A stretch of 64,000 nt of DNA from Dicyema japonicum (GCA_011109175.1 RDEW01000050.1:212694-276693); one strand, 5' to 3'; shown: positions 1 to 64,000, counted from the stretch's first letter. Program-made: numbers and translations. Notes: generated from the letters alone by a model not told the origin.

Positions 1-66
1 GAATGTCGTCAATACAACAAGAATCGTACATTAATCACAACTCTCACATGTAAATAAATAATATTA

Positions 67-1073
67 TCAGTCTAACTCTCTCCCAATTCTCAGCCATTCG
101 GGAACTACGGGGACACTAACCTTGTGGTGAAAACTTCCATCATCACTATCAGACGAACTTGTAAACAAAGAATCGCGTGATTTTAATAATTTTCTGGCAT
201 TCACTACAGCAAGAATATATTCTTCAAGAACTCCAATGACGGTCCCAATTTTGTGTCCATCAGCAGAACAGACAGGGTATTCAGGAAGGACCGGGTTCTT
301 CAAATCCCTCCTTACTAAAAACCACAAAAACCTCTCAAATCTAAGACCAACCACAAAACGAGTCGGTTTGGAAAAGGTCACAAATTTAGCAACAAACTCC
401 TGTCCAATATAGCATCCTTTATCATTTGAGACTACAAAAGTAACCTCATAATTCAACTAGCATTGAGTAAATCAAAATTAAGAGCAAATGGGCGGTATTC
501 TCCAATGGGGATCTCTTTGATCCCTTCAGCGACTCCTATCGAATATCGCGTTCGAGTATACTCCTCGTCGTCACCACTAAAGCAGTAATAATTAAATAAA
601 CTGATCCGTAACATTTTCTCGAATACTTCTAAATCCGAGACCATCCACACGTGGATCCCTGACAGACATCAAACCACGTGGTGATTCGTTCGGACTCCAA
701 CAAATATTCAAATTATCAACAACATCAATCTCAAATATTAATAAAATAATACAAAAACGTGTTTTCTTAATTTGTACTTCATAATATGCTTTAACAGAGA
801 ATCGTGCACGTGCAAGTCATAATCGAGGAAATAATCCTGGTTTAATTTATAGATAAACAAGTCAAACATTACATAACCCTGAATTTATGGCAAACAAAAC
901 ATTAATATTAAGAAAGCACGTGTACATTGCTGCCATATTTTTCAATTTCGAGATATCATTGGTTTGAAGTCCCTGAAGAAACGACAATGCATCATTCCAT
1001 ATATTTTGGTAATTTTTCGACCGCTTAATTTTCTTATTTGTTTGAAAGTATTAAATGCAACAGAAAATGACAT
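67..1073 (-). CDS. IBA57: IBA57/CAF17 (YgfZ family) mitochondrial Fe-S assembly transferase, multi-exon
   Basis: Spliced reading gives DALSFLQGLQTND, KYKLRKH, DPRVDGLGFR, RYSIGVAEG, LNFDLLNAIS and the family signature KGCYIGQE. Introns of 22, 25 and 26 nt traced. A 1-nt frameshift near 996 (GGAATGAT where GGA AAT GAT is expected). Confidence 0.9.
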
Positions 1074-1139
1074 AAGTTAATTTAATTATCAATTAAATAA
1101 AATTATAAAATCATTTAATTGGAATTAAATATAAAAAAA

Positions 1140-2598
1140 TTAAATTCAAGGGACGAGTCTTTCCAACTGGTATCAGTTGAGACCTCAAAATTCACTGTTC
1201 CGTTGGCACTTTTGACGCCAACAGGAACTTGCTTCGAGCTCTCCTTTTTGCAAATCGAACTGACCTTGCTCTCGTCCAGGAATCCAAACTCTCGCCCTCC
1301 ACGCCAACACCTTCTTTCCTCAGTTACACAGTGATCCGTAAGGACCATCAGGGAAGACCAGGTGGAGGCCTACTCACAATAATAAATAACGGCATACCCT
1401 TCATTGACGTGAGTCGACGGACCTCAGAACTTTTGGTCTCATACGATACCATGGACCAGATTACCATCAAAATTGAGATATTCCTGTCTCTTTGAAATAA
1501 TTTGATTAACCTATACATTCCGCCAAAAAGACCTGCCAAAAATCCTATAGCTTAAACCTACCTCGTCTCTCAGCACTAAAGAACGTTTTAATATGTGCCG
1601 ACCCTAATGCCCGCACCTCGTTTGGCGTGCTTCACAGTCCTCTGACTGCCTAGGCTAGTTAATCGCAAATATTCTTATTGATATGATTGAGGAGCACTAG
1701 TAGCTGCATTTCTCCCTATTTAACCTCATGTTCACTCTCTTTAGCAGGACTTGATACATGGAATGTGAATTATGGTTTTTCCAGCAACCATAATCCTATC
1801 CTTCTTATGTTAAGAAGATTTCGGAGACACCGGACGCAGACTGAAACGAAAAGTTTCGAGAACTATAAGAAGGTTGACCGGTCTGGCTTCTCTGACTTCG
1901 TTGACATGGAATTGGTCACAGGACTCTCGTCTCATATACGCCCGATAGGTGAAGCCGCAAAAATCATCAGTGTGATCATTCAAAAGGCTAACAACATATT
2001 TATTCCTCTCTCATCATACACGAATTTTATCGCTTTTCACAACAGAACGTCGTTCAAAAGAACATCCAAGAATTTTCATTGGTCTAGTCCAAAATCTCCC
2101 TCAATTCTCTGATTAATGTACGACAGGCTGTTTCAACTCCCATGCGAAGAAAGTCATCACTTAAGGCCTGCAGAAGTTGAACGTTGTATGCGCGCTTTTC
2201 CGAAGGACTCTGTTACAACATTTTACCGGCAAACTTTCACCCCGGCTGTGGAGTATTCCTCTGTTGCGTGGAGATTCGCGTTATCATGGACTATGCTCCA
2301 CAGACTCAATTCAATATATTGAAAAACTATCCATATGATGGGCCCACATACTCGCTGATCCGGATTCCTTCGAGTCTGTAAGGAGGATGGAAATCCGCTT
2401 AGCTTGTCTGTTTCTAAGGCAAAAGAAAGTCGATTGGTTAGGAAGTTCCCCTCCTCAATCGGATTCATCTGCAGGGGTAGAGAAAGCTCTTTCGCAAGGT
2501 AGTGGGAAGTGGGAGACCAAAGACGTTGGACAGCTCGTTTGTTTGCAGGAACTGAGAGTACCTAACTTTCTCTGTGATCCCGGGGTTCTAAGTAAATA
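1140..2598 (+). mobile_element. Ingi/Vingi-like (I/Jockey group) LINE, internally deleted and degenerate
   Basis: APE endonuclease motifs (LALVQESKL, RKDHQGRPGGGLLT, SNHNPI) join near 2110 to the post-RT motif FYRQTFTPAVEYSSVAW and a 3' tail ending ggggttctaagtaaataaa; no RT core seen. Confidence 0.7.
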
Positions 2599-3089
2599 AA
2601 GGAAAAACTTACCTAGATCGAGCCACAATAGCATCCAATGTTCGTAAAATGGCAATTAACTGAGAAGAAAGTCATACTTGTGTTATTTACATTCGTATTT
2701 ATGTTGTATTCTCTTGAATCTCCATAGACTCATTTGTCAAGTAAATTGCACAATGTGAGTTTTCAGTTTCTTTGACTTTATTTTATCTTTGCAATGTATA
2801 TGCAAATACTATGTAGTAAGCCATTAAGGTTCAAAATTCGATCATATCTTGTTGCAAAGTAGTCGAAAGTTTCCACAAAATTATTAAATAATAAATTAGT
2901 CTTTTGTGATACATAGCATCAGTTCAGATCTATGGGAAGTCGTTCCAGTGCGATAAAAATTTTCAGTTGAGGAATTTTTAAAGAAAACAATTTATTACGA
3001 AACAAGACAATCAAAATAATCCAGCTGGTAGAATTGAATGGCTGTTTCCCCTGACAACTGATAGAGAAATCCTTTGGAACAACTATACG

Positions 3090-5560
3090 GTTTCCCTACG
3101 CTCATTGCCAACTTTCGAAATCATTGACCCAATCGATCTTAGAAAAAAGATCGTTTGAGCCCGAAGACTTCACTCTTCTCGACAACAACGGCCTGAACAT
3201 GGAATTTTGTGGAGAGGCTGTCGTATTTTTTATCTTGAAATTCTCGAAAGTCCGAACAGCCTCCCCAGCTTTCAACGCGGACCCAGCAAGTCTCGACTGA
3301 GAAAACGTTTTGGTACAGACCCCATCCCAGATCAAGCATTTCCCTCAAGAAAAAAGGAAGACAGATATCCCGTCTGGGCCCTTTCCATCTCCACGGTCCA
3401 GGCCCATCGGTTCCAGAAATGGTGAGAATCCAGCCGCCTCAAAAGAGCGCTTCACACCCCATTGATGGGTGTATGCCTTAAGAACCGTCCCCTGTTGAGA
3501 CAGCAAGAGAGCGGGTGAAGTCCTTTGCAATCAAAAACAGATCCACAACGGCATGGATGAGGCTGGCACAGGTCGATACTTGAGACGGATAAAAATTCCA
3601 CTCGTCCTGTTCCATAAGGGAACCAGTTGACGATGACGGAAACGCGTTCAGCCAAGCACCGCTGTGAAGGGAAGAGGCTGCCAGAATGCAAGCCCTACGG
3701 CGCAAGTCTTCCTTTTACATGAGGGTCGAATGAGTATTTTTGTACAAAATGTTGGTCCATATCCTCAGTAGGTGTGTATCAAGAGGGGTTTCTCCGAAAG
3801 CCACTGACCAGCTCTTCAACCCATCAGCCAGAGCCGACTTGCAGAAATCTGGAAGAATTGTCCGGATGAGAAATGCTTTGCAAGATAAAGAGGACATGAA
3901 GGATGGTAAGGAAACGTCCACAGCAGAAGTTAGGTTGATGCCCACAAATCTGACATGTAAAAAAGCTTGATTCAATCCAATTTTATCGAAATTTATATTA
4001 ACAATTTCTTTAATAGTCCCGAAAATAAGAATGTTGAGATTCTTCAGGTTTTCCGTATAGAGGTAGCAAGGAGAAGAACGTGCCAAAAACATTAGCTTTG
4101 GAAGGAAAAGATAATTATTCAATAGCAAAAAAAACTCAGTATGTGGATCAAGTTCATTCAGGTGGCTCCAATAATCTCCGAAAGATTTTTTATTTCGAAT
4201 ACGAGGGATAATCTCTTTGGAAATGGGGGAGCCCAATACTATATGGTGTGAATTAAAGAATTCATCATGCGAGAGTAACAGATTACAAATTTCAGATTAA
4301 CTCGCATTAATCTCGAGTCCATAACTGTTAAGATTGGAAAGAAGTATTTCAAGACTTTTTATAACCGTCTCGGAAGATCTATCGATCGTAGCATCGTCCA
4401 GATACCAACAATTGAAAACCATAATAGACGAACTGAAGGCGTTGGAAACTTCCAGCTTCACAATAATCCCAGGGTTATCCTCTACAAAAGTTCACAAAGG
4501 AACGAGTGGCATGAATGGCCGATTTTCACCCCACTCCGAGTTACAAGTTTCAGTTCAGAAGACAGATCATCAATGACACGACAGCACGAAAGTTTTGAAG
4601 CAAGTCTTCGGAATAGGTTCTCAACATCAATAGGCCTCACTCCGCCACCAGGCTTCGAGAAAGGAAACCACAAGGCAGAAAAAAGAATTCACGGGCGATG
4701 GGAGAGATATTCACGGATGCAAACAGTTTTAAGAGTTCGGTTAATGATGATACAAGGTGAGCTCCCGCCTCAAAAGTTAAGAATGACGAAAGGTCGCTAC
4801 TGTCTGGTAAGAAGGATTTGAACCCAGCATTACATCTGATTCGGTAAACAAAACGAGGAGGGGGTAGTCCAATGGGATTGAAAATTCTCTCAGATCTAAT
4901 GGAGAGGGAGGATGTTTATTCTCCAAGGTAGAAATGACTTCCAAAGTGACTGAGAAGACGGTTTGGTTGAAAACAATGTCCTAACTGCTACTAGGACGTC
5001 TTCATCCATTAGTTTTGCAGCAACCGCTTTCATAAGAGAAAACCTTTTGTCTCCGTGATAAGGTACTATCGAGAGGGAAGAAAAAAAAGATTTCCATCCT
5101 TAAATGACTGAATAGATTTCCTAAAAATTGCAGCAGTAGAAACTCCTCGACAATTACAGTCCAATCCAAGTGAAAGAGAAATAAGGAAATCCAATCCATG
5201 GTCTCCAAAGATGAGGTAGACTTGTCAATAACGCGGGCAAGAGCCTCGACCGCCACCATCCTCACGGACCTTGGGATCCTCAAAGGAATACGTCTCTGTA
5301 CTCGTAATCTCGACGCAAGAAGTAAAAGACGAACGTACCGACCCAGAAACAAGGACAGACATATTGAGAGATTTAGTAAATCCAAAAGGGAATCAAATTT
5401 TTTGGGTCTTAGACAATCGGGCCAAATCCAAGAAGACAAAGGTTTCAAGGAATTTCTCCACAACCCAACACATCCCAAGTGGAAGAACAAGGAACAATCA
5501 AAACAATGGATCCCAACCTTTCGCTTGTTACCAAGGGAAGAAACGTTGCAGGGAATTTAT
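3090..5560 (-). mobile_element. CRE-clade RLE non-LTR retrotransposon, near full length, degenerate, with N-terminal PHD-like finger
   Basis: N-terminal CNVS..HCFDC..FHLGCVGL..WPDC; RIPRSVR; RT-proximal SKPGGGVRPI; GAWLNAFPSS; CRCGSVFDCKGLHPLSC zinc finger; KGPDGIS and WDGVCTKT of the RLE domain. Confidence 0.8.
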
Positions 5561-5759
5561 TCCCTAATGATGAAGTCATCCATAAACGGCATCGCCCTCA
5601 GATTAATAAACTTCTATAGGCAGAAAGACATTTCAATCAAGTCCACTAGCTTAAAAGAAAAAAGCTTAAAAGAAAGTAACCTCCTTAATTGTCCTCACTA
5701 TTATGTTCCAATAGAGATCAGACCACCAAAGTCTTGCATCGATAAATGAAAGCGCTAGT

Positions 5760-6060
5760 TGGTTCAGAGATTTCTCTTCCACTTTCTTTGAAATACCATT
5801 GGATAACTACTCCACGAGAATAGGGGTCTACGTCCGCGCAACACTGTAGATACTGAAAGATGGTCGATACTAAAGGTCTTCATGCCTTTTCCTGCCACAG
5901 GAGCGCTGGAAAGAATCCAAAGCACCGAGCAAACAATAGAGTTATTGAGTGGAGACTATAAACCGCCGGATTCCCAGTTCAGCTAGAGGCTCTCGGACTG
6001 GCCTCAGCCAACAAAAGACCTGACAGGACAACACTCTTCTCATGGGAAATCGGATATAAA
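5760..6060 (+). mobile_element. CRE-like RLE-domain fragment
   Basis: VDTKGLHAFSCHRSAG, GFPVQLEALGL, KRPD..TLFSW in one frame with stops. Confidence 0.65.
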
Positions 6061-6229
6061 ATAAGAAAAAGTAACGAATCAAAGTAAAGCATGTATTATC
6101 TTAAAACGAAGAGATGAGTAGTTTATAATTTCTGTACGGTTCAAGGAGATTTTGAGAACGAAGGAAAAAAAGAGTAAAAGGAAAAAACCTTTTACCACAT
6201 AACCAATGGTAAGAATTATGCCATCTTAC

Positions 6230-6760
6230 TTTGTCAAAGAAGTGCAGGACGATTCCCAAGACACAAGGCGATCAACGGAATTGTCAAGCGAGTCCTGGAG
6301 TCTGCGGGATACCCAGTCATACTAGAACCTGTTGGCCTGGACAGAGGAGACGGAAAACGTCCCGACGGGATCACAATTTTTCCATTCGAAGAGGGGAAAC
6401 CTTTGGTCTGGGACGCTACTTGTGTCGACACGCTTTGCCCGTCCAACATTGTCGGGAGCGCGGTAGACACACTGTTTTCCGCGGAAAAAACGATGAGGGC
6501 AAAGGAGAAGAAATACAAAGCGCTACGCGACCGATTCGCGTTTTATTCGATAGTGGTCTAGACAACTGGAGGAATAAGTGGAAAATCGCTTCGCTTCCTA
6601 AAGAAACTTGGACGCTTAGCTACACTAAAAAGACACGACGCACGTGAGACCCAATGGCTACTCCAGTTGATCTCTGTTGCAATCGTGAGAGGCAACGCAA
6701 CGTCGATAATGTCGGCGGGGTCCACTTTGTATGGATGGCAGTTTTAAATAAAAGAATAAA
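6230..6760 (+). mobile_element. CRE-like retrotransposon 3' fragment
   Basis: RRPDGITIFPFEEGKPLVWDATCVDTL, KEKKYKAL, ISVAIVRGNA and an A-rich tail; closely related to the reverse complement of 61910-62270. Confidence 0.8.
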
Positions 6761-6799
6761 TTTGTGTTTAAACTTTAACATTTGAAATTAAATTTATCC

Positions 6800-7620
6800 G
6801 TCAAATGAACAAAAGAGCAAAAATAAAGAATTTGTTTAATAAAAAATTTACGCCCAATCATAACTATAGCATAAAACATATTAGTTAACTAACTTTGGCC
6901 TCACTAACATGTAAAAGACCAGCAGCTATTAAGTGGACGCAGAAATGCCGGTCGCTCTCCTATATAAATTTGTTATGTGGTTCACTTAAAGAAAATTGGA
7001 TAGCAGTTTCAATTTGACGACTAAAAGAACCACAATACTCACCTGTCAATCTTTTCAACAACCTCTGGGAAGTCGAACTGGATGATGACGGGTATCGAGA
7101 GACGCAAAGCATTTGCTACAGAGATAAAACATGTGAACAATCAAAAACCAATAAACAACTTTTAAGAGAAACTCTAAAATTTAATACCCACAAAATCTAT
7201 TAACTCAGGAGACAAAGTAGTAATGCCGATCATTTAAACGATCTTGATGCTTCTATAAGTAAACGCAAGAAATCTGCAACAACGTGGTTCTTTTGGGCTT
7301 TATAGAGCAGCGATATTAAATTTAATGAGTTCAGTCTAGATTTTAGTTAGAAATAATTTTATTGATTAAAAATTTTCTGGAATGTAATTTATGTGATTAA
7401 TAAATTATTGAAAGTTATCTTTCGTGAGAGCTATCCAGATTCTCGTCCACTGCGGATATGACCTACCCATGCCGGTCTGTGTCACTGTTATGAATTTTCT
7501 TTCCTTTAAACCGGTGATCATGAGAAAACAATAATAAATTGTCACAAAAATTGCGACAAAATATAAAAAATCTCTAAAAGGTATTTTTATGAAAACAACA
7601 AGATTATTCAAGCTGAGAAT
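6800..7620 (-). CDS. Possible intron-containing membrane-protein gene, unidentified
   Basis: Hydrophobic ORF 7405-7611 plus tiny-intron-like GT-AG segments (e.g. gtgagtattgtggttcttttag); no continuous frame could be closed. Confidence 0.25.
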
Positions 7621-7920
7621 AGATAATAATTACCGTATAGTTTAATGATTAAGATATTATTACAATCACATTAAAATTGTAGATTATTTTGTTATTATTT
7701 TTAATACAATAATTTTCTTGAACTGGTCAGCCTTCTATTTCTCGGCTGCAACAAGAATACTTGACAGATCTGAAGGAGTACCCGATTTGGGAAGGGGGTA
7801 AAAATGAATAAAAATAAATGTTTATTATGTAAAATAATTGAAATTTAGAATTTGAAACTGATTAATGCACGCAATCAAAGAGTTTATATATAGATAATCC
7901 CGATCCGGTAAATATTTAAT

Positions 7921-10692
7921 ATGAATGGTGATTGATTTGGTTGAATTATATTATAGACAAAGAGGAGTTAGTCGGAAAGGAAGAATATTTACAATATAAA
8001 GAATTTGAAGAGAATTTATTAATAGAAAATTTCTACGTAGACAAAAAACAATGTGCTGAGGCTGATTTAGACAAAACAGAAGAGGATACAAATGTCATTG
8101 CTGAAGAATATTTGGAGTATAATGAACATATAGAGGTTGTAACAGAGGATATGAAAGACTCAGTTGAAGAATATTCGGAGTATAATGAACATATAGAGGT
8201 TGTAACAGAGGATATGAAAGACTCAGTTTGAAGAATATTCGGAGTATAATATGAAATATAGAGGTACTGTTAACAGAGGATAATGAATAGACTCAGTTGA
8301 AGAATATTCGGAGTATAATGGAACCATATAGAGGTTGTAACAGAGGATATGAAAGACTTCAGTTGAAAGAATATTCGGAGTATAATGAACCTGAACAAAT
8401 TATACCAGAGGATACAAATGTCATTGTTGAAGAATATTCGGAGAATAATGAACCTGAACGAATTATACCAGAGGATACAAATGTCATTGTTGAAGAATAT
8501 TCGGAGAATAATGAACCTGAACGAATTATACCAGAGGATACAAATGTCATTGTTGAAGAATATTTGGAGTATCATGAACATATAGAGGTTGTAACAGAGG
8601 ATATGAAAGACTTAGTTGAAGAATATTCGGAGTATAATGAACCTGAACGAATTATACCAGAGGATACAAATATCATTGTTGAAGAATATTTGGAGTATCA
8701 AGAACCTTTGAAAATTGTAACAGAGGATATGAAAGACTTAGTTGAAGAATATTCGGAGAATAATGAACCTGAACGAATTATACCAAAGGATACAAATGTC
8801 ATTGTTGAAGAATATTCGGAGAATCATGAACCTTTGAAGAATTGTAACCAGAGGATACAAATGTCATTGTTGAAGAATATTTGGAGAATAACGAACTTGA
8901 ACAGATAGTACCAGATTGTGCTGAAATAGTTAAGTCAACTAACGAGATTTTTCATGACAAAGAAAATGATGAGGAATGTACTATTTTTGACCATCTATAG
9001 GTGAATATTCACAAATGACCGAAACTGTATCCAAAGTCTACATCTCTGGTTTTGAGTATTTTGATATAGATTCAGCTAAAGAGCCAATACATTTCGGGAA
9101 AATTGCAAATATTGAATCAAAACAACCTCAGAAATATGCTTCTGTTAAAATTGAAGATTCTATCAAAGAAACGATAGTTTCTGGTATTTACCTGTAAAAT
9201 AATCGAGATGAAGTTCTACAAGGTTACGCAGACCTTCGCTTCTCTGTTAATAAGGATAAATTTTGTATTAATTTAGATAATTTGTTAGTATTCCCACAAC
9301 AAAAGAGAAAATATGGTATTCGATTTCTTTTATTTTAAACGCAGACCCTGTTGAATCCCAAAATAACCAATCTTCTGGAAATAATTATTTTGAAAATTTT
9401 CAACGTTTTCATTTATATAATTCTTAGGGGTCTTATTGGAATTCAATCAAGTCATGGGCTTAAACGTTCCGGTTTTAGCTGAGTCATCGGGAATTATGGA
9501 AAACATTGGTTCTTTTTTTATTTATATTAAGAGTCCAAAGTCGAACGTTGTGAAATAAGTACTGAAGAGGCAGTCGTGGACGGATCGTATAAATTTACTA
9601 AAAGTCAGCAAATTAATGGTTTTATTGTATTTCATTCAAAAGAATTGTCAGAAATAAATGAACTAAGGGATGTTAAGAAGGGTAATGATCATTCTGTAAT
9701 AGCTTCTAAAGGAGATGTTTCGTTTGAACCAAAAACTAATCTGCGTTATTTCGAAGAAATGCCTGAAGTCTGTATTTCAAACATAAATAATGAAATGTCT
9801 CCTGATCTCACACGGAACAGTGAAAGAACTTCAACGTCATCCAAAGAAGTAATCGATCCCTTAATTATGCAAGGTTTTTTGTGTAACATTGTTTTAGAGA
9901 CGATCTGTAATGCCTCGGTGGAACTCCCAACTGGTTTGGTTTGGTTTTACTTTGTTAGCTCGAAGTGTGACCGAATGCAACCTTGGGAAAGTTGTAAAAT
10001 ATTTATTCTTAGCTTTCTCCACGTCGTCTGTTGATTGTGGGTACCGATAATTGCGGAAAGTCGTCCCTTATCAATGAAATGGCAGAATCTCCAAAATGTA
10101 GGAAAAACTCAAAGGTGATTTGTCGGAATATTTGTAGTACCAGTACGTCCCCTGTTTTATCGAAGATTCCACTCTGGGAAAGATCAAATTTAGTGCAATA
10201 GAAATACCAAGTTGTGGGTTAAATCACATAGATGATCAAAATTATATCTCAAACTCATCCCTTTATAAAAATGCGGACGGGTATATAATCTGCACGGATT
10301 CTATTACGTCGGGATCTTTGGAGATTGTCCATAGACTGAAGAAGGCTGTAGATGACAGATTATATAATAAAGATTCTACCCCCAAAATAAGTCTGTTGGC
10401 CATCACTAAAGTTGGGTTATATTTAAAGCATTAGAGTGATCAAATGATAATAACTTCTCAACAGAGTAAAGGCTTGGATTACTTTTGTGATTGTGAGGGG
10501 TTAACCTGTGGGTGGATTCACACTTCGGTTAAAACTGGGCTTAATGTTAAAAATGCTTTCTATCAAATAATTTCTGAGGTATATATTATTCTGTGTAGTT
10601 TTCAGTTATTACTTAAAAATGTCCCCCGCCGTGAATTCGCTGAAAGTGTCATCTCAGAAAATTCTCGGTCACCGAAACGCAGATTTTGTTAA
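7921..10692 (+). CDS. Large protein: N-terminal acidic 21-aa tandem repeats, unique middle region, C-terminal atypical Rab-like GTPase (Rab32/38/29-like features)
   Basis: Removing 21-29 nt introns gives one frame from ~8880 to the TAA at 10692: G1 GTDNCGKSS (10040-10063), LYKNADG, G4 TKSD, G5 TSVK, terminal RRFC. The repeat region 8220-8880 carries indels, so the link to the ATG at 7921 is inferred. Confidence 0.75.
8085..8910 (+). repeat. Coding minisatellite of 63-bp units in two variants
   Basis: Unit A EEYSEYNEHIEVVTEDMKDSV and unit B EEYSENNEPERIIPEDTNVIV, about 13 units. Confidence 0.95.
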
Positions 10693-10769
10693 TTACCAAA
10701 CTATTACTTTACTCTATCGTTAATTCGCTACCAATTATGCTATATGATTAGAAATAAACTTAACAATCG

Positions 10770-11090
10770 ATGTTATCACCATCGACACGTGTGATTCCGG
10801 CAAATCTCTAGTCCAAGTTTGATGGAGATGTGTACAGTATCGTCATCAAAGTGGATCCCAACGCTTTCGAGCGGGATGAAATTGATCCAAGCGGCACTCC
10901 CCTCGCATCTTCCAGTGACTAGACAGGTGTGTCGATGTTGGTTTGATTGATTCAGAAGCCTCTCATATCGCAGATGGACATCTTAGATGCGTGAAACATT
11001 CAGCCGGAATGTATAACAGCGAGAGTAGAACTAGGGGCCATCAGGCCTTTTTCCCAGCACTCGTCACACTGCGCCACCCAGCAAAGGCAA
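10770..11090 (-). mobile_element. CRE-like fragment
   Basis: Nucleotide similarity to 62330-62500, e.g. the shared cgcatcttccagtgactagacagg. Confidence 0.65.
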
Positions 11091-11733
11091 CTTTATGGGT
11101 TTTAGTCACTCATTTCGTTAAGAATGCTTAGTTTGCTTTGAATCTCACTAATAATATTTTCTTTAAGTGGAAGGCCTTGTTTATATGATCTTTGATGATC
11201 AGTTTGCAATGTTCTCGTAGCCAGATTTTATAATTCGGGGGTGGTATTCGTGTTGACTGATCTGTTTAATATATCAACTATTAATGACTGGGGATCAATG
11301 AGCATTAGTTCTATGGTGGTGATAAAGGCATTTGATTTTCGAGTTGCCGGCCATTGAGATTGCTCGTCGGATGGCTTACTAAGTAAAAACGAGAAAGTCA
11401 TTTATTAGGCTTAATCTTCTTTAGATAGACTTGGTGGAGCTTAGATAATCCCGTCCAATGTCAAAACCACAGGAATAATTCTCACATGAGCATCGTATAT
11501 CATGCTTAATTCTCCAACGAGCAAGTCATATTTGTGTAGCTTTTCCACCTTTATATGCTTGAGTGCATCTTGTAAGGTGATTCCAACTTCTATAATCACA
11601 ATCTCATCCTTCAGTTTGTCATACACGAAAATGTCTGGCTTATTGTGCTGAACTTCGGATTTCCACCTCTGAGTCGTAACAATTGATCGAACTGAGTTTG
11701 TTATTAGACGTTAGATTTTTTGATGCTATACAT

Positions 11734-13633
11734 CAGAGGTTGTCAAACGGTGTGCCGCGAGACAATTTCTAGTGTGCCGCCTGCCAAATACAAATTTGAA
11801 TAAATTTATATACATTTTTTGACCTAATTAATTTAAAAAGATAAATAAATTAAAATAATCATTTTTTATTATATATTAAATGACATTTACATTGGTTAAC
11901 CATTATTTATTAATTTTTTAATAACGTGCGCATCAACGTGCTTATGGGTAAATCAGTTCGTCGTTCTTATAAAAATTCTTATTTGTCATTTGGATTTATA
12001 TGCATAGATAAAAATGAACTACCTCAATGTCTAATTTGCATGGAAGTCTTGGCAAATGATGCTATGGTTCCTAGCAAACTAAAGAGACATTTTACTTCCA
12101 AGCATCCGGACTATTCCGAAAAATCTGTGGATTATTTTATCCATTTGAAAAAACAACACAAGTATTATTCAGTTTTTACTATGAATCGTAGATCTAGTCA
12201 AATGATGTTCAGTGAAACTTTTGTAAACACAAAGGAATCATTGAAATGTTCATACCTGATCTCAGAATTGATAGCAAAACAACTAAAACCTCACACTATT
12301 GGCGAAAACTTGATAATCCCTGCTTGTCGTATTATTGCTCGGACTATGTTTGGTCATAAATATGAACAAAAAATAATGAAGATACCTTTGTCAGATAACA
12401 CTGTTTCTCGTCGGATTTGTGCTTTGTCGGAGAATATTGAAAATAGTGTATCATTTTCTATTAAAGAAGCTCGGTTTTCATTACAACTTGACGAATCCAC
12501 GGATATTTCGGGAATGGCACATTTGTTGGCATATATACGATTTGTTTATTCTGGGAAAATTACTGAACAATTCTTGTTTTGTAAGCCTCTTTTAACTACT
12601 ACTCGAGCAATTGATATGTACACGATATTAAACGATTATTTTAATATAAATAATATTTCATTTGTCAATTGTATTGGTATATGTACAGATGGAGCCTCGT
12701 CTATGTCTGGTCGTATTCATGGACCTGTTTCATCAGTCAAATCTAAAAAGAATGAGATAATATCATCACATTGTTTTTTGCATCGAGAAGTATTGGTTGT
12801 AAAAACATTACCATTAAATTTGAAATCTGTCTTGGATGATATTATCCGAATGATTAATAATATAAAAAGTCGACCCAAAAAATCTCGCATTTTTACTACT
12901 ATTTGCGATGAAATGGGGGCAAACTTTACAAATTTGTTACTTCATACCGAAATTCGATGGCTATCAAGGGGTAAAGCATTAACAAGGGTTTTTGAATTAA
13001 AGGACGAAATGTGTGAGTTTTTTAAATTGGAAGGGCATTCTGAATTTGTTGAAAAAATTCAGAATCCAATGTGGTCTATAAAACTTGCGTATTTATCTGA
13101 CATTTTACAAATATTAAACGAGGTTAATGCAAGTATGCAAGGAGGTTCTGAGACTATTTTATCGTCGACGGACAATTAAAGAAAATGAAGAACTTATTGC
13201 ACTGTTTAATGATCGATCTTTAAAATTAATGACGACGGAGTTAGACATTGGAGAATTCTGGATATATATTCGAAACATATATCCCAGTTTATCAATCAAG
13301 CACTGACCATAATTTTACAGTTCTCAACAACCTATTTATGCGAAACAGGTTTTTCTACGCTGCATAATATGAAATATAACAAACGTGAAAGTTTGAGAAA
13401 CATTGATGCTCAAATGCGGGTGTCTTTGTCAACCATTCGACCTGATATTGATGATATATGCAAAAACAATAATAATTAAGATTTTATTTTATTATTAATA
13501 AAAATTTGGGCATTAAATTAATAATTTTTGTACTTAGTTTTACACATCTTAAAAATTTAATTTTTTAATGTGTGCCGTGGATTATTTTTTTTACGATTAG
13601 TGTGCCGCGGGAATTATTTTTTGAAAAGCTCTG
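11734..13633 (+). mobile_element. hAT (Buster/Charlie-type) DNA transposon, internally deleted
   Basis: Imperfect TIRs CAGAGGTTGTCAAA / TTTGAAAAGCTCTG; 8-bp TSD CTATACAT (11726-11733, 13634-13641) with central TA; subterminal gtgtgccgc repeats. Confidence 0.95.
11944..13179 (+). pseudogene. Truncated hAT transposase (ZBED5/SCAND3-like)
   Basis: PQCLIC..KLKRHF..KH, LQLDESTD, CTDGA, HCFLHR and IRWLSRG motifs; stop at 13179, with a frameshifted dimerisation-domain remnant ~13230-13470. Confidence 0.9.
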
Positions 13634-14169
13634 CTATACATTCTACATGCAGGTGAATGAATACAGCAACTTCGTTATGCCTCATCACACAGTCACTATT
13701 GAGCATTCTGCTACAACGTGCATCCAAATGATCCACTGATTTCTTGCAATGACTACAAACTGAATCATTGTTATCAAAAAAACAAGTCCCGTCCTGAAGC
13801 AAACAATAAATTTTCTCTGATCTCGGGCTATTACCTTCATATCCATCCAGAAATTTTACATCTTCATACAATTCAGAGTAGTTGTAGACTTCTCAAAACT
13901 CCTCTCCAACCACACTGAAATACTCATCAATCTCATTTATCATCTTCACCATTGTATCTTCCTTCTCAGTAAATATTTTTAGTTCATCAATAAAAAGTAG
14001 GTGATTAATTGAATACGTCATCAATTATGAATTACTTTGGGATGCAGACAATTTTGGAAATTTATTGTACCGAACATTGAACTCGATAGATTTTTCCGCA
14101 TTTTATAACATTTTTCATTTATTATAACAAAAATAAGAGAAACTTATTTATTTAATCACAACCCTTTAA

Positions 14170-14500
14170 TTTTGATGAGAGCTACTTTACATATTTTTTG
14201 ATACAATTTTTGATATGTCGGGCTCAGCTGTTCGTGTAGTTTCGACTTTTATTTAAGGGTGATAAATTTTCATCATTCAATTTTGTTCCTTTAGCAGTTT
14301 TTGTCAATTTCATTAATGGAAGTTGTTCACGGATCAACAAACATAGCATTGATATTAAAATTTTTAAACTTTTTAAACTTTCCAGGAAGATTTGAAAAGA
14401 AAACAGGTAGTACAACTTCCAAATATTTAGTTTTAAATATAGAATCTGATTGGAAGTCCAATAGTTCAATTTTTAAGCTTTCATGTGCTTTTCATTTCGT
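14170..14500 (-). mobile_element. hAT transposase C-terminal remnant (GTF2IRD2/SPIN-like)
   Basis: ELLDFQSDSIFKTKY..FFSNLPGKF and, after a frameshift, LIREQL..MKL..T..GTKLNDENL resemble the hAT dimerisation region. Confidence 0.5.
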
Positions 14501-14589
14501 CTGTGTTTTGGCTTTTGATTTCCATATTATTATTAATAGCACTTTCGAAGAACCAAAAATGTAATTTATTTAATTAAGGTTCCGCTTGT

Positions 14590-16280
14590 GCCGTATTTTT
14601 CTTCAGGTTATTTTTTTTCCACTATTCTCTTGACCAACTTCCTCCATGCTCCGCGGTTACAGGCAGTTATTCCGAGCGTATCCAGATCATCTCCAGTTTT
14701 CAGCTTTCGTCCTACATTGGTCAGGCCCTTGTGTAGAACCTCTGGCAAAGTTATGCGAGGTCTTCCACGGAACGAGGTATTCACTTCTGGGCAGAAGTAG
14801 TTCTCCATTGCTATTTTAGCAGGCGTCATCTGGCTCATTCGAAAGATGTGACCAAACAGACGCCATCTTGATTCCAGGATATCCAGACTCAATGGTCTTG
14901 TATTACATACTTTGTATAGATTCTTGTTTGTAATTTTTTTGGCCAGTTGATGCCAAGCAACAGTCGGAGTTGCTTACGATGGAAGGCATCTAGTTTGTCC
15001 ATTACCGCTTCTAAGACACCCCAGGTTGCAGCGTTGTACATTAGGACTGGTTTCACGAAGGCATGTATAGTCTCACACGTAATTGTGTGCTAATTTGTTT
15101 ACGATGATTCCAGACTACTCCCATTTTTCTAAAGGCCGCGACGGCCAACATCTTCCTGTTAGTGATATCCTCAGCGTCTCCGAGCAACGACCCCAATTTT
15201 TTACAGTATCTCCATTTTTCATCAGTTCGGGTTAGTTCACGGCGTATGGTAGTTGTCTCCGTCTTTTCCGTATTGATTTTGATGAACCATTTTTCTAGGA
15301 CATCTGGCATCCTTGTCCGTATATAGTTTAATGTTTTCTCGTCGCTGGATATATAGTCGATATCATCTGCATAAATCACTTCAGTTTGAGGTAGATCGCC
15401 AATTAATAGTCTGAAGTCTCTGAGTGCCGCCTCCAGATATGTCACAAAAAGTACCGGTGACAAGGAATCTCCCTGCGGTACCCCGAACGTTGTCTCGAAT
15501 GGGACAGACTCCAAATTTCCAAAACGTACACTTAGCTGCGTTGTTCCAAGTAATAGGCGGATCATTCTGACACTGTCCTCGTCAACCAACTTCTCCAAGA
15601 TATCCAAAAGTCTCCCTCTGTGTATAGAGTCAAAGGCTTTGGACATGTCCATGCCAAGGATGCCAATAGCCCCCTTGTACTTTTGATGTGTTGCACAAAG
15701 CCATCGATGTCCCCAGACCACATCAGCTGTAGATCTCCCTGACCTGAATCCGCTTTGATCGTGAGAGAGAAAGTTCTCGATGTCAGATTCAATCCTGTTC
15801 AGCACTATAAGTGAGAGTGTCTTGCGTAGAGTCGTCAATAGTACGATGGGTCTTAAATTCGTTAAGGGGCCTTTAGCTTTGCCCGGTTTTTGTAGTGCAA
15901 TTAGTGTGCCATTACCCACATTCAGTGGTGAGTTGTATTTGAATGTTTTTTGTATATCTCAGTTAATAGTTTAGAGATCTCGGTCGGTGCATATTTGAGA
16001 AGTTCTGCATTTATGTTGTCAGGGCCAGCAGCTCTATTGTTGTTCAGTTTGTCCAGGGCTTTTTTTGTTTCCAGAATCGTTATCGGAATATTTAGTTCTC
16101 GTGCTTCACCATCGAATTGTTTGATTTTTTCCCCGTGGTTTTGATTGAAGGCCTGCTGATAATGGCTGGATATGGCCGATAGAATTTCATTTTTGTTTAA
16201 CATAGTCTTTCCATAAATAGAATTATTTTCGGTCTCAATAAAATCTTTTAACAACTTTGTAAAGTGATAACCAGCGGATT
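14590..16280 (-). mobile_element. RTE/RTEX-like LINE, 5'-truncated
   Basis: LNNNRAAGPD, LQKPGK..LRPIVLL, QSGFRSGRST, DMSKAFD, GVPQGDSLSP, YADD, RWRLFGH and a C-terminal LxxxAxNRxxW. Confidence 0.9.
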
Positions 16281-16559
16281 GGATTATAAAAAGGAATGAT
16301 ATTAACTGATTATTCATATCTATCATCAGTTTACTAAACTGCCGGTAATTGAGGGCATCTGATGTAGTTTACTGTTTTCGTGACCAAACTAATCGTATTT
16401 TCCATTTTTAAAATATTTGAACACAAATTTTGCTGATCAATGATACAATGAAACTGACAATAAGGAAAAGATAAGATTGTAATATCTGTTTTATAGCCAT
16501 CCGCGAATCATAAAGTTTGCTATAATGTTAGAAGTCAATGCATACAACAATCGTAATTT

Positions 16560-17440
16560 AATTAATTTGTTAATCTCGGGACCACAAGAAATAGGATAAG
16601 TAATTAGAATCCTGGATTGATCTCCATATAGAAGAAGGTTTTTCCCATGTCTTGGGAATTCCAAATATTATCCCCAACGGGATGCTCTGCACATTTGACA
16701 ATTTTAAATTAATTTATTAGCACAGTTTCACTAATATGTAGAAAACAGGCTGTCAAATAGCGCACTGTTGAGACGAGACGCTCCCAGTAATCCATAACCT
16801 TTACGTTGAGGCTTAATGACCCAAGGAAATCAAAGAGATCCTGAAATACTCTTTGAGAAATCTTGGTGATTAACACGTATACGGTACACAGACTTTTAAT
16901 CCAGTCGTAATGAGATCCATATACGGAATCATTCCTTAGTTAATTATTAATGTAAATAATTAATAATGACCCAAAGGCAGTTGAAAACCTCGACAACATG
17001 CAATCTATGAGATCAGTGATAGCGATTGAGTACAGAGTAAAAGAATGACATTTAATATTGTGTCTTGGACTGCAGAATACTGTGGTTTCCGTGAACCCCT
17101 CATTATTATGGTTAAGCATGATATAGTTATAAATATAACATTTTTACTTAATATACTTTCCCCTATTAGGCAAATCTATTTAAGAAGGGTGACGAGCAAT
17201 TGTTTATTATCGTAAATTCCCACGTGGAGTACATAACAAAGTCAATTTGGGAACCAACTAAATTTAAGAGCTTTACTTACCAAAACTTACAGAAATATCT
17301 GAATATGTTAAACTGATTACGCACAAAGTAATTAAGTGACCCAAATACCCATAGTCGACAATATTGTCTTCAACCGATTCCTTGTTTTCCAGATAAGTCG
17401 CAGTGGGTGTATTCTAAGAATTATTATTAAGCAAAGAACT
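16560..17440 (-). CDS. Possible divergent or pseudogenised 7TM/GPCR-like gene
   Basis: Fragments YSIAITDL (TM2-like) and LWITGSVSSQQCAI (TM3-like) with tiny-intron-like segments; frames not closed and an in-frame TGA is present. Confidence 0.25.
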
Positions 17441-17578
17441 CAACAAATTAACAATTGAAACCGAATTTAACGACTATCTAGTTTTATTAATAATTTTACT
17501 AATAAAAAATTATTTATTCAATAATTAATTTTATTAAATAAATTTTTAATAAATAGTACACTTATAGACTTAATTGGA

Positions 17579-18265
17579 ATGAGTGACAGTTCTAGTTCAA
17601 GCAGTTCAGGAATAATATCCGACAAAAAAGCTGATGAAAAGAGAAGAAAGAAATTAATTAAAAATGTGTAAAAAATTATATTTTCTAGGGTTCGTTATAC
17701 CACATAGGAATTATTCCTCCTCATTTACTTAGTCAACTATGTTCAAACAGTTCTGGTGATGAAAAAAATTCTGATGCAAAATTAAGAAAGAAATTAATCA
17801 AAAAAGTGTAACAAAAATGATATTTTCTAGGGTCTGTTAAGTCCACACCACACATTATCCATTCCTCCCCATTTACTCTGTCAAATAAATGACTACAAAA
17901 ACTCATCATTTAAACGAGATTTTTCCAACTTCCACTCCCACGGATTCTCCAATCAACCATTTTCTGGCTCCCACGGATTCTCCAATCAATCATTTTCTGG
18001 CTCCCACGGATTCTCCAATCAACCATTTTCTGGCTCCCATGGATTTTCCAATCAATCATTTTCTGGCTCTCACATGCATGGAGAATTTCCTCAAGGAAAT
18101 ATCGGACATAATCTTCACTCCTCCGTATTTAACCACGGTGATTCCAAGTACCGAGGTCAGGTTGATCCTCCTGGAATGTATCCAATGGGAACTCCATCAG
18201 CCTCAGAAAATTTTTTCAAAAAAAACAAGAAATTTGATTATGAATTCCCCAAGCATAAATTTTAG
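17579..18265 (+). CDS. Orphan 212-aa protein with a duplicated intron-bearing module and SHGFSNQ(P/S)FSG repeats
   Basis: Exons 17579-17665, 17689-17805 and 17831-18265 (87+117+435 nt), introns 23 and 25 nt, open frame from ATG to TAG. Confidence 0.75.
17935..18070 (+). repeat. 33-bp tandem repeat, four copies (coding)
   Basis: ctcccacggattctccaatcaaccattttctgg units. Confidence 0.95.
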
Positions 18266-18395
18266 TTACTAATAACTTTAGACTAATATAAGCATAAATT
18301 TTAGTTACTAATTAACTTTAGTCTATGATTTGTGTAAGTTACTGATATCTAAAAAAGTGAACTACCGATGTCTGATTATTACTTTTTATTATTAT

Positions 18396-19891
18396 GGCCA
18401 GGATATTGTTGACAGATAAATGAATCCATTGTTTGAAGGTCTTAGTTTGAGGATAGTTAAATACGCACACATTCATGACTGTTATTTTTTTCACGCACGA
18501 TCATTCCATCACTCCTTTGTGGACTGGAAGGATGGTATTACACTGCATACAAAGAACGTTTTATCTTGCTTCTTGAAAAATCGAGGAGAGCAGGGTTCAA
18601 GATTACCCTACACAAAAGGCTCGACAAAAAGCTAGATAAAGATGAAAAATTGCTAGTAATGTCGATAAAAGATGCAGCAGGAAAAAGATCGAAAACTTCC
18701 TAAAAAGAGATGTCATAATTAACTCGTATGTTGCAGCATATAATAAACGATAAGAGGGTCTCTGAGCGCATAGAAGATCCAAGGATTCAGGACTTGCGGC
18801 ATGAGGCAAATAACTCCCTCTTTAATTCAACTCTTAAGTTAAAAAGACAGTTATTTAGGTCATAAACAGTAAAAATGTATGACTAAATTAACTGACATAC
18901 ATAATATAAATTAGTCTAAAAATGGCTCTTACATAACTTTTTTGATACCATGAAGGTAACTCCTTACTTGTTCAATGCCTTTATCTTAGACTAAAAATAA
19001 GTTTTTATTAATAACGAATTAATGAAGTCGATTGAAAGTCAAAGAACTTTGTTATGGTCTACAGGCATTGAGCACTAAGGCATGATCATAATATTAAAAA
19101 TAATTTGGAGATGTCGGGAAAAGAACCCGAGACCATCAGCATGCAAAGCAGACGTCATACCACTAGACCACATCCCCGCAGATTTTGTTAGTTAAAGGCT
19201 ATCTCGATCTCGCTAATCTTTTCTATCCTTCTTATAAAGATTTCATCTTTACTCTTCACTTTCTCTTAGATCATCGAGGTTTTTAATCGACATCATTTAG
19301 ATCACTATTAATTATGAGAGGCAGTGCTCAGATTTCCAGTATGATCTTCCCATTACGTAAAGTAACTTTATTTTCTGAAGTGCCTAACCTTTACATAAGC
19401 TGTGATCAACTTCAACTTTTATTTTGTAGTATTCATGTTCTTTATTTTGTCTCATATATTGAGGATAGAGCATCAGAGTGCAATGAAAAACTAAGGTTTT
19501 CAGAATATCATGTTTGGTAAAAATCAATGGACTTCCAAGTCCATTCGCTTGAAGACAGCAAACACTGATCGCTTAAAATCATTTTCTAGAGTTTTTTTTG
19601 AATTTGAGACTCACTGGTGTTGAGGGTTTCAATGGAGAGCGGAAAACTAGTAAGCAATTGGAAGGAAGCCATTTGTATATTATTATAGGCAATTAGGCTA
19701 TGTAATAAAATGTGACAAAGCATGTGGAAGACGGATAATCAAACTACTAGGTAACTTCTTCCATGTCAAACATATTATAATGCATAATTAGTGAGTAATT
19801 AACGTATATTTCTCCCCCGTTTCCTCAAGTAAAGCTTTTCTATATTCATCAAATTCATAATCGAGTCCGACAATATTCTGATTCTCAATTA
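18396..19891. repeat. Dispersed ~1.5-kb repeat, copy 1 (LINE 3' fragment + tRNA-Ala + degenerate sequence)
   Basis: Colinear with 39378-40957 from GGCCAGGATATTG to ATTCTCAATTA. Confidence 0.95.
19106..19177 (-). tRNA. tRNA-Ala(UGC), probable pseudogene (T-loop altered)
   Basis: 72-nt cloverleaf, G3:U70, anticodon TGC, A73, downstream T5; T-loop reads TTCTTTT instead of TTCGATT. Confidence 0.8.
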
Positions 19892-19999
19892 GTGAAAGCA
19901 CACAATTTGTGTCTCTACCAAGTCTCTCATCGTGAATCACTATAATAACTCCCCTTAATAGTTCTTTAAATCCAATTTTGCATCGCCGATTCTTTACAG

Positions 20000-20700
20000 T
20001 CGATATCCAAGGCAAAGAGCAGGGGACCAAGGGGGTCACCTTGTTGAACTTCAGTCTTGGATTTGATGATGTGTTGCCTGAACATCATCGTACATGGGGA
20101 ACCATTTGCAAGTTTTACCATTCTGCTGATTTTGGAGATCCTGGAGATGCTAGTTTCTATTATTCTATTTCTGCGAATACTATTGAAAGCATGCGGTCTG
20201 TAAGGGTCTTTATTGAATTAATGAGTTCCCCATATTGGCGGTTGTGGAAGAAATAAGGTTTTTCATATGACTCGGACGTACAGGTCGTCCAAGCCAGCAC
20301 TGCTATTTCATGGGAAAGATGAAATAGCAGACCGCATATTACCTGTGGTTGTGCCAAATGTGGAATGTCCTTCCCAATTTTTGTTTTGCTTAGATCCGAC
20401 GGGATGAGTGGATGTTTTTGGATGATGAGCTCGAGGGTTTCTTTAGTTGGTGAAAGAACTTTGTCAATGTTGGAGAGCGTACGCAGAGCATCCCGAATGT
20501 CCAGACCATGATCCTGGGATCGATAATAACTTCGGTAGTTCGTGGGCATAGTTGGAAATTTATGCAGGAAAATGCGGTCAGAGACAACCTTCATAGAGTT
20601 AATTAGGAAATTCTCTGCATTGGCAGCGATAAAAGAGTCCTTTATTTGGTTTAGCGGTAGGCCAGCCACCACTCATACTCCATAAGAAGGATTAAGTAAC
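20000..20700 (-). mobile_element. CRE-like RT fragment
   Basis: LIIQKHP, AFNSIRR and EVQQGDPLGPLLFAL across two frames. Confidence 0.8.
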
Positions 20701-20744
20701 CGATCGCGGTAGGGGACAAGTGTGAATTGGTGGCTTTTTTTACC

Positions 20745-21200
20745 CCGAGATCACCGGATTAGAAAAAGTTAAAAGTTAACTACTAACTAAGTGATCTCGG
20801 TTTTCCGGGTTCTAGCTCTCGTTCGGGGTGCTCGAAGATCCAACAGAATTGGTAGAAACGGGGACGGTCTCATTCTCCATAGATTCCCCGCATTTTCTAG
20901 ATAGTCAGATATAGAGAGTGAAAACGGACAACCGGTTTTCATTGCCCACTGTAGAAATGACTTCCTCTCCACCTTAGATGTTCTTTAACATTCAATACGT
21001 TATTCAGTTTTCTTATTAATTATTTTCAAGGCAGCAAGTTGTGCGGCTTCTAATTTTTGAGACGACGATTCAGAAATCATCGAGCTCCAGGAAGGACATG
21101 CGTATTCGATTACTGGCAAATTTTCTGTAGTAAGAAGGTGTTGCGCCTGATTGGTGATCGGGACAAATTTTTCAATTAAAGTAATAAATTTCTCGACCTT
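20745..21200 (-). mobile_element. Ingi/Vingi-like LINE 3' fragment
   Basis: PVIEYACPSW motif, ORF ends EIT-TAG, family tail; nearly identical to 30271-30720. Confidence 0.8.
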
Positions 21201-21369
21201 AAAAGACATTCGGCTAAAGACAGTAGGGATAGTATATTTCTTATTAACACTGCCTTCAGTTACCGTAATGGTCGTTTGCTTCCAGAATTGTGCAAAGGGA
21301 CTAAAATCCCATCTCCAAGCTTCAAAGAGAATGTGCTACAAATACAGAGTTGAATATTTTTGATATAAG

Positions 21370-21960
21370 AGCAATCACATGAGCATATTTAATAATTTGT
21401 ATATTATCCAGCAGCCCTGTTATTATTCAGTTTATTGATGGTCAGTCTCATCAGTAGTGATTAGTAGATTTGATTTCCTCAGTCTCAAACAAATCAAGCT
21501 TACATTTTTGACAGTTGTTTACAGAAATGGTCTGCAATAATCTCAGTTTTTTCTTTATTGTCGATTACAGTACTTGAATTTCATGAGCACAAATCTTTGT
21601 AATACCCATTTGTAATAAGCGGACAGAACGTCTGTATCCAGTCCCGTATCCCAATTTTTCAATTTCTTTGAAATGTTTGTCATTTTTACTGACATAAATT
21701 CCTATTTTCTTTATCACACAATTTCTCCTTTTCTTAAGTTGATATAAGTATTATTATAACTGCATGAGTTCAGTTCCAACCGAAATTTTTCCGCTCCTTT
21801 GTTAATGGGTAAATTTTGGGATCAAAGACACCTTTTCTCCTTAATCTCAAACGATAGTTCTCACGAGTAATACAAGCATAGTTCTCCACTGCAAAACGAT
21901 CCGCAATTGATTTATTCCTTCTAATCTATTCAAAAAAACCTTTTCATCCTAAATCATGAA
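21370..21960 (-). mobile_element. RTEX-like LINE fragment (EN-RT linker)
   Basis: KLNNNRAAG motif in degenerate sequence. Confidence 0.55.
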
Positions 21961-22799
21961 ACCAAGAGCTTATAAAGTGGAGATGCCTCCATAACTTCGA
22001 TAATCGGTTAACAGTGCTTTCAAGGATCTTATGCAAAATGCTGGAGATTGTGAATATATAATTTGTGGAAAAGGTAATAATTTATATTACAAAAAACTGG
22101 CCGCGTAAATTCTAGACCTTCGGAAGAGATTCCTAGAGATTGTATTAAGCATCTTTTCATTTTATGATGCAGACGGTGTACTCACATGTATTGGGACATC
22201 GCCTATTTGACTAGGCGGCCATCAAATTTTTATTATTTTTTATGCATAACTTTACACTTAATAATTTCAATAGATCTCGCTTTTATCAAAATGATAAAAT
22301 TTCATTGTTTCCATTACATTATTATTTTATACCATTGACCTCTATATAAGGAGCTCTTCTCCAGTTATCATTTCTCCCTTTGCAAAACTTTTATAGTGTA
22401 TGAATGTAATTTCATATTGAATCTTTGAGTTCTTTCGAAATCCTAAATCCCCTCTTCTATAAAGGCTACAAGGAGGTTCTTCAGCACATTGAGTAGTGTC
22501 AGACTGTGTAAATACGTAATTCATAGAGTTAGCGTACTAGTCTCTTCTAGAGAGAAATTATTTTCTTCCTTTTATTATGTTACTCTGTCTTCTTCAAGAG
22601 AGGATTTACCAAAACACCATCTATAAGTGAAGAATTACTCCATGAAAACCAAAATAGTATTTCTTTAAGTGCACTCATTGAAAACGAATGAAGGCTTAAA
22701 ATCTTTTCCCTGGACTTAATATCTTCCATGAAGCTCCCTTTTATACAAATTAAAATTCCTGTAACAGAAAACGCGGACAAATTCTAAAATAAGTTATTC

Positions 22800-23986
22800 T
22801 GTCACGAGCCTAGGTGGTTACACTTATGGACTTAGAATAACCCATAAACTAAAAAATTATGGCGACCAATTTAATAGGACCCAAGAACAACAAACAAGAC
22901 AACAACAACGATTTATTGACAAAAGAGTTAAGGAGATTTCTGGAGGGTATTACATCTGACTCCTACCATTTAATTATTATTTTCTTAATAAATTAAATAA
23001 TTATATTTTCTACTAATAGAAGTTACAAAATAACTTAAATAGAGAAATAATAAGTATATCACGAGAAATAACTAATGTTCTAAACATAGAACATTATTAT
23101 AAATCTCGCATGAAACTACATTTTTTGGTTGAGCTGGTGACGTGGCTCTAATAAAGTATTAACATGTCTGAAAAGTACGAACCTTATCTTTTGGAGAAAT
23201 TCTCGCTGCTCTCATTCAACGTCCGAGGCCTAACCTCTTCTTGGAAAAGGACCTCCCTCTGTCAAGACCTACATAATTATGATGTCGCAATCGGTTGCCT
23301 ACAGGAAACCAAAATCCAAGATAACCACGAAGAAACATGTGGTAAATTCAAATTGATCTTTCTCCCGACTGTCAACAGGCACTATGGACTGGGTTTTGCC
23401 ATCAAAATGGAATTTCTCCCCCATATCTACAGAGTATGGGCAGTTAATGACCGCATCGGAGTTCTACAAATGAAGTTTATGAATGCCAAAGCAAGCACTG
23501 ACATTGTCTCCATTATCAATGTATACGCACCTCACAGTGGTTGGATTAACAAAGATCCGGCTCTATTTGATGACTTCTACCCAGATTTATCAGATTTATA
23601 TTTAGAATTGGCCGACTCCGCACTCTTATTTATAGCTGGTGATATGGATTACTTGAGAAATTTGGCTCAGGATCGTGGAAAGTGGAGAAAATTAACTAAA
23701 AGATTAATGTTTGGTACTGCACTGGTTTTGTCATTTCCAATGGCAAGACGTTGTGCTTTATAATAATAAATAATAATAATGAAACTACATCCCTGATAGA
23801 CACTAATTCCCTATGCGGCCTTCGGCCACTTTTCTTCAAATAGACACTAATTCCCTATGCTGTTTTTATTTAATAAAAAATTTAATTTCCTTTATTTATC
23901 TCAAACGATAAATTAATTTTCAATCTTTATCTAAAAATAAGCGAAGTGTAACCACCTAGGCTCGGTAACACCCTAGGCTCGTGACA
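22800..23986. mobile_element. TG...CA element with 15-bp terminal inverted repeats and a 5-bp TSD (non-autonomous Ginger-like, or a solo LTR)
   Basis: TGTCACGAGCCTAGG (22800-22814) / CCTAGGCTCGTGACA (23972-23986); TSD TATTC at 22795-22799 and 23987-23991; second partial IR copy at 23944-23964. Confidence 0.8.
23122..23778 (+). mobile_element. Internally deleted RTEX-like LINE with an in-frame 199-aa ORF (23164-23763)
   Basis: 12-bp TSD ATGAAACTACAT (23110-23121, 23779-23790), (TAA)n tail; APE N-half (SFNVRGL, CLQETK, NVYAPHS, IAGD) fused to C-terminal LRNLAQDRGKW. Confidence 0.9.
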
Positions 23987-24039
23987 TATTCTGTTATAAT
24001 TTTAAACATTAAAACGATCAAACACAAAATAAATCGACT

Positions 24040-24340
24040 CCTGCAGGGATTCACATCTACAAGTGAAAACGGTTATTTGTCAAGGCTCATTCCTATTGAA
24101 CTCTTGGATAACACCAATAGGAGTATGCCTCAGTTTGGACAAAATGTTTTCCACCAGTGCAAATGCGGAAAAACTGTTGTTGTTAAAGGACTTCACATCC
24201 TCTCCTAAGACTAATCGTAGGAGGGCTTTAAGCCGTTAGATATCCAGTACCACTGGAGCCGTCAGGACAACATAAACAAAAGACCTGACGCAACGACTCC
24301 TTTCCCAAATACCCATGATCGACTACAACTAGAGCCGAAA
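24040..24340 (+). mobile_element. CRE-like fragment
   Basis: CKCGKTVVVKGLHILS and NKRPDATTPFP. Confidence 0.55.
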
Positions 24341-24699
24341 CACATAGGAAAGCATTTCGTCTCCAAATCCGTCACAAATGATACCCTGGGGATTCTATGA
24401 TCTAAGTCTCTATCCTTTCAATCAGATCACGATAGCAAAAAGGAAAAGGAATAGGCGACAATAGGGATGGCTGAATGAACGTACTTTGTTCCAAATCGTA
24501 AAGGGAATGCTCTCAATCAAGAACATTAATTACTACTTGATAACAATAATAATGGCCTTTTCACGAGAGTCATAATATTTATAGCTCCGCATAGGAAGGA
24601 CACACACTTTATTTAAGTAAAGAACAGTTAATTTTAACTAATCGTAGAACCAAGGAATGATCTTCACTTCTTTTTTTCTTTTTCTTGTGTGAGTGTCCT

Positions 24700-25133
24700 T
24701 TCTAGACAATCCAGTTCCGCAGTGAGTATCTACTGATGACGGCGTCACTCGTCAAACCCTTTCTGCATCGTAGATGCGTGGAACCTTCCACCAGGTAAAC
24801 AGCAGCGAGATTCAAACCCGTAACCTAAGTCATTTTAGCCCGACACCTAACCACTTATTTATTTATTAACTCCGAATACACCGAGAAAGAAGTTAAAGTA
24901 AACAACTAATTAAGTGTATCCAGTTTCCACTTCTACAGAAACAGAGTCCATCCGGAATCAGCATAAAAGGTAAAACGTCCATTACATACAGTTGTGAAAA
25001 CCTCTCCAGTGGAGTGGGGGAGAGCAAATGATCCTTTTTTGTGCCGGCCTGGCACTGGGCGTCACCTAGACAGGTGGATCACATGACGCCACTCTAATAG
25101 GAAGAGAAAGGACACCTAACCACTATGCCACTT
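24700..25133 (-). mobile_element. tRNA-derived SINE-like element, interrupted in its A-box region
   Basis: Rejoined head GTGGCATAGTGGTTAGGTGTCGGGC...GGTTACGGGTTTGAATCTCGC has A- and B-box-like motifs; the 3' extent is uncertain. Confidence 0.55.
24856..25110 (-). mobile_element. Short non-autonomous element with the Vingi-like 3' tail
   Basis: 14-bp TSD GACACCTAACCACT (24842-24855, 25111-25124); tail ACTTAATTAGTT...AATAAATAAATAA; homolog at 36492-36822. Confidence 0.85.
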
Positions 25134-25377
25134 GATAAAAATGTGAAAGTTTAATAAATCATTTATTTAATATGGATAAATATCGGATCAAATTTAATTA
25201 TTTTATTACATATAATTATGCAATAGAGCTTTAAAATATAGTTTCATTAATTTCCTTTATTATGCTTATATAAAGTTTTTATTTTCGAAAAAATGTAAAC
25301 TTAAATTAAAATAAATACTAAAATTAAATTAATAAACAAACAATAAAATATTTAAATTAAATCATAGCACATCGTTT

Positions 25378-26089
25378 ATGGTTTCTGTTTGTTGTTTATT
25401 TTCTAGTCGGAAGATTACGCTTTACACAGTCTCAACTCAGAATGGAGTTTTTGGTTGATCGATGAGGACCGCCGCCTAACCTACAAAGACAGAATGAATC
25501 ATTTGTGTGACTTCAAGTCTGTAGAGGAATACTGGGAGTTAAGTCCATTATAACTCATCTAGTGCCTTCTCCAGCATGAAATCGGTCTCAGATATGAATG
25601 TAGGAAGTGATATTTGCATGTTCAAGGTTATATTAAGTTGTTTACTCTCAGAAGGGAATTCCTCCTATGTGGGAGCACCCAGCCAATTCCCAGGGAGGAT
25701 TTTGGAGCATAATAATAAGCAAGGAACTGGATAACGGGAAGAGTCACCGGCTATGGGAATTATTGGTAGTCCAAGAGGTTATTTGAAGACGATTGAGCTG
25801 GTCAGGGATGCTTTCGAGGAAATGACTGAATACATCAACGGAATCACCATGAATGTGCGGCGACATGCTAACAAGATGACTTTGTGGACGAACTCTCACA
25901 AATCAGTAGAGATTGTTCGTGCTATTGGGTGGAATTGGTTTTTATTTTGCAGAATCGCTATCAAAGAGGCATTGGGGATCCCTGAAGACATTAAGATTTC
26001 CTTTGAAGTATAGTTTTGATTGATTTTAGCCAAATGAGGACGCTCTGAAGAGGACGACGTCTGCTCGACTTTGCAAAATTGTTGTTTAG
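25378..26089 (+). CDS. eIF4E: Eukaryotic translation initiation factor 4E family protein, 7 exons
   Basis: HSLNSEWSFW, SVEEYW, MFKKGIPPMWEHPANSQGGFW, KMTLWT. Six introns of 26, 25, 25, 23, 24 and 22 nt; first exon is ATG only; stop TAG. Confidence 0.95.
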
Positions 26090-26711
26090 TTTTAGGATTA
26101 ACTTATTTTGATTACTTAATTTGTTTATTGTTGGCTTTGGGGATTTAATAATTTCTTTTGAGACTTAATCAGGACTATGGAATATTGAAAAGACTAGATT
26201 TTGTTAAAAGAAGGGAGACTTGATGGATTTAGATCGAGAATCTATTTGAATATTCGTGTATTGATTATTCCTTATTTTGAATCACGAGTTTTTGACAAGT
26301 TCGTTTCCTATTCTCTCATTTTCTAACATTATTTTTGTTAATAAAGAATTTATTTAAGAAAGAAAATAGAGTAACGGTTATATAGAAGCTGACTGCGTGG
26401 GCTATTCCCTCAATGTAATAAATATGCTACAATTATTCTGTGAAGGTATTTATGTTAGTTATTTGACTGTAGGTTATTATAGATGAAGATAATGTGGTGA
26501 GTAGTCTCTGTCATGAGTTTATTAATTGATTATTACAAATATTGTACTTTAAGTGTCATTAATTAGTGTAATTTTATAATTTTGTTTAATAGTGCATGGC
26601 TTAATTTGAAAATGAACGACAAACAAATTACTAAAGGATATAAATTCGTTTCAATACAAATAATCTTATCCAAGTTCTACTTACTTCCGGTTTTAAATGC
26701 TTGTAAACCTT

Positions 26712-27175
26712 ATTATTATTTATTTAATAACCCCGAAAAGGGAACACCAAGAAAGAAGGAGTAATCCAACTAATTAAGTCGTCGTGTTCAATCAACTCCT
26801 AAAGCCGACGATTGAGTACGCTTGTGCCTCATGGGCCTATGGAGTTTCGATATCAAATTCACTCAAGATCAATTCCCTATTTGGCAAACTAGCACGTCTA
26901 ACGAATCTACCCCCGATCTTTCCCCCTAATGGTTGACCACGCCGCAATCAAAAATAATGGCTCCGGCTTCATCTGTCTGTGTGGCCAAGAAACAAGCCGT
27001 TTCTTCCATTCAAGGCTGAAGGCTTCAAATACACGAAATTTGAGGAAAAAACCCACCCCTCTTCAAACCCTAATGAAAGATGATCGTCGTTTATTCAGGA
27101 AAGCCGTGGGTACTCTGGAGGAACACAGGAAAAACCTCTCGATTTTGTTGAGGCGTACCGGGATCACTTAATTAG
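26712..27175 (-). mobile_element. Vingi-like LINE derivative with an inverted ORF segment, copy 1
   Basis: Reverse-oriented 3' tail (26712-26779) abuts a forward ORF end (LLKPTIEYACASW...RTGIT*); 11-bp TSD TTGTAAACCTT (26701-26711, 27176-27186). Confidence 0.9.
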
Positions 27176-27479
27176 TTGTAAACCTTGGTGGACCTCAAAC
27201 ACTTTGTGTTTACATCTTTCTTTAGTAAACACTTTATCTTAGATTTATAATTATTTTTAATAAATCAATAATTTTAAATATTAACTTAAGTGTATCATTT
27301 TATTATAGATTTTCATATAAATTTTACTGAATTGACTCGTATTAAAATTTATGTGACGTAATTTTTAATTAAATTAAAAATAAGCACTTTTTCTAGTAAT
27401 TAATTAAACTATTAATTTAACCCACAAATAACACCAAAAATTTAATTATAAGAATTATTTAGTGTGACGTTCTGTGGTT

Positions 27480-28750
27480 CACCAACTCTGTAAGTTCCTC
27501 TATTCGGATTAGAATAACTTATTCCCGGTCTATCTGCTCTGTTATTTTGGACAAGCTTTTCATCTGTGGGGACATTAATGCGAAACACCCACTCTTTGAC
27601 TATCAACCCTTCGACAAAAGAGGGAGACTAGTATTTCACAGACGGACTCATTGAAGACCATGAATGACCATCAAAGACACAAGAACATTCTCCATGGTTA
27701 CCGGCTCCTGAGTGCACTAAGTCTTGGTCGGTCATTTATGATTCAAGAAGCAACCAAATTTTGCTAAAGTTCAAAGAGACCTTCATTCGAGGATCTCCTT
27801 GTCACAACTATAAACATCCCAACAGGAGACTCTATTAATTACTGACGACATCTATCTAGGTTGCTTCTCCCTCGACAAAGTGGTTGTCTATATCAACTGG
27901 ACTATCTTGGGGGTAAGAGCAATTGCAGTACAGAAACATTAACTAACCTCGTCAGTGGGCACGGAAAGATTCTTTGTTTAAACTAAGAAATCGTCTTAAA
28001 AGGATATCGACCCACGAAACAAATAAAATTCAGGATTCGAAACTCTGAACCAAGAAATAAAAGACAAACAACTAAAACACAGAGGGCTAAATGGACCCTA
28101 ATTTTTTCAGTTTTGGAGCTACTGCGAAAATTTTTGTAGGTCATTAGACACGTTTAAGTCCTCAGAACAGACGCATGACGAAGATTACAACTTAGATAAT
28201 TTAAACAAGTTGGTAGAATTCTGTGATAAAATCGCCCCACAAAGACCATAAAGGGCATTCTTCCCCTCATTTTGTCTGAAGAAAACCGAATACGAGACCA
28301 GAATCAAAATATTTTACCGAAAATGAGGTAGTAGTACTATACAGGTTATAACAACTTTCTCACTCGGCCTGATAGGATTCCTATTATTTTACTGAAAATC
28401 TGAGATAAACTGGTTTTTTCATTGGATAAACTAGTTTTTTTTCAAATTAAGAACATTTCAGCACGTAATTAGAGCAGAACGCCCAACCCATTTAACCACA
28501 ATGACAGATTTTACCCTCATTGGATGTCAAACAAACTCAGATACCAGAAGACATCTTTCAACTAATGAATGATGACATTGTCCTGGCTAAAGTGATCAAG
28601 ATATTCAGGTTGCAGCAACACCTGGACTATCTTAGCTGTTGATTAGAAAACTAACCGCCTATCAATTAGCCATGAGAAATCAGTAACTAAGTTATTCACT
28701 TCTGAAACTAATTAGAGGGACAGTAAAGCTAAAGGGGGATAATACCAAAT
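27480..28750 (+). mobile_element. Highly degenerate Vingi/Jockey-like LINE
   Basis: FICGDINAKHP (APE) plus scattered RT-like remnants with many stops. Confidence 0.5.
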
Positions 28751-29229
28751 TCCATTTTATCACCTTCGGCATGCATATTTTTTAATTTTAATTTTTCGAG
28801 TTTTTGAATAAAATACTAACGTGTCATTCCAAGTTTAATCTGGAAGGTCAATTAAATAGTTACGACATCATTTTTATTACTATTTCACAGGTGCTCTGTA
28901 AAAATATCTGATTTTCTCATTCCATCTACAGACTCTATTTTTTATTTATTAACCCAAGAACACCAATAGTTAATATAATTACTAAATTATTAAGTGATCT
29001 CGACAGCCTCAATCAGATTTCTCATTCTCTCTAATTGGCCGACCCTTAAATTGGCCAATTTATGGCTAAAAGTTAACGTCAGGGGTTCAAAAAAGCAAAT
29101 TTTCCTAAGAAATTGTCCACACATTATAAAAAACATAAAATTTACTTTTACTAATCCTTTTCAATTATTTTATTTAAAAATCAAATTTTCAAACTAAAAA
29201 TTTTACCATGTGTTCGAAAGCTTCTAGTT

Positions 29230-29550
29230 GAGTAGTTAATTACTGATCGAGTGGCTGTTACCTCTGACTACTGCCAGGGATATCCTTTGGAAAAGCCACT
29301 CGGTTTCCCGACGCTCCCTCGAGGCTTTGGTCAATAGACACCCAAGTGCTCTAAGGAAAGAGACCGTCTTGGGGCCAAAGACTCCGCTCGTCTTGACGAC
29401 CACTGGCTGTACATGGAAACGGTTTAGGAGGCTGCTGTATTTCTTTATTTTTGAGTTTTCATATAAACGGGCGGCCTCTCCCGCTTTCATTGCCGACCTC
29501 AAAAGTTTCGACTGGGAAAAGCTGTCAGTACAGGCTTAATTGTTTCTAAA
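29230..29550 (-). mobile_element. CRE-like 3' fragment
   Basis: PVVVKTSGVFGP..FLRALG..WLFQRISLAVVRGN. Confidence 0.8.
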
Positions 29551-30004
29551 AACTCGAAATTTTGAGATATAAAGACGAGAATGTTCATTTAATAATATTC
29601 TTTCATTTCCTAGAGTCCATATTAAAAACATCTAGAAATTATATTCTTTCAACAAAGACATACAAATCGTTAAAATTTCCTGAACATGATGTTGATGTAT
29701 TTATGAGGAATAGACAAAGCTTATAGATTAAAATTTGTATTTTAATAACGATTTTATGCGGAACAAAAAAGTATCTGACATTAAAAAATATGGGAAATTA
29801 ATTTAAATATTATTTATCGTATGAAATGTAGGTTAAATATGACACCTGTCAGATTACAATGACAGGTGGTGGCAACCAGTCCAGCATGTCACATATTTTT
29901 CTATCCATGTACCTATTTAAAATAAATCTCCTTCCTTGATGTCTATTCCTATTTTCTGTTTAAAGTTGTTTCTGTAGAGATTTTTATTATTGATAAAATT
30001 ATTT

Positions 30005-30260
30005 ATTTTATTAACCCCGAAATCACGAGAAAGAGGATAAAAGTTATCGTCTAATTAAGTGATCCCGGTGTTCATAACAGTCCTTTTCCTGCGGTTAGTT
30101 TTGGAGTCCTGGATTAATCTCTACAGCAGGGAAGGAATCTTCTCATATATCGAGCAGGCGTCCATGTATAGTTTGATGTGCGGCCCGAAGTGATGGTCAG
30201 GGGACTTCATCTTGAGGAAGTCCGGTGACGTTCCGTATGGTACTCCATGATTGAGAGGAC
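30005..30260 (-). mobile_element. Vingi-like LINE 3' fragment
   Basis: Family tail and GGGATCACTTAATTAG stop motif; related to 56313-56560. Confidence 0.7.
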
Positions 30261-30270
30261 GTTTAGTGGG

Positions 30271-33200
30271 TTTTTAACCCCAAGATCACCAGATTAGAAA
30301 AAGTTAACTATTAACTATATGATCCCGGTTTTCCGGGTTCTGGCTTTCGTTCGGGGTGCTCGAAGATCCAACAGAATTTGGTAGAAACGGGGACGGTCTC
30401 ATTCTCCATAGATTCCCCGCATTTTCTAGATAGTCAGATATAGAGAGTGAAAGCGGACAGCCGGTTTTCATTGCCCACTGTAGAAATGACTTCCTCTCCA
30501 CCTTAGATGTTCTTTAACATTCAATACGTTATTCAGTTCTTATTAATTATTTTCAAGGCAGCAAGTTGTGCGGCTTCTAATTTTTGAGACGACGATTCAG
30601 AATTCATCGAGCTCCAGGAATAACATGCGTATTCGATTACTGGCAGTATGTTTTGTCTGTAAATTTTCTGTAGTAAGAAGGTGTTGCGTCTATTATCGGG
30701 ACAAAATTTTCAATATGTTGGTCCTCCTCCTGACCTTGATAATTACGTCATTGACGTGTTGGCCAAATGTCAGGAGAGTATCCAACTTTAATCCTAGTAT
30801 TGTTGGAGACTTATTCATAGGAATTTCATATCCAAATAATTTGATTTTGGGAGAGTATATAATGATCTTCTATATGTAGAGAAAATTGTTATAAATGACT
30901 TTCCTGTAGAAATTTCCAGTCGATTTGATGTAAGCCGATCTTCCAACATACCAATATAACTTTGAAGTTTCATCCCTGTCTTCTCATAGTTAGAGCCTCT
31001 CGTCGCAAGAACAATGTCATCTGCGTATGAGAGTATCAATGTATCAGGATCATCATTAGTGGGAAGGTCATTGTGTACAAGTTGAAGAGCAGGGGAGAGA
31101 GAAGTGAACCTTCGGCAATAAACGGGATTTAGATTTTTTTGTCCGACATCACTTGTCCTCTTCTTCCATTTAGAAAATTCGATAGCCATCTTTTAATGTC
31201 TGGATTTATAAGAGTGTCAGAAATTTTCTCTATAAGTAGCGTCCGGGACACGGAGTCGAATGCTTTCTTCAAGTCTATTGAAGCCATTGTGGTCCTTTTA
31301 TGTGGTTTTGGATAGGAGAATCCATCAGATGTATATTGAGTTAATTTTGTTAAGTGAGTCGTAGTAGAATGATTTTCACGAATCCATGCTGGAATACTCG
31401 ATTTGGTACAATATTTTGATTAGTGTTAAAATAATTTTTCCATAATTCGGGACAACGCACATAATATTGCAATTGGAGATAAGAAGAGGGATCGTTTAGT
31501 GTTCTCCGTAGTAACAAAGTGGACGTTTTTTTCGACAATCTCAATAGTATTCTGAGACATCGGTTTTGTACAACTTCCAACTTGCTCTGTGCCGATATTG
31601 ATAAGGGGGCAATCCATGCAGCACAGGCGTACTCGATATTTGGTAGAGCAAATTGTTTGTATAGAAGCTCTAACGATGGGCGAGAAGATATTGGAGAGTG
31701 AGTGAATGCCTTGAAAATTCCAATTTTCTTTTGGATCTTCGCGGTTACTAGGTCCACTTGATGGGTAAATGTGAGTAGGGGATCAGGATGACTCCAAGGA
31801 TTGAAAGGGTCTTCTTAATAGGAAGCGGGAGTCATGTAATTTATTCGTGTTGTTGCCCGTATTTCTTTTCGTGCTGAGGTAAACGTCATTACATGTGACT
31901 TTCCTGATGATATATTCAGACGGTTCTTCAGGAAGACCCATCAGGTTTATTAATCTTGACGACCTTGCGCCTCCACGATTCTTTGATGATCATCCGCATG
32001 CGATAAAAGAATTGTGTTTTGGTGGTTGGGGATGGGAGGTCACAAAGGAACATGTTGAAGAACTTTGGTGATAACAGTGATCCTTGTGGAACTTCATTTG
32101 GAAGGTATCGCGGTTTTGATTTTTGGTTGTTTGTCACAATTTCCCCATTCGACCGGTTGATATAGTTTGCCAACCATGACTTGAATTTAAGGTAGATCGA
32201 CGTCGTAAAACTTTTCGCTGTAAGGATCTTCCGGGATAAAAGTCTTCTCTACATCCACTGAGACCAGCACAGTTCTCTTGTGTGGATTTGGGGTATTCAG
32301 GCCGTCCGAAATGAATTGAACCAGTTTTGTAGATGAGTTGTTGTTCAGTGTCCTTCGCGTAATCCGTGTAGAAAGATGGTAGAGTGATGAAAGGACAGAT
32401 CTTGAGAAGGATCAGTTTTTCTAACATTTGTGATAAGGCGCAGATGATGGATTCCGAGCGGTAGGAGGACGGGAAGTTTGGTGGTTTGTTTTTCTTCAGG
32501 ATAGGGTTTATCAGGGATTTCTTCCATATTGACGGAATCTTGTTCTCGTTTATTGAGAGGTTGAAAATTTGTGTTATTGGGGCCGTCGCGGAATGACCCA
32601 GGCGTTTCAGTTCGAGAATGGAGATGTCATCTGAACCGCGGCACTACGAGTTATTCATTTTCCTGATTACTGATTGCACCATTGAAGGGTCGAAGAAAGT
32701 CATGTTGGGAGATTTATTCCTTCGACCATTGCCAGAACGAACATCCAGGTCTTTTGAATACGGTTTATGATAATATATAGGACGACCCATCGGAATGTAT
32801 CTTTTGCGAGCTCAGAGTATAATCTTGTTGAGGTATTTGACAGCAGCGTCGATAGATCCGAAGATCTCTATCCGGAAGGCCTAAAGGTGTAGTTCGATAA
32901 AATGTGTGAAGGCGAGCCATATTGCCTTTGAAAAATTCACATTGGTTCTCGGAGTGTTCATTAACTTATGTTTTTGTGGGATCCTCATAAAGATCGGGTT
33001 ATGGTCGGTAAGTATATAACATCCCATTAAATGACAGCCGCAAGAGAAGGAGCGGCAAAAGAAATATCGGGGTCCTTGTGTGTTTGCTTGGATTATTGAG
33101 AATGATAAAGTCGTCCAAACTGTGAGATATAAGGGCTCCCCGTTGATCCAGTTGTTGGTCAGCATGCCATTGAGAACTCTTCGAATTTAGTCACCGACAA

Positions 33201-33600
33201 TTAGCGTGTTTTCCAACCTGGTGAATCGATGAGTTCGGGGCTGTAGGCCGCTGGGGCATGACGGTGGAGGGGGTATTTACATATTGACAACTGTCAATCG
33301 GAGAGAAGGTAGGCATATTCTCAGCGTTAGATGTTCCAATGTGTTATCTTGGCGGGAGGGGTCCGAGATACTTCTAGCCATTATGTGCTTTCTGATTAGA
33401 GTAATAAGCCTCCTCCCTTTCTATTACCTCTGTCTCGTCTGAAAACGGAGTATCCAGGAAAGTTGGGGGTTGGTCGCTGTGGGTTAAGTTTCGTCTATTG
33501 GAAAAGAGCTATATCCATTGAGTGTTTTATGAGAAATCGTTGTACTTGGGCAATTTTTGTTATACATAGCTTCCTTATATTCAAAAGTTGCCAATCCGAT
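30271..33600 (-). mobile_element. Cluster of degenerate Ingi/Vingi-like LINE segments
   Basis: LSYADD (twice), VPQGSLLSPK, YKQFALPNIEYACAAW, SIDLKKAFDSV, SGSDDIS, TDHNPI and APE remnants to ~33600. Confidence 0.8.
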
Positions 33601-33963
33601 ATATCTTTAGAGAATAAAAAAGGGGAACAGACCTAAATCTATTTTAATAAGATGAAGACATTAAGTGAACTATGGTACACCAGAACTAGGACACCTAATA
33701 GCCTTTATACCAATTGAGTTTATTCGTAGAAATAAAAAAACATAGGTTACCTGAAAAAAGGTGGGCGGTTATAGTAACAATGGATCACCACATAGTTAGT
33801 TACTCTTGTCTTCAGTCATGATGTTCGCAAGAAAAATTAATTTTTCACTAAATATACAACTAAACGTGGCAATGCCAAAAAATTTAGAAAAAGCAAAGCA
33901 ATAAAATTTATTTAAAAAATAAAATATTTATTTGAAAGAATAAAATACTTAATTTAATAATTA

Positions 33964-34960
33964 ATGTTTTATCCTGATGGTGATGATTTTTGGGACTCAA
34001 CAATTACATTCAACGACGTAGTCACTAAACAGAAAAGCAAGGAGGACGACATCTCCCTGACAAACAACTTCGACCAGATCTCCACAGGCAAGACAAATAA
34101 CTGGGATATGGTCTACCAAAATGTTGATATTCTAAAATCCGAGGAAAGGGTAGTCACATTTTACAGGGATTTCAAGTAAACTGAAAGTTGTCATTTTAAG
34201 GAAGTTCTCAACCTGCATAGGAACTCTGGATTCTCTGATTGGGAGGTACTTTGGGGACGAGATTATCTCCCTTTTGGCTTATCTGCACAAAAACTTTGAT
34301 TCCAAGATTTTGAATGACAAGATTTTTCATCGTCCACCCGCCGTCTCCCATTTTATTCGCTATCTGAAGAAGTGCTGTCCTTCAGCGTCCGTCCATGAGC
34401 AGGTCAACGACCTTGTCCCCTTGAGTGATCTACATGTAAGCACTTTCTTGAAATGACAGAGTTTTAGGATCTCCCACATTTTCAGCATTTCTGACCTCTC
34501 GAAGAGGTCACAGGCTCTTAGAGACTTCATCGACGACTCACAAGTTGATGGATACAAGAGGAATCTACTCACAGTTGGCAATAATATTAATCAAGGAGGC
34601 CTACAATCTCTTTACATTGGAAAACAATTCAAAACAGAGTCAGCAGGAGACAGTGGGGGAAAAGTACCGGAGGATAATGAAAGTTGGTCTCGTTTCTAAG
34701 GAGACGGAGAACATTTCGTTGGAAGAGCTCCATAAGGTTGGGGCTGTTGGTTATTATAGATGTTCAACATGAGCCCGAAGGAAATATTGTGGAATGAATT
34801 GAGAGTGTATTGTGAAAGTGAAAAGTGGAGTAAGATAGTGCCGGTGTTGTATGACCACAGAGGGAGACGAAAACATAATGATGAGTTCCATAGAAGGGTT
34901 TGTGGATTTGTTATGAGGTTCAATCCTCCTGAATTATTTATTGAGAGAAATTTATTATGA
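33964..34960 (+). CDS. VIPAS39: VIPAS39/SPE-39 (VPS16B)-like protein, compact, multi-exon
   Basis: N-terminal DDFWDSTITFND; spliced GDEIISLLAYLHKNFDSKILNDKIFHRPPAVSHFIRYLK resembles the SPE-39/Vps16-C helical region; 24-25 nt introns traced. The 3' exon structure is only partly resolved. Confidence 0.6.
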
Positions 34961-35257
34961 CTTTATAATAAATCGGTTTTAATAGGAAACAGGGGATCCT
35001 TATTTCTGTAATTAATATTTTTGCGCGTGTCCTCCCCCAATGTTTCCCTCTACCATAAAAGTCACTGGATAGTTGTTGGCAGGTTGGTCTGTGTTTAAAG
35101 ATGTTGGAGATATCTTGAATTTACTTATAAAATGATTCCACCAATATACAACATTCGAAACTTATTTCCCAACTTTCAATCAATTTACGACTGAATTGAG
35201 CCGCGACTTTCTCAATTCCCTGTTGTATCAGTTAGGTACGTTCCCAACGTGGCTCTA

Positions 35258-36020
35258 ATAATAATAACTATTTATTAACAAAAGAGTTAGGGAGTTTTCT
35301 GGAGGGTATTACATCTGAGTCCTGCCATAAGGCTTGGACTCCACACCTGGACCCTTCCTCCCTTTTAAAATTTTTCAGGATGTTTCTCTAAGCTTTATAT
35401 ACGTGTCCTGGGTCTTTGATCTCCTCCTGAAACCACTGATCCGATTCTCTACAATCCCGCTAATCGATTCTAACAGCTTGTTTTCGTCTTCGCTTAGACA
35501 GTCTTTCAGTTTCTTGTTTAAGGAGAGCTTAATTGCAGCTCTTCTAGTTTTCTCTAGAAAGGATAATATCTTCTCCCTCTTCGGAGAGAAAAACCACACA
35601 TAAAGTAGACTAGGGAGAATAACTCTCTTGAAGATGAACAGGTAGGTTCACAGCTAACGTGTAACTTCCGTGAACATAAGAAAGACTGAAAAGCTCTCTT
35701 TCTCCTCTCCTTTATGTCGTCCATGTAATCTCCTGCGTGTCCATAGTCGACTCCCAGGTAGCGCAGGCTGTGTGGACTGTTTACTCCAGTGTGTATTCTT
35801 GATTCAGGTGCTTTTTCACACTGCTTATTCGGAGTGCGGATGATTTTTTCAGTAGAATTAACCCTCTCATGTTGCACCATTGCTCAATCTGGTCCACATA
35901 CTCCCGGATTCTTTCTTCATTTAGAAATGTGCCCATCACAATTACGTCATCCGCATAAATAAAAAGACAATTATTAATATTCCTCGGACGTGGAAAACTC
36001 GCAATGAATATAGTAAACAA
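35258..36020 (-). mobile_element. 5'-truncated LINE (separate family)
   Basis: 12-bp TSD AACGTGGCTCTA (35246-35257, 36021-36032), LFIYADDVIV, LRYLGV, (TAT)n tail. Same C-terminus type as the LINE piece in 18396-18830; same tail at ~22915-22975. Confidence 0.85.
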
Positions 36021-36491
36021 AACGTGGCTCTAGTATGACATTTCCCTTTTTTGGAAGAAGTGTGGATTCTATTGATATATCTTTCGTATTTGCGTCACTC
36101 AAGTCAAACGGCTACTTTGGTTAAATTAATATTTGATGTAGCTTTGTGTACTATGACACCGCTCTAGTAAAATTAATATCTCACCAATATCGTCACCATT
36201 CTGCGACTGAGTAGACAAGGACACAATAAACATCGGATGCATCTTGGTTAGATTCTCGCAAATTGGACTCAAGGGGATGTGTCTGTCCGGAGGAGGAACA
36301 AGGGGATTATTAGCTATTCCCGAATATTTCTTAACAATTTAAGATGACGGATAATTACAACCAGTAATTAAATGTATTTGGCAAGAACTACGACATTCAG
36401 TAAACATTGCGTGTAAACCAACAACAATGTCTCTGCCAAAAGCTAACTGTTAAACTAACAGTCAATTAAGACGGAAATGGTACCACAAAAA

Positions 36492-36822
36492 TTTATGTAT
36501 TATTTTTTTATTTATTAACCTCGGATACACCAAGAAAGAAGTTAAAGTAAACAACTAATTAAGTGTATCCAGTTTCCACTTCCACAAAACAGAGTCCATC
36601 CGGAATCAACATAAAGAGTAAAAGACGTCCATACTTGCAGTTGTGGAAACCCCTCCAGTAGAGTGGGGGAGAGCAAATGATCTTTTTCATGCACTGGGCG
36701 CCACCTAGACAGGTGGATCACATGACTCCACTCTAATAGGAAGAGAGAGGAGGAACAGACGAACAAACAGAAACTTCAACCAATTAACCACGAAGCACAC
36801 ATGGCACCACGCGGCTAGCAAC
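36492..36822 (-). mobile_element. Short non-autonomous element with the Vingi-like 3' tail, longer copy
   Basis: Homolog of 24856-25110; probable 10-bp TSD ACCACAAAAA (36482-36491, 36823-36832). Confidence 0.75.
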
Positions 36823-36849
36823 ACCACAAAAACATAAACATGACTAATT

Positions 36850-39377
36850 TAAATAATTGTTATGTTATGTTGTCCAATTAAGTCGTGTCCGACCCTTGGA
36901 GATCTCATGAACGAGTTTCCTCCACTCTCCCGGATCCGTTGCAATTTGGAGTAGCCTTGATATAGGTATTTCCGTGACGTCTTCCACCGTGGATAGCCAC
37001 TGAGTCCTCGGTCGGCCAGGTCTTCTCTTCCAGTAATATTGCTCAGCATAATGGTTCTATCCAGTGAATCAGAGCGGACAACATGCCCAAAGAACGTCAA
37101 TCTGTGTTTTACGATTCTTCCTTCTAGCGAAATGTCCGTTTCCACCCGTTTGAACTACATCTATGTTATTATTTGAAAGTCCAAGGGATTCTTAGTAACC
37201 TCCTCAGCACCACAGTTCAAAAGCATCAATTTTTCGTCTATCCGCCTTTTTCAATATCCATGATTCTGCGCCGTATAGAAAAACCGGGAACACGATTGCA
37301 TTAACTAATCTGCATTTGGTCCTTATGGAAATATCTTTGTTTTTCCAAATTCTATTCATTCTCTGGAAGGTGTCTCGTCCCAAGGAAATTCGCCTCTTGA
37401 TTTCTAGCCTCCGTCATCATTCCGATTAATTATACATCCCAGAAAGACAACATTATCGCAACTCTATTTTTTTCCCAATTTTTAGTTCCATTATTCCATT
37501 ATTAGCAGTCGTCATAATTTTGGTCTTCTTGATATTTAGCAATAAACCAAAGACGGCGCTCTCTTCTCTGAATCTTAGAATCAACTCCCTTAGGCCATCC
37601 TCTGTTTCAGCCAGTAAGGTTGTATCGTCAGCATAGTGCAAATTATTGATGTTCCTGCCTCCAATTCTAATCCCCTTATTTGATATATCCAATTTAGTCA
37701 TGATCATTTCGGCATAAATATTGAATAGGAGATAATAAGCATCCTTGTCTTACTCCTTTACCAATTTTGAACCAATCGATATCTTCATACACTGTTCTAA
37801 CAGTAGCTTCTTGATCCTTATAAAGAGATTTGATAAGCAATATCAGATGGGCATCGAACCCAAATTCTTTTAAAGCGGACCACAGCTTGTCATGTATAAC
37901 GAATCAAAAGCTTTCCGATAGTCAATGAAGCACATGTATAACTTTTTGGGATTCATGGGCTTTCTCCATAATCCACCGGACATTTGCTACATGGTCACGT
38001 GTGCCTCGTCCCTTCCTGAATCCTGCTTGGACATCTGGTAGAATCATTTCGGCATTTGGTATTAGAAGATGTTATATTATCTTTAGAAGTATTTTGCTGA
38101 TGTGGGGAATTGAGGCTATTGTACGATAGTTTGAACAGTCCTTGCTATCCCCTTTTTTCGGTATTGGAATAAATATAGATCTTTTCCACTTGCGTGGCCA
38201 AATACTAGTTTCCCAAATTTTTTGATATAGACTGGTGATAGCTGTCACCGGTATAGCCTTCAACAATTCGCTTGAGATGTTGTCAATCCCTGGTGCCTTG
38301 TTCCCCGTTAATTTCCGTGTAGCCCACACGAATTCCTCCTCAAGGATTTTATGCCCCTCACCCAACGTTGCTTCATCAACATGTATGAGTGGGCACACAG
38401 TTTCTAAATATAATCGTTCCGTATATTTTCTCCAACGATTTAGATGTTCTGTTGGCTTAGCAATTCTACACCATCCTTGTCCTTGATTTTGTCCATCAAT
38501 TTCGTAAAGGGGGTTCGTAATCATTTTAGTTGTGAATACGCATTCCTCTTATAGTCATCCACCTCCAGTAGTCTTCTTTATCCTTCCTGGCTGCCTTTTT
38601 GAATTCAGAGTTAAGTTTTCTTGTCTCGTTATATTCCCAGAGACTTTAGCAACTTTACGAGCCTCAGCAATGTTTAGGGTGTTGACAGAGAGTCACTCAG
38701 AGCACTTGGCCGGCGTTTTTATTTGACATGGTTTATTGCAGCGTTCCTGATGACTAACTGCATATCATTCCATAATTCATCAGGAATCCTTCCGTTCAAA
38801 TCCAGTAATCCAATATTGTGCTTAACTTCCATTGCGTATTCTGGTGGTATGTTTGAGACATCGAATTTCTTTACTCGGGGGGTATTCCAAGTGTTACTGA
38901 ATTTCGTCCTAATTTTTGCAACAAGTAGCTGATGGTCTTTTCCACAGTCTAGCCCTGGATATGTTTTGACGGCTGTTATATAGCTTTTCCAGCGTTTGGC
39001 GCATAAAATATAATCAATCTGGTTCCTAGACATTCCATTTGGCGACGTCCAAGTGTAATCGTCGTTTGTGCTGTTTGAACCATGTGTTAGTTATCTGAAA
39101 TCCATTTTCCTGACAGAATTGGACCAGTCGATACACAGCATCATTTCTTTTCTCAAACCAAAACTTCCCACAATATCCGTATGTGGCATACACCCAACTT
39201 TTGAATTGAAATCCCCCATTATGTAGATTATGTCCTTTTTGGGTATTAGTTTTAGTGCCTCTTGAAATTCATAATAAAATTGGTCAATTTCGTCATCCTT
39301 GATAATAGATGTTGGGGCATACACTTGCATGACCGTAATATTCAATGGTCGTCCACGGACGTGGATTAATATTATCC
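36850..39377 (-). mobile_element. RTE (BovB-like) LINE, frameshifted, 5'-truncated
   Basis: QVYAPTS, MGDFNSK, NQIDYI, KAPGID, IPIPKKGD..CSNYRTI, FIDYRKAFD, INNLHYADD, LTFFGHV. Confidence 0.95.
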
Positions 39378-40957
39378 GGCCAGGATATTGTTGACAGATA
39401 AATAAATCCATAGTTTGAAGGTCTTAGTTCGAGAATAGTTAAATACGCACACATTCATGATAGTTATTTTTTTCACGTACGATCATTCCATCACTCCTTT
39501 GTGGACTGGAAGGATGGTATTACACTGCATACAAAGAACGTTTTATCTTGCTTTTTGAAAAATCGAGGAGAGCAGGGTTCAAGATTGCCCTACACAAAAG
39601 GCTCGACAAAAAGCTAGATAAAGATGAAAAATTGCTAGTAATGTCGATAAAAGATGCAGCAGGAAAAAGGATCGAAAACTTCCTAAAAAGAGATGTCATA
39701 ATTAACTCGTATGTTGCAGCATATAATAAACGATAAGAGGGGTCTCTGAGCGCAGAGAAGAGTCCAAGCGTTTTCAGGACTTGCGGCATGAGGCAAATAA
39801 CTCCCTTTTTAATTTTTCCTTGCAAATAAAGTTGTTAAAGTTAAAAGACAGTTATTTAGGTCATAAACAGTAAAAATGTATGACTAAATTAACTGACCTA
39901 CATAATATAAATTAGTCTAAAAATGGCTCTTACATAACTTTTTTGATACCATGGGGGTAACTCCTTACTTGTTCAATGCCTTTATCTTAGACTAAAAATA
40001 AGTTTTTATTAATAACGAATTAATGAAGTCAATTGAAACTCAAAGAACATAATTATGGTCTACAGGCATTGAGCACTAAGGCATTGATCATAATATTAAA
40101 AATAATTTGGAGATGTCGGGAATCGAACCCGAGACCTTCAGCATGCAAAGCAGACGTCATACCACTAGACCACATTCCCGCAGTTCTTGTTAGTTAAAGG
40201 CTATCTCGATCTCGCTAATTCTTTTCTATCCTTCTTATAAAGATTTCATCTTTATTCTCACTTTCTCTTAGATCATCGAGGTTGTCGTCTGTTCTAAATT
40301 TTTAATCGACATCATTTAGATTACTATTAATTATGAGAGGCAGTGCTAACCTCAGAATTCCCAGTATGATCTTCCCATTACGTAAAGTAACTTTATTTTC
40401 TGAAGTGGCCTAACCTTTACATAAGCTGTGATCAATCAACTTCCACTTTGATCTCCGTTTGCTCAGTATTACATAATTTGTAGATGTCAGGTTCTTTATT
40501 TTGTCTCATATATTGAGGATAGAGCATCAGAGTGCAATAAAAACTAAGGTTTTCAAAATATCATGTTTTGGTAAAAAATGTCAATGGACTGCGAATCCAA
40601 GTCCATAATCGCTTGAAGACAGCAAACACTGATCGCTTAACATATAAAATCATTTTCTAGAGTTTTTTGAATTGAATTTGAGATCACTGGTGTTGAGGGT
40701 TTCAATGGAGAGCTGAAAACTAGTAAGCAATTGGAAGGAAGCCATTTGTATATTATTATAGGCAATTACGCTATGTAATAGAATGTGACAAAGCATGTGG
40801 AAGACGGATAATCAAACTACTAGGTAACTTATTATAATGCATAATTAGGAGTAATGGTGAGGGATTAACGTATATTTCTCTCCTTTTTCCTCAAGTAAAG
40901 CTTTTCTATATTCATCAAATTCATAATCGAGTCCGACAATATTCTGATTCTCAATTA
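39378..40957. repeat. Dispersed ~1.5-kb repeat, copy 2
   Basis: Colinear with 18396-19891, with several small indels. Confidence 0.95.
40108..40179 (-). tRNA. tRNA-Ala(UGC)
   Basis: GGGAATGTGGTCTAGTGGTATGACGTCTGCTTTGCATGCTGAAGGTCTCGGGTTCGATTCCCGACATCTCCA: canonical T-loop, G3:U70, A4:C69 mismatch, T5 terminator downstream. Confidence 0.85.
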
Positions 40958-41204
40958 CAGTGCGAGGGGTACAGTTCTCCCCACTGCAAGGAATGGACGT
41001 TATGCTAGTTTTTGCTGAACTTGTGTGACATTAGAAGGATTTTGTTTCTGTGATAGTGGAATCTGGGGCGTGCCGAGGGGCCCATATAGGCAGCCGTCCA
41101 GCTTTCGCACGCCTTTGAGTGTAATATACTTAATTAGTTATCCTTGAAATATTTGAATGCATAAAAATGATATTGTAACGATCGTGGATTATTAGACTGC
41201 ATAT

Positions 41205-41666
41205 TTATTTATTTAATAACCCCGAAAAGGGAACACCAAGAAAGAAGGAGTAAACCAACTAATTAAGTGGTCGTGTTCAATCAACTCCTAAAGCCGACGA
41301 TTGAGTACGCTTGTGCCTCATGGGCCTATGGAGTTTCGATATCAAATTCACTCAAGATCAATTCTCTATTTGGCAAACTAGCACGTCTAAAGAATCTACC
41401 CCCGATCTTTCCCCCCAATGGTTGACCACGCCGCAATCAAAAATAATGGCTCCGGCTTCATCTGTCTGTGTGGCCAAGAAACAAGTCGTTTCTTCCATTC
41501 AAGGCTAGAGGCCTCAAATACACGAAATTTGGGGAAAAAACCCACCCCTCTTCAAACTCTAATGAAAGATGATCGTCGTCTATTCAGGAAAGCCGTGGGT
41601 ACTCTGGAGGAACACAGGAAGAACCTCTCGATCCTGTTGAGGCGTACCGGGATCACTTAATTAGTT
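41205..41666 (-). mobile_element. Vingi-like LINE derivative with an inverted ORF segment, copy 2
   Basis: Same architecture and breakpoints as 26712-27175; imperfect TSD GACTGCATAT / GACTTCATAT (41195-41204, 41668-41677). Confidence 0.9.
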
Positions 41667-42119
41667 TGACTTCATATATGATATTGTAGGATCTTTGACC
41701 CTAGTTTTTAAAAAAATAATAATGAACAAGTCCAAAATAAATATAAAATCAGCAAATGATACAAACCAAATTGTATTTAATAGTCAAATGAAATAACTCA
41801 ATTTTCCTTTCTATACCCTTCATGTATTTTATATGTGTGGCACAAACGGGACCTTAGTTACTATATCGTTCTTTGGTTCTGTTAAGGTGCTTTTAATTCT
41901 TGTGTTTCATAGGTTATATATACCGACCAGTTATGCGTTTTGCTGAGGGCTCTCATGAATATCAAAAAAACCGTGTACGACCGCATGAAGAACAAAACAC
42001 ACTTAAATAATCAAGACTTCCTGTCCCCAGTAATTAAAACTTTCAATAAGTTTCCGTTTTCCATAATATATTCTACCCCTTTCAAGATCTTTTTCGATCT
42101 GGAAGATCAAAAAGCATTC

Positions 42120-42482
42120 TGTTTTGAGCACTGTATATAAACAATTCATTGAACCATGCATCTCTTATGCATGTAGTATATGGGGCCCACTCATCTCCTG
42201 GACGAATGTCTTGAAGATCGAGGCTAGCCGGAAAAAAGTCTCCAAAATCACGGAACGCTGGATTTCTGAAGAGTTCCAGTCATCAATGCCTCTTGAAGCC
42301 TTGATACGAATGAACCAAGGAACGCGCCGTCATGACTGCGAAGGTCCAGTCACTCGACCGATACATGCTTGTGTGGGGTCGAGGGAGGAGCATCGAGCCA
42401 AGATGAGGTCCCTGCTAGAGTGTGCTGGGATCACGTGATTAGTTAGTTTGTGTAACCGTGGTCTCTGGTGTTATTATTAAAA
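42120..42482 (+). mobile_element. Vingi-like LINE 3' fragment
   Basis: YKQFIEPCISYACSIW, ORF ends AGIT-TGA, family tail. Confidence 0.8.
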
Positions 42483-42929
42483 AGATCTTAGATACGCATG
42501 CGTGGTTCATCACACATGAACGCTTGTCAGTAGTCGATCCTAAGGAAGTGCATTAGATAAGAGATGAACAAAATAAATAGTTGCTGACAGATAACGGAAT
42601 CACTTATGAACGTACTTTTTATTTCACAATTTAGTTATGCATTGAAAGTTTTTGTTATTTCCACGGGGTAATGAACTATTCTTTCCCATTGGGACAATGT
42701 CGTTACCTGGAAACAAGTTCTGGAACGCTGGAATAAGTTAGGATCAAGGAGTTAATGATTTTGGTTACCCTTGGTCTTTGGAATAATTTAATTTATCTTA
42801 TTTATTTAATTTTGTAATAATTAAAATTGTATAATAATTAAACTTGTTTCTTAGATAAATTTATTCATTTAAAACCCGTGGTCACATAGAAAGAAAAGCA
42901 AAAAGAACGTCAGACAGTTAGGTTATCAC

Positions 42930-44836
42930 TAGGGCAATTTAAGTGCTAAAATGCTATTTTTATTTTTTATACTTTTTTAAATATACAATTGAATTTGGAA
43001 TAATTATTTTTTAATTTTGTTAAAAAAAACATACATTATAAATGCTATAAGTGCTATTTTTAATTTTAAATGCTAATTTTTGTTTAAATGCTAATTTAAA
43101 TTGCAGTTAATAATGTGTTTACGGATTCCGAAATTCGCGGAGCACTCCTTCGGCTGAATAACAACAGAGCAGTTGGCTATGACAATATTTGTGGGGAGTT
43201 GTTAAAATACGCACCAACCCAGCTAGCAGGAAAGATAACTTTCATATTCAACGAGATATTCAGGACTCATTGTTCAATTGACATCGCGATGGGAGTTCTA
43301 CTTCCTTTACAAAAACCTGGCAAACCTGCAGGTCTAATTGAAAATTTCAAGCCGATCGTGCTTTTGACCACTTTGCGAAAAACATTGTCGATTACAACAT
43401 TGAATCGAATATCAAATTCAGATGACCAATACTTGTCACCAAGTCAAAGTGGATTCAGAGGAAAATCAACTGCTGATATAGTATGGAGTCATTGTTAGCT
43501 TACGACAATATGTAAGAAGTACACAAAAACAATATATACTCTGGGAGTCGACTAATCAAAATCATTCGACTGTGTCTGCCGAGATAAACTATTGCAAGCT
43601 CTCAAGGACATAATTGATGAGGACTGTTTGATGATTGTGCGTTTTTTGCTGGCTGACACGAGCCTCATAGTGAAAGTGGGGAAGGGCTATTCGGAAATAT
43701 TAACGACCGGCATTGGTATTCCGCAAGGGGACTCGCTTTCGCCAGTTCACCTTGCAATCTATTTGGAAGCTGCGTTGAGGAACGTTAGGAAAGAATTAGG
43801 TCACTTAAATAATCATTTTGTGTAATTAATGTATGCTGATGACATCGATTTTGTGTCTGAGGATGTGGTGGTAATAAGAACTGTAATAGATAAAGCCACA
43901 ACAGTTCTGGAGAGGTGGTCTTTGAAGATCAATTCAGAAAACGGAGTTAACTTCGATTCAGCGGTTACCGACACGGATTGATGAGAAATGGAAGTTTACT
44001 AAAAGGCTCGGCTCGTTTTTGGGTGATGCTGAGGACATTGCTCGCAGAAAGATGTTGGCATCGTGTGCACTGAAAAGATGTGGAGTATTTGGACTCGCAG
44101 AAAACTTATCTCCTTAAATCTTCGGATGCGCTTATATAGCGCGTTCATACAACCAGTCCTATTATATAACTCGGGAACATGGGGAACATCAAAAACGGAC
44201 CGTGACTGACTAGACACATTTCATAGAAATCAATTGAGAAAAATTGCGGGAATTAAATGGCCACAGATTATCAAAAAAGACACTCTCTACAAATTATGTA
44301 AATGCAAACCGATAAGCAGAGAAGTAATTACCTCACGCTGGCGACTTATCGGACATGTTCTGAGAATGGACGAAGTGATTCCTTGCAATCAAATGATGGA
44401 AGATTAGTATTATACAAAGACTACATTTTGATAATGACAAGGCAAATATCAAAAATTATATAAATAAAAGAATGGAGGAAAATGGATTTAAACTTATTAT
44501 TGAAATGACTGAACCAAAAATTAGCCAACAAGATTTTTTTTCTCTTTCACGCTGTCAGGCATCCTATGCATCTGTTGAAAGAGCTATTAAAATGCTAAAA
44601 AATATTTAAAAAAAAGATAGGAACTTCCATCCAGACAATATCAGGCATTAACTTTTATAATATTACAATAAATAAAATTTAAATGTTATATTTTATTAGT
44701 TTAAGTTATAGATTTGACAAATTTAAATGCTAGATTTTATCATTTTAAGTGCTAACTTTTTTAATTATAATTGCTAGATTTTGTGATTTTTTAGCGCTAA
44801 AAATTTTTTTTTAAGTGCTAGAAACAACTTGCCCTA
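42930..44836. mobile_element. Non-autonomous hAT element
   Basis: TIR TAGGGCAA / TTGCCCTA; 8-bp TSD GTTATCAC (42922-42929, 44837-44844); many subterminal TGCTA repeats. Confidence 0.9.
43110..44430 (+). mobile_element. RTEX-like LINE fragment nested in the hAT element
   Basis: LNNNRAVGYD, LQKPGK, QSGFRG, IPQGDSLSP, YADD, RWRLIGH. Confidence 0.9.
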
Positions 44837-45042
44837 GTTATCACAGTTACAGTAATCAATCGATCCATCAAAAGTCTGCGGTCTCAATTTTTAGATAAAT
44901 CAAATATTTTTGATAAATATAATTATTTTAAATATTTAAAATAATTTAAATGTTGTTAGTTTGATGTGATGAATTATATAAACTAATAATCAATAGATTA
45001 CGTATGCTATAATTTTTATGTAATTATCCTCGACAGATTAAG

Positions 45043-48000
45043 ATGGACGCATTAAATGATATCATCAAAATATTGTTCCAATCATCCCATCTAGTTACCC
45101 CAAAGTTGGAGGCAGCCCTGTCAAGTATATTCTGCCCTACTATTTCCTCCCCCTGCTGTCATTTGAAAGCTTATTAGAGGAAAATGACTCGATTTCCTCC
45201 GGTCAACTAATAGTCGGCTACATTGGAGGACTCATTCTTAGAGTTGTACTCAATTTCCGCTCTTCTGGGCAACCTTTAGGTTATTCGGGCTATTTAACTT
45301 CCAGATATCCCCACGTCTTCCCATCTGCTCTCTCAAATTCTATTCTTGCTACAACAAAACGACACAGTCATTCCCTCAGTACTCAATTTACTCACTAATG
45401 AGTCAATCTGTGAAAGACTTAAAGAAGGTTGCTTCTCATTTATTCTCAGTCGTCCAAAAACTCCCCATAGTCACCAGTCAGAGCTTGAGTGTTCACAAGA
45501 GTGCGGTAGATCTGCTCGAATTGGGTACCTTTGTTTAGATTTTGAGAAAACTGTACCCTACGGAATTTGCTTGATGAATTTTTCTCCATTTGTGTTTACT
45601 TGTTTGACGACGGATTTAAAATTATTCGATTATTTCTCAAATTTAACGTATTCTTATCCTTATTTCAGGATTTCATCATTTACGAGAGTATTTCTGTCGC
45701 CCTTCCCAGCCTTGTGTCGTTGACTTTGTGCCAGTTCCCTAAGTTTTGTTTAACCGACGAGATTGTACGCTTCCTGAATGACCTCAAACTGATCCCTGAA
45801 AAGTTGCTTGCCCCATTTATCACGTTCTACTACTCTTTGCTGGTATTCCCCCAAATATCAGAAAAAACTATCAGCAAAACCAATTCTAGTAAACTTGGGA
45901 GTTAATTTAGGTGTCACCCCTAGTAAGAAGCTGTACTGTGACGCCAAATTTTTGGAATTCATCATTCAAATCGTCTCATATTTTCTAGAAAAGTTCAAAA
46001 TTACTGCAGTGAACTTTTTTGTGACTCTGGAATTTTGCAAAAAGCGTTTTTTTGGACTTCTCTCATATTTTGTCAGAAACTCAGTTCCCCCATTAGTGAT
46101 TGACATGGTTTTCTGTGAATTAATCTAAGGAATACTTTGAGAGTTTTAAAATCTCCTTGTTTAACCTTGGATACCTGTTTCTACGTTATGAATTACCTGA
46201 GAAGGCTCTTACTGTTTTCATTAGTGAAGTTATTGGAGAGGTCGAGGGACCTGCTAAAGATTTGTGTGTACACAGCTCTTTCCGCGGTCTCCTCGTTCGA
46301 TATCTGTCCTTGCTTTTGCAAAATGGTCACAGATTCTGTAAAAATGTGACAATAAGCATTGGTGTTGAAACTGTAAGGAGGATAATCAAACTGGTCCTCA
46401 CTGAGCTAATCCTTAGATTTACGATTGCCACGACTCGGACTTTTTCTTCTTTAGGATGACCACCAACATGGTATTAATACTCCAGTCTGATGTATTCCTT
46501 CTAAAAGTACCGTATCTTTACGAATTAGTTTGCCGTGGATAACTGTCCGAGGGTTGACTTTGTGAGTGAAGTTTTAACTATGTACTTATTCTACTCACTG
46601 TAGCTTCAATTTTGACATGAAGACTTTCCTTAAATATAGATCAGCTCCCTCTTTCTTTAAATACATGATTTTCACGCTGAGTTTTGTCGCCCACGTGTTA
46701 GTCCACGACCGGAGGATTGGTTTGATTGAATTTTACTTAACCATAATATTTGGGGTTGACGGTCTTTAGATGTTTTTGATGAGGAGTACTTCACTAAAGA
46801 GACATCATCATGTCTATGATTAACCAATCCTATGATTTCCTCTCCTACAGTCAGATTCGCCTACTTGTTGAATTTGACAACCTTCTATTCGACAGTCTCC
46901 ACTTTGATCGTTTGTTGGAAGAGTTATCTCACCGTGACCCAGAGTATTATGACGAGAAGACCAATATGATTCACCCCGCTTATTACAACTTAGCTGGTTT
47001 TGTGGGTTCTTATTGCAGGACAGTCCTGGACTGAGCACTTTGAGAAGCTCTACTTTTACTATATGGCTACCACCTCTGACAGTTTAAACGACGACTATTT
47101 TATAACGTTGTGATTTGTTTATTCTGTTAGTATGAGGGAACGGTATAAGCTGCACCCCAACACTGAAATTTGGTACCCCATTTCCTTCAGTCCTGATCCT
47201 CCTCTACACTTTCCTTTTTCTCCCAGTTTGTTTAGCTTTCTGTTGTCGATTCTTATAGTCTCCTTTTTTGGTGTCATTGTAGATGATTGACACGGAGATT
47301 GTTTTCACTAATGCCAATATGTACCTCCAACTGGTGGTTCATATTCTTTACTACTCTGCCTATGTTTATCTCAATATGACCCCCATTCCTGATGTATTCT
47401 CTGCTATTTATTTGTAGGATGGCTGTTCTAATGAATTTTTAGTCCCCTTTAGTGACTACTATAAGGGGGTGACTGCCTTTGCTGAATTTGACTCCACCCA
47501 GTATTCGATCCTGTCGCTGATTTTGAAACATTATGTTGACCGTTCAGGGGATGTTGACAATATTTCCCCGGAGATGCCTATCTGTGGAGTCCCGGAAACT
47601 TCAGAAGCCTTTAAATATCTAGAACGACTGTTAAACGCTGTTTAAACCTGATAATTATCCAGATTGCCTACATTCTGCAAATAAATGGACAGTCGGTCTC
47701 TGATTTCTACCTCATCTCATCCAGCAGTGAGTCTAAGCCGAAGAAATCCTGTGAAAGATCGGATTTTCAAAGAGTTCCGTGAAAGGAGACAGAAGAGGCT
47801 TAGTTTATACCGAATGACTGAGTTTTAGAAGATGTCCTGCCTTTGAGACAAAGTCGTAGAGTTCAAAACTCCGAGAAATGCTGTGTAGTCTGTCATCGAC
47901 AGGGAAACCTGCCTGGGGATAATTTTTGTAATTTGTTCAAGGTCAAACACTATAATGGTTGACTGGAGGCTTAGTTTAGTGGTGGGTTGCACTCGTTTGG

Positions 48001-49691
48001 ACAAGACTACCCTAGTTTCGCACAAATTGCCCGCTATAATTGACATGTTGTACGAAAACTACCCGCCAGTCGGTTTGTTGGTTAACTGTAGTATTTTGTG
48101 AACCTGACCATCAATTTGGCTGCCTGTGACGGTCTACTAGTCACTTGCTGTGACCATCTGATCCACTCGAAGTGCATCCAACGTTATCAAAAGAAAAATG
48201 GTCACGTGTTGGAATTCATTCTAGATAAACTAAAGTGTCCTCTGTGTGCTCTGGACGTTGACTTTACTCTCCCTTTCGTGGAAAGGCGGCAGTCCATTAC
48301 CGAAGATGACATTATGGATGAAAAACAGGTGCGGTCCTGCATTGAAAACAGCTCAAATTTCGCGCCAAAGGTTCAAATCTCCTTCATTTTAGAACAAGTA
48401 TAAAGATATGATGACTTTTTTCGAGCTAATCGAGAGACTCATGCCACTCAAAAGTTTTCCTGTAACGTTTCCCTTCGCAGAAGAGAGCATTTCATGTGTC
48501 TTCTCCTCTGTTCTCAGGTTTGTCGTTTTCTTCTAATTATAGGCAAATTTTTGAGAATAAACTGTTTTTCCTCATTTATGGGAACAAATATGAAAATCTT
48601 GCAGCGATCAAACCCTTGGACAGTTTCTGTTTGTACTATTTTGACATTGCTAGTAAACTTTTGGAATTTCATTTCTACCACTCAGCACAACTATGTAAAT
48701 ATGGAACATATTCTGGCGTTGTATGACTCTCTGATTATTGACCCGACTAAAATTGACTTTCCTGTTGGAATCTCCGACCCAATTTCTCTGTTTATAGTGT
48801 TTTCCCTCGTCATTCCCTTACATTCCCTTAAAGGTAGTTTGAATGACTCATCTTAGCCGCTTTTCCATGCCTAGTAAACATTTGCTCTAAACTAGCTATC
48901 CACCAGGACAAACTGAATAGCGAACATGTTAATTTTATGGGGGACGACTACCCGGTTGGCTGTTTGTTGTTTAACCCAGATTTCCCTGGAGAACCATTCT
49001 TTTATTCATTTCATCTTAATAGCCTCTATCTTGCACAGATCTCTGTTCGAGTCAGACATACCACGAGTTCAGGAATCTCAGAAATACATTTCATTGGATA
49101 GTCCGAACTGTCAGTTTATTGATTTCTGTCTTGATTTGATTGGGTACCACAAATGTGACCTGAATGTGGACTCGCTTTCAGACTATTTCATCACTTTTAG
49201 GGATAGTTATGAGGTAATTGGGGTTAATTCTTGTAGTATAAGACATACTATTACAACTGCTTAACCCCCCGGCCTATGCTGGCGAATCTACCTTCGGAGT
49301 ACTCGATATCATCACTAAATTCTTACTGCCTGCTGTGTGGTAAAGATATTGGCTGTGTTGAGATTGGGAAGTTTAATGAGGTAACATCAAATCGGATATA
49401 GTAGCATTTTAGTTACTGTGGGCGGGGGACAGGACTTATTTTCTATGAGAATTCGTCGGTCTGGTACTATGAGAACTTTTACTTTGCTGAATGCGGGGGA
49501 CTATTCTTCAACAAATATGGGGAATCAATAAACCGCGAATTGTTTGTGATGTTATCAGTTTTAGACCTACAAATTATAATGACTCTGTTAGTTTTGAAGG
49601 CATAAGTACTGAGTACACCCTCAATGAGAATATTTTTAAAACCTTGGAGAGAAAGTGGCGACAAGGAGTCCTCAGTAGTTTGTTTGATTGA
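45043..49691 (+). CDS. UBR-family (N-recognin-type) RING E3 ubiquitin ligase, divergent, many tiny introns
   Basis: RING TCCDHLIHSKC...LKCPLC...FTLP (~48130-48270); C-terminal FFNKYGES..YTLNENIFKTLERKW resembles the UBR1/2 C-terminal domain. Exon structure not fully traced. Confidence 0.7.
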
Positions 49692-49794
49692 TTTGCCATA
49701 ATTTTGTATTTATTATATTTTTTGTTAAATTTATTGTGTTTTTTATATTAATAGATATTTGAATTTAAAATTACTGATAATAGTGATTTTTACG

Positions 49795-51244
49795 ATGATG
49801 CGTCTTCTCTCTCGCTCTGTTTCTGATTAGTGATTATTCTAAGTTTGCTGACTATTTTCTGAGGGATTGTGCTCGAAGTCTCAACACCATGCTCACAACT
49901 CACAATAGGCCTTATCATTTCTTGTAATCATTACTATGTGAGATTAGATTTACTTCATTACGTTCAATTGGAGGATCACCGATAAGACTTAGTTTACTGA
50001 TTTTTGTCATTTAGACATGGTTGTGGTCAAGACTCCCAACTTTGCTGAATCGATCAGTGTGGGTGACTTGAGGTGGGAGAAAAGTAGTCTTTTATCTTAT
50101 TTAAGGCGTCGGAGATCTCGTCAATGCTGGGGATCTTATTGGTGAAATAGAAACCGACAAAGTTATTGTTTAGTTAGATTTAAGGCTTCGCTTTCCGTGA
50201 ACGCTTCCGTCGCTGGAAAAATTACGGAATTTTTAGTTCCCGATGGCTCACAGGTTACTCCCGGAGTCGAACTGGCCAAAATAGACACTTCAGGTTCGAG
50301 TTTGCTTATTGCCATAGTTTCCCCACCAGAAAAGTTAAGTTCTCCCCAGGTCCAATCGGCAGTACCTCAGTCACCCCCAACGTCCACCCCCTCACAACCA
50401 GAGACACAAAAAGCTCCATCTTTGACTGTATCTCCCCCAAAGATAAGTTTCGTCGAATCGGGAGTCTCAGGGGGTGGGGAGAGTCGGGTTCATATTGGTG
50501 AATGAAATTGTAGGTAAAATTAACGAGAATGCGGAAACGAATAGGTGAGAGACTAAAAGGAGCCCAGAATACATATGCAATGCTGACGACATTCAACGAA
50601 GTGGACATGACTAATGTGATTGCCACACGGAAGCGATACCTTGAAATGGCACAGAAGGACACGAACGTTCGTCTTGGATTCCTTTCGGCTTTTGTAGTTG
50701 CCTCGGCCCATGCTCTGAAGCAAATGCCCGTTGTTAATGCGACAATTGTGGGAGATGACATTATTTACCGTGACTATGTGGACATTTCGATCGCCGTTTC
50801 CTCTCCAAAGGTAAATTTGGGATGAATTGTTAGGGACTTGTGGTTCCTGTTGTTAGAGACGTTGTGGGACTTAACTACATCGAGGTTGAACGGAAAATAG
50901 CGGATTTGTCAGCAAAGGCTCGTGATGGATCTCTGTCAGTTGAGGAAATGGACGGAGGGACCTTCACGATTAGCAATGGTGGGGTTTTCGGATCTCTGAT
51001 GTCGACTCCAATTCTGAATCCCCCACAATCGGCCATTTTAGGTCTGCATGCGATTAAGGACAGGCCTGTAGCTATTAATGGAAAAGTTACCCCATATGAT
51101 ATGTGGTAGGTTGAAATTCGGCCGATGATGTACTTGGCACTGACCTATGATCATCGACTCATCGATGGAAGGGAATCAGTGACTTTTCTAAAGTCGATTA
51201 AAGATGCGGTTGAAGACCCTGTTAGAATGCTTGTTGGGCTTTAA
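49795..51244 (+). CDS. DLST: Dihydrolipoyllysine succinyltransferase (2-oxoglutarate dehydrogenase E2), 10 exons
   Basis: PNFAESIS, lipoyl [66 protein letters not shown]; nine 22-26 nt introns; intact frame. Confidence 0.98.
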
Positions 51245-51299
51245 ATAATAACTCTTCTAATGTGTTAACAATTTTGATTTCTGTTTATTGTTAGGAATA

Positions 51300-51590
51300 G
51301 TTCTCGCTCACTGTTCAAACATTTCCATGGCATTATTCAACTTTTATAGAAACCGATGCTTTATACGCACTCTATTGCCTGGTTTTAGATAGTGATATCC
51401 ATTATCGGTCAGTAATCATGTAGTGCTTCCCCCAAAGATAAATAATGGTCATAAAGCTTATCTTGAATTATAAGGTGATTTTATACTCGGATGATATTGC
51501 CTTAGTCCAATGAATCGGATCCCAGTTGCGAATATAAACACAACCATGAGTACTCCTAAGGCAGGACAACCATAATCCATGTTTGACGAT
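51300..51590 (-). CDS. Possible small unidentified gene
   Basis: ATG plus a hydrophobic stretch and a 25-nt GT-AG segment; frame ambiguous. Confidence 0.2.
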
Positions 51591-51713
51591 CAACCATGTT
51601 AATTTTTATTAATTTTATTAGAAATTTTTGACACAAATTCTTTAAATAAATTGAATTTAAGCATAAAAAATTTATAATTAGATAATATTTACATTTATGT
51701 TCAACGATTGTGA

Positions 51714-52460
51714 TGTCTGAAGACGAACTACCTCTTGTTCGAGTCCGCCTTCGAGTTTTCCGCTACACCAGATACACGGATCTCTGAGAGCGTACGCTTT
51801 TGGTAGTTACTTTCCTGCTAGTTTACTTCACTTGAAGGGAGCGGAGGTAAATAAAAAATAAAGATGATGTCCTCGCTAATATTTTTTCAAATCTGTCAGA
51901 CTCGATAAGGGAGATAGTAGGAGATATTTGTTTAAAGACCGGACCATGAAGTGGAAGAAAATTTCTCACCGAATTCTTATAGCGTTAAGTTCAATTTCTA
52001 AGGCAATTGAAAATACAAAGTCATGAAATTCTTTTTTCATTAATCGAGACTTGGGAATTGAAAAGGACAGTATTTTGAAATCGTTAGAAAAGAAAGAATT
52101 CTATGGAAAAGTGGAATTGTTTCGCGATGACAATCTATTGAGTGCCTCAAGGTCATAACTGAACGACATCAATTTGTGTTCCTTCAAGAATATTCTTAAA
52201 TCTTAACTTCTTGCTCTCCTTCTTAGTAATCAGGAGACATCCGTAACCAAAAGTTTTGAAATGAATAATAATTGGACACACGTTTGGTCAAATCACACTT
52301 TGGAGAAACTTGGATAGAACCGTAAGTCTTGGGGAGACATAGGAGAATCATTAATTCTCGAATGTTCTTAATAATCTCTTGGTACGGTATATCGTAAATG
52401 AGTTCCACAAAGAAGGAAACAATCCTTAGTACGCCAACTAAAGCAACCATAAAAGCGTGT
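51714..52460 (+). CDS. Possible unidentified gene or pseudogene
   Basis: ATG MSEDELPLVRV, protein-like frames (MKFFFINRDLGIEKDSILKSLEKKEFYGKVELF) and short GT-AG segments; no clean frame found. Confidence 0.3.
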
Positions 52461-52463
52461 CTC

Positions 52464-53686
52464 TTAGTGAGACCAATTTTGCATGAGATCGATGACAAGG
52501 AATTGACGTATCCTTAGATAAGGAGGAAGCAAAGCCACATGATTGTAAGGGGGTAAGATTAGTTGAGTTTTATCTACCAATATAAGTAAAAGACAGGATA
52601 GTGAAATAAAATAAAACAAAGTAATCAATAACGAAAAAAGTTGGGATAATAAGCTGAGTCACTTTGAATCATAAACCCCCTCATATATGCCATTAAATAG
52701 CTCGCACTAAATAATATGCCTTCTTTTAGTGATTCAATATTCTTCTGAATGGGAAGTCTCTCGGAGGCCAAATACACTGCAAGTTACCAGGGACATTACA
52801 AAAGTTATTCATACTAGTAGTTTGATTTGAGGAAACTGAAAATTGAAGCCCATCAGCACTTTGATTTGGTCATACACGACAAGACAGGAATTTTTGAACC
52901 CATGATCTAACTGAGAGGGGGAGTATATCCCGAAATAGTGCTGTAGTGTCTAAAATAACCATAAACCTTACATTTAAGAACGAATCATTGCCTACGACGA
53001 AAAAATGGTAAAAGAAATCAAGGACGACGAGTTCCAAACACTTCTCAAGTGGAGTGAGATCTACAAATATAAAACAAATTTACGTGAAAAAAGTTAAAGA
53101 GATAGCCATATTCCCTGTTTAAGGCAAAGTTTAATATTTCAATGAGACTGACTTTCTTGTTGGAATCGTATATTAGCTTGTGGAAGACATCCCCGTCGAA
53201 GATGTTGAAATCTGAGAATATATAGAAAAATAACTTAGTTTTTCATTTTGATTGTAAATATTGCGGATTTCAAAGTTAGCGTGGTTGGGGTAAATAACGG
53301 GGGCTATGTAGGGTTTAACGTTTATTTCTTCGGATACACTTTCCTGTAATTTTTTCTCCCTGTAGTTGAAGTCATTCCTGCCTCCTCTTCTCCTATTTTC
53401 ACGGACGACTACATTTAGAGATGAAAGATAAACGATTGGTCTTCATTCCGCAAGAAAGACACTTTTTTAGACGACAGGCAGCACACTTTCGTCTCCCCTC
53501 CAACTCGACTGTACAGTTTGAGTCATTCTGACAGTAAAAAACTTTTTTGTTTTGAATCGATCTTTTAAAAAACCCTAAATTACTTTGATTTGCGTTACCT
53601 TTACAGCTCTCACAAGTTCTGATGCTGTAGTGATACCCTGAGGCCACATCTGAACAAATGAGACAGCGATTAGAAGAAATAGCCAT
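52464..53686 (-). CDS. Nuclear receptor of the NR5 group (FTZ-F1/HR39-like)
   Basis: DBD CLICSDVASGYHY..CESCK|GFFKRSIQNK with P-box CESCKG; FTZ-F1-box-like VRENRRRGGRN; LBD remnants ELVVLDFFY, AYYP and AF-2-like FLVIDLMQ. Single-base frameshifts in the LBD part. Confidence 0.88.
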
Positions 53687-54259
53687 TAATATAAGTTCAT
53701 AGCGCTCAATTTAGCTTTAAATAACTTTCTGTACATCGCTTCGACCACCGTCATCACTTTAATCTCCGATCTGTCAAATTCTCATTTTGATCGTACAATC
53801 CCATTGAATAATTTCTTGTAAACCGCACTTTGAGGAATGTTTCCTCAAGTTACAATTAATTTAGAATAAAAATAATCTGATGGAATAATTTTACTTTGAC
53901 GTGTGACCTTGAATATGATATTATTTAGTAAAAATTGATAATATGTATTTACCACCTGTCGTACCTGGTTTTGAAGAAGTCAAGCGATTTCTTCTTTAAG
54001 GTCCGGCTTTGTTATTAAGACGATTTAAAATATGTAAAGAAGTCGGTTAATCTAATTAAAGGCGCATATCAATTGAACGAACACTTCAAGGTTACCCTTA
54101 ACTTATCAAAGACAAATATTAATTTTTAAGGTCAAAATTTTTGTGATTTGTATACATGTGGTTTCACATGACAGCTGATTTTACTCATTTTATATCCCAA
54201 AATATTAATTATATTAATTTCACATTTATGAAATAGTTTTTATTTATATTAAAATAAAG

Positions 54260-54660
54260 AAACAATCAACTGAGGATCATCGGATAGAACCGCGTGTTTT
54301 GCTCGTTTTGACCTCTCGGCCTTCTCAACGCCAGAACAGGCTCCAGAGGCATTCCGATGTATGTTGCAACGGGAGAATGTGTCGATGCAGGTGACGTCTC
54401 AGACAAAAGGTTTCCTGTCCTCAAAGGGGAAGATGGTCATTCCATCAGCGACAGCGTCCAAATTCTGTCTATGGACTTCGTTCAAGGCCATGTGTCAGAA
54501 AGATCTGTCCACACTCTTCCAGCAGAAAAAAACTTCACTATCGAGAGACCCCCTAGCAACAAACAAGAACGGAGGTGTTGGTTAGACGTTCCTGGTAGAT
54601 TTTCAAATGATTTCCGGCATAGTCCAGACCCCGTTGAGGTTCAAGGAAGGTTACCTTTTA
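54260..54660 (-). mobile_element. CRE-like 3' fragment
   Basis: Reverse strand RRADGMTIFPFEDRKPFV*DVTCIDTF. Confidence 0.75.
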
Positions 54661-55171
54661 AATTATGCAGTAGAATATTGGACTATGAATGTGCTGTTTG
54701 ACGAGTATCTCAATTAAGACATCGGCAAAAAAGAATTTGTTGAATCGACATCTTTAGGGATCACAAAGTCTGAACAGCCCACTTTAAGGTGCGATCACGA
54801 GGCGTGACTCTAAATTCATGCTCTATAGTTGGAGCTATCAACTTTCTATACAAGATAGTAAATTTTAAATAAAAATGCATTTTTTATATTTTTCTACCTA
54901 GTTTATGTTAAATGATTGCTATCTACTATTTAGTGAAATTGTGGTTACCGGCTTTTAAATCGATATCTGTAGATGTGGATATTTCATTGCTAACTTTATT
55001 TTCTGAGTCGTGTCACGATTGCATTCACAATTACATTGATGACTTCACGTTGATTGACTGTGGAGGTCCATACTAACTATCATTTATTTTTATGATTAGC
55101 TGTCACATCCACATGGTAGATGACCTTGAAGATCTTTATAAGTGAATTACCCTCATTATATGAAATTATTA

Positions 55172-55760
55172 TTATTCCCCCCCAGGATCACTGGGTTAAA
55201 GAGAAAGAAATAAAAGTTCTCATCTAAGTGATCTCAGACCGACAATGGAGAGGACAAGTCCGGCGGGGTCGAAAATCCTGAACAGCTCTCTCATTGGACA
55301 TGGCATCGGCTCAAAATTTCTGTATGATTGTAGATATTTCGATAGTGTATGGAATAGAGGGCAGTTCGGTAAACTAGCCTCCTTTAAGAGTTTCCGTTGT
55401 AATTCGATTAAGAAATTTTCAATGGGATGGATTTTGTGTTCTGGTCCAATTAGCCTTATTGTAGTCTCCTCGATTCTGGATAGTTTCAATGAGAAGGATC
55501 GTGAAATCTGCATTGCCCATGAAGTACTTGCATACGTCATCGTTGGTCGGATAAATTGTTCATAAATCGTGGCAATGCCACCAGTTTGGTCTCTAAGTGT
55601 CTTTGAGAGCACTTTTGAAATTCCCATTTTCTTCAGAGCAGAAGTTACTTTGTTTTCAACATGTCGGATAAAGGTGAGTCGCTGATCAAAGTTATTCCCA
55701 GAATCTTCGGTGTTTTGTTAATAGGAATAGCTTCGTTCTTCATAAATATTTTTGGTTCGA
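55172..55760 (-). mobile_element. Vingi-like LINE 3' fragment
   Basis: YEQFIRPTMTYASTSW and family tail. Confidence 0.8.
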
Positions 55761-56312
55761 TACAGAGCTGTGTTTAATAAATGAAATACCCTCATATATG
55801 AAATGAATAATCAACAGAATTACAACTCTAATTATGTGAGTCTAACAATATACAAAATTCATACAATTATAGGGTTTTTAGTTCCAAACCGTTAGAACAC
55901 CTCAAGGCGACCATAAAAATGAATGTGACTTATGTAACTGTTGGAAACCCAAAGTTGAAAGAATTTATGCTTCCCAATAAAGTGAACTAGTATTCGTGAG
56001 GCATACAATGAATGAAAATGTGCACTAAACCAACCTCCCTCAGGAGTATATAGGTTACAACCAGTAATTGATCTTATATTTTGAATCCTTTAAAGTTTTT
56101 TGTAGATTGAATAGAAAACAAACTGGATCAGCTGAGATTAGCATAGTTCAGAGTAATTTTGAGGAACTGTCTGAATATAAGTTTTTGTCCAAATTTGACT
56201 CCAGAAACAGCACGGAGAGCGTTAAGTTTTTGTATAGCCTTCAGGAAGATATGGTCCACGTGGGATTAGAATAAAATAGGTTAATTATATATAATCCAAA
56301 GTAATGTTTAAT

Positions 56313-56560
56313 TTATTAACCCCAAAACAAACAAGAGAAAGGATAATCGTCTATATTAAGTGATCTCGTGTCCATACCAAGCTTTCTCCTGGGGGTTGGT
56401 TTTGGAATCATGGATTAATCCTCACAAATGAGAAGGATTCTTCTTGTATATTTAGCAGACTTTCGGATATAATCTGACGTACTGTCCGAGGGGATGTTCA
56501 TGGGACTTGACTATTTTGAAGAAGTCTAGCTGGTTCCATAAGGTATTCCGTTATTGATGC
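56313..56560 (-). mobile_element. Vingi-like LINE 3' fragment
   Basis: Tail and body similar to 30005-30260. Confidence 0.7.
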
Positions 56561-56639
56561 GACGTTTAGCGTTTTCCGTAGTAAACATCGTTTTATTTAT
56601 ATTTAATTTTTAAAGTCTATGATTTCTTGTATATTATAT

Positions 56640-57480
56640 TTTTATTTATTTAAAAAATTCAAAGATCACCAAGAAGAAGGTGTCAAAGCCAACTAAGTGA
56701 TCCCAGCTTCGAATAACTCCCGACTCTCCTTGAGTAGTTCGCCAGCGTTCATACTGTTTTCAAGAAATGACTCCTCGAATTTCTACAGAACTCGTTCTGG
56801 GAATATTTTTTAAAACTGATCGGCATTCCTCCGCACTTTTCTCTACTTGGGATTCCTGGTTCCTTGCAGAAACGAAGGAAACCTCTGCCATTATTTCTGG
56901 TCGACTCCTCTGAAAGTTTCATGTGTGGGAAGAAATCTATTGTTTTCCTCCGGAGTGAGTTGATGTGTTCAATTTCCGAAAAAAAAAGACAAATCTCCAA
57001 GTGGAACAAGCGTATTCGATTTTCGGAGCACTTATTTAATGATAAAATCTACTTTACTGGAGAGAGGATCTTTTTTACAATATCCTTTAAAACATTCCAC
57101 TTTCAAATCCCCCTGAGAGAGTGGCAATAATACGATCGTCTGGTATCATGAATTAAATAGAATGGGAGACAGATCCATGTAGCACTTATTAGGAAGTAAG
57201 TGTGATCTTGAATTTGTTCCATTAACGTCTTCCGACTCAAAATATAATTTTACAGCCATATTTGTTCAGATGTATATTTGACATGAAGATCTTCTTAGTC
57301 AAGATCGGCCTCGAAACATGTCAAGGGCCTTTTGTTGTCGATTGATACTAAAGCTTCCATATGTATTCTCTCATTGAAGCTAAAAATTGGAAACACATCT
57401 CAAGTGAGTCGTGGCAGATTGCCCTCCAGTAAAGCTATGCTGAAACGCAAACATTGGCAGAGTAGGGAAAATTAGACTTT
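56640..57480 (-). mobile_element. Vingi-like LINE fragment(s)
   Basis: ORF ends AGIT-TAG with the family tail; ALVSIDNKKALD RT remnant near 57340. Confidence 0.65.
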
Positions 57481-57503
57481 CCAGCACTTTTGATGGTGTA
57501 AGT

Positions 57504-57740
57504 CAGGGGTCAGCAACCGTGGAGAGTCATTGTGACTCTGAGTTTTTTTTATGTGGCTCTTTTATTTATCGGAAATGATTACTTGCATCTACAATAAAAA
57601 ACATTTTCAAAATAGTTTTTTTTCGAAAATATTTTTTATGTATATTTTAGACTAAATATGATAATTAGATGCTATTTTATATTGAATTGTTATTTTTATT
57701 TAAAATTTTTACATAATTTGCATATTTTAATTTAAGGCTA
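57504..57740 (+). mobile_element. Left end of a hAT/Charlie-like MITE
   Basis: CAGGGGTCAGCAACC terminus followed by an AT-rich body; no right TIR or TSD found. Confidence 0.35.
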
Positions 57741-57759
57741 CGATTTAGTTGATCATTCT

Positions 57760-58760
57760 TACCTTGTCGAGTGCCCACACGGTCTGTGTATGCCTGTAAT
57801 AGGCACCGGATAAGCGAGGTAAAACTCAAGAGAGGGATTCTTCAGGGAGATAGCATGTCTCAGCTGCTCTTTGTTCTTGTTTGGAGCCATTGAGTCGCCG
57901 CCTCAATGACCTGTTTGAGCAAATACCAGTTCATTGTGAAGGGGATTTGTTTCAGTACAAATCACCTTCTTTTTCTTATCGATGACTTGAGACAGGTATA
58001 GGACTAGATTTGAATTATTCAAAGTCTGCGACTAACACGCAAGTATGTAGCGAGTTAGTAAAAGTCCTAGAGGAACACAAGGATATAAGTATCTGGGTGT
58101 TACCGAACTCCAAAGACCCTTATAATGCCTGAGACAAAGCGACAAATTACTGAAGACATTGTAAAAGAGCATGTTAATATGTAAGACGTCTCTAAATGCA
58201 AGGAATTTGTTCCTAGTATGCTGTCTCGCTGCTAATCTACTAAATAGGTGTTGTGGAGTTTGAGCCCAAAGAGTATGATGAGATGGATGTTATGATCCTT
58301 GGAGTACTCAGAGAGAACAATGTCCATGTGCTGGCAGCCAATAAGGAGAGACTATATTTACCCCGTGATAAATTCGCCGTGGAATGTGTGGAGTAGTCCA
58401 ACTAAGTGAGCGTATCCTAATGCGAATGCACGACACCCTGATAGCTGGGTCAAGTGTGTCTGCTAGGAAGCACGCCATAATAACGACCGAGAAAACAGGG
58501 GCAACCCACTTAGGCACTATCAGACCTTTTTTGTCTGCTAAGTATGGTGTTGATGATGGTGGGCTAGTAAATGTGAAGGCGTTGATCGAACTACAATATA
58601 ATAATTTGATGGAAAAGATCAACTTAAAAAGCCTTCATAAGGTCTTCTTCATAGCATTGGACAACCCACATATAGCGTCGACAATAATATGGCTAAAATA
58701 CGGTGACAACTCACTTTGATCGGATGTGCTGTATTTAGCTCAATCTGTTCTAAGCGATAA
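57760..58760 (+). mobile_element. R4/Dong-like retrotransposon fragment
   Basis: RGILQGDSMSQLLFV, NHLLF..DDL and YKYLGV, frameshifted. Confidence 0.75.
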
Positions 58761-58839
58761 ATATCATTGACTCAGTTTAACTAAATAAATTTAGCATAAA
58801 TCTGTGAAATAAAGTTATTTGTTTTGATAAGGTCTCCAT

Positions 58840-61452
58840 TGTGGGAAAAGTATATAAACGTGGCGTCATGCAGTTCACCTGTTGTTGTGGTGGCGCTCAG
58901 TGCAAGTTCTGCATGGAAGAGAACCGTTCGACTTTCCCTACCTTTCTGCGATCTTCAGAAGAGTGGCTTACCAACTTTCCCGTTTTCTCTCTACTACTTC
59001 TGTCTGGTGATGTAGAACCTAATCCGGGACTCAACTGCACGTTGAGTATTCTACAACTAAATGTAAATGGAATCCGCAATAAAGTATTGGAATTACGATC
59101 TCTCTTATCCCATTTGAGAGTGGACTTTGCCCTCATCCAAGAATAGAAGCTCTCTATAAAGTCCCCAACACCTTGTTTTCCTGGATATTGTGTCGCAGGG
59201 ACCGAACAAGAAGTCCCGGAGAAGGATTATTGACTATCGCTAAGGATGGACTTAAATTCACGGATGTCACCCCTTCTGTACCTTTTCTCTGCGAAGGAGA
59301 TCTTATTCTGGAACAGATTTCTATTGAAGTTCCCTTTTCTTTGACGAGATGTTTTACACTATGTAATGTATACATCCCGCCTCAGGTGTCATGTACTACT
59401 TCCTACATCCCCAATCTATTGAGCCTGTGTGGACTAAAGGACCTGTGTGGACTAAAATTACTTGAAAGCCGACTGGCAAGGTTTCAGGAAGTATGTGGAC
59501 AATAGTCTCCTTGACCTTACTATGGTTAATTGCACAGTAGAAGAGACGGCCAAGATTCTGTCCGCTATCATTCTGAAAGCTGATAAATTATTTATACCCG
59601 TCACCTTTTACAAGAAGTTCAATCCAAGATTATCATCACAAATTGTGTCACTCATCAAGAAAAGAGATGCGCTGAAGAGGAATTGAACGCTGACTAATAA
59701 CTCTTCTACTCCATACGTTCACTGAATACCAAATTATCTGAGCTTATCCAAACTAACAACAGACTCAAAACGGAGCGCCTAGTTGGACAACTATGTCATA
59801 AAAACTCTTGTGCCACATTTTGGAAAACGCTAAGAAGGATCAATAGCCTTATCAATGAGGACCGCGGAACTGAGGCCGTTACCCGCAACGCTTCGGAACC
59901 CGCACGCAAACTCGCAAACAAGATTATGAAGTACTACGTATCGATCAGCCATAAATTTTTTCTCGTTCTACACTTGTTGAACGTCGCGGCCACAACAAGA
60001 ACCATACTCCACCTTCTTCACCTCCGATGATGTTGACAAGGTTATTAAATTGCTACGTCCCACTCGTGCTTGTGGTCCCGACGGTATTTGCACTATTCAC
60101 CTCAAACATCTTGGACCTCAGGCACGGGCCATACTATCAAGATTGTACAACGACTCTATCAACTACCATTCGCTACCTAATATGTTGTAAAACTCTCTGA
60201 TTACGCCAATTCTAAAGCACAGAAAACCAAAAGACGTTCCTCTTCTTACCGCGCCATCTCAATAACTTGTGTTTTATCAAAAGTACTGGAAAAGCTTGTG
60301 TTAATGCGCATCTCTCCTGTTCTACATTCACCAGAGTTTCAACATGGTTTCAGGGCAGACCGTTCTACAACGACTCATTTGGGTTCTATCTCCCAGTTTA
60401 TTACTGACGGCTTCTACGTGAGAACACACTTACGGACGGCCTTAGTATCCATCGACATACAGAAGGCCTTTGATTCTGTTCTGTTATAACTCCTAACGCA
60501 AAAGATTTTTAACTCGAACTTAAACCCAAACATCAAGCTATGGCTAGAAAACTTCTTAACTGGACGACGCGGAAGAGTCCGGATTGACAAAACCACTTCA
60601 AAATCAAGATTACTCCCCAATGGGTCCCGCAAGGCTCCCTTTATCACCTCTCCTTTTCAACCTATTTCTACATTACCTACCTAATACCTATGACCAGAAC
60701 ACTATGTTTTTATCCTATGCGGACGACCTAATTATCGCTGCAAAAAATAAATCTCCTTCCATAGCTGTAGCAGCTGTTCAGCCACACCTAAACCGAATTT
60801 TTGACTGGCTATCTGCATATATGTTATGTGTGTCAGCATCCAAGTCTCAGTTCACATTACTTACTACAGACAGAAGGTTTAAAAGTGGGCTTGAGTTATC
60901 CATCTGAAACACTCCCATTCTTTCTACGCGGACCCAGAAGATCCTTGGTGTATCATTCGACTCTTTTTTGCCGTTCTCGAGTCACGTAGAAAAGCTACTC
61001 GCCAAGGGTCTTCGAAAATGGAACATTCTGAATGCGATGATAAAAAAGAGCCCATTCCCCCCGGCTGCTTGCGTCAGCAAGGTCTATCAACAAGTAATCA
61101 TACTTACCATTGAATATACCTTCTCCACCTGGAGGTTTGCGATTCCCCTTTTTAGAGTGGACCGTTTGAACTCCCTCATGCAGAGAATTATCCACCACAC
61201 GGACATCCCCATTGGCGACCTCGTTTCTGATGAGGCAACGTTGAAAAATGGCCAGGAATTTTGGTCGGTAATAAAAAAGTGCACGCCGATTGAATTCTTT
61301 TGCAGAAGGAAGAGAAGATGCTTCCGAGTGCGGTTGGATCATCGGAAGATCAAATGAAGAGAGTTCGGATGTTGCTGGAAGCTGGGATCACCTAATTAGT
61401 TAGTTTTGACCTATCTTTCCTGGTTGTCTTGGGGTTAAATAAATAAAATAAA
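58840..61452 (+). mobile_element. Near full-length Ingi/Vingi-like LINE, degenerate
   Basis: SGDVEPNPG, ILQLNVNGIRNK, RRDR..GEGLLT, NVYIPP, ACGPDGI, FQHGFR, SIDIQKAFDSV, LSYADD, AGIT-TAA and tail. Confidence 0.92.
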
Positions 61453-61909
61453 TTATGGCCTGGGCTGCAGGCATTGACCATGCAATGGTAGTTATTTCTC
61501 ATGGTGCGAGTCCAATATTCTAACGTGCCATTCTAGACTCACTTTTCCGCAGTCCTGCAAACCACCTCCTTTTTGCGTCCCATCAAAAGGAGGGACAGCC
61601 GAGAAGAGGGATGACTAATTGAGTGCATTTCCATATAGATCTTAAGAGAGAATGCACCCTCAATTAGTTAGCTAAGTAACCCCGTCCTCACTAACTTAGT
61701 AGGACGATGAATCTGGTGATACTAATAAATTGGGAGAGATTGATTAAATATATTTAATGAATATAAAAGTTATTAATGAGGCAGATGATCATAAACATGA
61801 GGGGAATACTCTGAATTTAGAAGGGATTTGTGAATCTAGTGAATCTTACATGAGGGACCATTGCCGAACTACTAGTAAACATAATGAAGAAGATTTTTTT
61901 ACTTATTCC

Positions 61910-62580
61910 TCAGTTGTCTTGACCACAATCGGATAAAACGCGAATCGGTCGCATCGCGCTTCGTATTTCTTCTCCTTTGCCCTCATCGTTTTTCCGCGGC
62001 ATACAGTGTGTCAACCACACTCCAAACAATGTTGGACGGGCAAAGTGTGTCGACACAAGTAGCGTGCCAGACCAAAGGTTTCCCCTCATCAAATGGGAAA
62101 ATTGTGATCCCGTCGGGACGTTTTCCGTCTCCTGTGTCCAGGCCAACAGGTTCAAGTATAGCGGGGTATCCCGCAGACTCCAGGGCTCACTTGACGATTC
62201 TGTTGATCGCCTTGTGTCTTGGGAATCGCCCTGCACTTCTTCGACACGAGAGGGCATGGTGTCCATAACAATCGACGGTGGCGCCACACCTGCATTTGCG
62301 AGTCCGGCAAATCTCCAGTCCAAATCTGGTGACAGTATCGTCGTCAAGGTGGGTCCCGACACTACCAACGGGGAGTGCATTGATCCAAGCGCCACTCGAT
62401 TCGCATCTTCCAGTGACTAGACAGGCACGTCTGTGTTGGTTTGATTGGTTTAGAAGCCTCTCATATTTATTCTCGCAGATGGTCCTGTAACGGTCTTTCT
62501 GCTCAGGCATCATCCCTTTCAAATGCTCCATATCTGTGATTTTGGTTGAGGAGGTGACGACATCTCTATTGCACAAATGT
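61910..62580 (-). mobile_element. CRE-like 3' fragment
   Basis: SGAWINALP, CRCGATVDCYGHHALSC, RRPDGITIFPF..LVW. Confidence 0.85.
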
Positions 62581-62807
62581 CTGAAACGCACTTAAAGCGT
62601 TTGGAGGAGCTTAAAAACATCTTTCAATGTAAGAGGGATCAGCAAAGAGTGGGAAAGAAACCTGCTATGTTTAGATCTGAGGAGACATGGTGCAGACGTG
62701 GGATGCCTACAAGAGACAAAAGTACAGGCTGGAATGGACGAGCTACATGGCGACTATAGACTCATTTTACTACCATCGTCATCAAGACATTATGGACAGG
62801 ATTTGCC

Positions 62808-64000
62808 GTGCACAAGAAACTTGTTCGTGGGATACGTCGGTGTTGGAGTGTTAACGACAGGATGAGCATACTGCAAATACGGGTTGGGGTCAAACGCACG
62901 TGGAGGGCCCTTATCTCAATTATAAATGTTTATGCACCCCACAGTGGACGGGCTGCCAAAGATTCGGACGAACTTGACGCTTTCTACGTGCAGCTGTCGA
63001 GAACATATGTCAAACTGGAATCGTATTTTCTAGTCTTCATTGTTAGAGACTGGAATGCTAAAGCAGGAGTACGTCGGGAACATGAGTTGACTATTGGAAG
63101 ACACGGAAGAGGGATCAGGAATTTGCCGAGGGCTGTGCTGATAATTTTCTGCCGGGCATTTGGTCGACATAGGACTACCTGGACGAGTTGCAGAAGAAAT
63201 GAATCTGGGGGCCATGTGATGATTTACAATCAGAATGATTACATTCTTTGCCGACAGAAAGATAGAACACTATTACGGGACTCGAGGTCATACGGAGGGG
63301 CCGTCGTGGAAAGCGACCACAAGATCGTCGTGGCCTTGTTTGATATTATGCACGCACTTCAGGAACAAAGCCACCTCAGGTCATACGAGGAGGATACCTA
63401 ATCGAGAGACTATGTTTTTTACACTTCACTCGAAATATCTATCGAGCATATATGGAACATTATCTACAAGCAATAGAGACAGGCCTTCCACCGGGAGTTA
63501 CTTGGACGCGTATAATGGAAAGAATTCACATGACTGCAGACGAACACATTGGGAGGTGGCCGCACAACGCACGAGGTACCAAACAGGGCCACCCCGATGT
63601 TCCGCACTAGCTGCAAAACAGAAGGATCTTCGACTATCGCTAGAAAACATGACGAACACAGATAGGAAATGCTTTTTACAGTCGGAATGTACTAGGATAC
63701 AGAGAAAAATCAGAAAATTAAACAGTGAACATGTTGCAAACGTTTTTGATGCCAGGCTAAAGGAAGTGAGAATTAAAGGATTGTGCACAGATGTTCTTGG
63801 CAATGCGCCTGCTTAAGAGGAGGAACCAAAAGGGCAAACTAAAAATTCAGGATAACAAAGGGAATATGATTTTTGACGCTACGGAACAAGCCGAACTTAT
63901 TGCTGCTCATTTTGAACGACTCTTTGACGTTGAAAAGGTGGACATAATCACTGGTAATGCAGGAAGTCTTGTAAATGAAATCACGGTGGGAGAAGTTATG
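62808..64000 (+). mobile_element. RTEX-like LINE (APE domain and linker), continues beyond the window
   Basis: SVNDRMSIL, INVYAPHS, VRDWNAKAG, NQNDYILC, SDHKIVV. Confidence 0.85.

Follow-up and report, generated by a model that had tools for sequence, protein, structure and literature searches.

Two inverted LINE-derived units in the window

The 64-kb window, by which we mean the whole stretch of DNA analysed, carries two units of 462-466 bases that lie 14.5 kb apart in the same orientation. Alignment of copy 1 (26712-27177) with copy 2 (41205-41666) gave 96.8% identity across 462 aligned bp, confirming the near-identical ~460-bp pair proposed in an earlier, sequence-only reading of this DNA. 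Fifteen substitutions separate the two copies, and the sole C/G transversion among them sits at the inversion junction. Each unit consists of the reverse complement of a LINE 3′UTR and its A/T-rich tail (64-68 bp), followed by the forward end of the ORF (~394 bp) of the same LINE, as follows:

26712..26779, minus strand: copy 1 tail arm, 3′UTR plus A/T-rich tail (stop motif at 26768-26779; alignment to LINE and SINE tails; parent read contigs)
26780..27177, plus strand: copy 1 ORF arm, final ~394 bp of the LINE ORF, not followed by a tail (translation; tblastx; parent contigs)
41205..41268, minus strand: copy 2 tail arm (alignment to copy 1 and to LINE and SINE tails)
41269..41666, plus strand: copy 2 ORF arm, whose first base, G41269, lengthens the inverted repeat to 13 bp

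The stop motif ACTTAATTAGTT occurs twice in each unit, at 26768-26779 (minus strand) and 27166-27177 (plus strand) in copy 1 and at 41257-41268 (minus strand) and 41655-41666 (plus strand) in copy 2, and the window holds 10 matches to it with at most one mismatch, compared with 0.87 expected. The junction reads from the tail arm through AACTAATTAAGT and then a C (26780, copy 1) or a G (41269, copy 2) into GTCGTGTTC, so that the inverted duplication of the motif is one base pair longer in copy 2 (13 bp) than in copy 1 (12 bp), in agreement with the 12-13 bp claimed before. Plus-strand translation of 26780-27168 yielded a LINE ORF end running from '..VVVFNQLLKPTIEYA..' to '..LLRRTGIT*' with a frameshift within, and tblastx matched the copy 1 ORF arm to LINE ORF ends including 42133-42444 and 61082-61210. 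On the minus strand, 26712-26779 aligned with the normally oriented LINE and SINE tails of the window, in which the motif is preceded by ~10 conserved nt that the unit lacks; the tail of copy 2 is 4-5 nt shorter than that of copy 1. These translations and tail alignments, together with the parent contigs described below, bear out the earlier description of a reversed 3′ tail joined to a forward ORF end that lacks its own tail.

The flanks of the two copies could not be aligned right up to the unit ends, where the alignment breaks in both copies, which upheld the claim of common breakpoints in unlike flanks. A check for segmental duplication, which the same reading had named among the findings that would refute it, detected no flank similarity between the copies, and segmental or tandem duplication was ruled out: similarity stops at the unit ends, and blastn and tblastx comparisons of 17-29 kb with 29-44 kb returned only discrete interspersed repeats. 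The candidate target-site duplications (TSDs) and an outer repeat are:

26701..26711: copy 1 left TSD, TTGTAAACCTT, 11 bp, a perfect repeat of 27176-27186
27176..27186: copy 1 right TSD, TTGTAAACCTT, covering the last TT of the motif (2-nt microhomology)
41195..41204: copy 2 left TSD, GACTGCATAT, 9/10 bp match to the right TSD
41668..41677: copy 2 right TSD, GACTTCATAT, one mismatch to GACTGCATAT, with one extra T before the TSD
41167..41177 and 41678..41688: outer 11-bp direct repeat around copy 2, ATGATATTGTA

The separate TSDs reported for each copy were thus recovered, perfect over 11 bp in copy 1 and with one mismatch over 10 bp in copy 2, as was the outer ATGATATTGTA bracketing copy 2. 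Among 20,000 random placements in the window, a flush perfect repeat of at least 11 bp had a probability of ~1e-4, and a repeat of at least 10 bp with at most one mismatch had a probability of ~0.002. ATGATATTGTA and the inner TSD follow each other in opposite order to the left and right of the unit, which suggests that this repeat probably reflects a short local duplication that the target site held beforehand. Three further candidates were discarded. An LTR-like pair bounding a single 15-kb element was ruled out by the perfect TSD of copy 1 itself and by the unmatched outer flanks, and a MITE or DNA transposon with terminal inverted repeats was ruled out because the left inverted-repeat arm lies 52-56 bp inside and the TSDs enclose the tail too. 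The stretch 40950-41204, which contains a tail-less stop motif (41128-41139), was dropped as a SINE fragment, having no other copy in the window.

The parent LINE and the size of the lineage

The parent family ends in '..GIT*', the stop motif, a ~56-nt 3′UTR and an A/T-rich tail, and has an RT domain with a short C-terminus. In read contigs from the same animal and in one contig of another organism, the two arms are collinear and overlap by the 13-nt stop motif. The joint 26779->27165, on opposite strands and with 13 letters in common, was found in both X1 and X6 (the latter a differently coded organism), the parent contigs connecting 27165/27178 with 26779/26766 on opposite strands. Within X1, behind 26779, 41 contigs pass into the ORF end in reverse complement; behind 27178, 26 lead into the parent 3′UTR; and 16 extend before 26778/26779 with an open upstream ORF. 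This collinearity and the 13-nt motif overlap support the twin-priming geometry that had been proposed. Three repeats of the window served as comparators:

61082..61446, plus strand: related LINE 3′ end in normal order (ORF end, stop motif, 3′UTR, tail), with an RT domain upstream at 60584-60907
42133..42470, plus strand: 5′-truncated 3′ end of a related LINE whose 104-aa ORF end is intact, '..LLECAGIT*'
24855..25112, minus strand: short SINE-like repeat with the same stop motif and 3′ module as its tail; second copy at 36504-36751

Pfam RVT_1 was confirmed directly upstream of the related LINE end at 61082-61446. The SINE label of 24855-25112 is a putative one based on a tRNA-like stretch read by eye, and tRNA scans made no call on this repeat. 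A protein search with the 80-aa ORF of the unit returned no candidates for the parent ORF2 or its clade, and one with the RT fragment of the related LINE returned no match; a search of an 89-aa piece against 1.84 billion representatives gave as its sole match a 3,119-aa bacterial repeat protein, hit through a 35-aa repeat and rejected as spurious. Atlas pointed weakly to 'transposon BS' of the Jockey group, with a score of 0.90 and 142 features in common, short of the guide value of the tool. Comparison of six tails for a conserved 3′UTR hairpin yielded 5 weak pairs and zero compensatory changes, and no hairpin is therefore claimed.

Family depth ranged from 230,000 to 1,300,000 versus ~472 in both flanks, with the parent 3′ end at ~500-2,700 flank-depth equivalents. 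Both copies carry T26845, T26880 and G26932, which account for 3.4%, 1% and 0.4% of family depth (~50, 4.7 and 2.5 flank-depth equivalents, respectively), and both have an identical frame break near 26909-26918, read as two 1-nt deletions. At this break, two extra bases are present in most of the X5 contig depth (70.6/87.7 behind 26909 and 87.7/87.7 behind 26918); in X1, extra bases at 26909/26918 occur in only ~0.3% and 1.5% of depth, and depth drops sharply at 26918-26919, a dip that may reflect clipping of short contigs. Letters private to copy 1, such as C26997, stand at ~1.8 flank equivalents. With two loci seen in the window and lineage-specific letters at ~2.5-50 flank-depth equivalents, the lineage seems very small, at ~2-5 genome equivalents, a figure that gives only an order of magnitude because summed contig word depth is not copy number and contigs lose rare variants. 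The shared breakpoints and rare letters, combined with unlike flanks, TSDs and tail lengths, show that copies 1 and 2 are sisters from one inverted ancestor and that at least one of them is secondary.

Scans for tRNAs and Rfam families gave no match in either unit, with no tRNA, 5S or 7SL-like head, and a B box within 1 mismatch was found in neither, while A-box-like matches in the units were non-specific. Given no promoter-like head and no sign of amplification, the evidence bears out only part of the claim that the units became an independent mobile element. The 22-nt junction had no match among metagenome contigs, as expected for an animal repeat. As to the panhandle proposed for the unit RNA, both copies form its stem in their minimum-free-energy folds, a trivial consequence of the 12-bp inverted repeat, but the whole-unit fold was no better than that of shuffled sequence (z = 0.22 and -0.46).

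Origin of the pair

The anatomy of the units is that of a twin-priming-type 5′ inversion. We consider it somewhat likelier than an even chance that, after one such inversion, the product was mobilised again in trans at least once by way of the 3′ tail it had kept, and we infer the twin-priming steps, the RNA-mediated recopying and the identity of the source, which may be either copy or a third. The abundant LINE family would have made one 5′-inverted insertion, in which a first, tail-primed cDNA would span only the 3′UTR and the 12-13-nt stop motif, and a second cDNA, primed at that stop motif, would span the ~394 nt of ORF directly upstream, the two being joined through 1-2 nt of microhomology. 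The product keeps the 3′ module that also serves as the tail of the SINE-like repeats in the window, which would make its transcript mobilisable in trans by the LINE machinery. A transcript of the sense strand of the tail could then have been reverse-transcribed and inserted by that machinery at least once, leaving two sisters, each with a TSD of its own, whose tails differ in length, as expected of separate target-primed events. Of the earlier proposal that one inversion was recopied at full length as a SINE-like element in its own right, the recopying fits the common breakpoints and separate TSDs, whereas the SINE-like status sits poorly with the low depth and the lack of a Pol III head. Four observations count against our explanation. 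By our estimate, two sisters 14.5 kb apart would arise with a probability of ~1e-5 per pair under random integration in a genome of a few Gb; a junction-placed C/G transversion would be expected under plain descent only about once per 100-500 cases; no promoter or defined start was found that accounts for the same first nucleotide in both copies; and the unit is missing the ~10 conserved nt that precede the motif in normal LINE and SINE tails. The spacing of the sisters and the C/G difference at the junction are left unexplained by it.

The junction base is one reason to consider two independent inversions from one short source RNA, a transcribed and already frameshifted LINE 3′ fragment in which the stop motif would be a preferred site of internal priming or stalling, the inverted product never having been retrotransposed. 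Only this base moves the breakpoint, by one nucleotide, and the G of copy 2 is the next tail-arm base of the parent, the C of copy 1 its next ORF-arm base. The shared rare letters at 2.5-4.7 equivalents would allow for a third copy, in normal orientation, as the source. In one X1 contig, 26781 is joined on the same strand, with 2 extra letters, to 27124, as in a product with the same tail-arm end and a much shorter forward ORF arm; the shorter side of this lone contig, however, comprises just 29 letters, and the contig may as well stem from a unit with an internal deletion. Recurrent formation would also need three coincidences, in the internal priming nucleotide, the ORF-arm end and the total length to the base, which independent end-joining should not keep, and we regard it as unlikely. 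The close spacing can be read in two other ways. Two copies per 64-kb window are far easier to obtain if copies are numerous, as in a true amplifying SINE-like family with many full-length copies, an internal promoter and RNA antisense to the parent ORF that perhaps acts in silencing; T26845, at ~50 flank equivalents, could mark such a family, and the panhandle stem appears in both minimum-free-energy folds. Yet G26932 and T26880 reach only 2.5 and 4.7 equivalents, and X5, a small run that assembles only high-copy repeats, shows the parent order to the left and right of 26779, with none of the X5 pieces listed spanning the inverted junction. With no tRNA-like head, Rfam match or B box, and a fold no better than shuffles, we hold such a family to be decidedly unlikely. 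Close spacing and the same orientation of sisters from a very small lineage would also follow from a DNA-level local copy, in which the unit moved 14.5 kb by a repair or replication template switch (a templated insertion) with no RNA step; what makes this improbable in our view is that the copied stretch is exactly the retroposon, end to end, with zero flanking bases in common, and that the 10-bp flanking duplication and unequal tail are marks of target-primed insertion.

An assembly artefact, with one real copy placed twice, was considered as short-read contigs cross the unit/flank boundaries by only 28 nt, below the 31 set for bridging. The 15 substitutions and the unlike tail lengths and unique flanks argue against it, as do the flank contigs, both at single-copy depth and running into the unit, and the depth of the copy-1-private letters such as C26997; we judge its probability to be almost negligible. 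Returning to one inversion followed by recopying, a bolder version would make the flipped product a working non-autonomous retroposon that starts at its own first base, is recopied by the parent LINE, possibly near its source, and has RNA antisense to the last ~130 ORF codons with a 12-13-bp panhandle, feeding small-RNA silencing of that LINE. We think this version very improbable, and antisense silencing by the unit RNA, which the sequence-only reading had raised, is purely conjectural.

Relation to known retroposons

Twin-priming 5′ inversions of mammalian L1 were reportedly described by Ostertag and Kazazian in 2001; inverted LINE insertions in general are treated as dead ends, and those of L1 as one-off events. 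The units resemble them in being TSD-bounded, with the 3′ segment in sense ending in a tail and the adjoining upstream segment inverted, and in showing, at the inversion point, a short duplicated stretch (12-13 nt) and microhomology of 1-2 nt, to which copy 1 adds a 2-nt microhomology at its 5′ junction. They differ in that the parent is a non-L1 octopus LINE with an A/T-rich (TAAA-like) tail, in that the 3′ segment measures only 64-68 nt, and in that the same product with the same breakpoints occurs at two loci with separate TSDs. Variants of L1 twin-priming inversions have been discussed (PMC2837659). Our literature search turned up no account of a twin-primed product that had been mobilised again, and among the papers listed none tied CR1, RTE, Jockey or molluscs to twin priming.

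Non-autonomous retroposons are mobilised through a LINE-derived 3′ tail in stringent LINE/SINE partnerships (PMC3747384), and LINE-derived SINE bodies have been reviewed (PMC5786205, in which the terms twin priming, inverted and antisense are absent). Like SINEs, the units are short and non-coding and carry the 3′UTR and tail of a partner LINE, a module with which the SINE-like repeats at 24855 and 36504 also terminate; unlike SINEs, they lack both Pol III boxes and a head derived from a small RNA, their body is antisense to the LINE ORF end, and their copy number is very low. The few copies, a start probably set by genomic context and the use of LINE proteins in trans recall processed pseudogenes or 'dead-on-arrival' retrocopies of a single master locus, from which they differ in that the template is a rearranged LINE insertion with the LINE's own 3′ recognition module and no mRNA poly(A) tail. 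Most likely, this is a tiny lineage and no successful new mobile family, a flipped dead-end product that was copied once more, and its practical weight is small because it seemingly has only a handful of copies. The pair nevertheless suggests that, in LINEs that recognise their own 3′UTR, a flipped-body product may stay mobilisable if the last ~65 nt survive, which could be one more route to odd-bodied non-autonomous retroposons.

Anatomy of the inverted units and their parent LINE

In unit copy 1 (26712-27177), the plus strand at 26780-27168 translates into a LINE ORF end, beginning '..VVVFNQLLKPTIEYACASW..', a motif of the kind found after the RT domain in non-LTR elements, and finishing '..LLRRTGIT*', with the frame broken near 26909-26918. 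Its tblastx partners in the window were the LINE ORF ends at 42133-42444, 61082-61210, 55451-55567 and 31548-31667, and an RVT_1 match lies directly upstream of one of these. These normal copies run from the ORF end through the stop motif (ACTTAATTAGTT or a near variant of it) and a 3'UTR of ~55 nt to a TAAA-rich tail, and the same stop motif and 3' module form the tails of two short SINE-like repeats:

24855-25112, minus strand, short SINE-like repeat
36504-36751, minus strand, short SINE-like repeat

In both copy 1 and copy 2 (41205-41666), the left end consists of the stop motif, 3'UTR and tail on the minus strand (tail arm), followed on the plus strand by the ORF end, which runs up to the stop motif and has no tail behind it (ORF arm). 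Each of these opposite-strand arms bears the motif, and the two occurrences thus form an inverted repeat, 12 bp long in copy 1 and 13 bp long in copy 2. This anatomy, which the sequence-only reading had described correctly, is convincing. An exact 12-nt stop motif without a LINE tail behind it was also observed at 41128-41139 (plus strand), 65 bp from copy 2; for 40950-41204, no further copy was found within the window.

Logan contigs of four sequencing runs were aligned to 26400-27500, among them run X1, whose coded label assigns it to the organism of the window. The X1 word depth was ~472-478 in both flanks of copy 1 versus 230,000-1,300,000 summed over the unit; a summed contig word depth is not a copy number, and the family to which the unit sequences belong numbers on the order of hundreds to thousands of copies. 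In X1, 41 contigs extended past 26779 into the reverse-complemented ORF end, 26 extended past 27178 into the parent 3'UTR, and 16 carried further ORF before 26778/26779, open in the VVFNQ frame as read from a 30-nt consensus. Opposite-strand joints 26779->27165 with 13 shared letters were seen in X1 and in X6, a run with a different organism code whose 213-nt contig was 95-99% alike. These continuations and joints show that both arms are adjacent and collinear in the parent, where they overlap by the stop motif. Microhomology of 1-2 nt (T or GT) was found at the inversion junction and of 2 nt (TT) at the 5' junction of copy 1. All structural features of a twin-priming 5' inversion, uniqueness excepted, are present; the units have the structure of L1 twin priming but derive from a non-L1 LINE. 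No usable result came from protein searches aimed at the parent ORF2 or its clade, and a test on six tails for a conserved 3'UTR hairpin yielded 5 weak pairs without a compensatory change.

Two sister copies of a small lineage

The two units were 96.8% identical over 462 bp, and in a pairwise alignment extended by 60 bp into either flank the similarity was gone exactly at the unit ends. In a sensitive comparison of 17-29 kb with 29-44 kb, by blastn at word size 9 and by tblastx, the only similarities were separate interspersed repeats with irregular spacing, and a segmental duplication was ruled out because the flanks are unalike and only these scattered repeats are shared. A perfect 11-bp direct repeat, TTGTAAACCTT, flanks copy 1, and a 10-bp direct repeat with one mismatch flanks copy 2; when a 464-bp interval was placed at random 20,000 times within the window, equally good flush repeats turned up with P ~1e-4 and ~0.002, respectively. 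The A/T-rich tails differ in length between the copies. Outside its 10-bp duplication, copy 2 is also bracketed by a perfect 11-bp direct repeat, ATGATATTGTA (41167-41177 and 41678-41688), whose order relative to that duplication is swapped between the sides and whose next ~10 nt are also alike, which suggests a ~38-bp local duplication pre-existing in the target.

Copies 1 and 2 differ by 15 substitutions (12 transitions and 3 transversions). With the family majority letters from read contigs as outgroup, these were mostly private to one copy (e.g., C26997 of copy 1, ~1.8 times the single-copy flank depth, or flank equivalents). Family-rare letters common to both copies were T26845 (3.4% of depth, ~50 flank equivalents), T26880 (1%, ~4.7) and G26932 (0.4%, ~2.5), and the frame break is identical in both. 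In run X5, one extra base was present behind 26909 (80% of depth) and one behind 26918 (100% of depth), which together would restore the LINE frame; in X1 such bases appeared in only ~0.3% and 1.5% of the aligned depth, and depth dropped sharply at 26918-26919, where short contigs may have been clipped. Given the shared rare letters and the same frame break, the two units are each other's closest relatives within a very large family. They define a small lineage with a copy number on the order of 2-5, rising to a few tens at most should T26845 be one of its markers; contigs can lose rare variants, but private variants of a single copy were kept, and therefore a variant shared by many copies should be kept too. 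One X1 contig (~0.7 flank depth) joined the tail arm, motif and CG to 27124 on the same strand (26781->27124, with 'AT' between and only 29 letters on the shorter side); it is either a third unit with an internal deletion or the product of an independent inversion at the same tail-arm end, which would give another locus with an inverted junction and an ORF arm of 54 nt.

Proposed recopying of an inverted product

The sequence-only reading had cast the unit as a mobile element in its own right. The part that we retain, as the preferred reading, is that one inversion occurred and that the transcript of the inverted product then gave rise to one or more additional target-primed insertions; the evidence argues against amplification of the lineage. 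A single twin-priming-type inversion of the parent LINE would have been transcribed, and its transcript inserted by target priming at least once by the parent's proteins acting in trans. The inverted product retains the 3' module used by the SINE-like repeats of the window, and the usual logic of SINE/LINE partnerships is mobilisation by way of a LINE 3' tail that has been kept. Neither unit showed a tRNA-like head or Rfam match (tRNA and Rfam scans) or a B box (motif scan). A source copy just downstream of a host transcription start might account for the common 5' end and also for the very low copy number, because its progeny would be dead on arrival. The 12-bp stem of the panhandle proposed earlier is predicted in the minimum-free-energy folds of the two copies, and for copy 1 in the centroid as well. 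Total fold energies equal those of shuffles; the predicted panhandle follows from the structure and is no evidence of function. The novel aspect is the combination, an inverted LINE product that most likely went through a further round of copying; full-text searches, which cannot prove absence, turned up no account of one. A scan of metagenome contigs for the 22-nt unit junction gave no match, which is to be expected of an animal repeat.

This recopying does not account for two features. Only 14.5 kb separates the two sisters from a tiny lineage, and both have the same orientation; for random integration in a few-Gb genome we estimate a chance of ~1e-5 per pair, a value softened, not removed, by the fact that only within-window pairs could have been noticed; a local process, or a family larger than the depths suggest, would be alternatives. 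In addition, the sole C/G transversion sits on the junction base, where G extends the inverted repeat to 13 bp. This could be chance (~0.2-1%), a 'quasi-palindrome' correction templated between the arms, or a sign that the junction formed independently in the two copies; we rate independent formation lower because independent end-joining should not preserve the total length to the base.

Neighbouring repeats and gene-like sequences

About 700 bp from copy 1, three contiguous, frame-shifted open segments at 25407-26010 (plus strand) are hits to Pfam IF4E that cover profile positions 2-39, 59-96 and 97-145 with E-values of 1e-6 to 1e-8. They resemble a broken eIF4E-like copy that lacks introns and is probably a processed pseudogene. 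Two copies of a 1.6-kb repeat (89% identical) contain predicted tRNAs, and two tandem arrays were found:

19106-19177, minus strand, predicted tRNA-Ala(TGC) inside the repeat at 18386-19891
40108-40179, minus strand, predicted tRNA-Ala(TGC) (59 bits in Rfam) inside the repeat at 39366-40957
8041-8894, tandem array, period 63 bp, 8 copies
17935-18066, tandem array, period 33 bp, 3 copies

Between 18386-27177 and 30271-41666, all five repeat pairs are direct and four are collinear, with unalike sequence between pairs; the shared orientation may reflect a strand bias of retroelement insertion, or chance. An inverted repeat pair of ~340 bp (6232-6568 and 61911-62246; 91-93% complementary) lies 55 kb apart.
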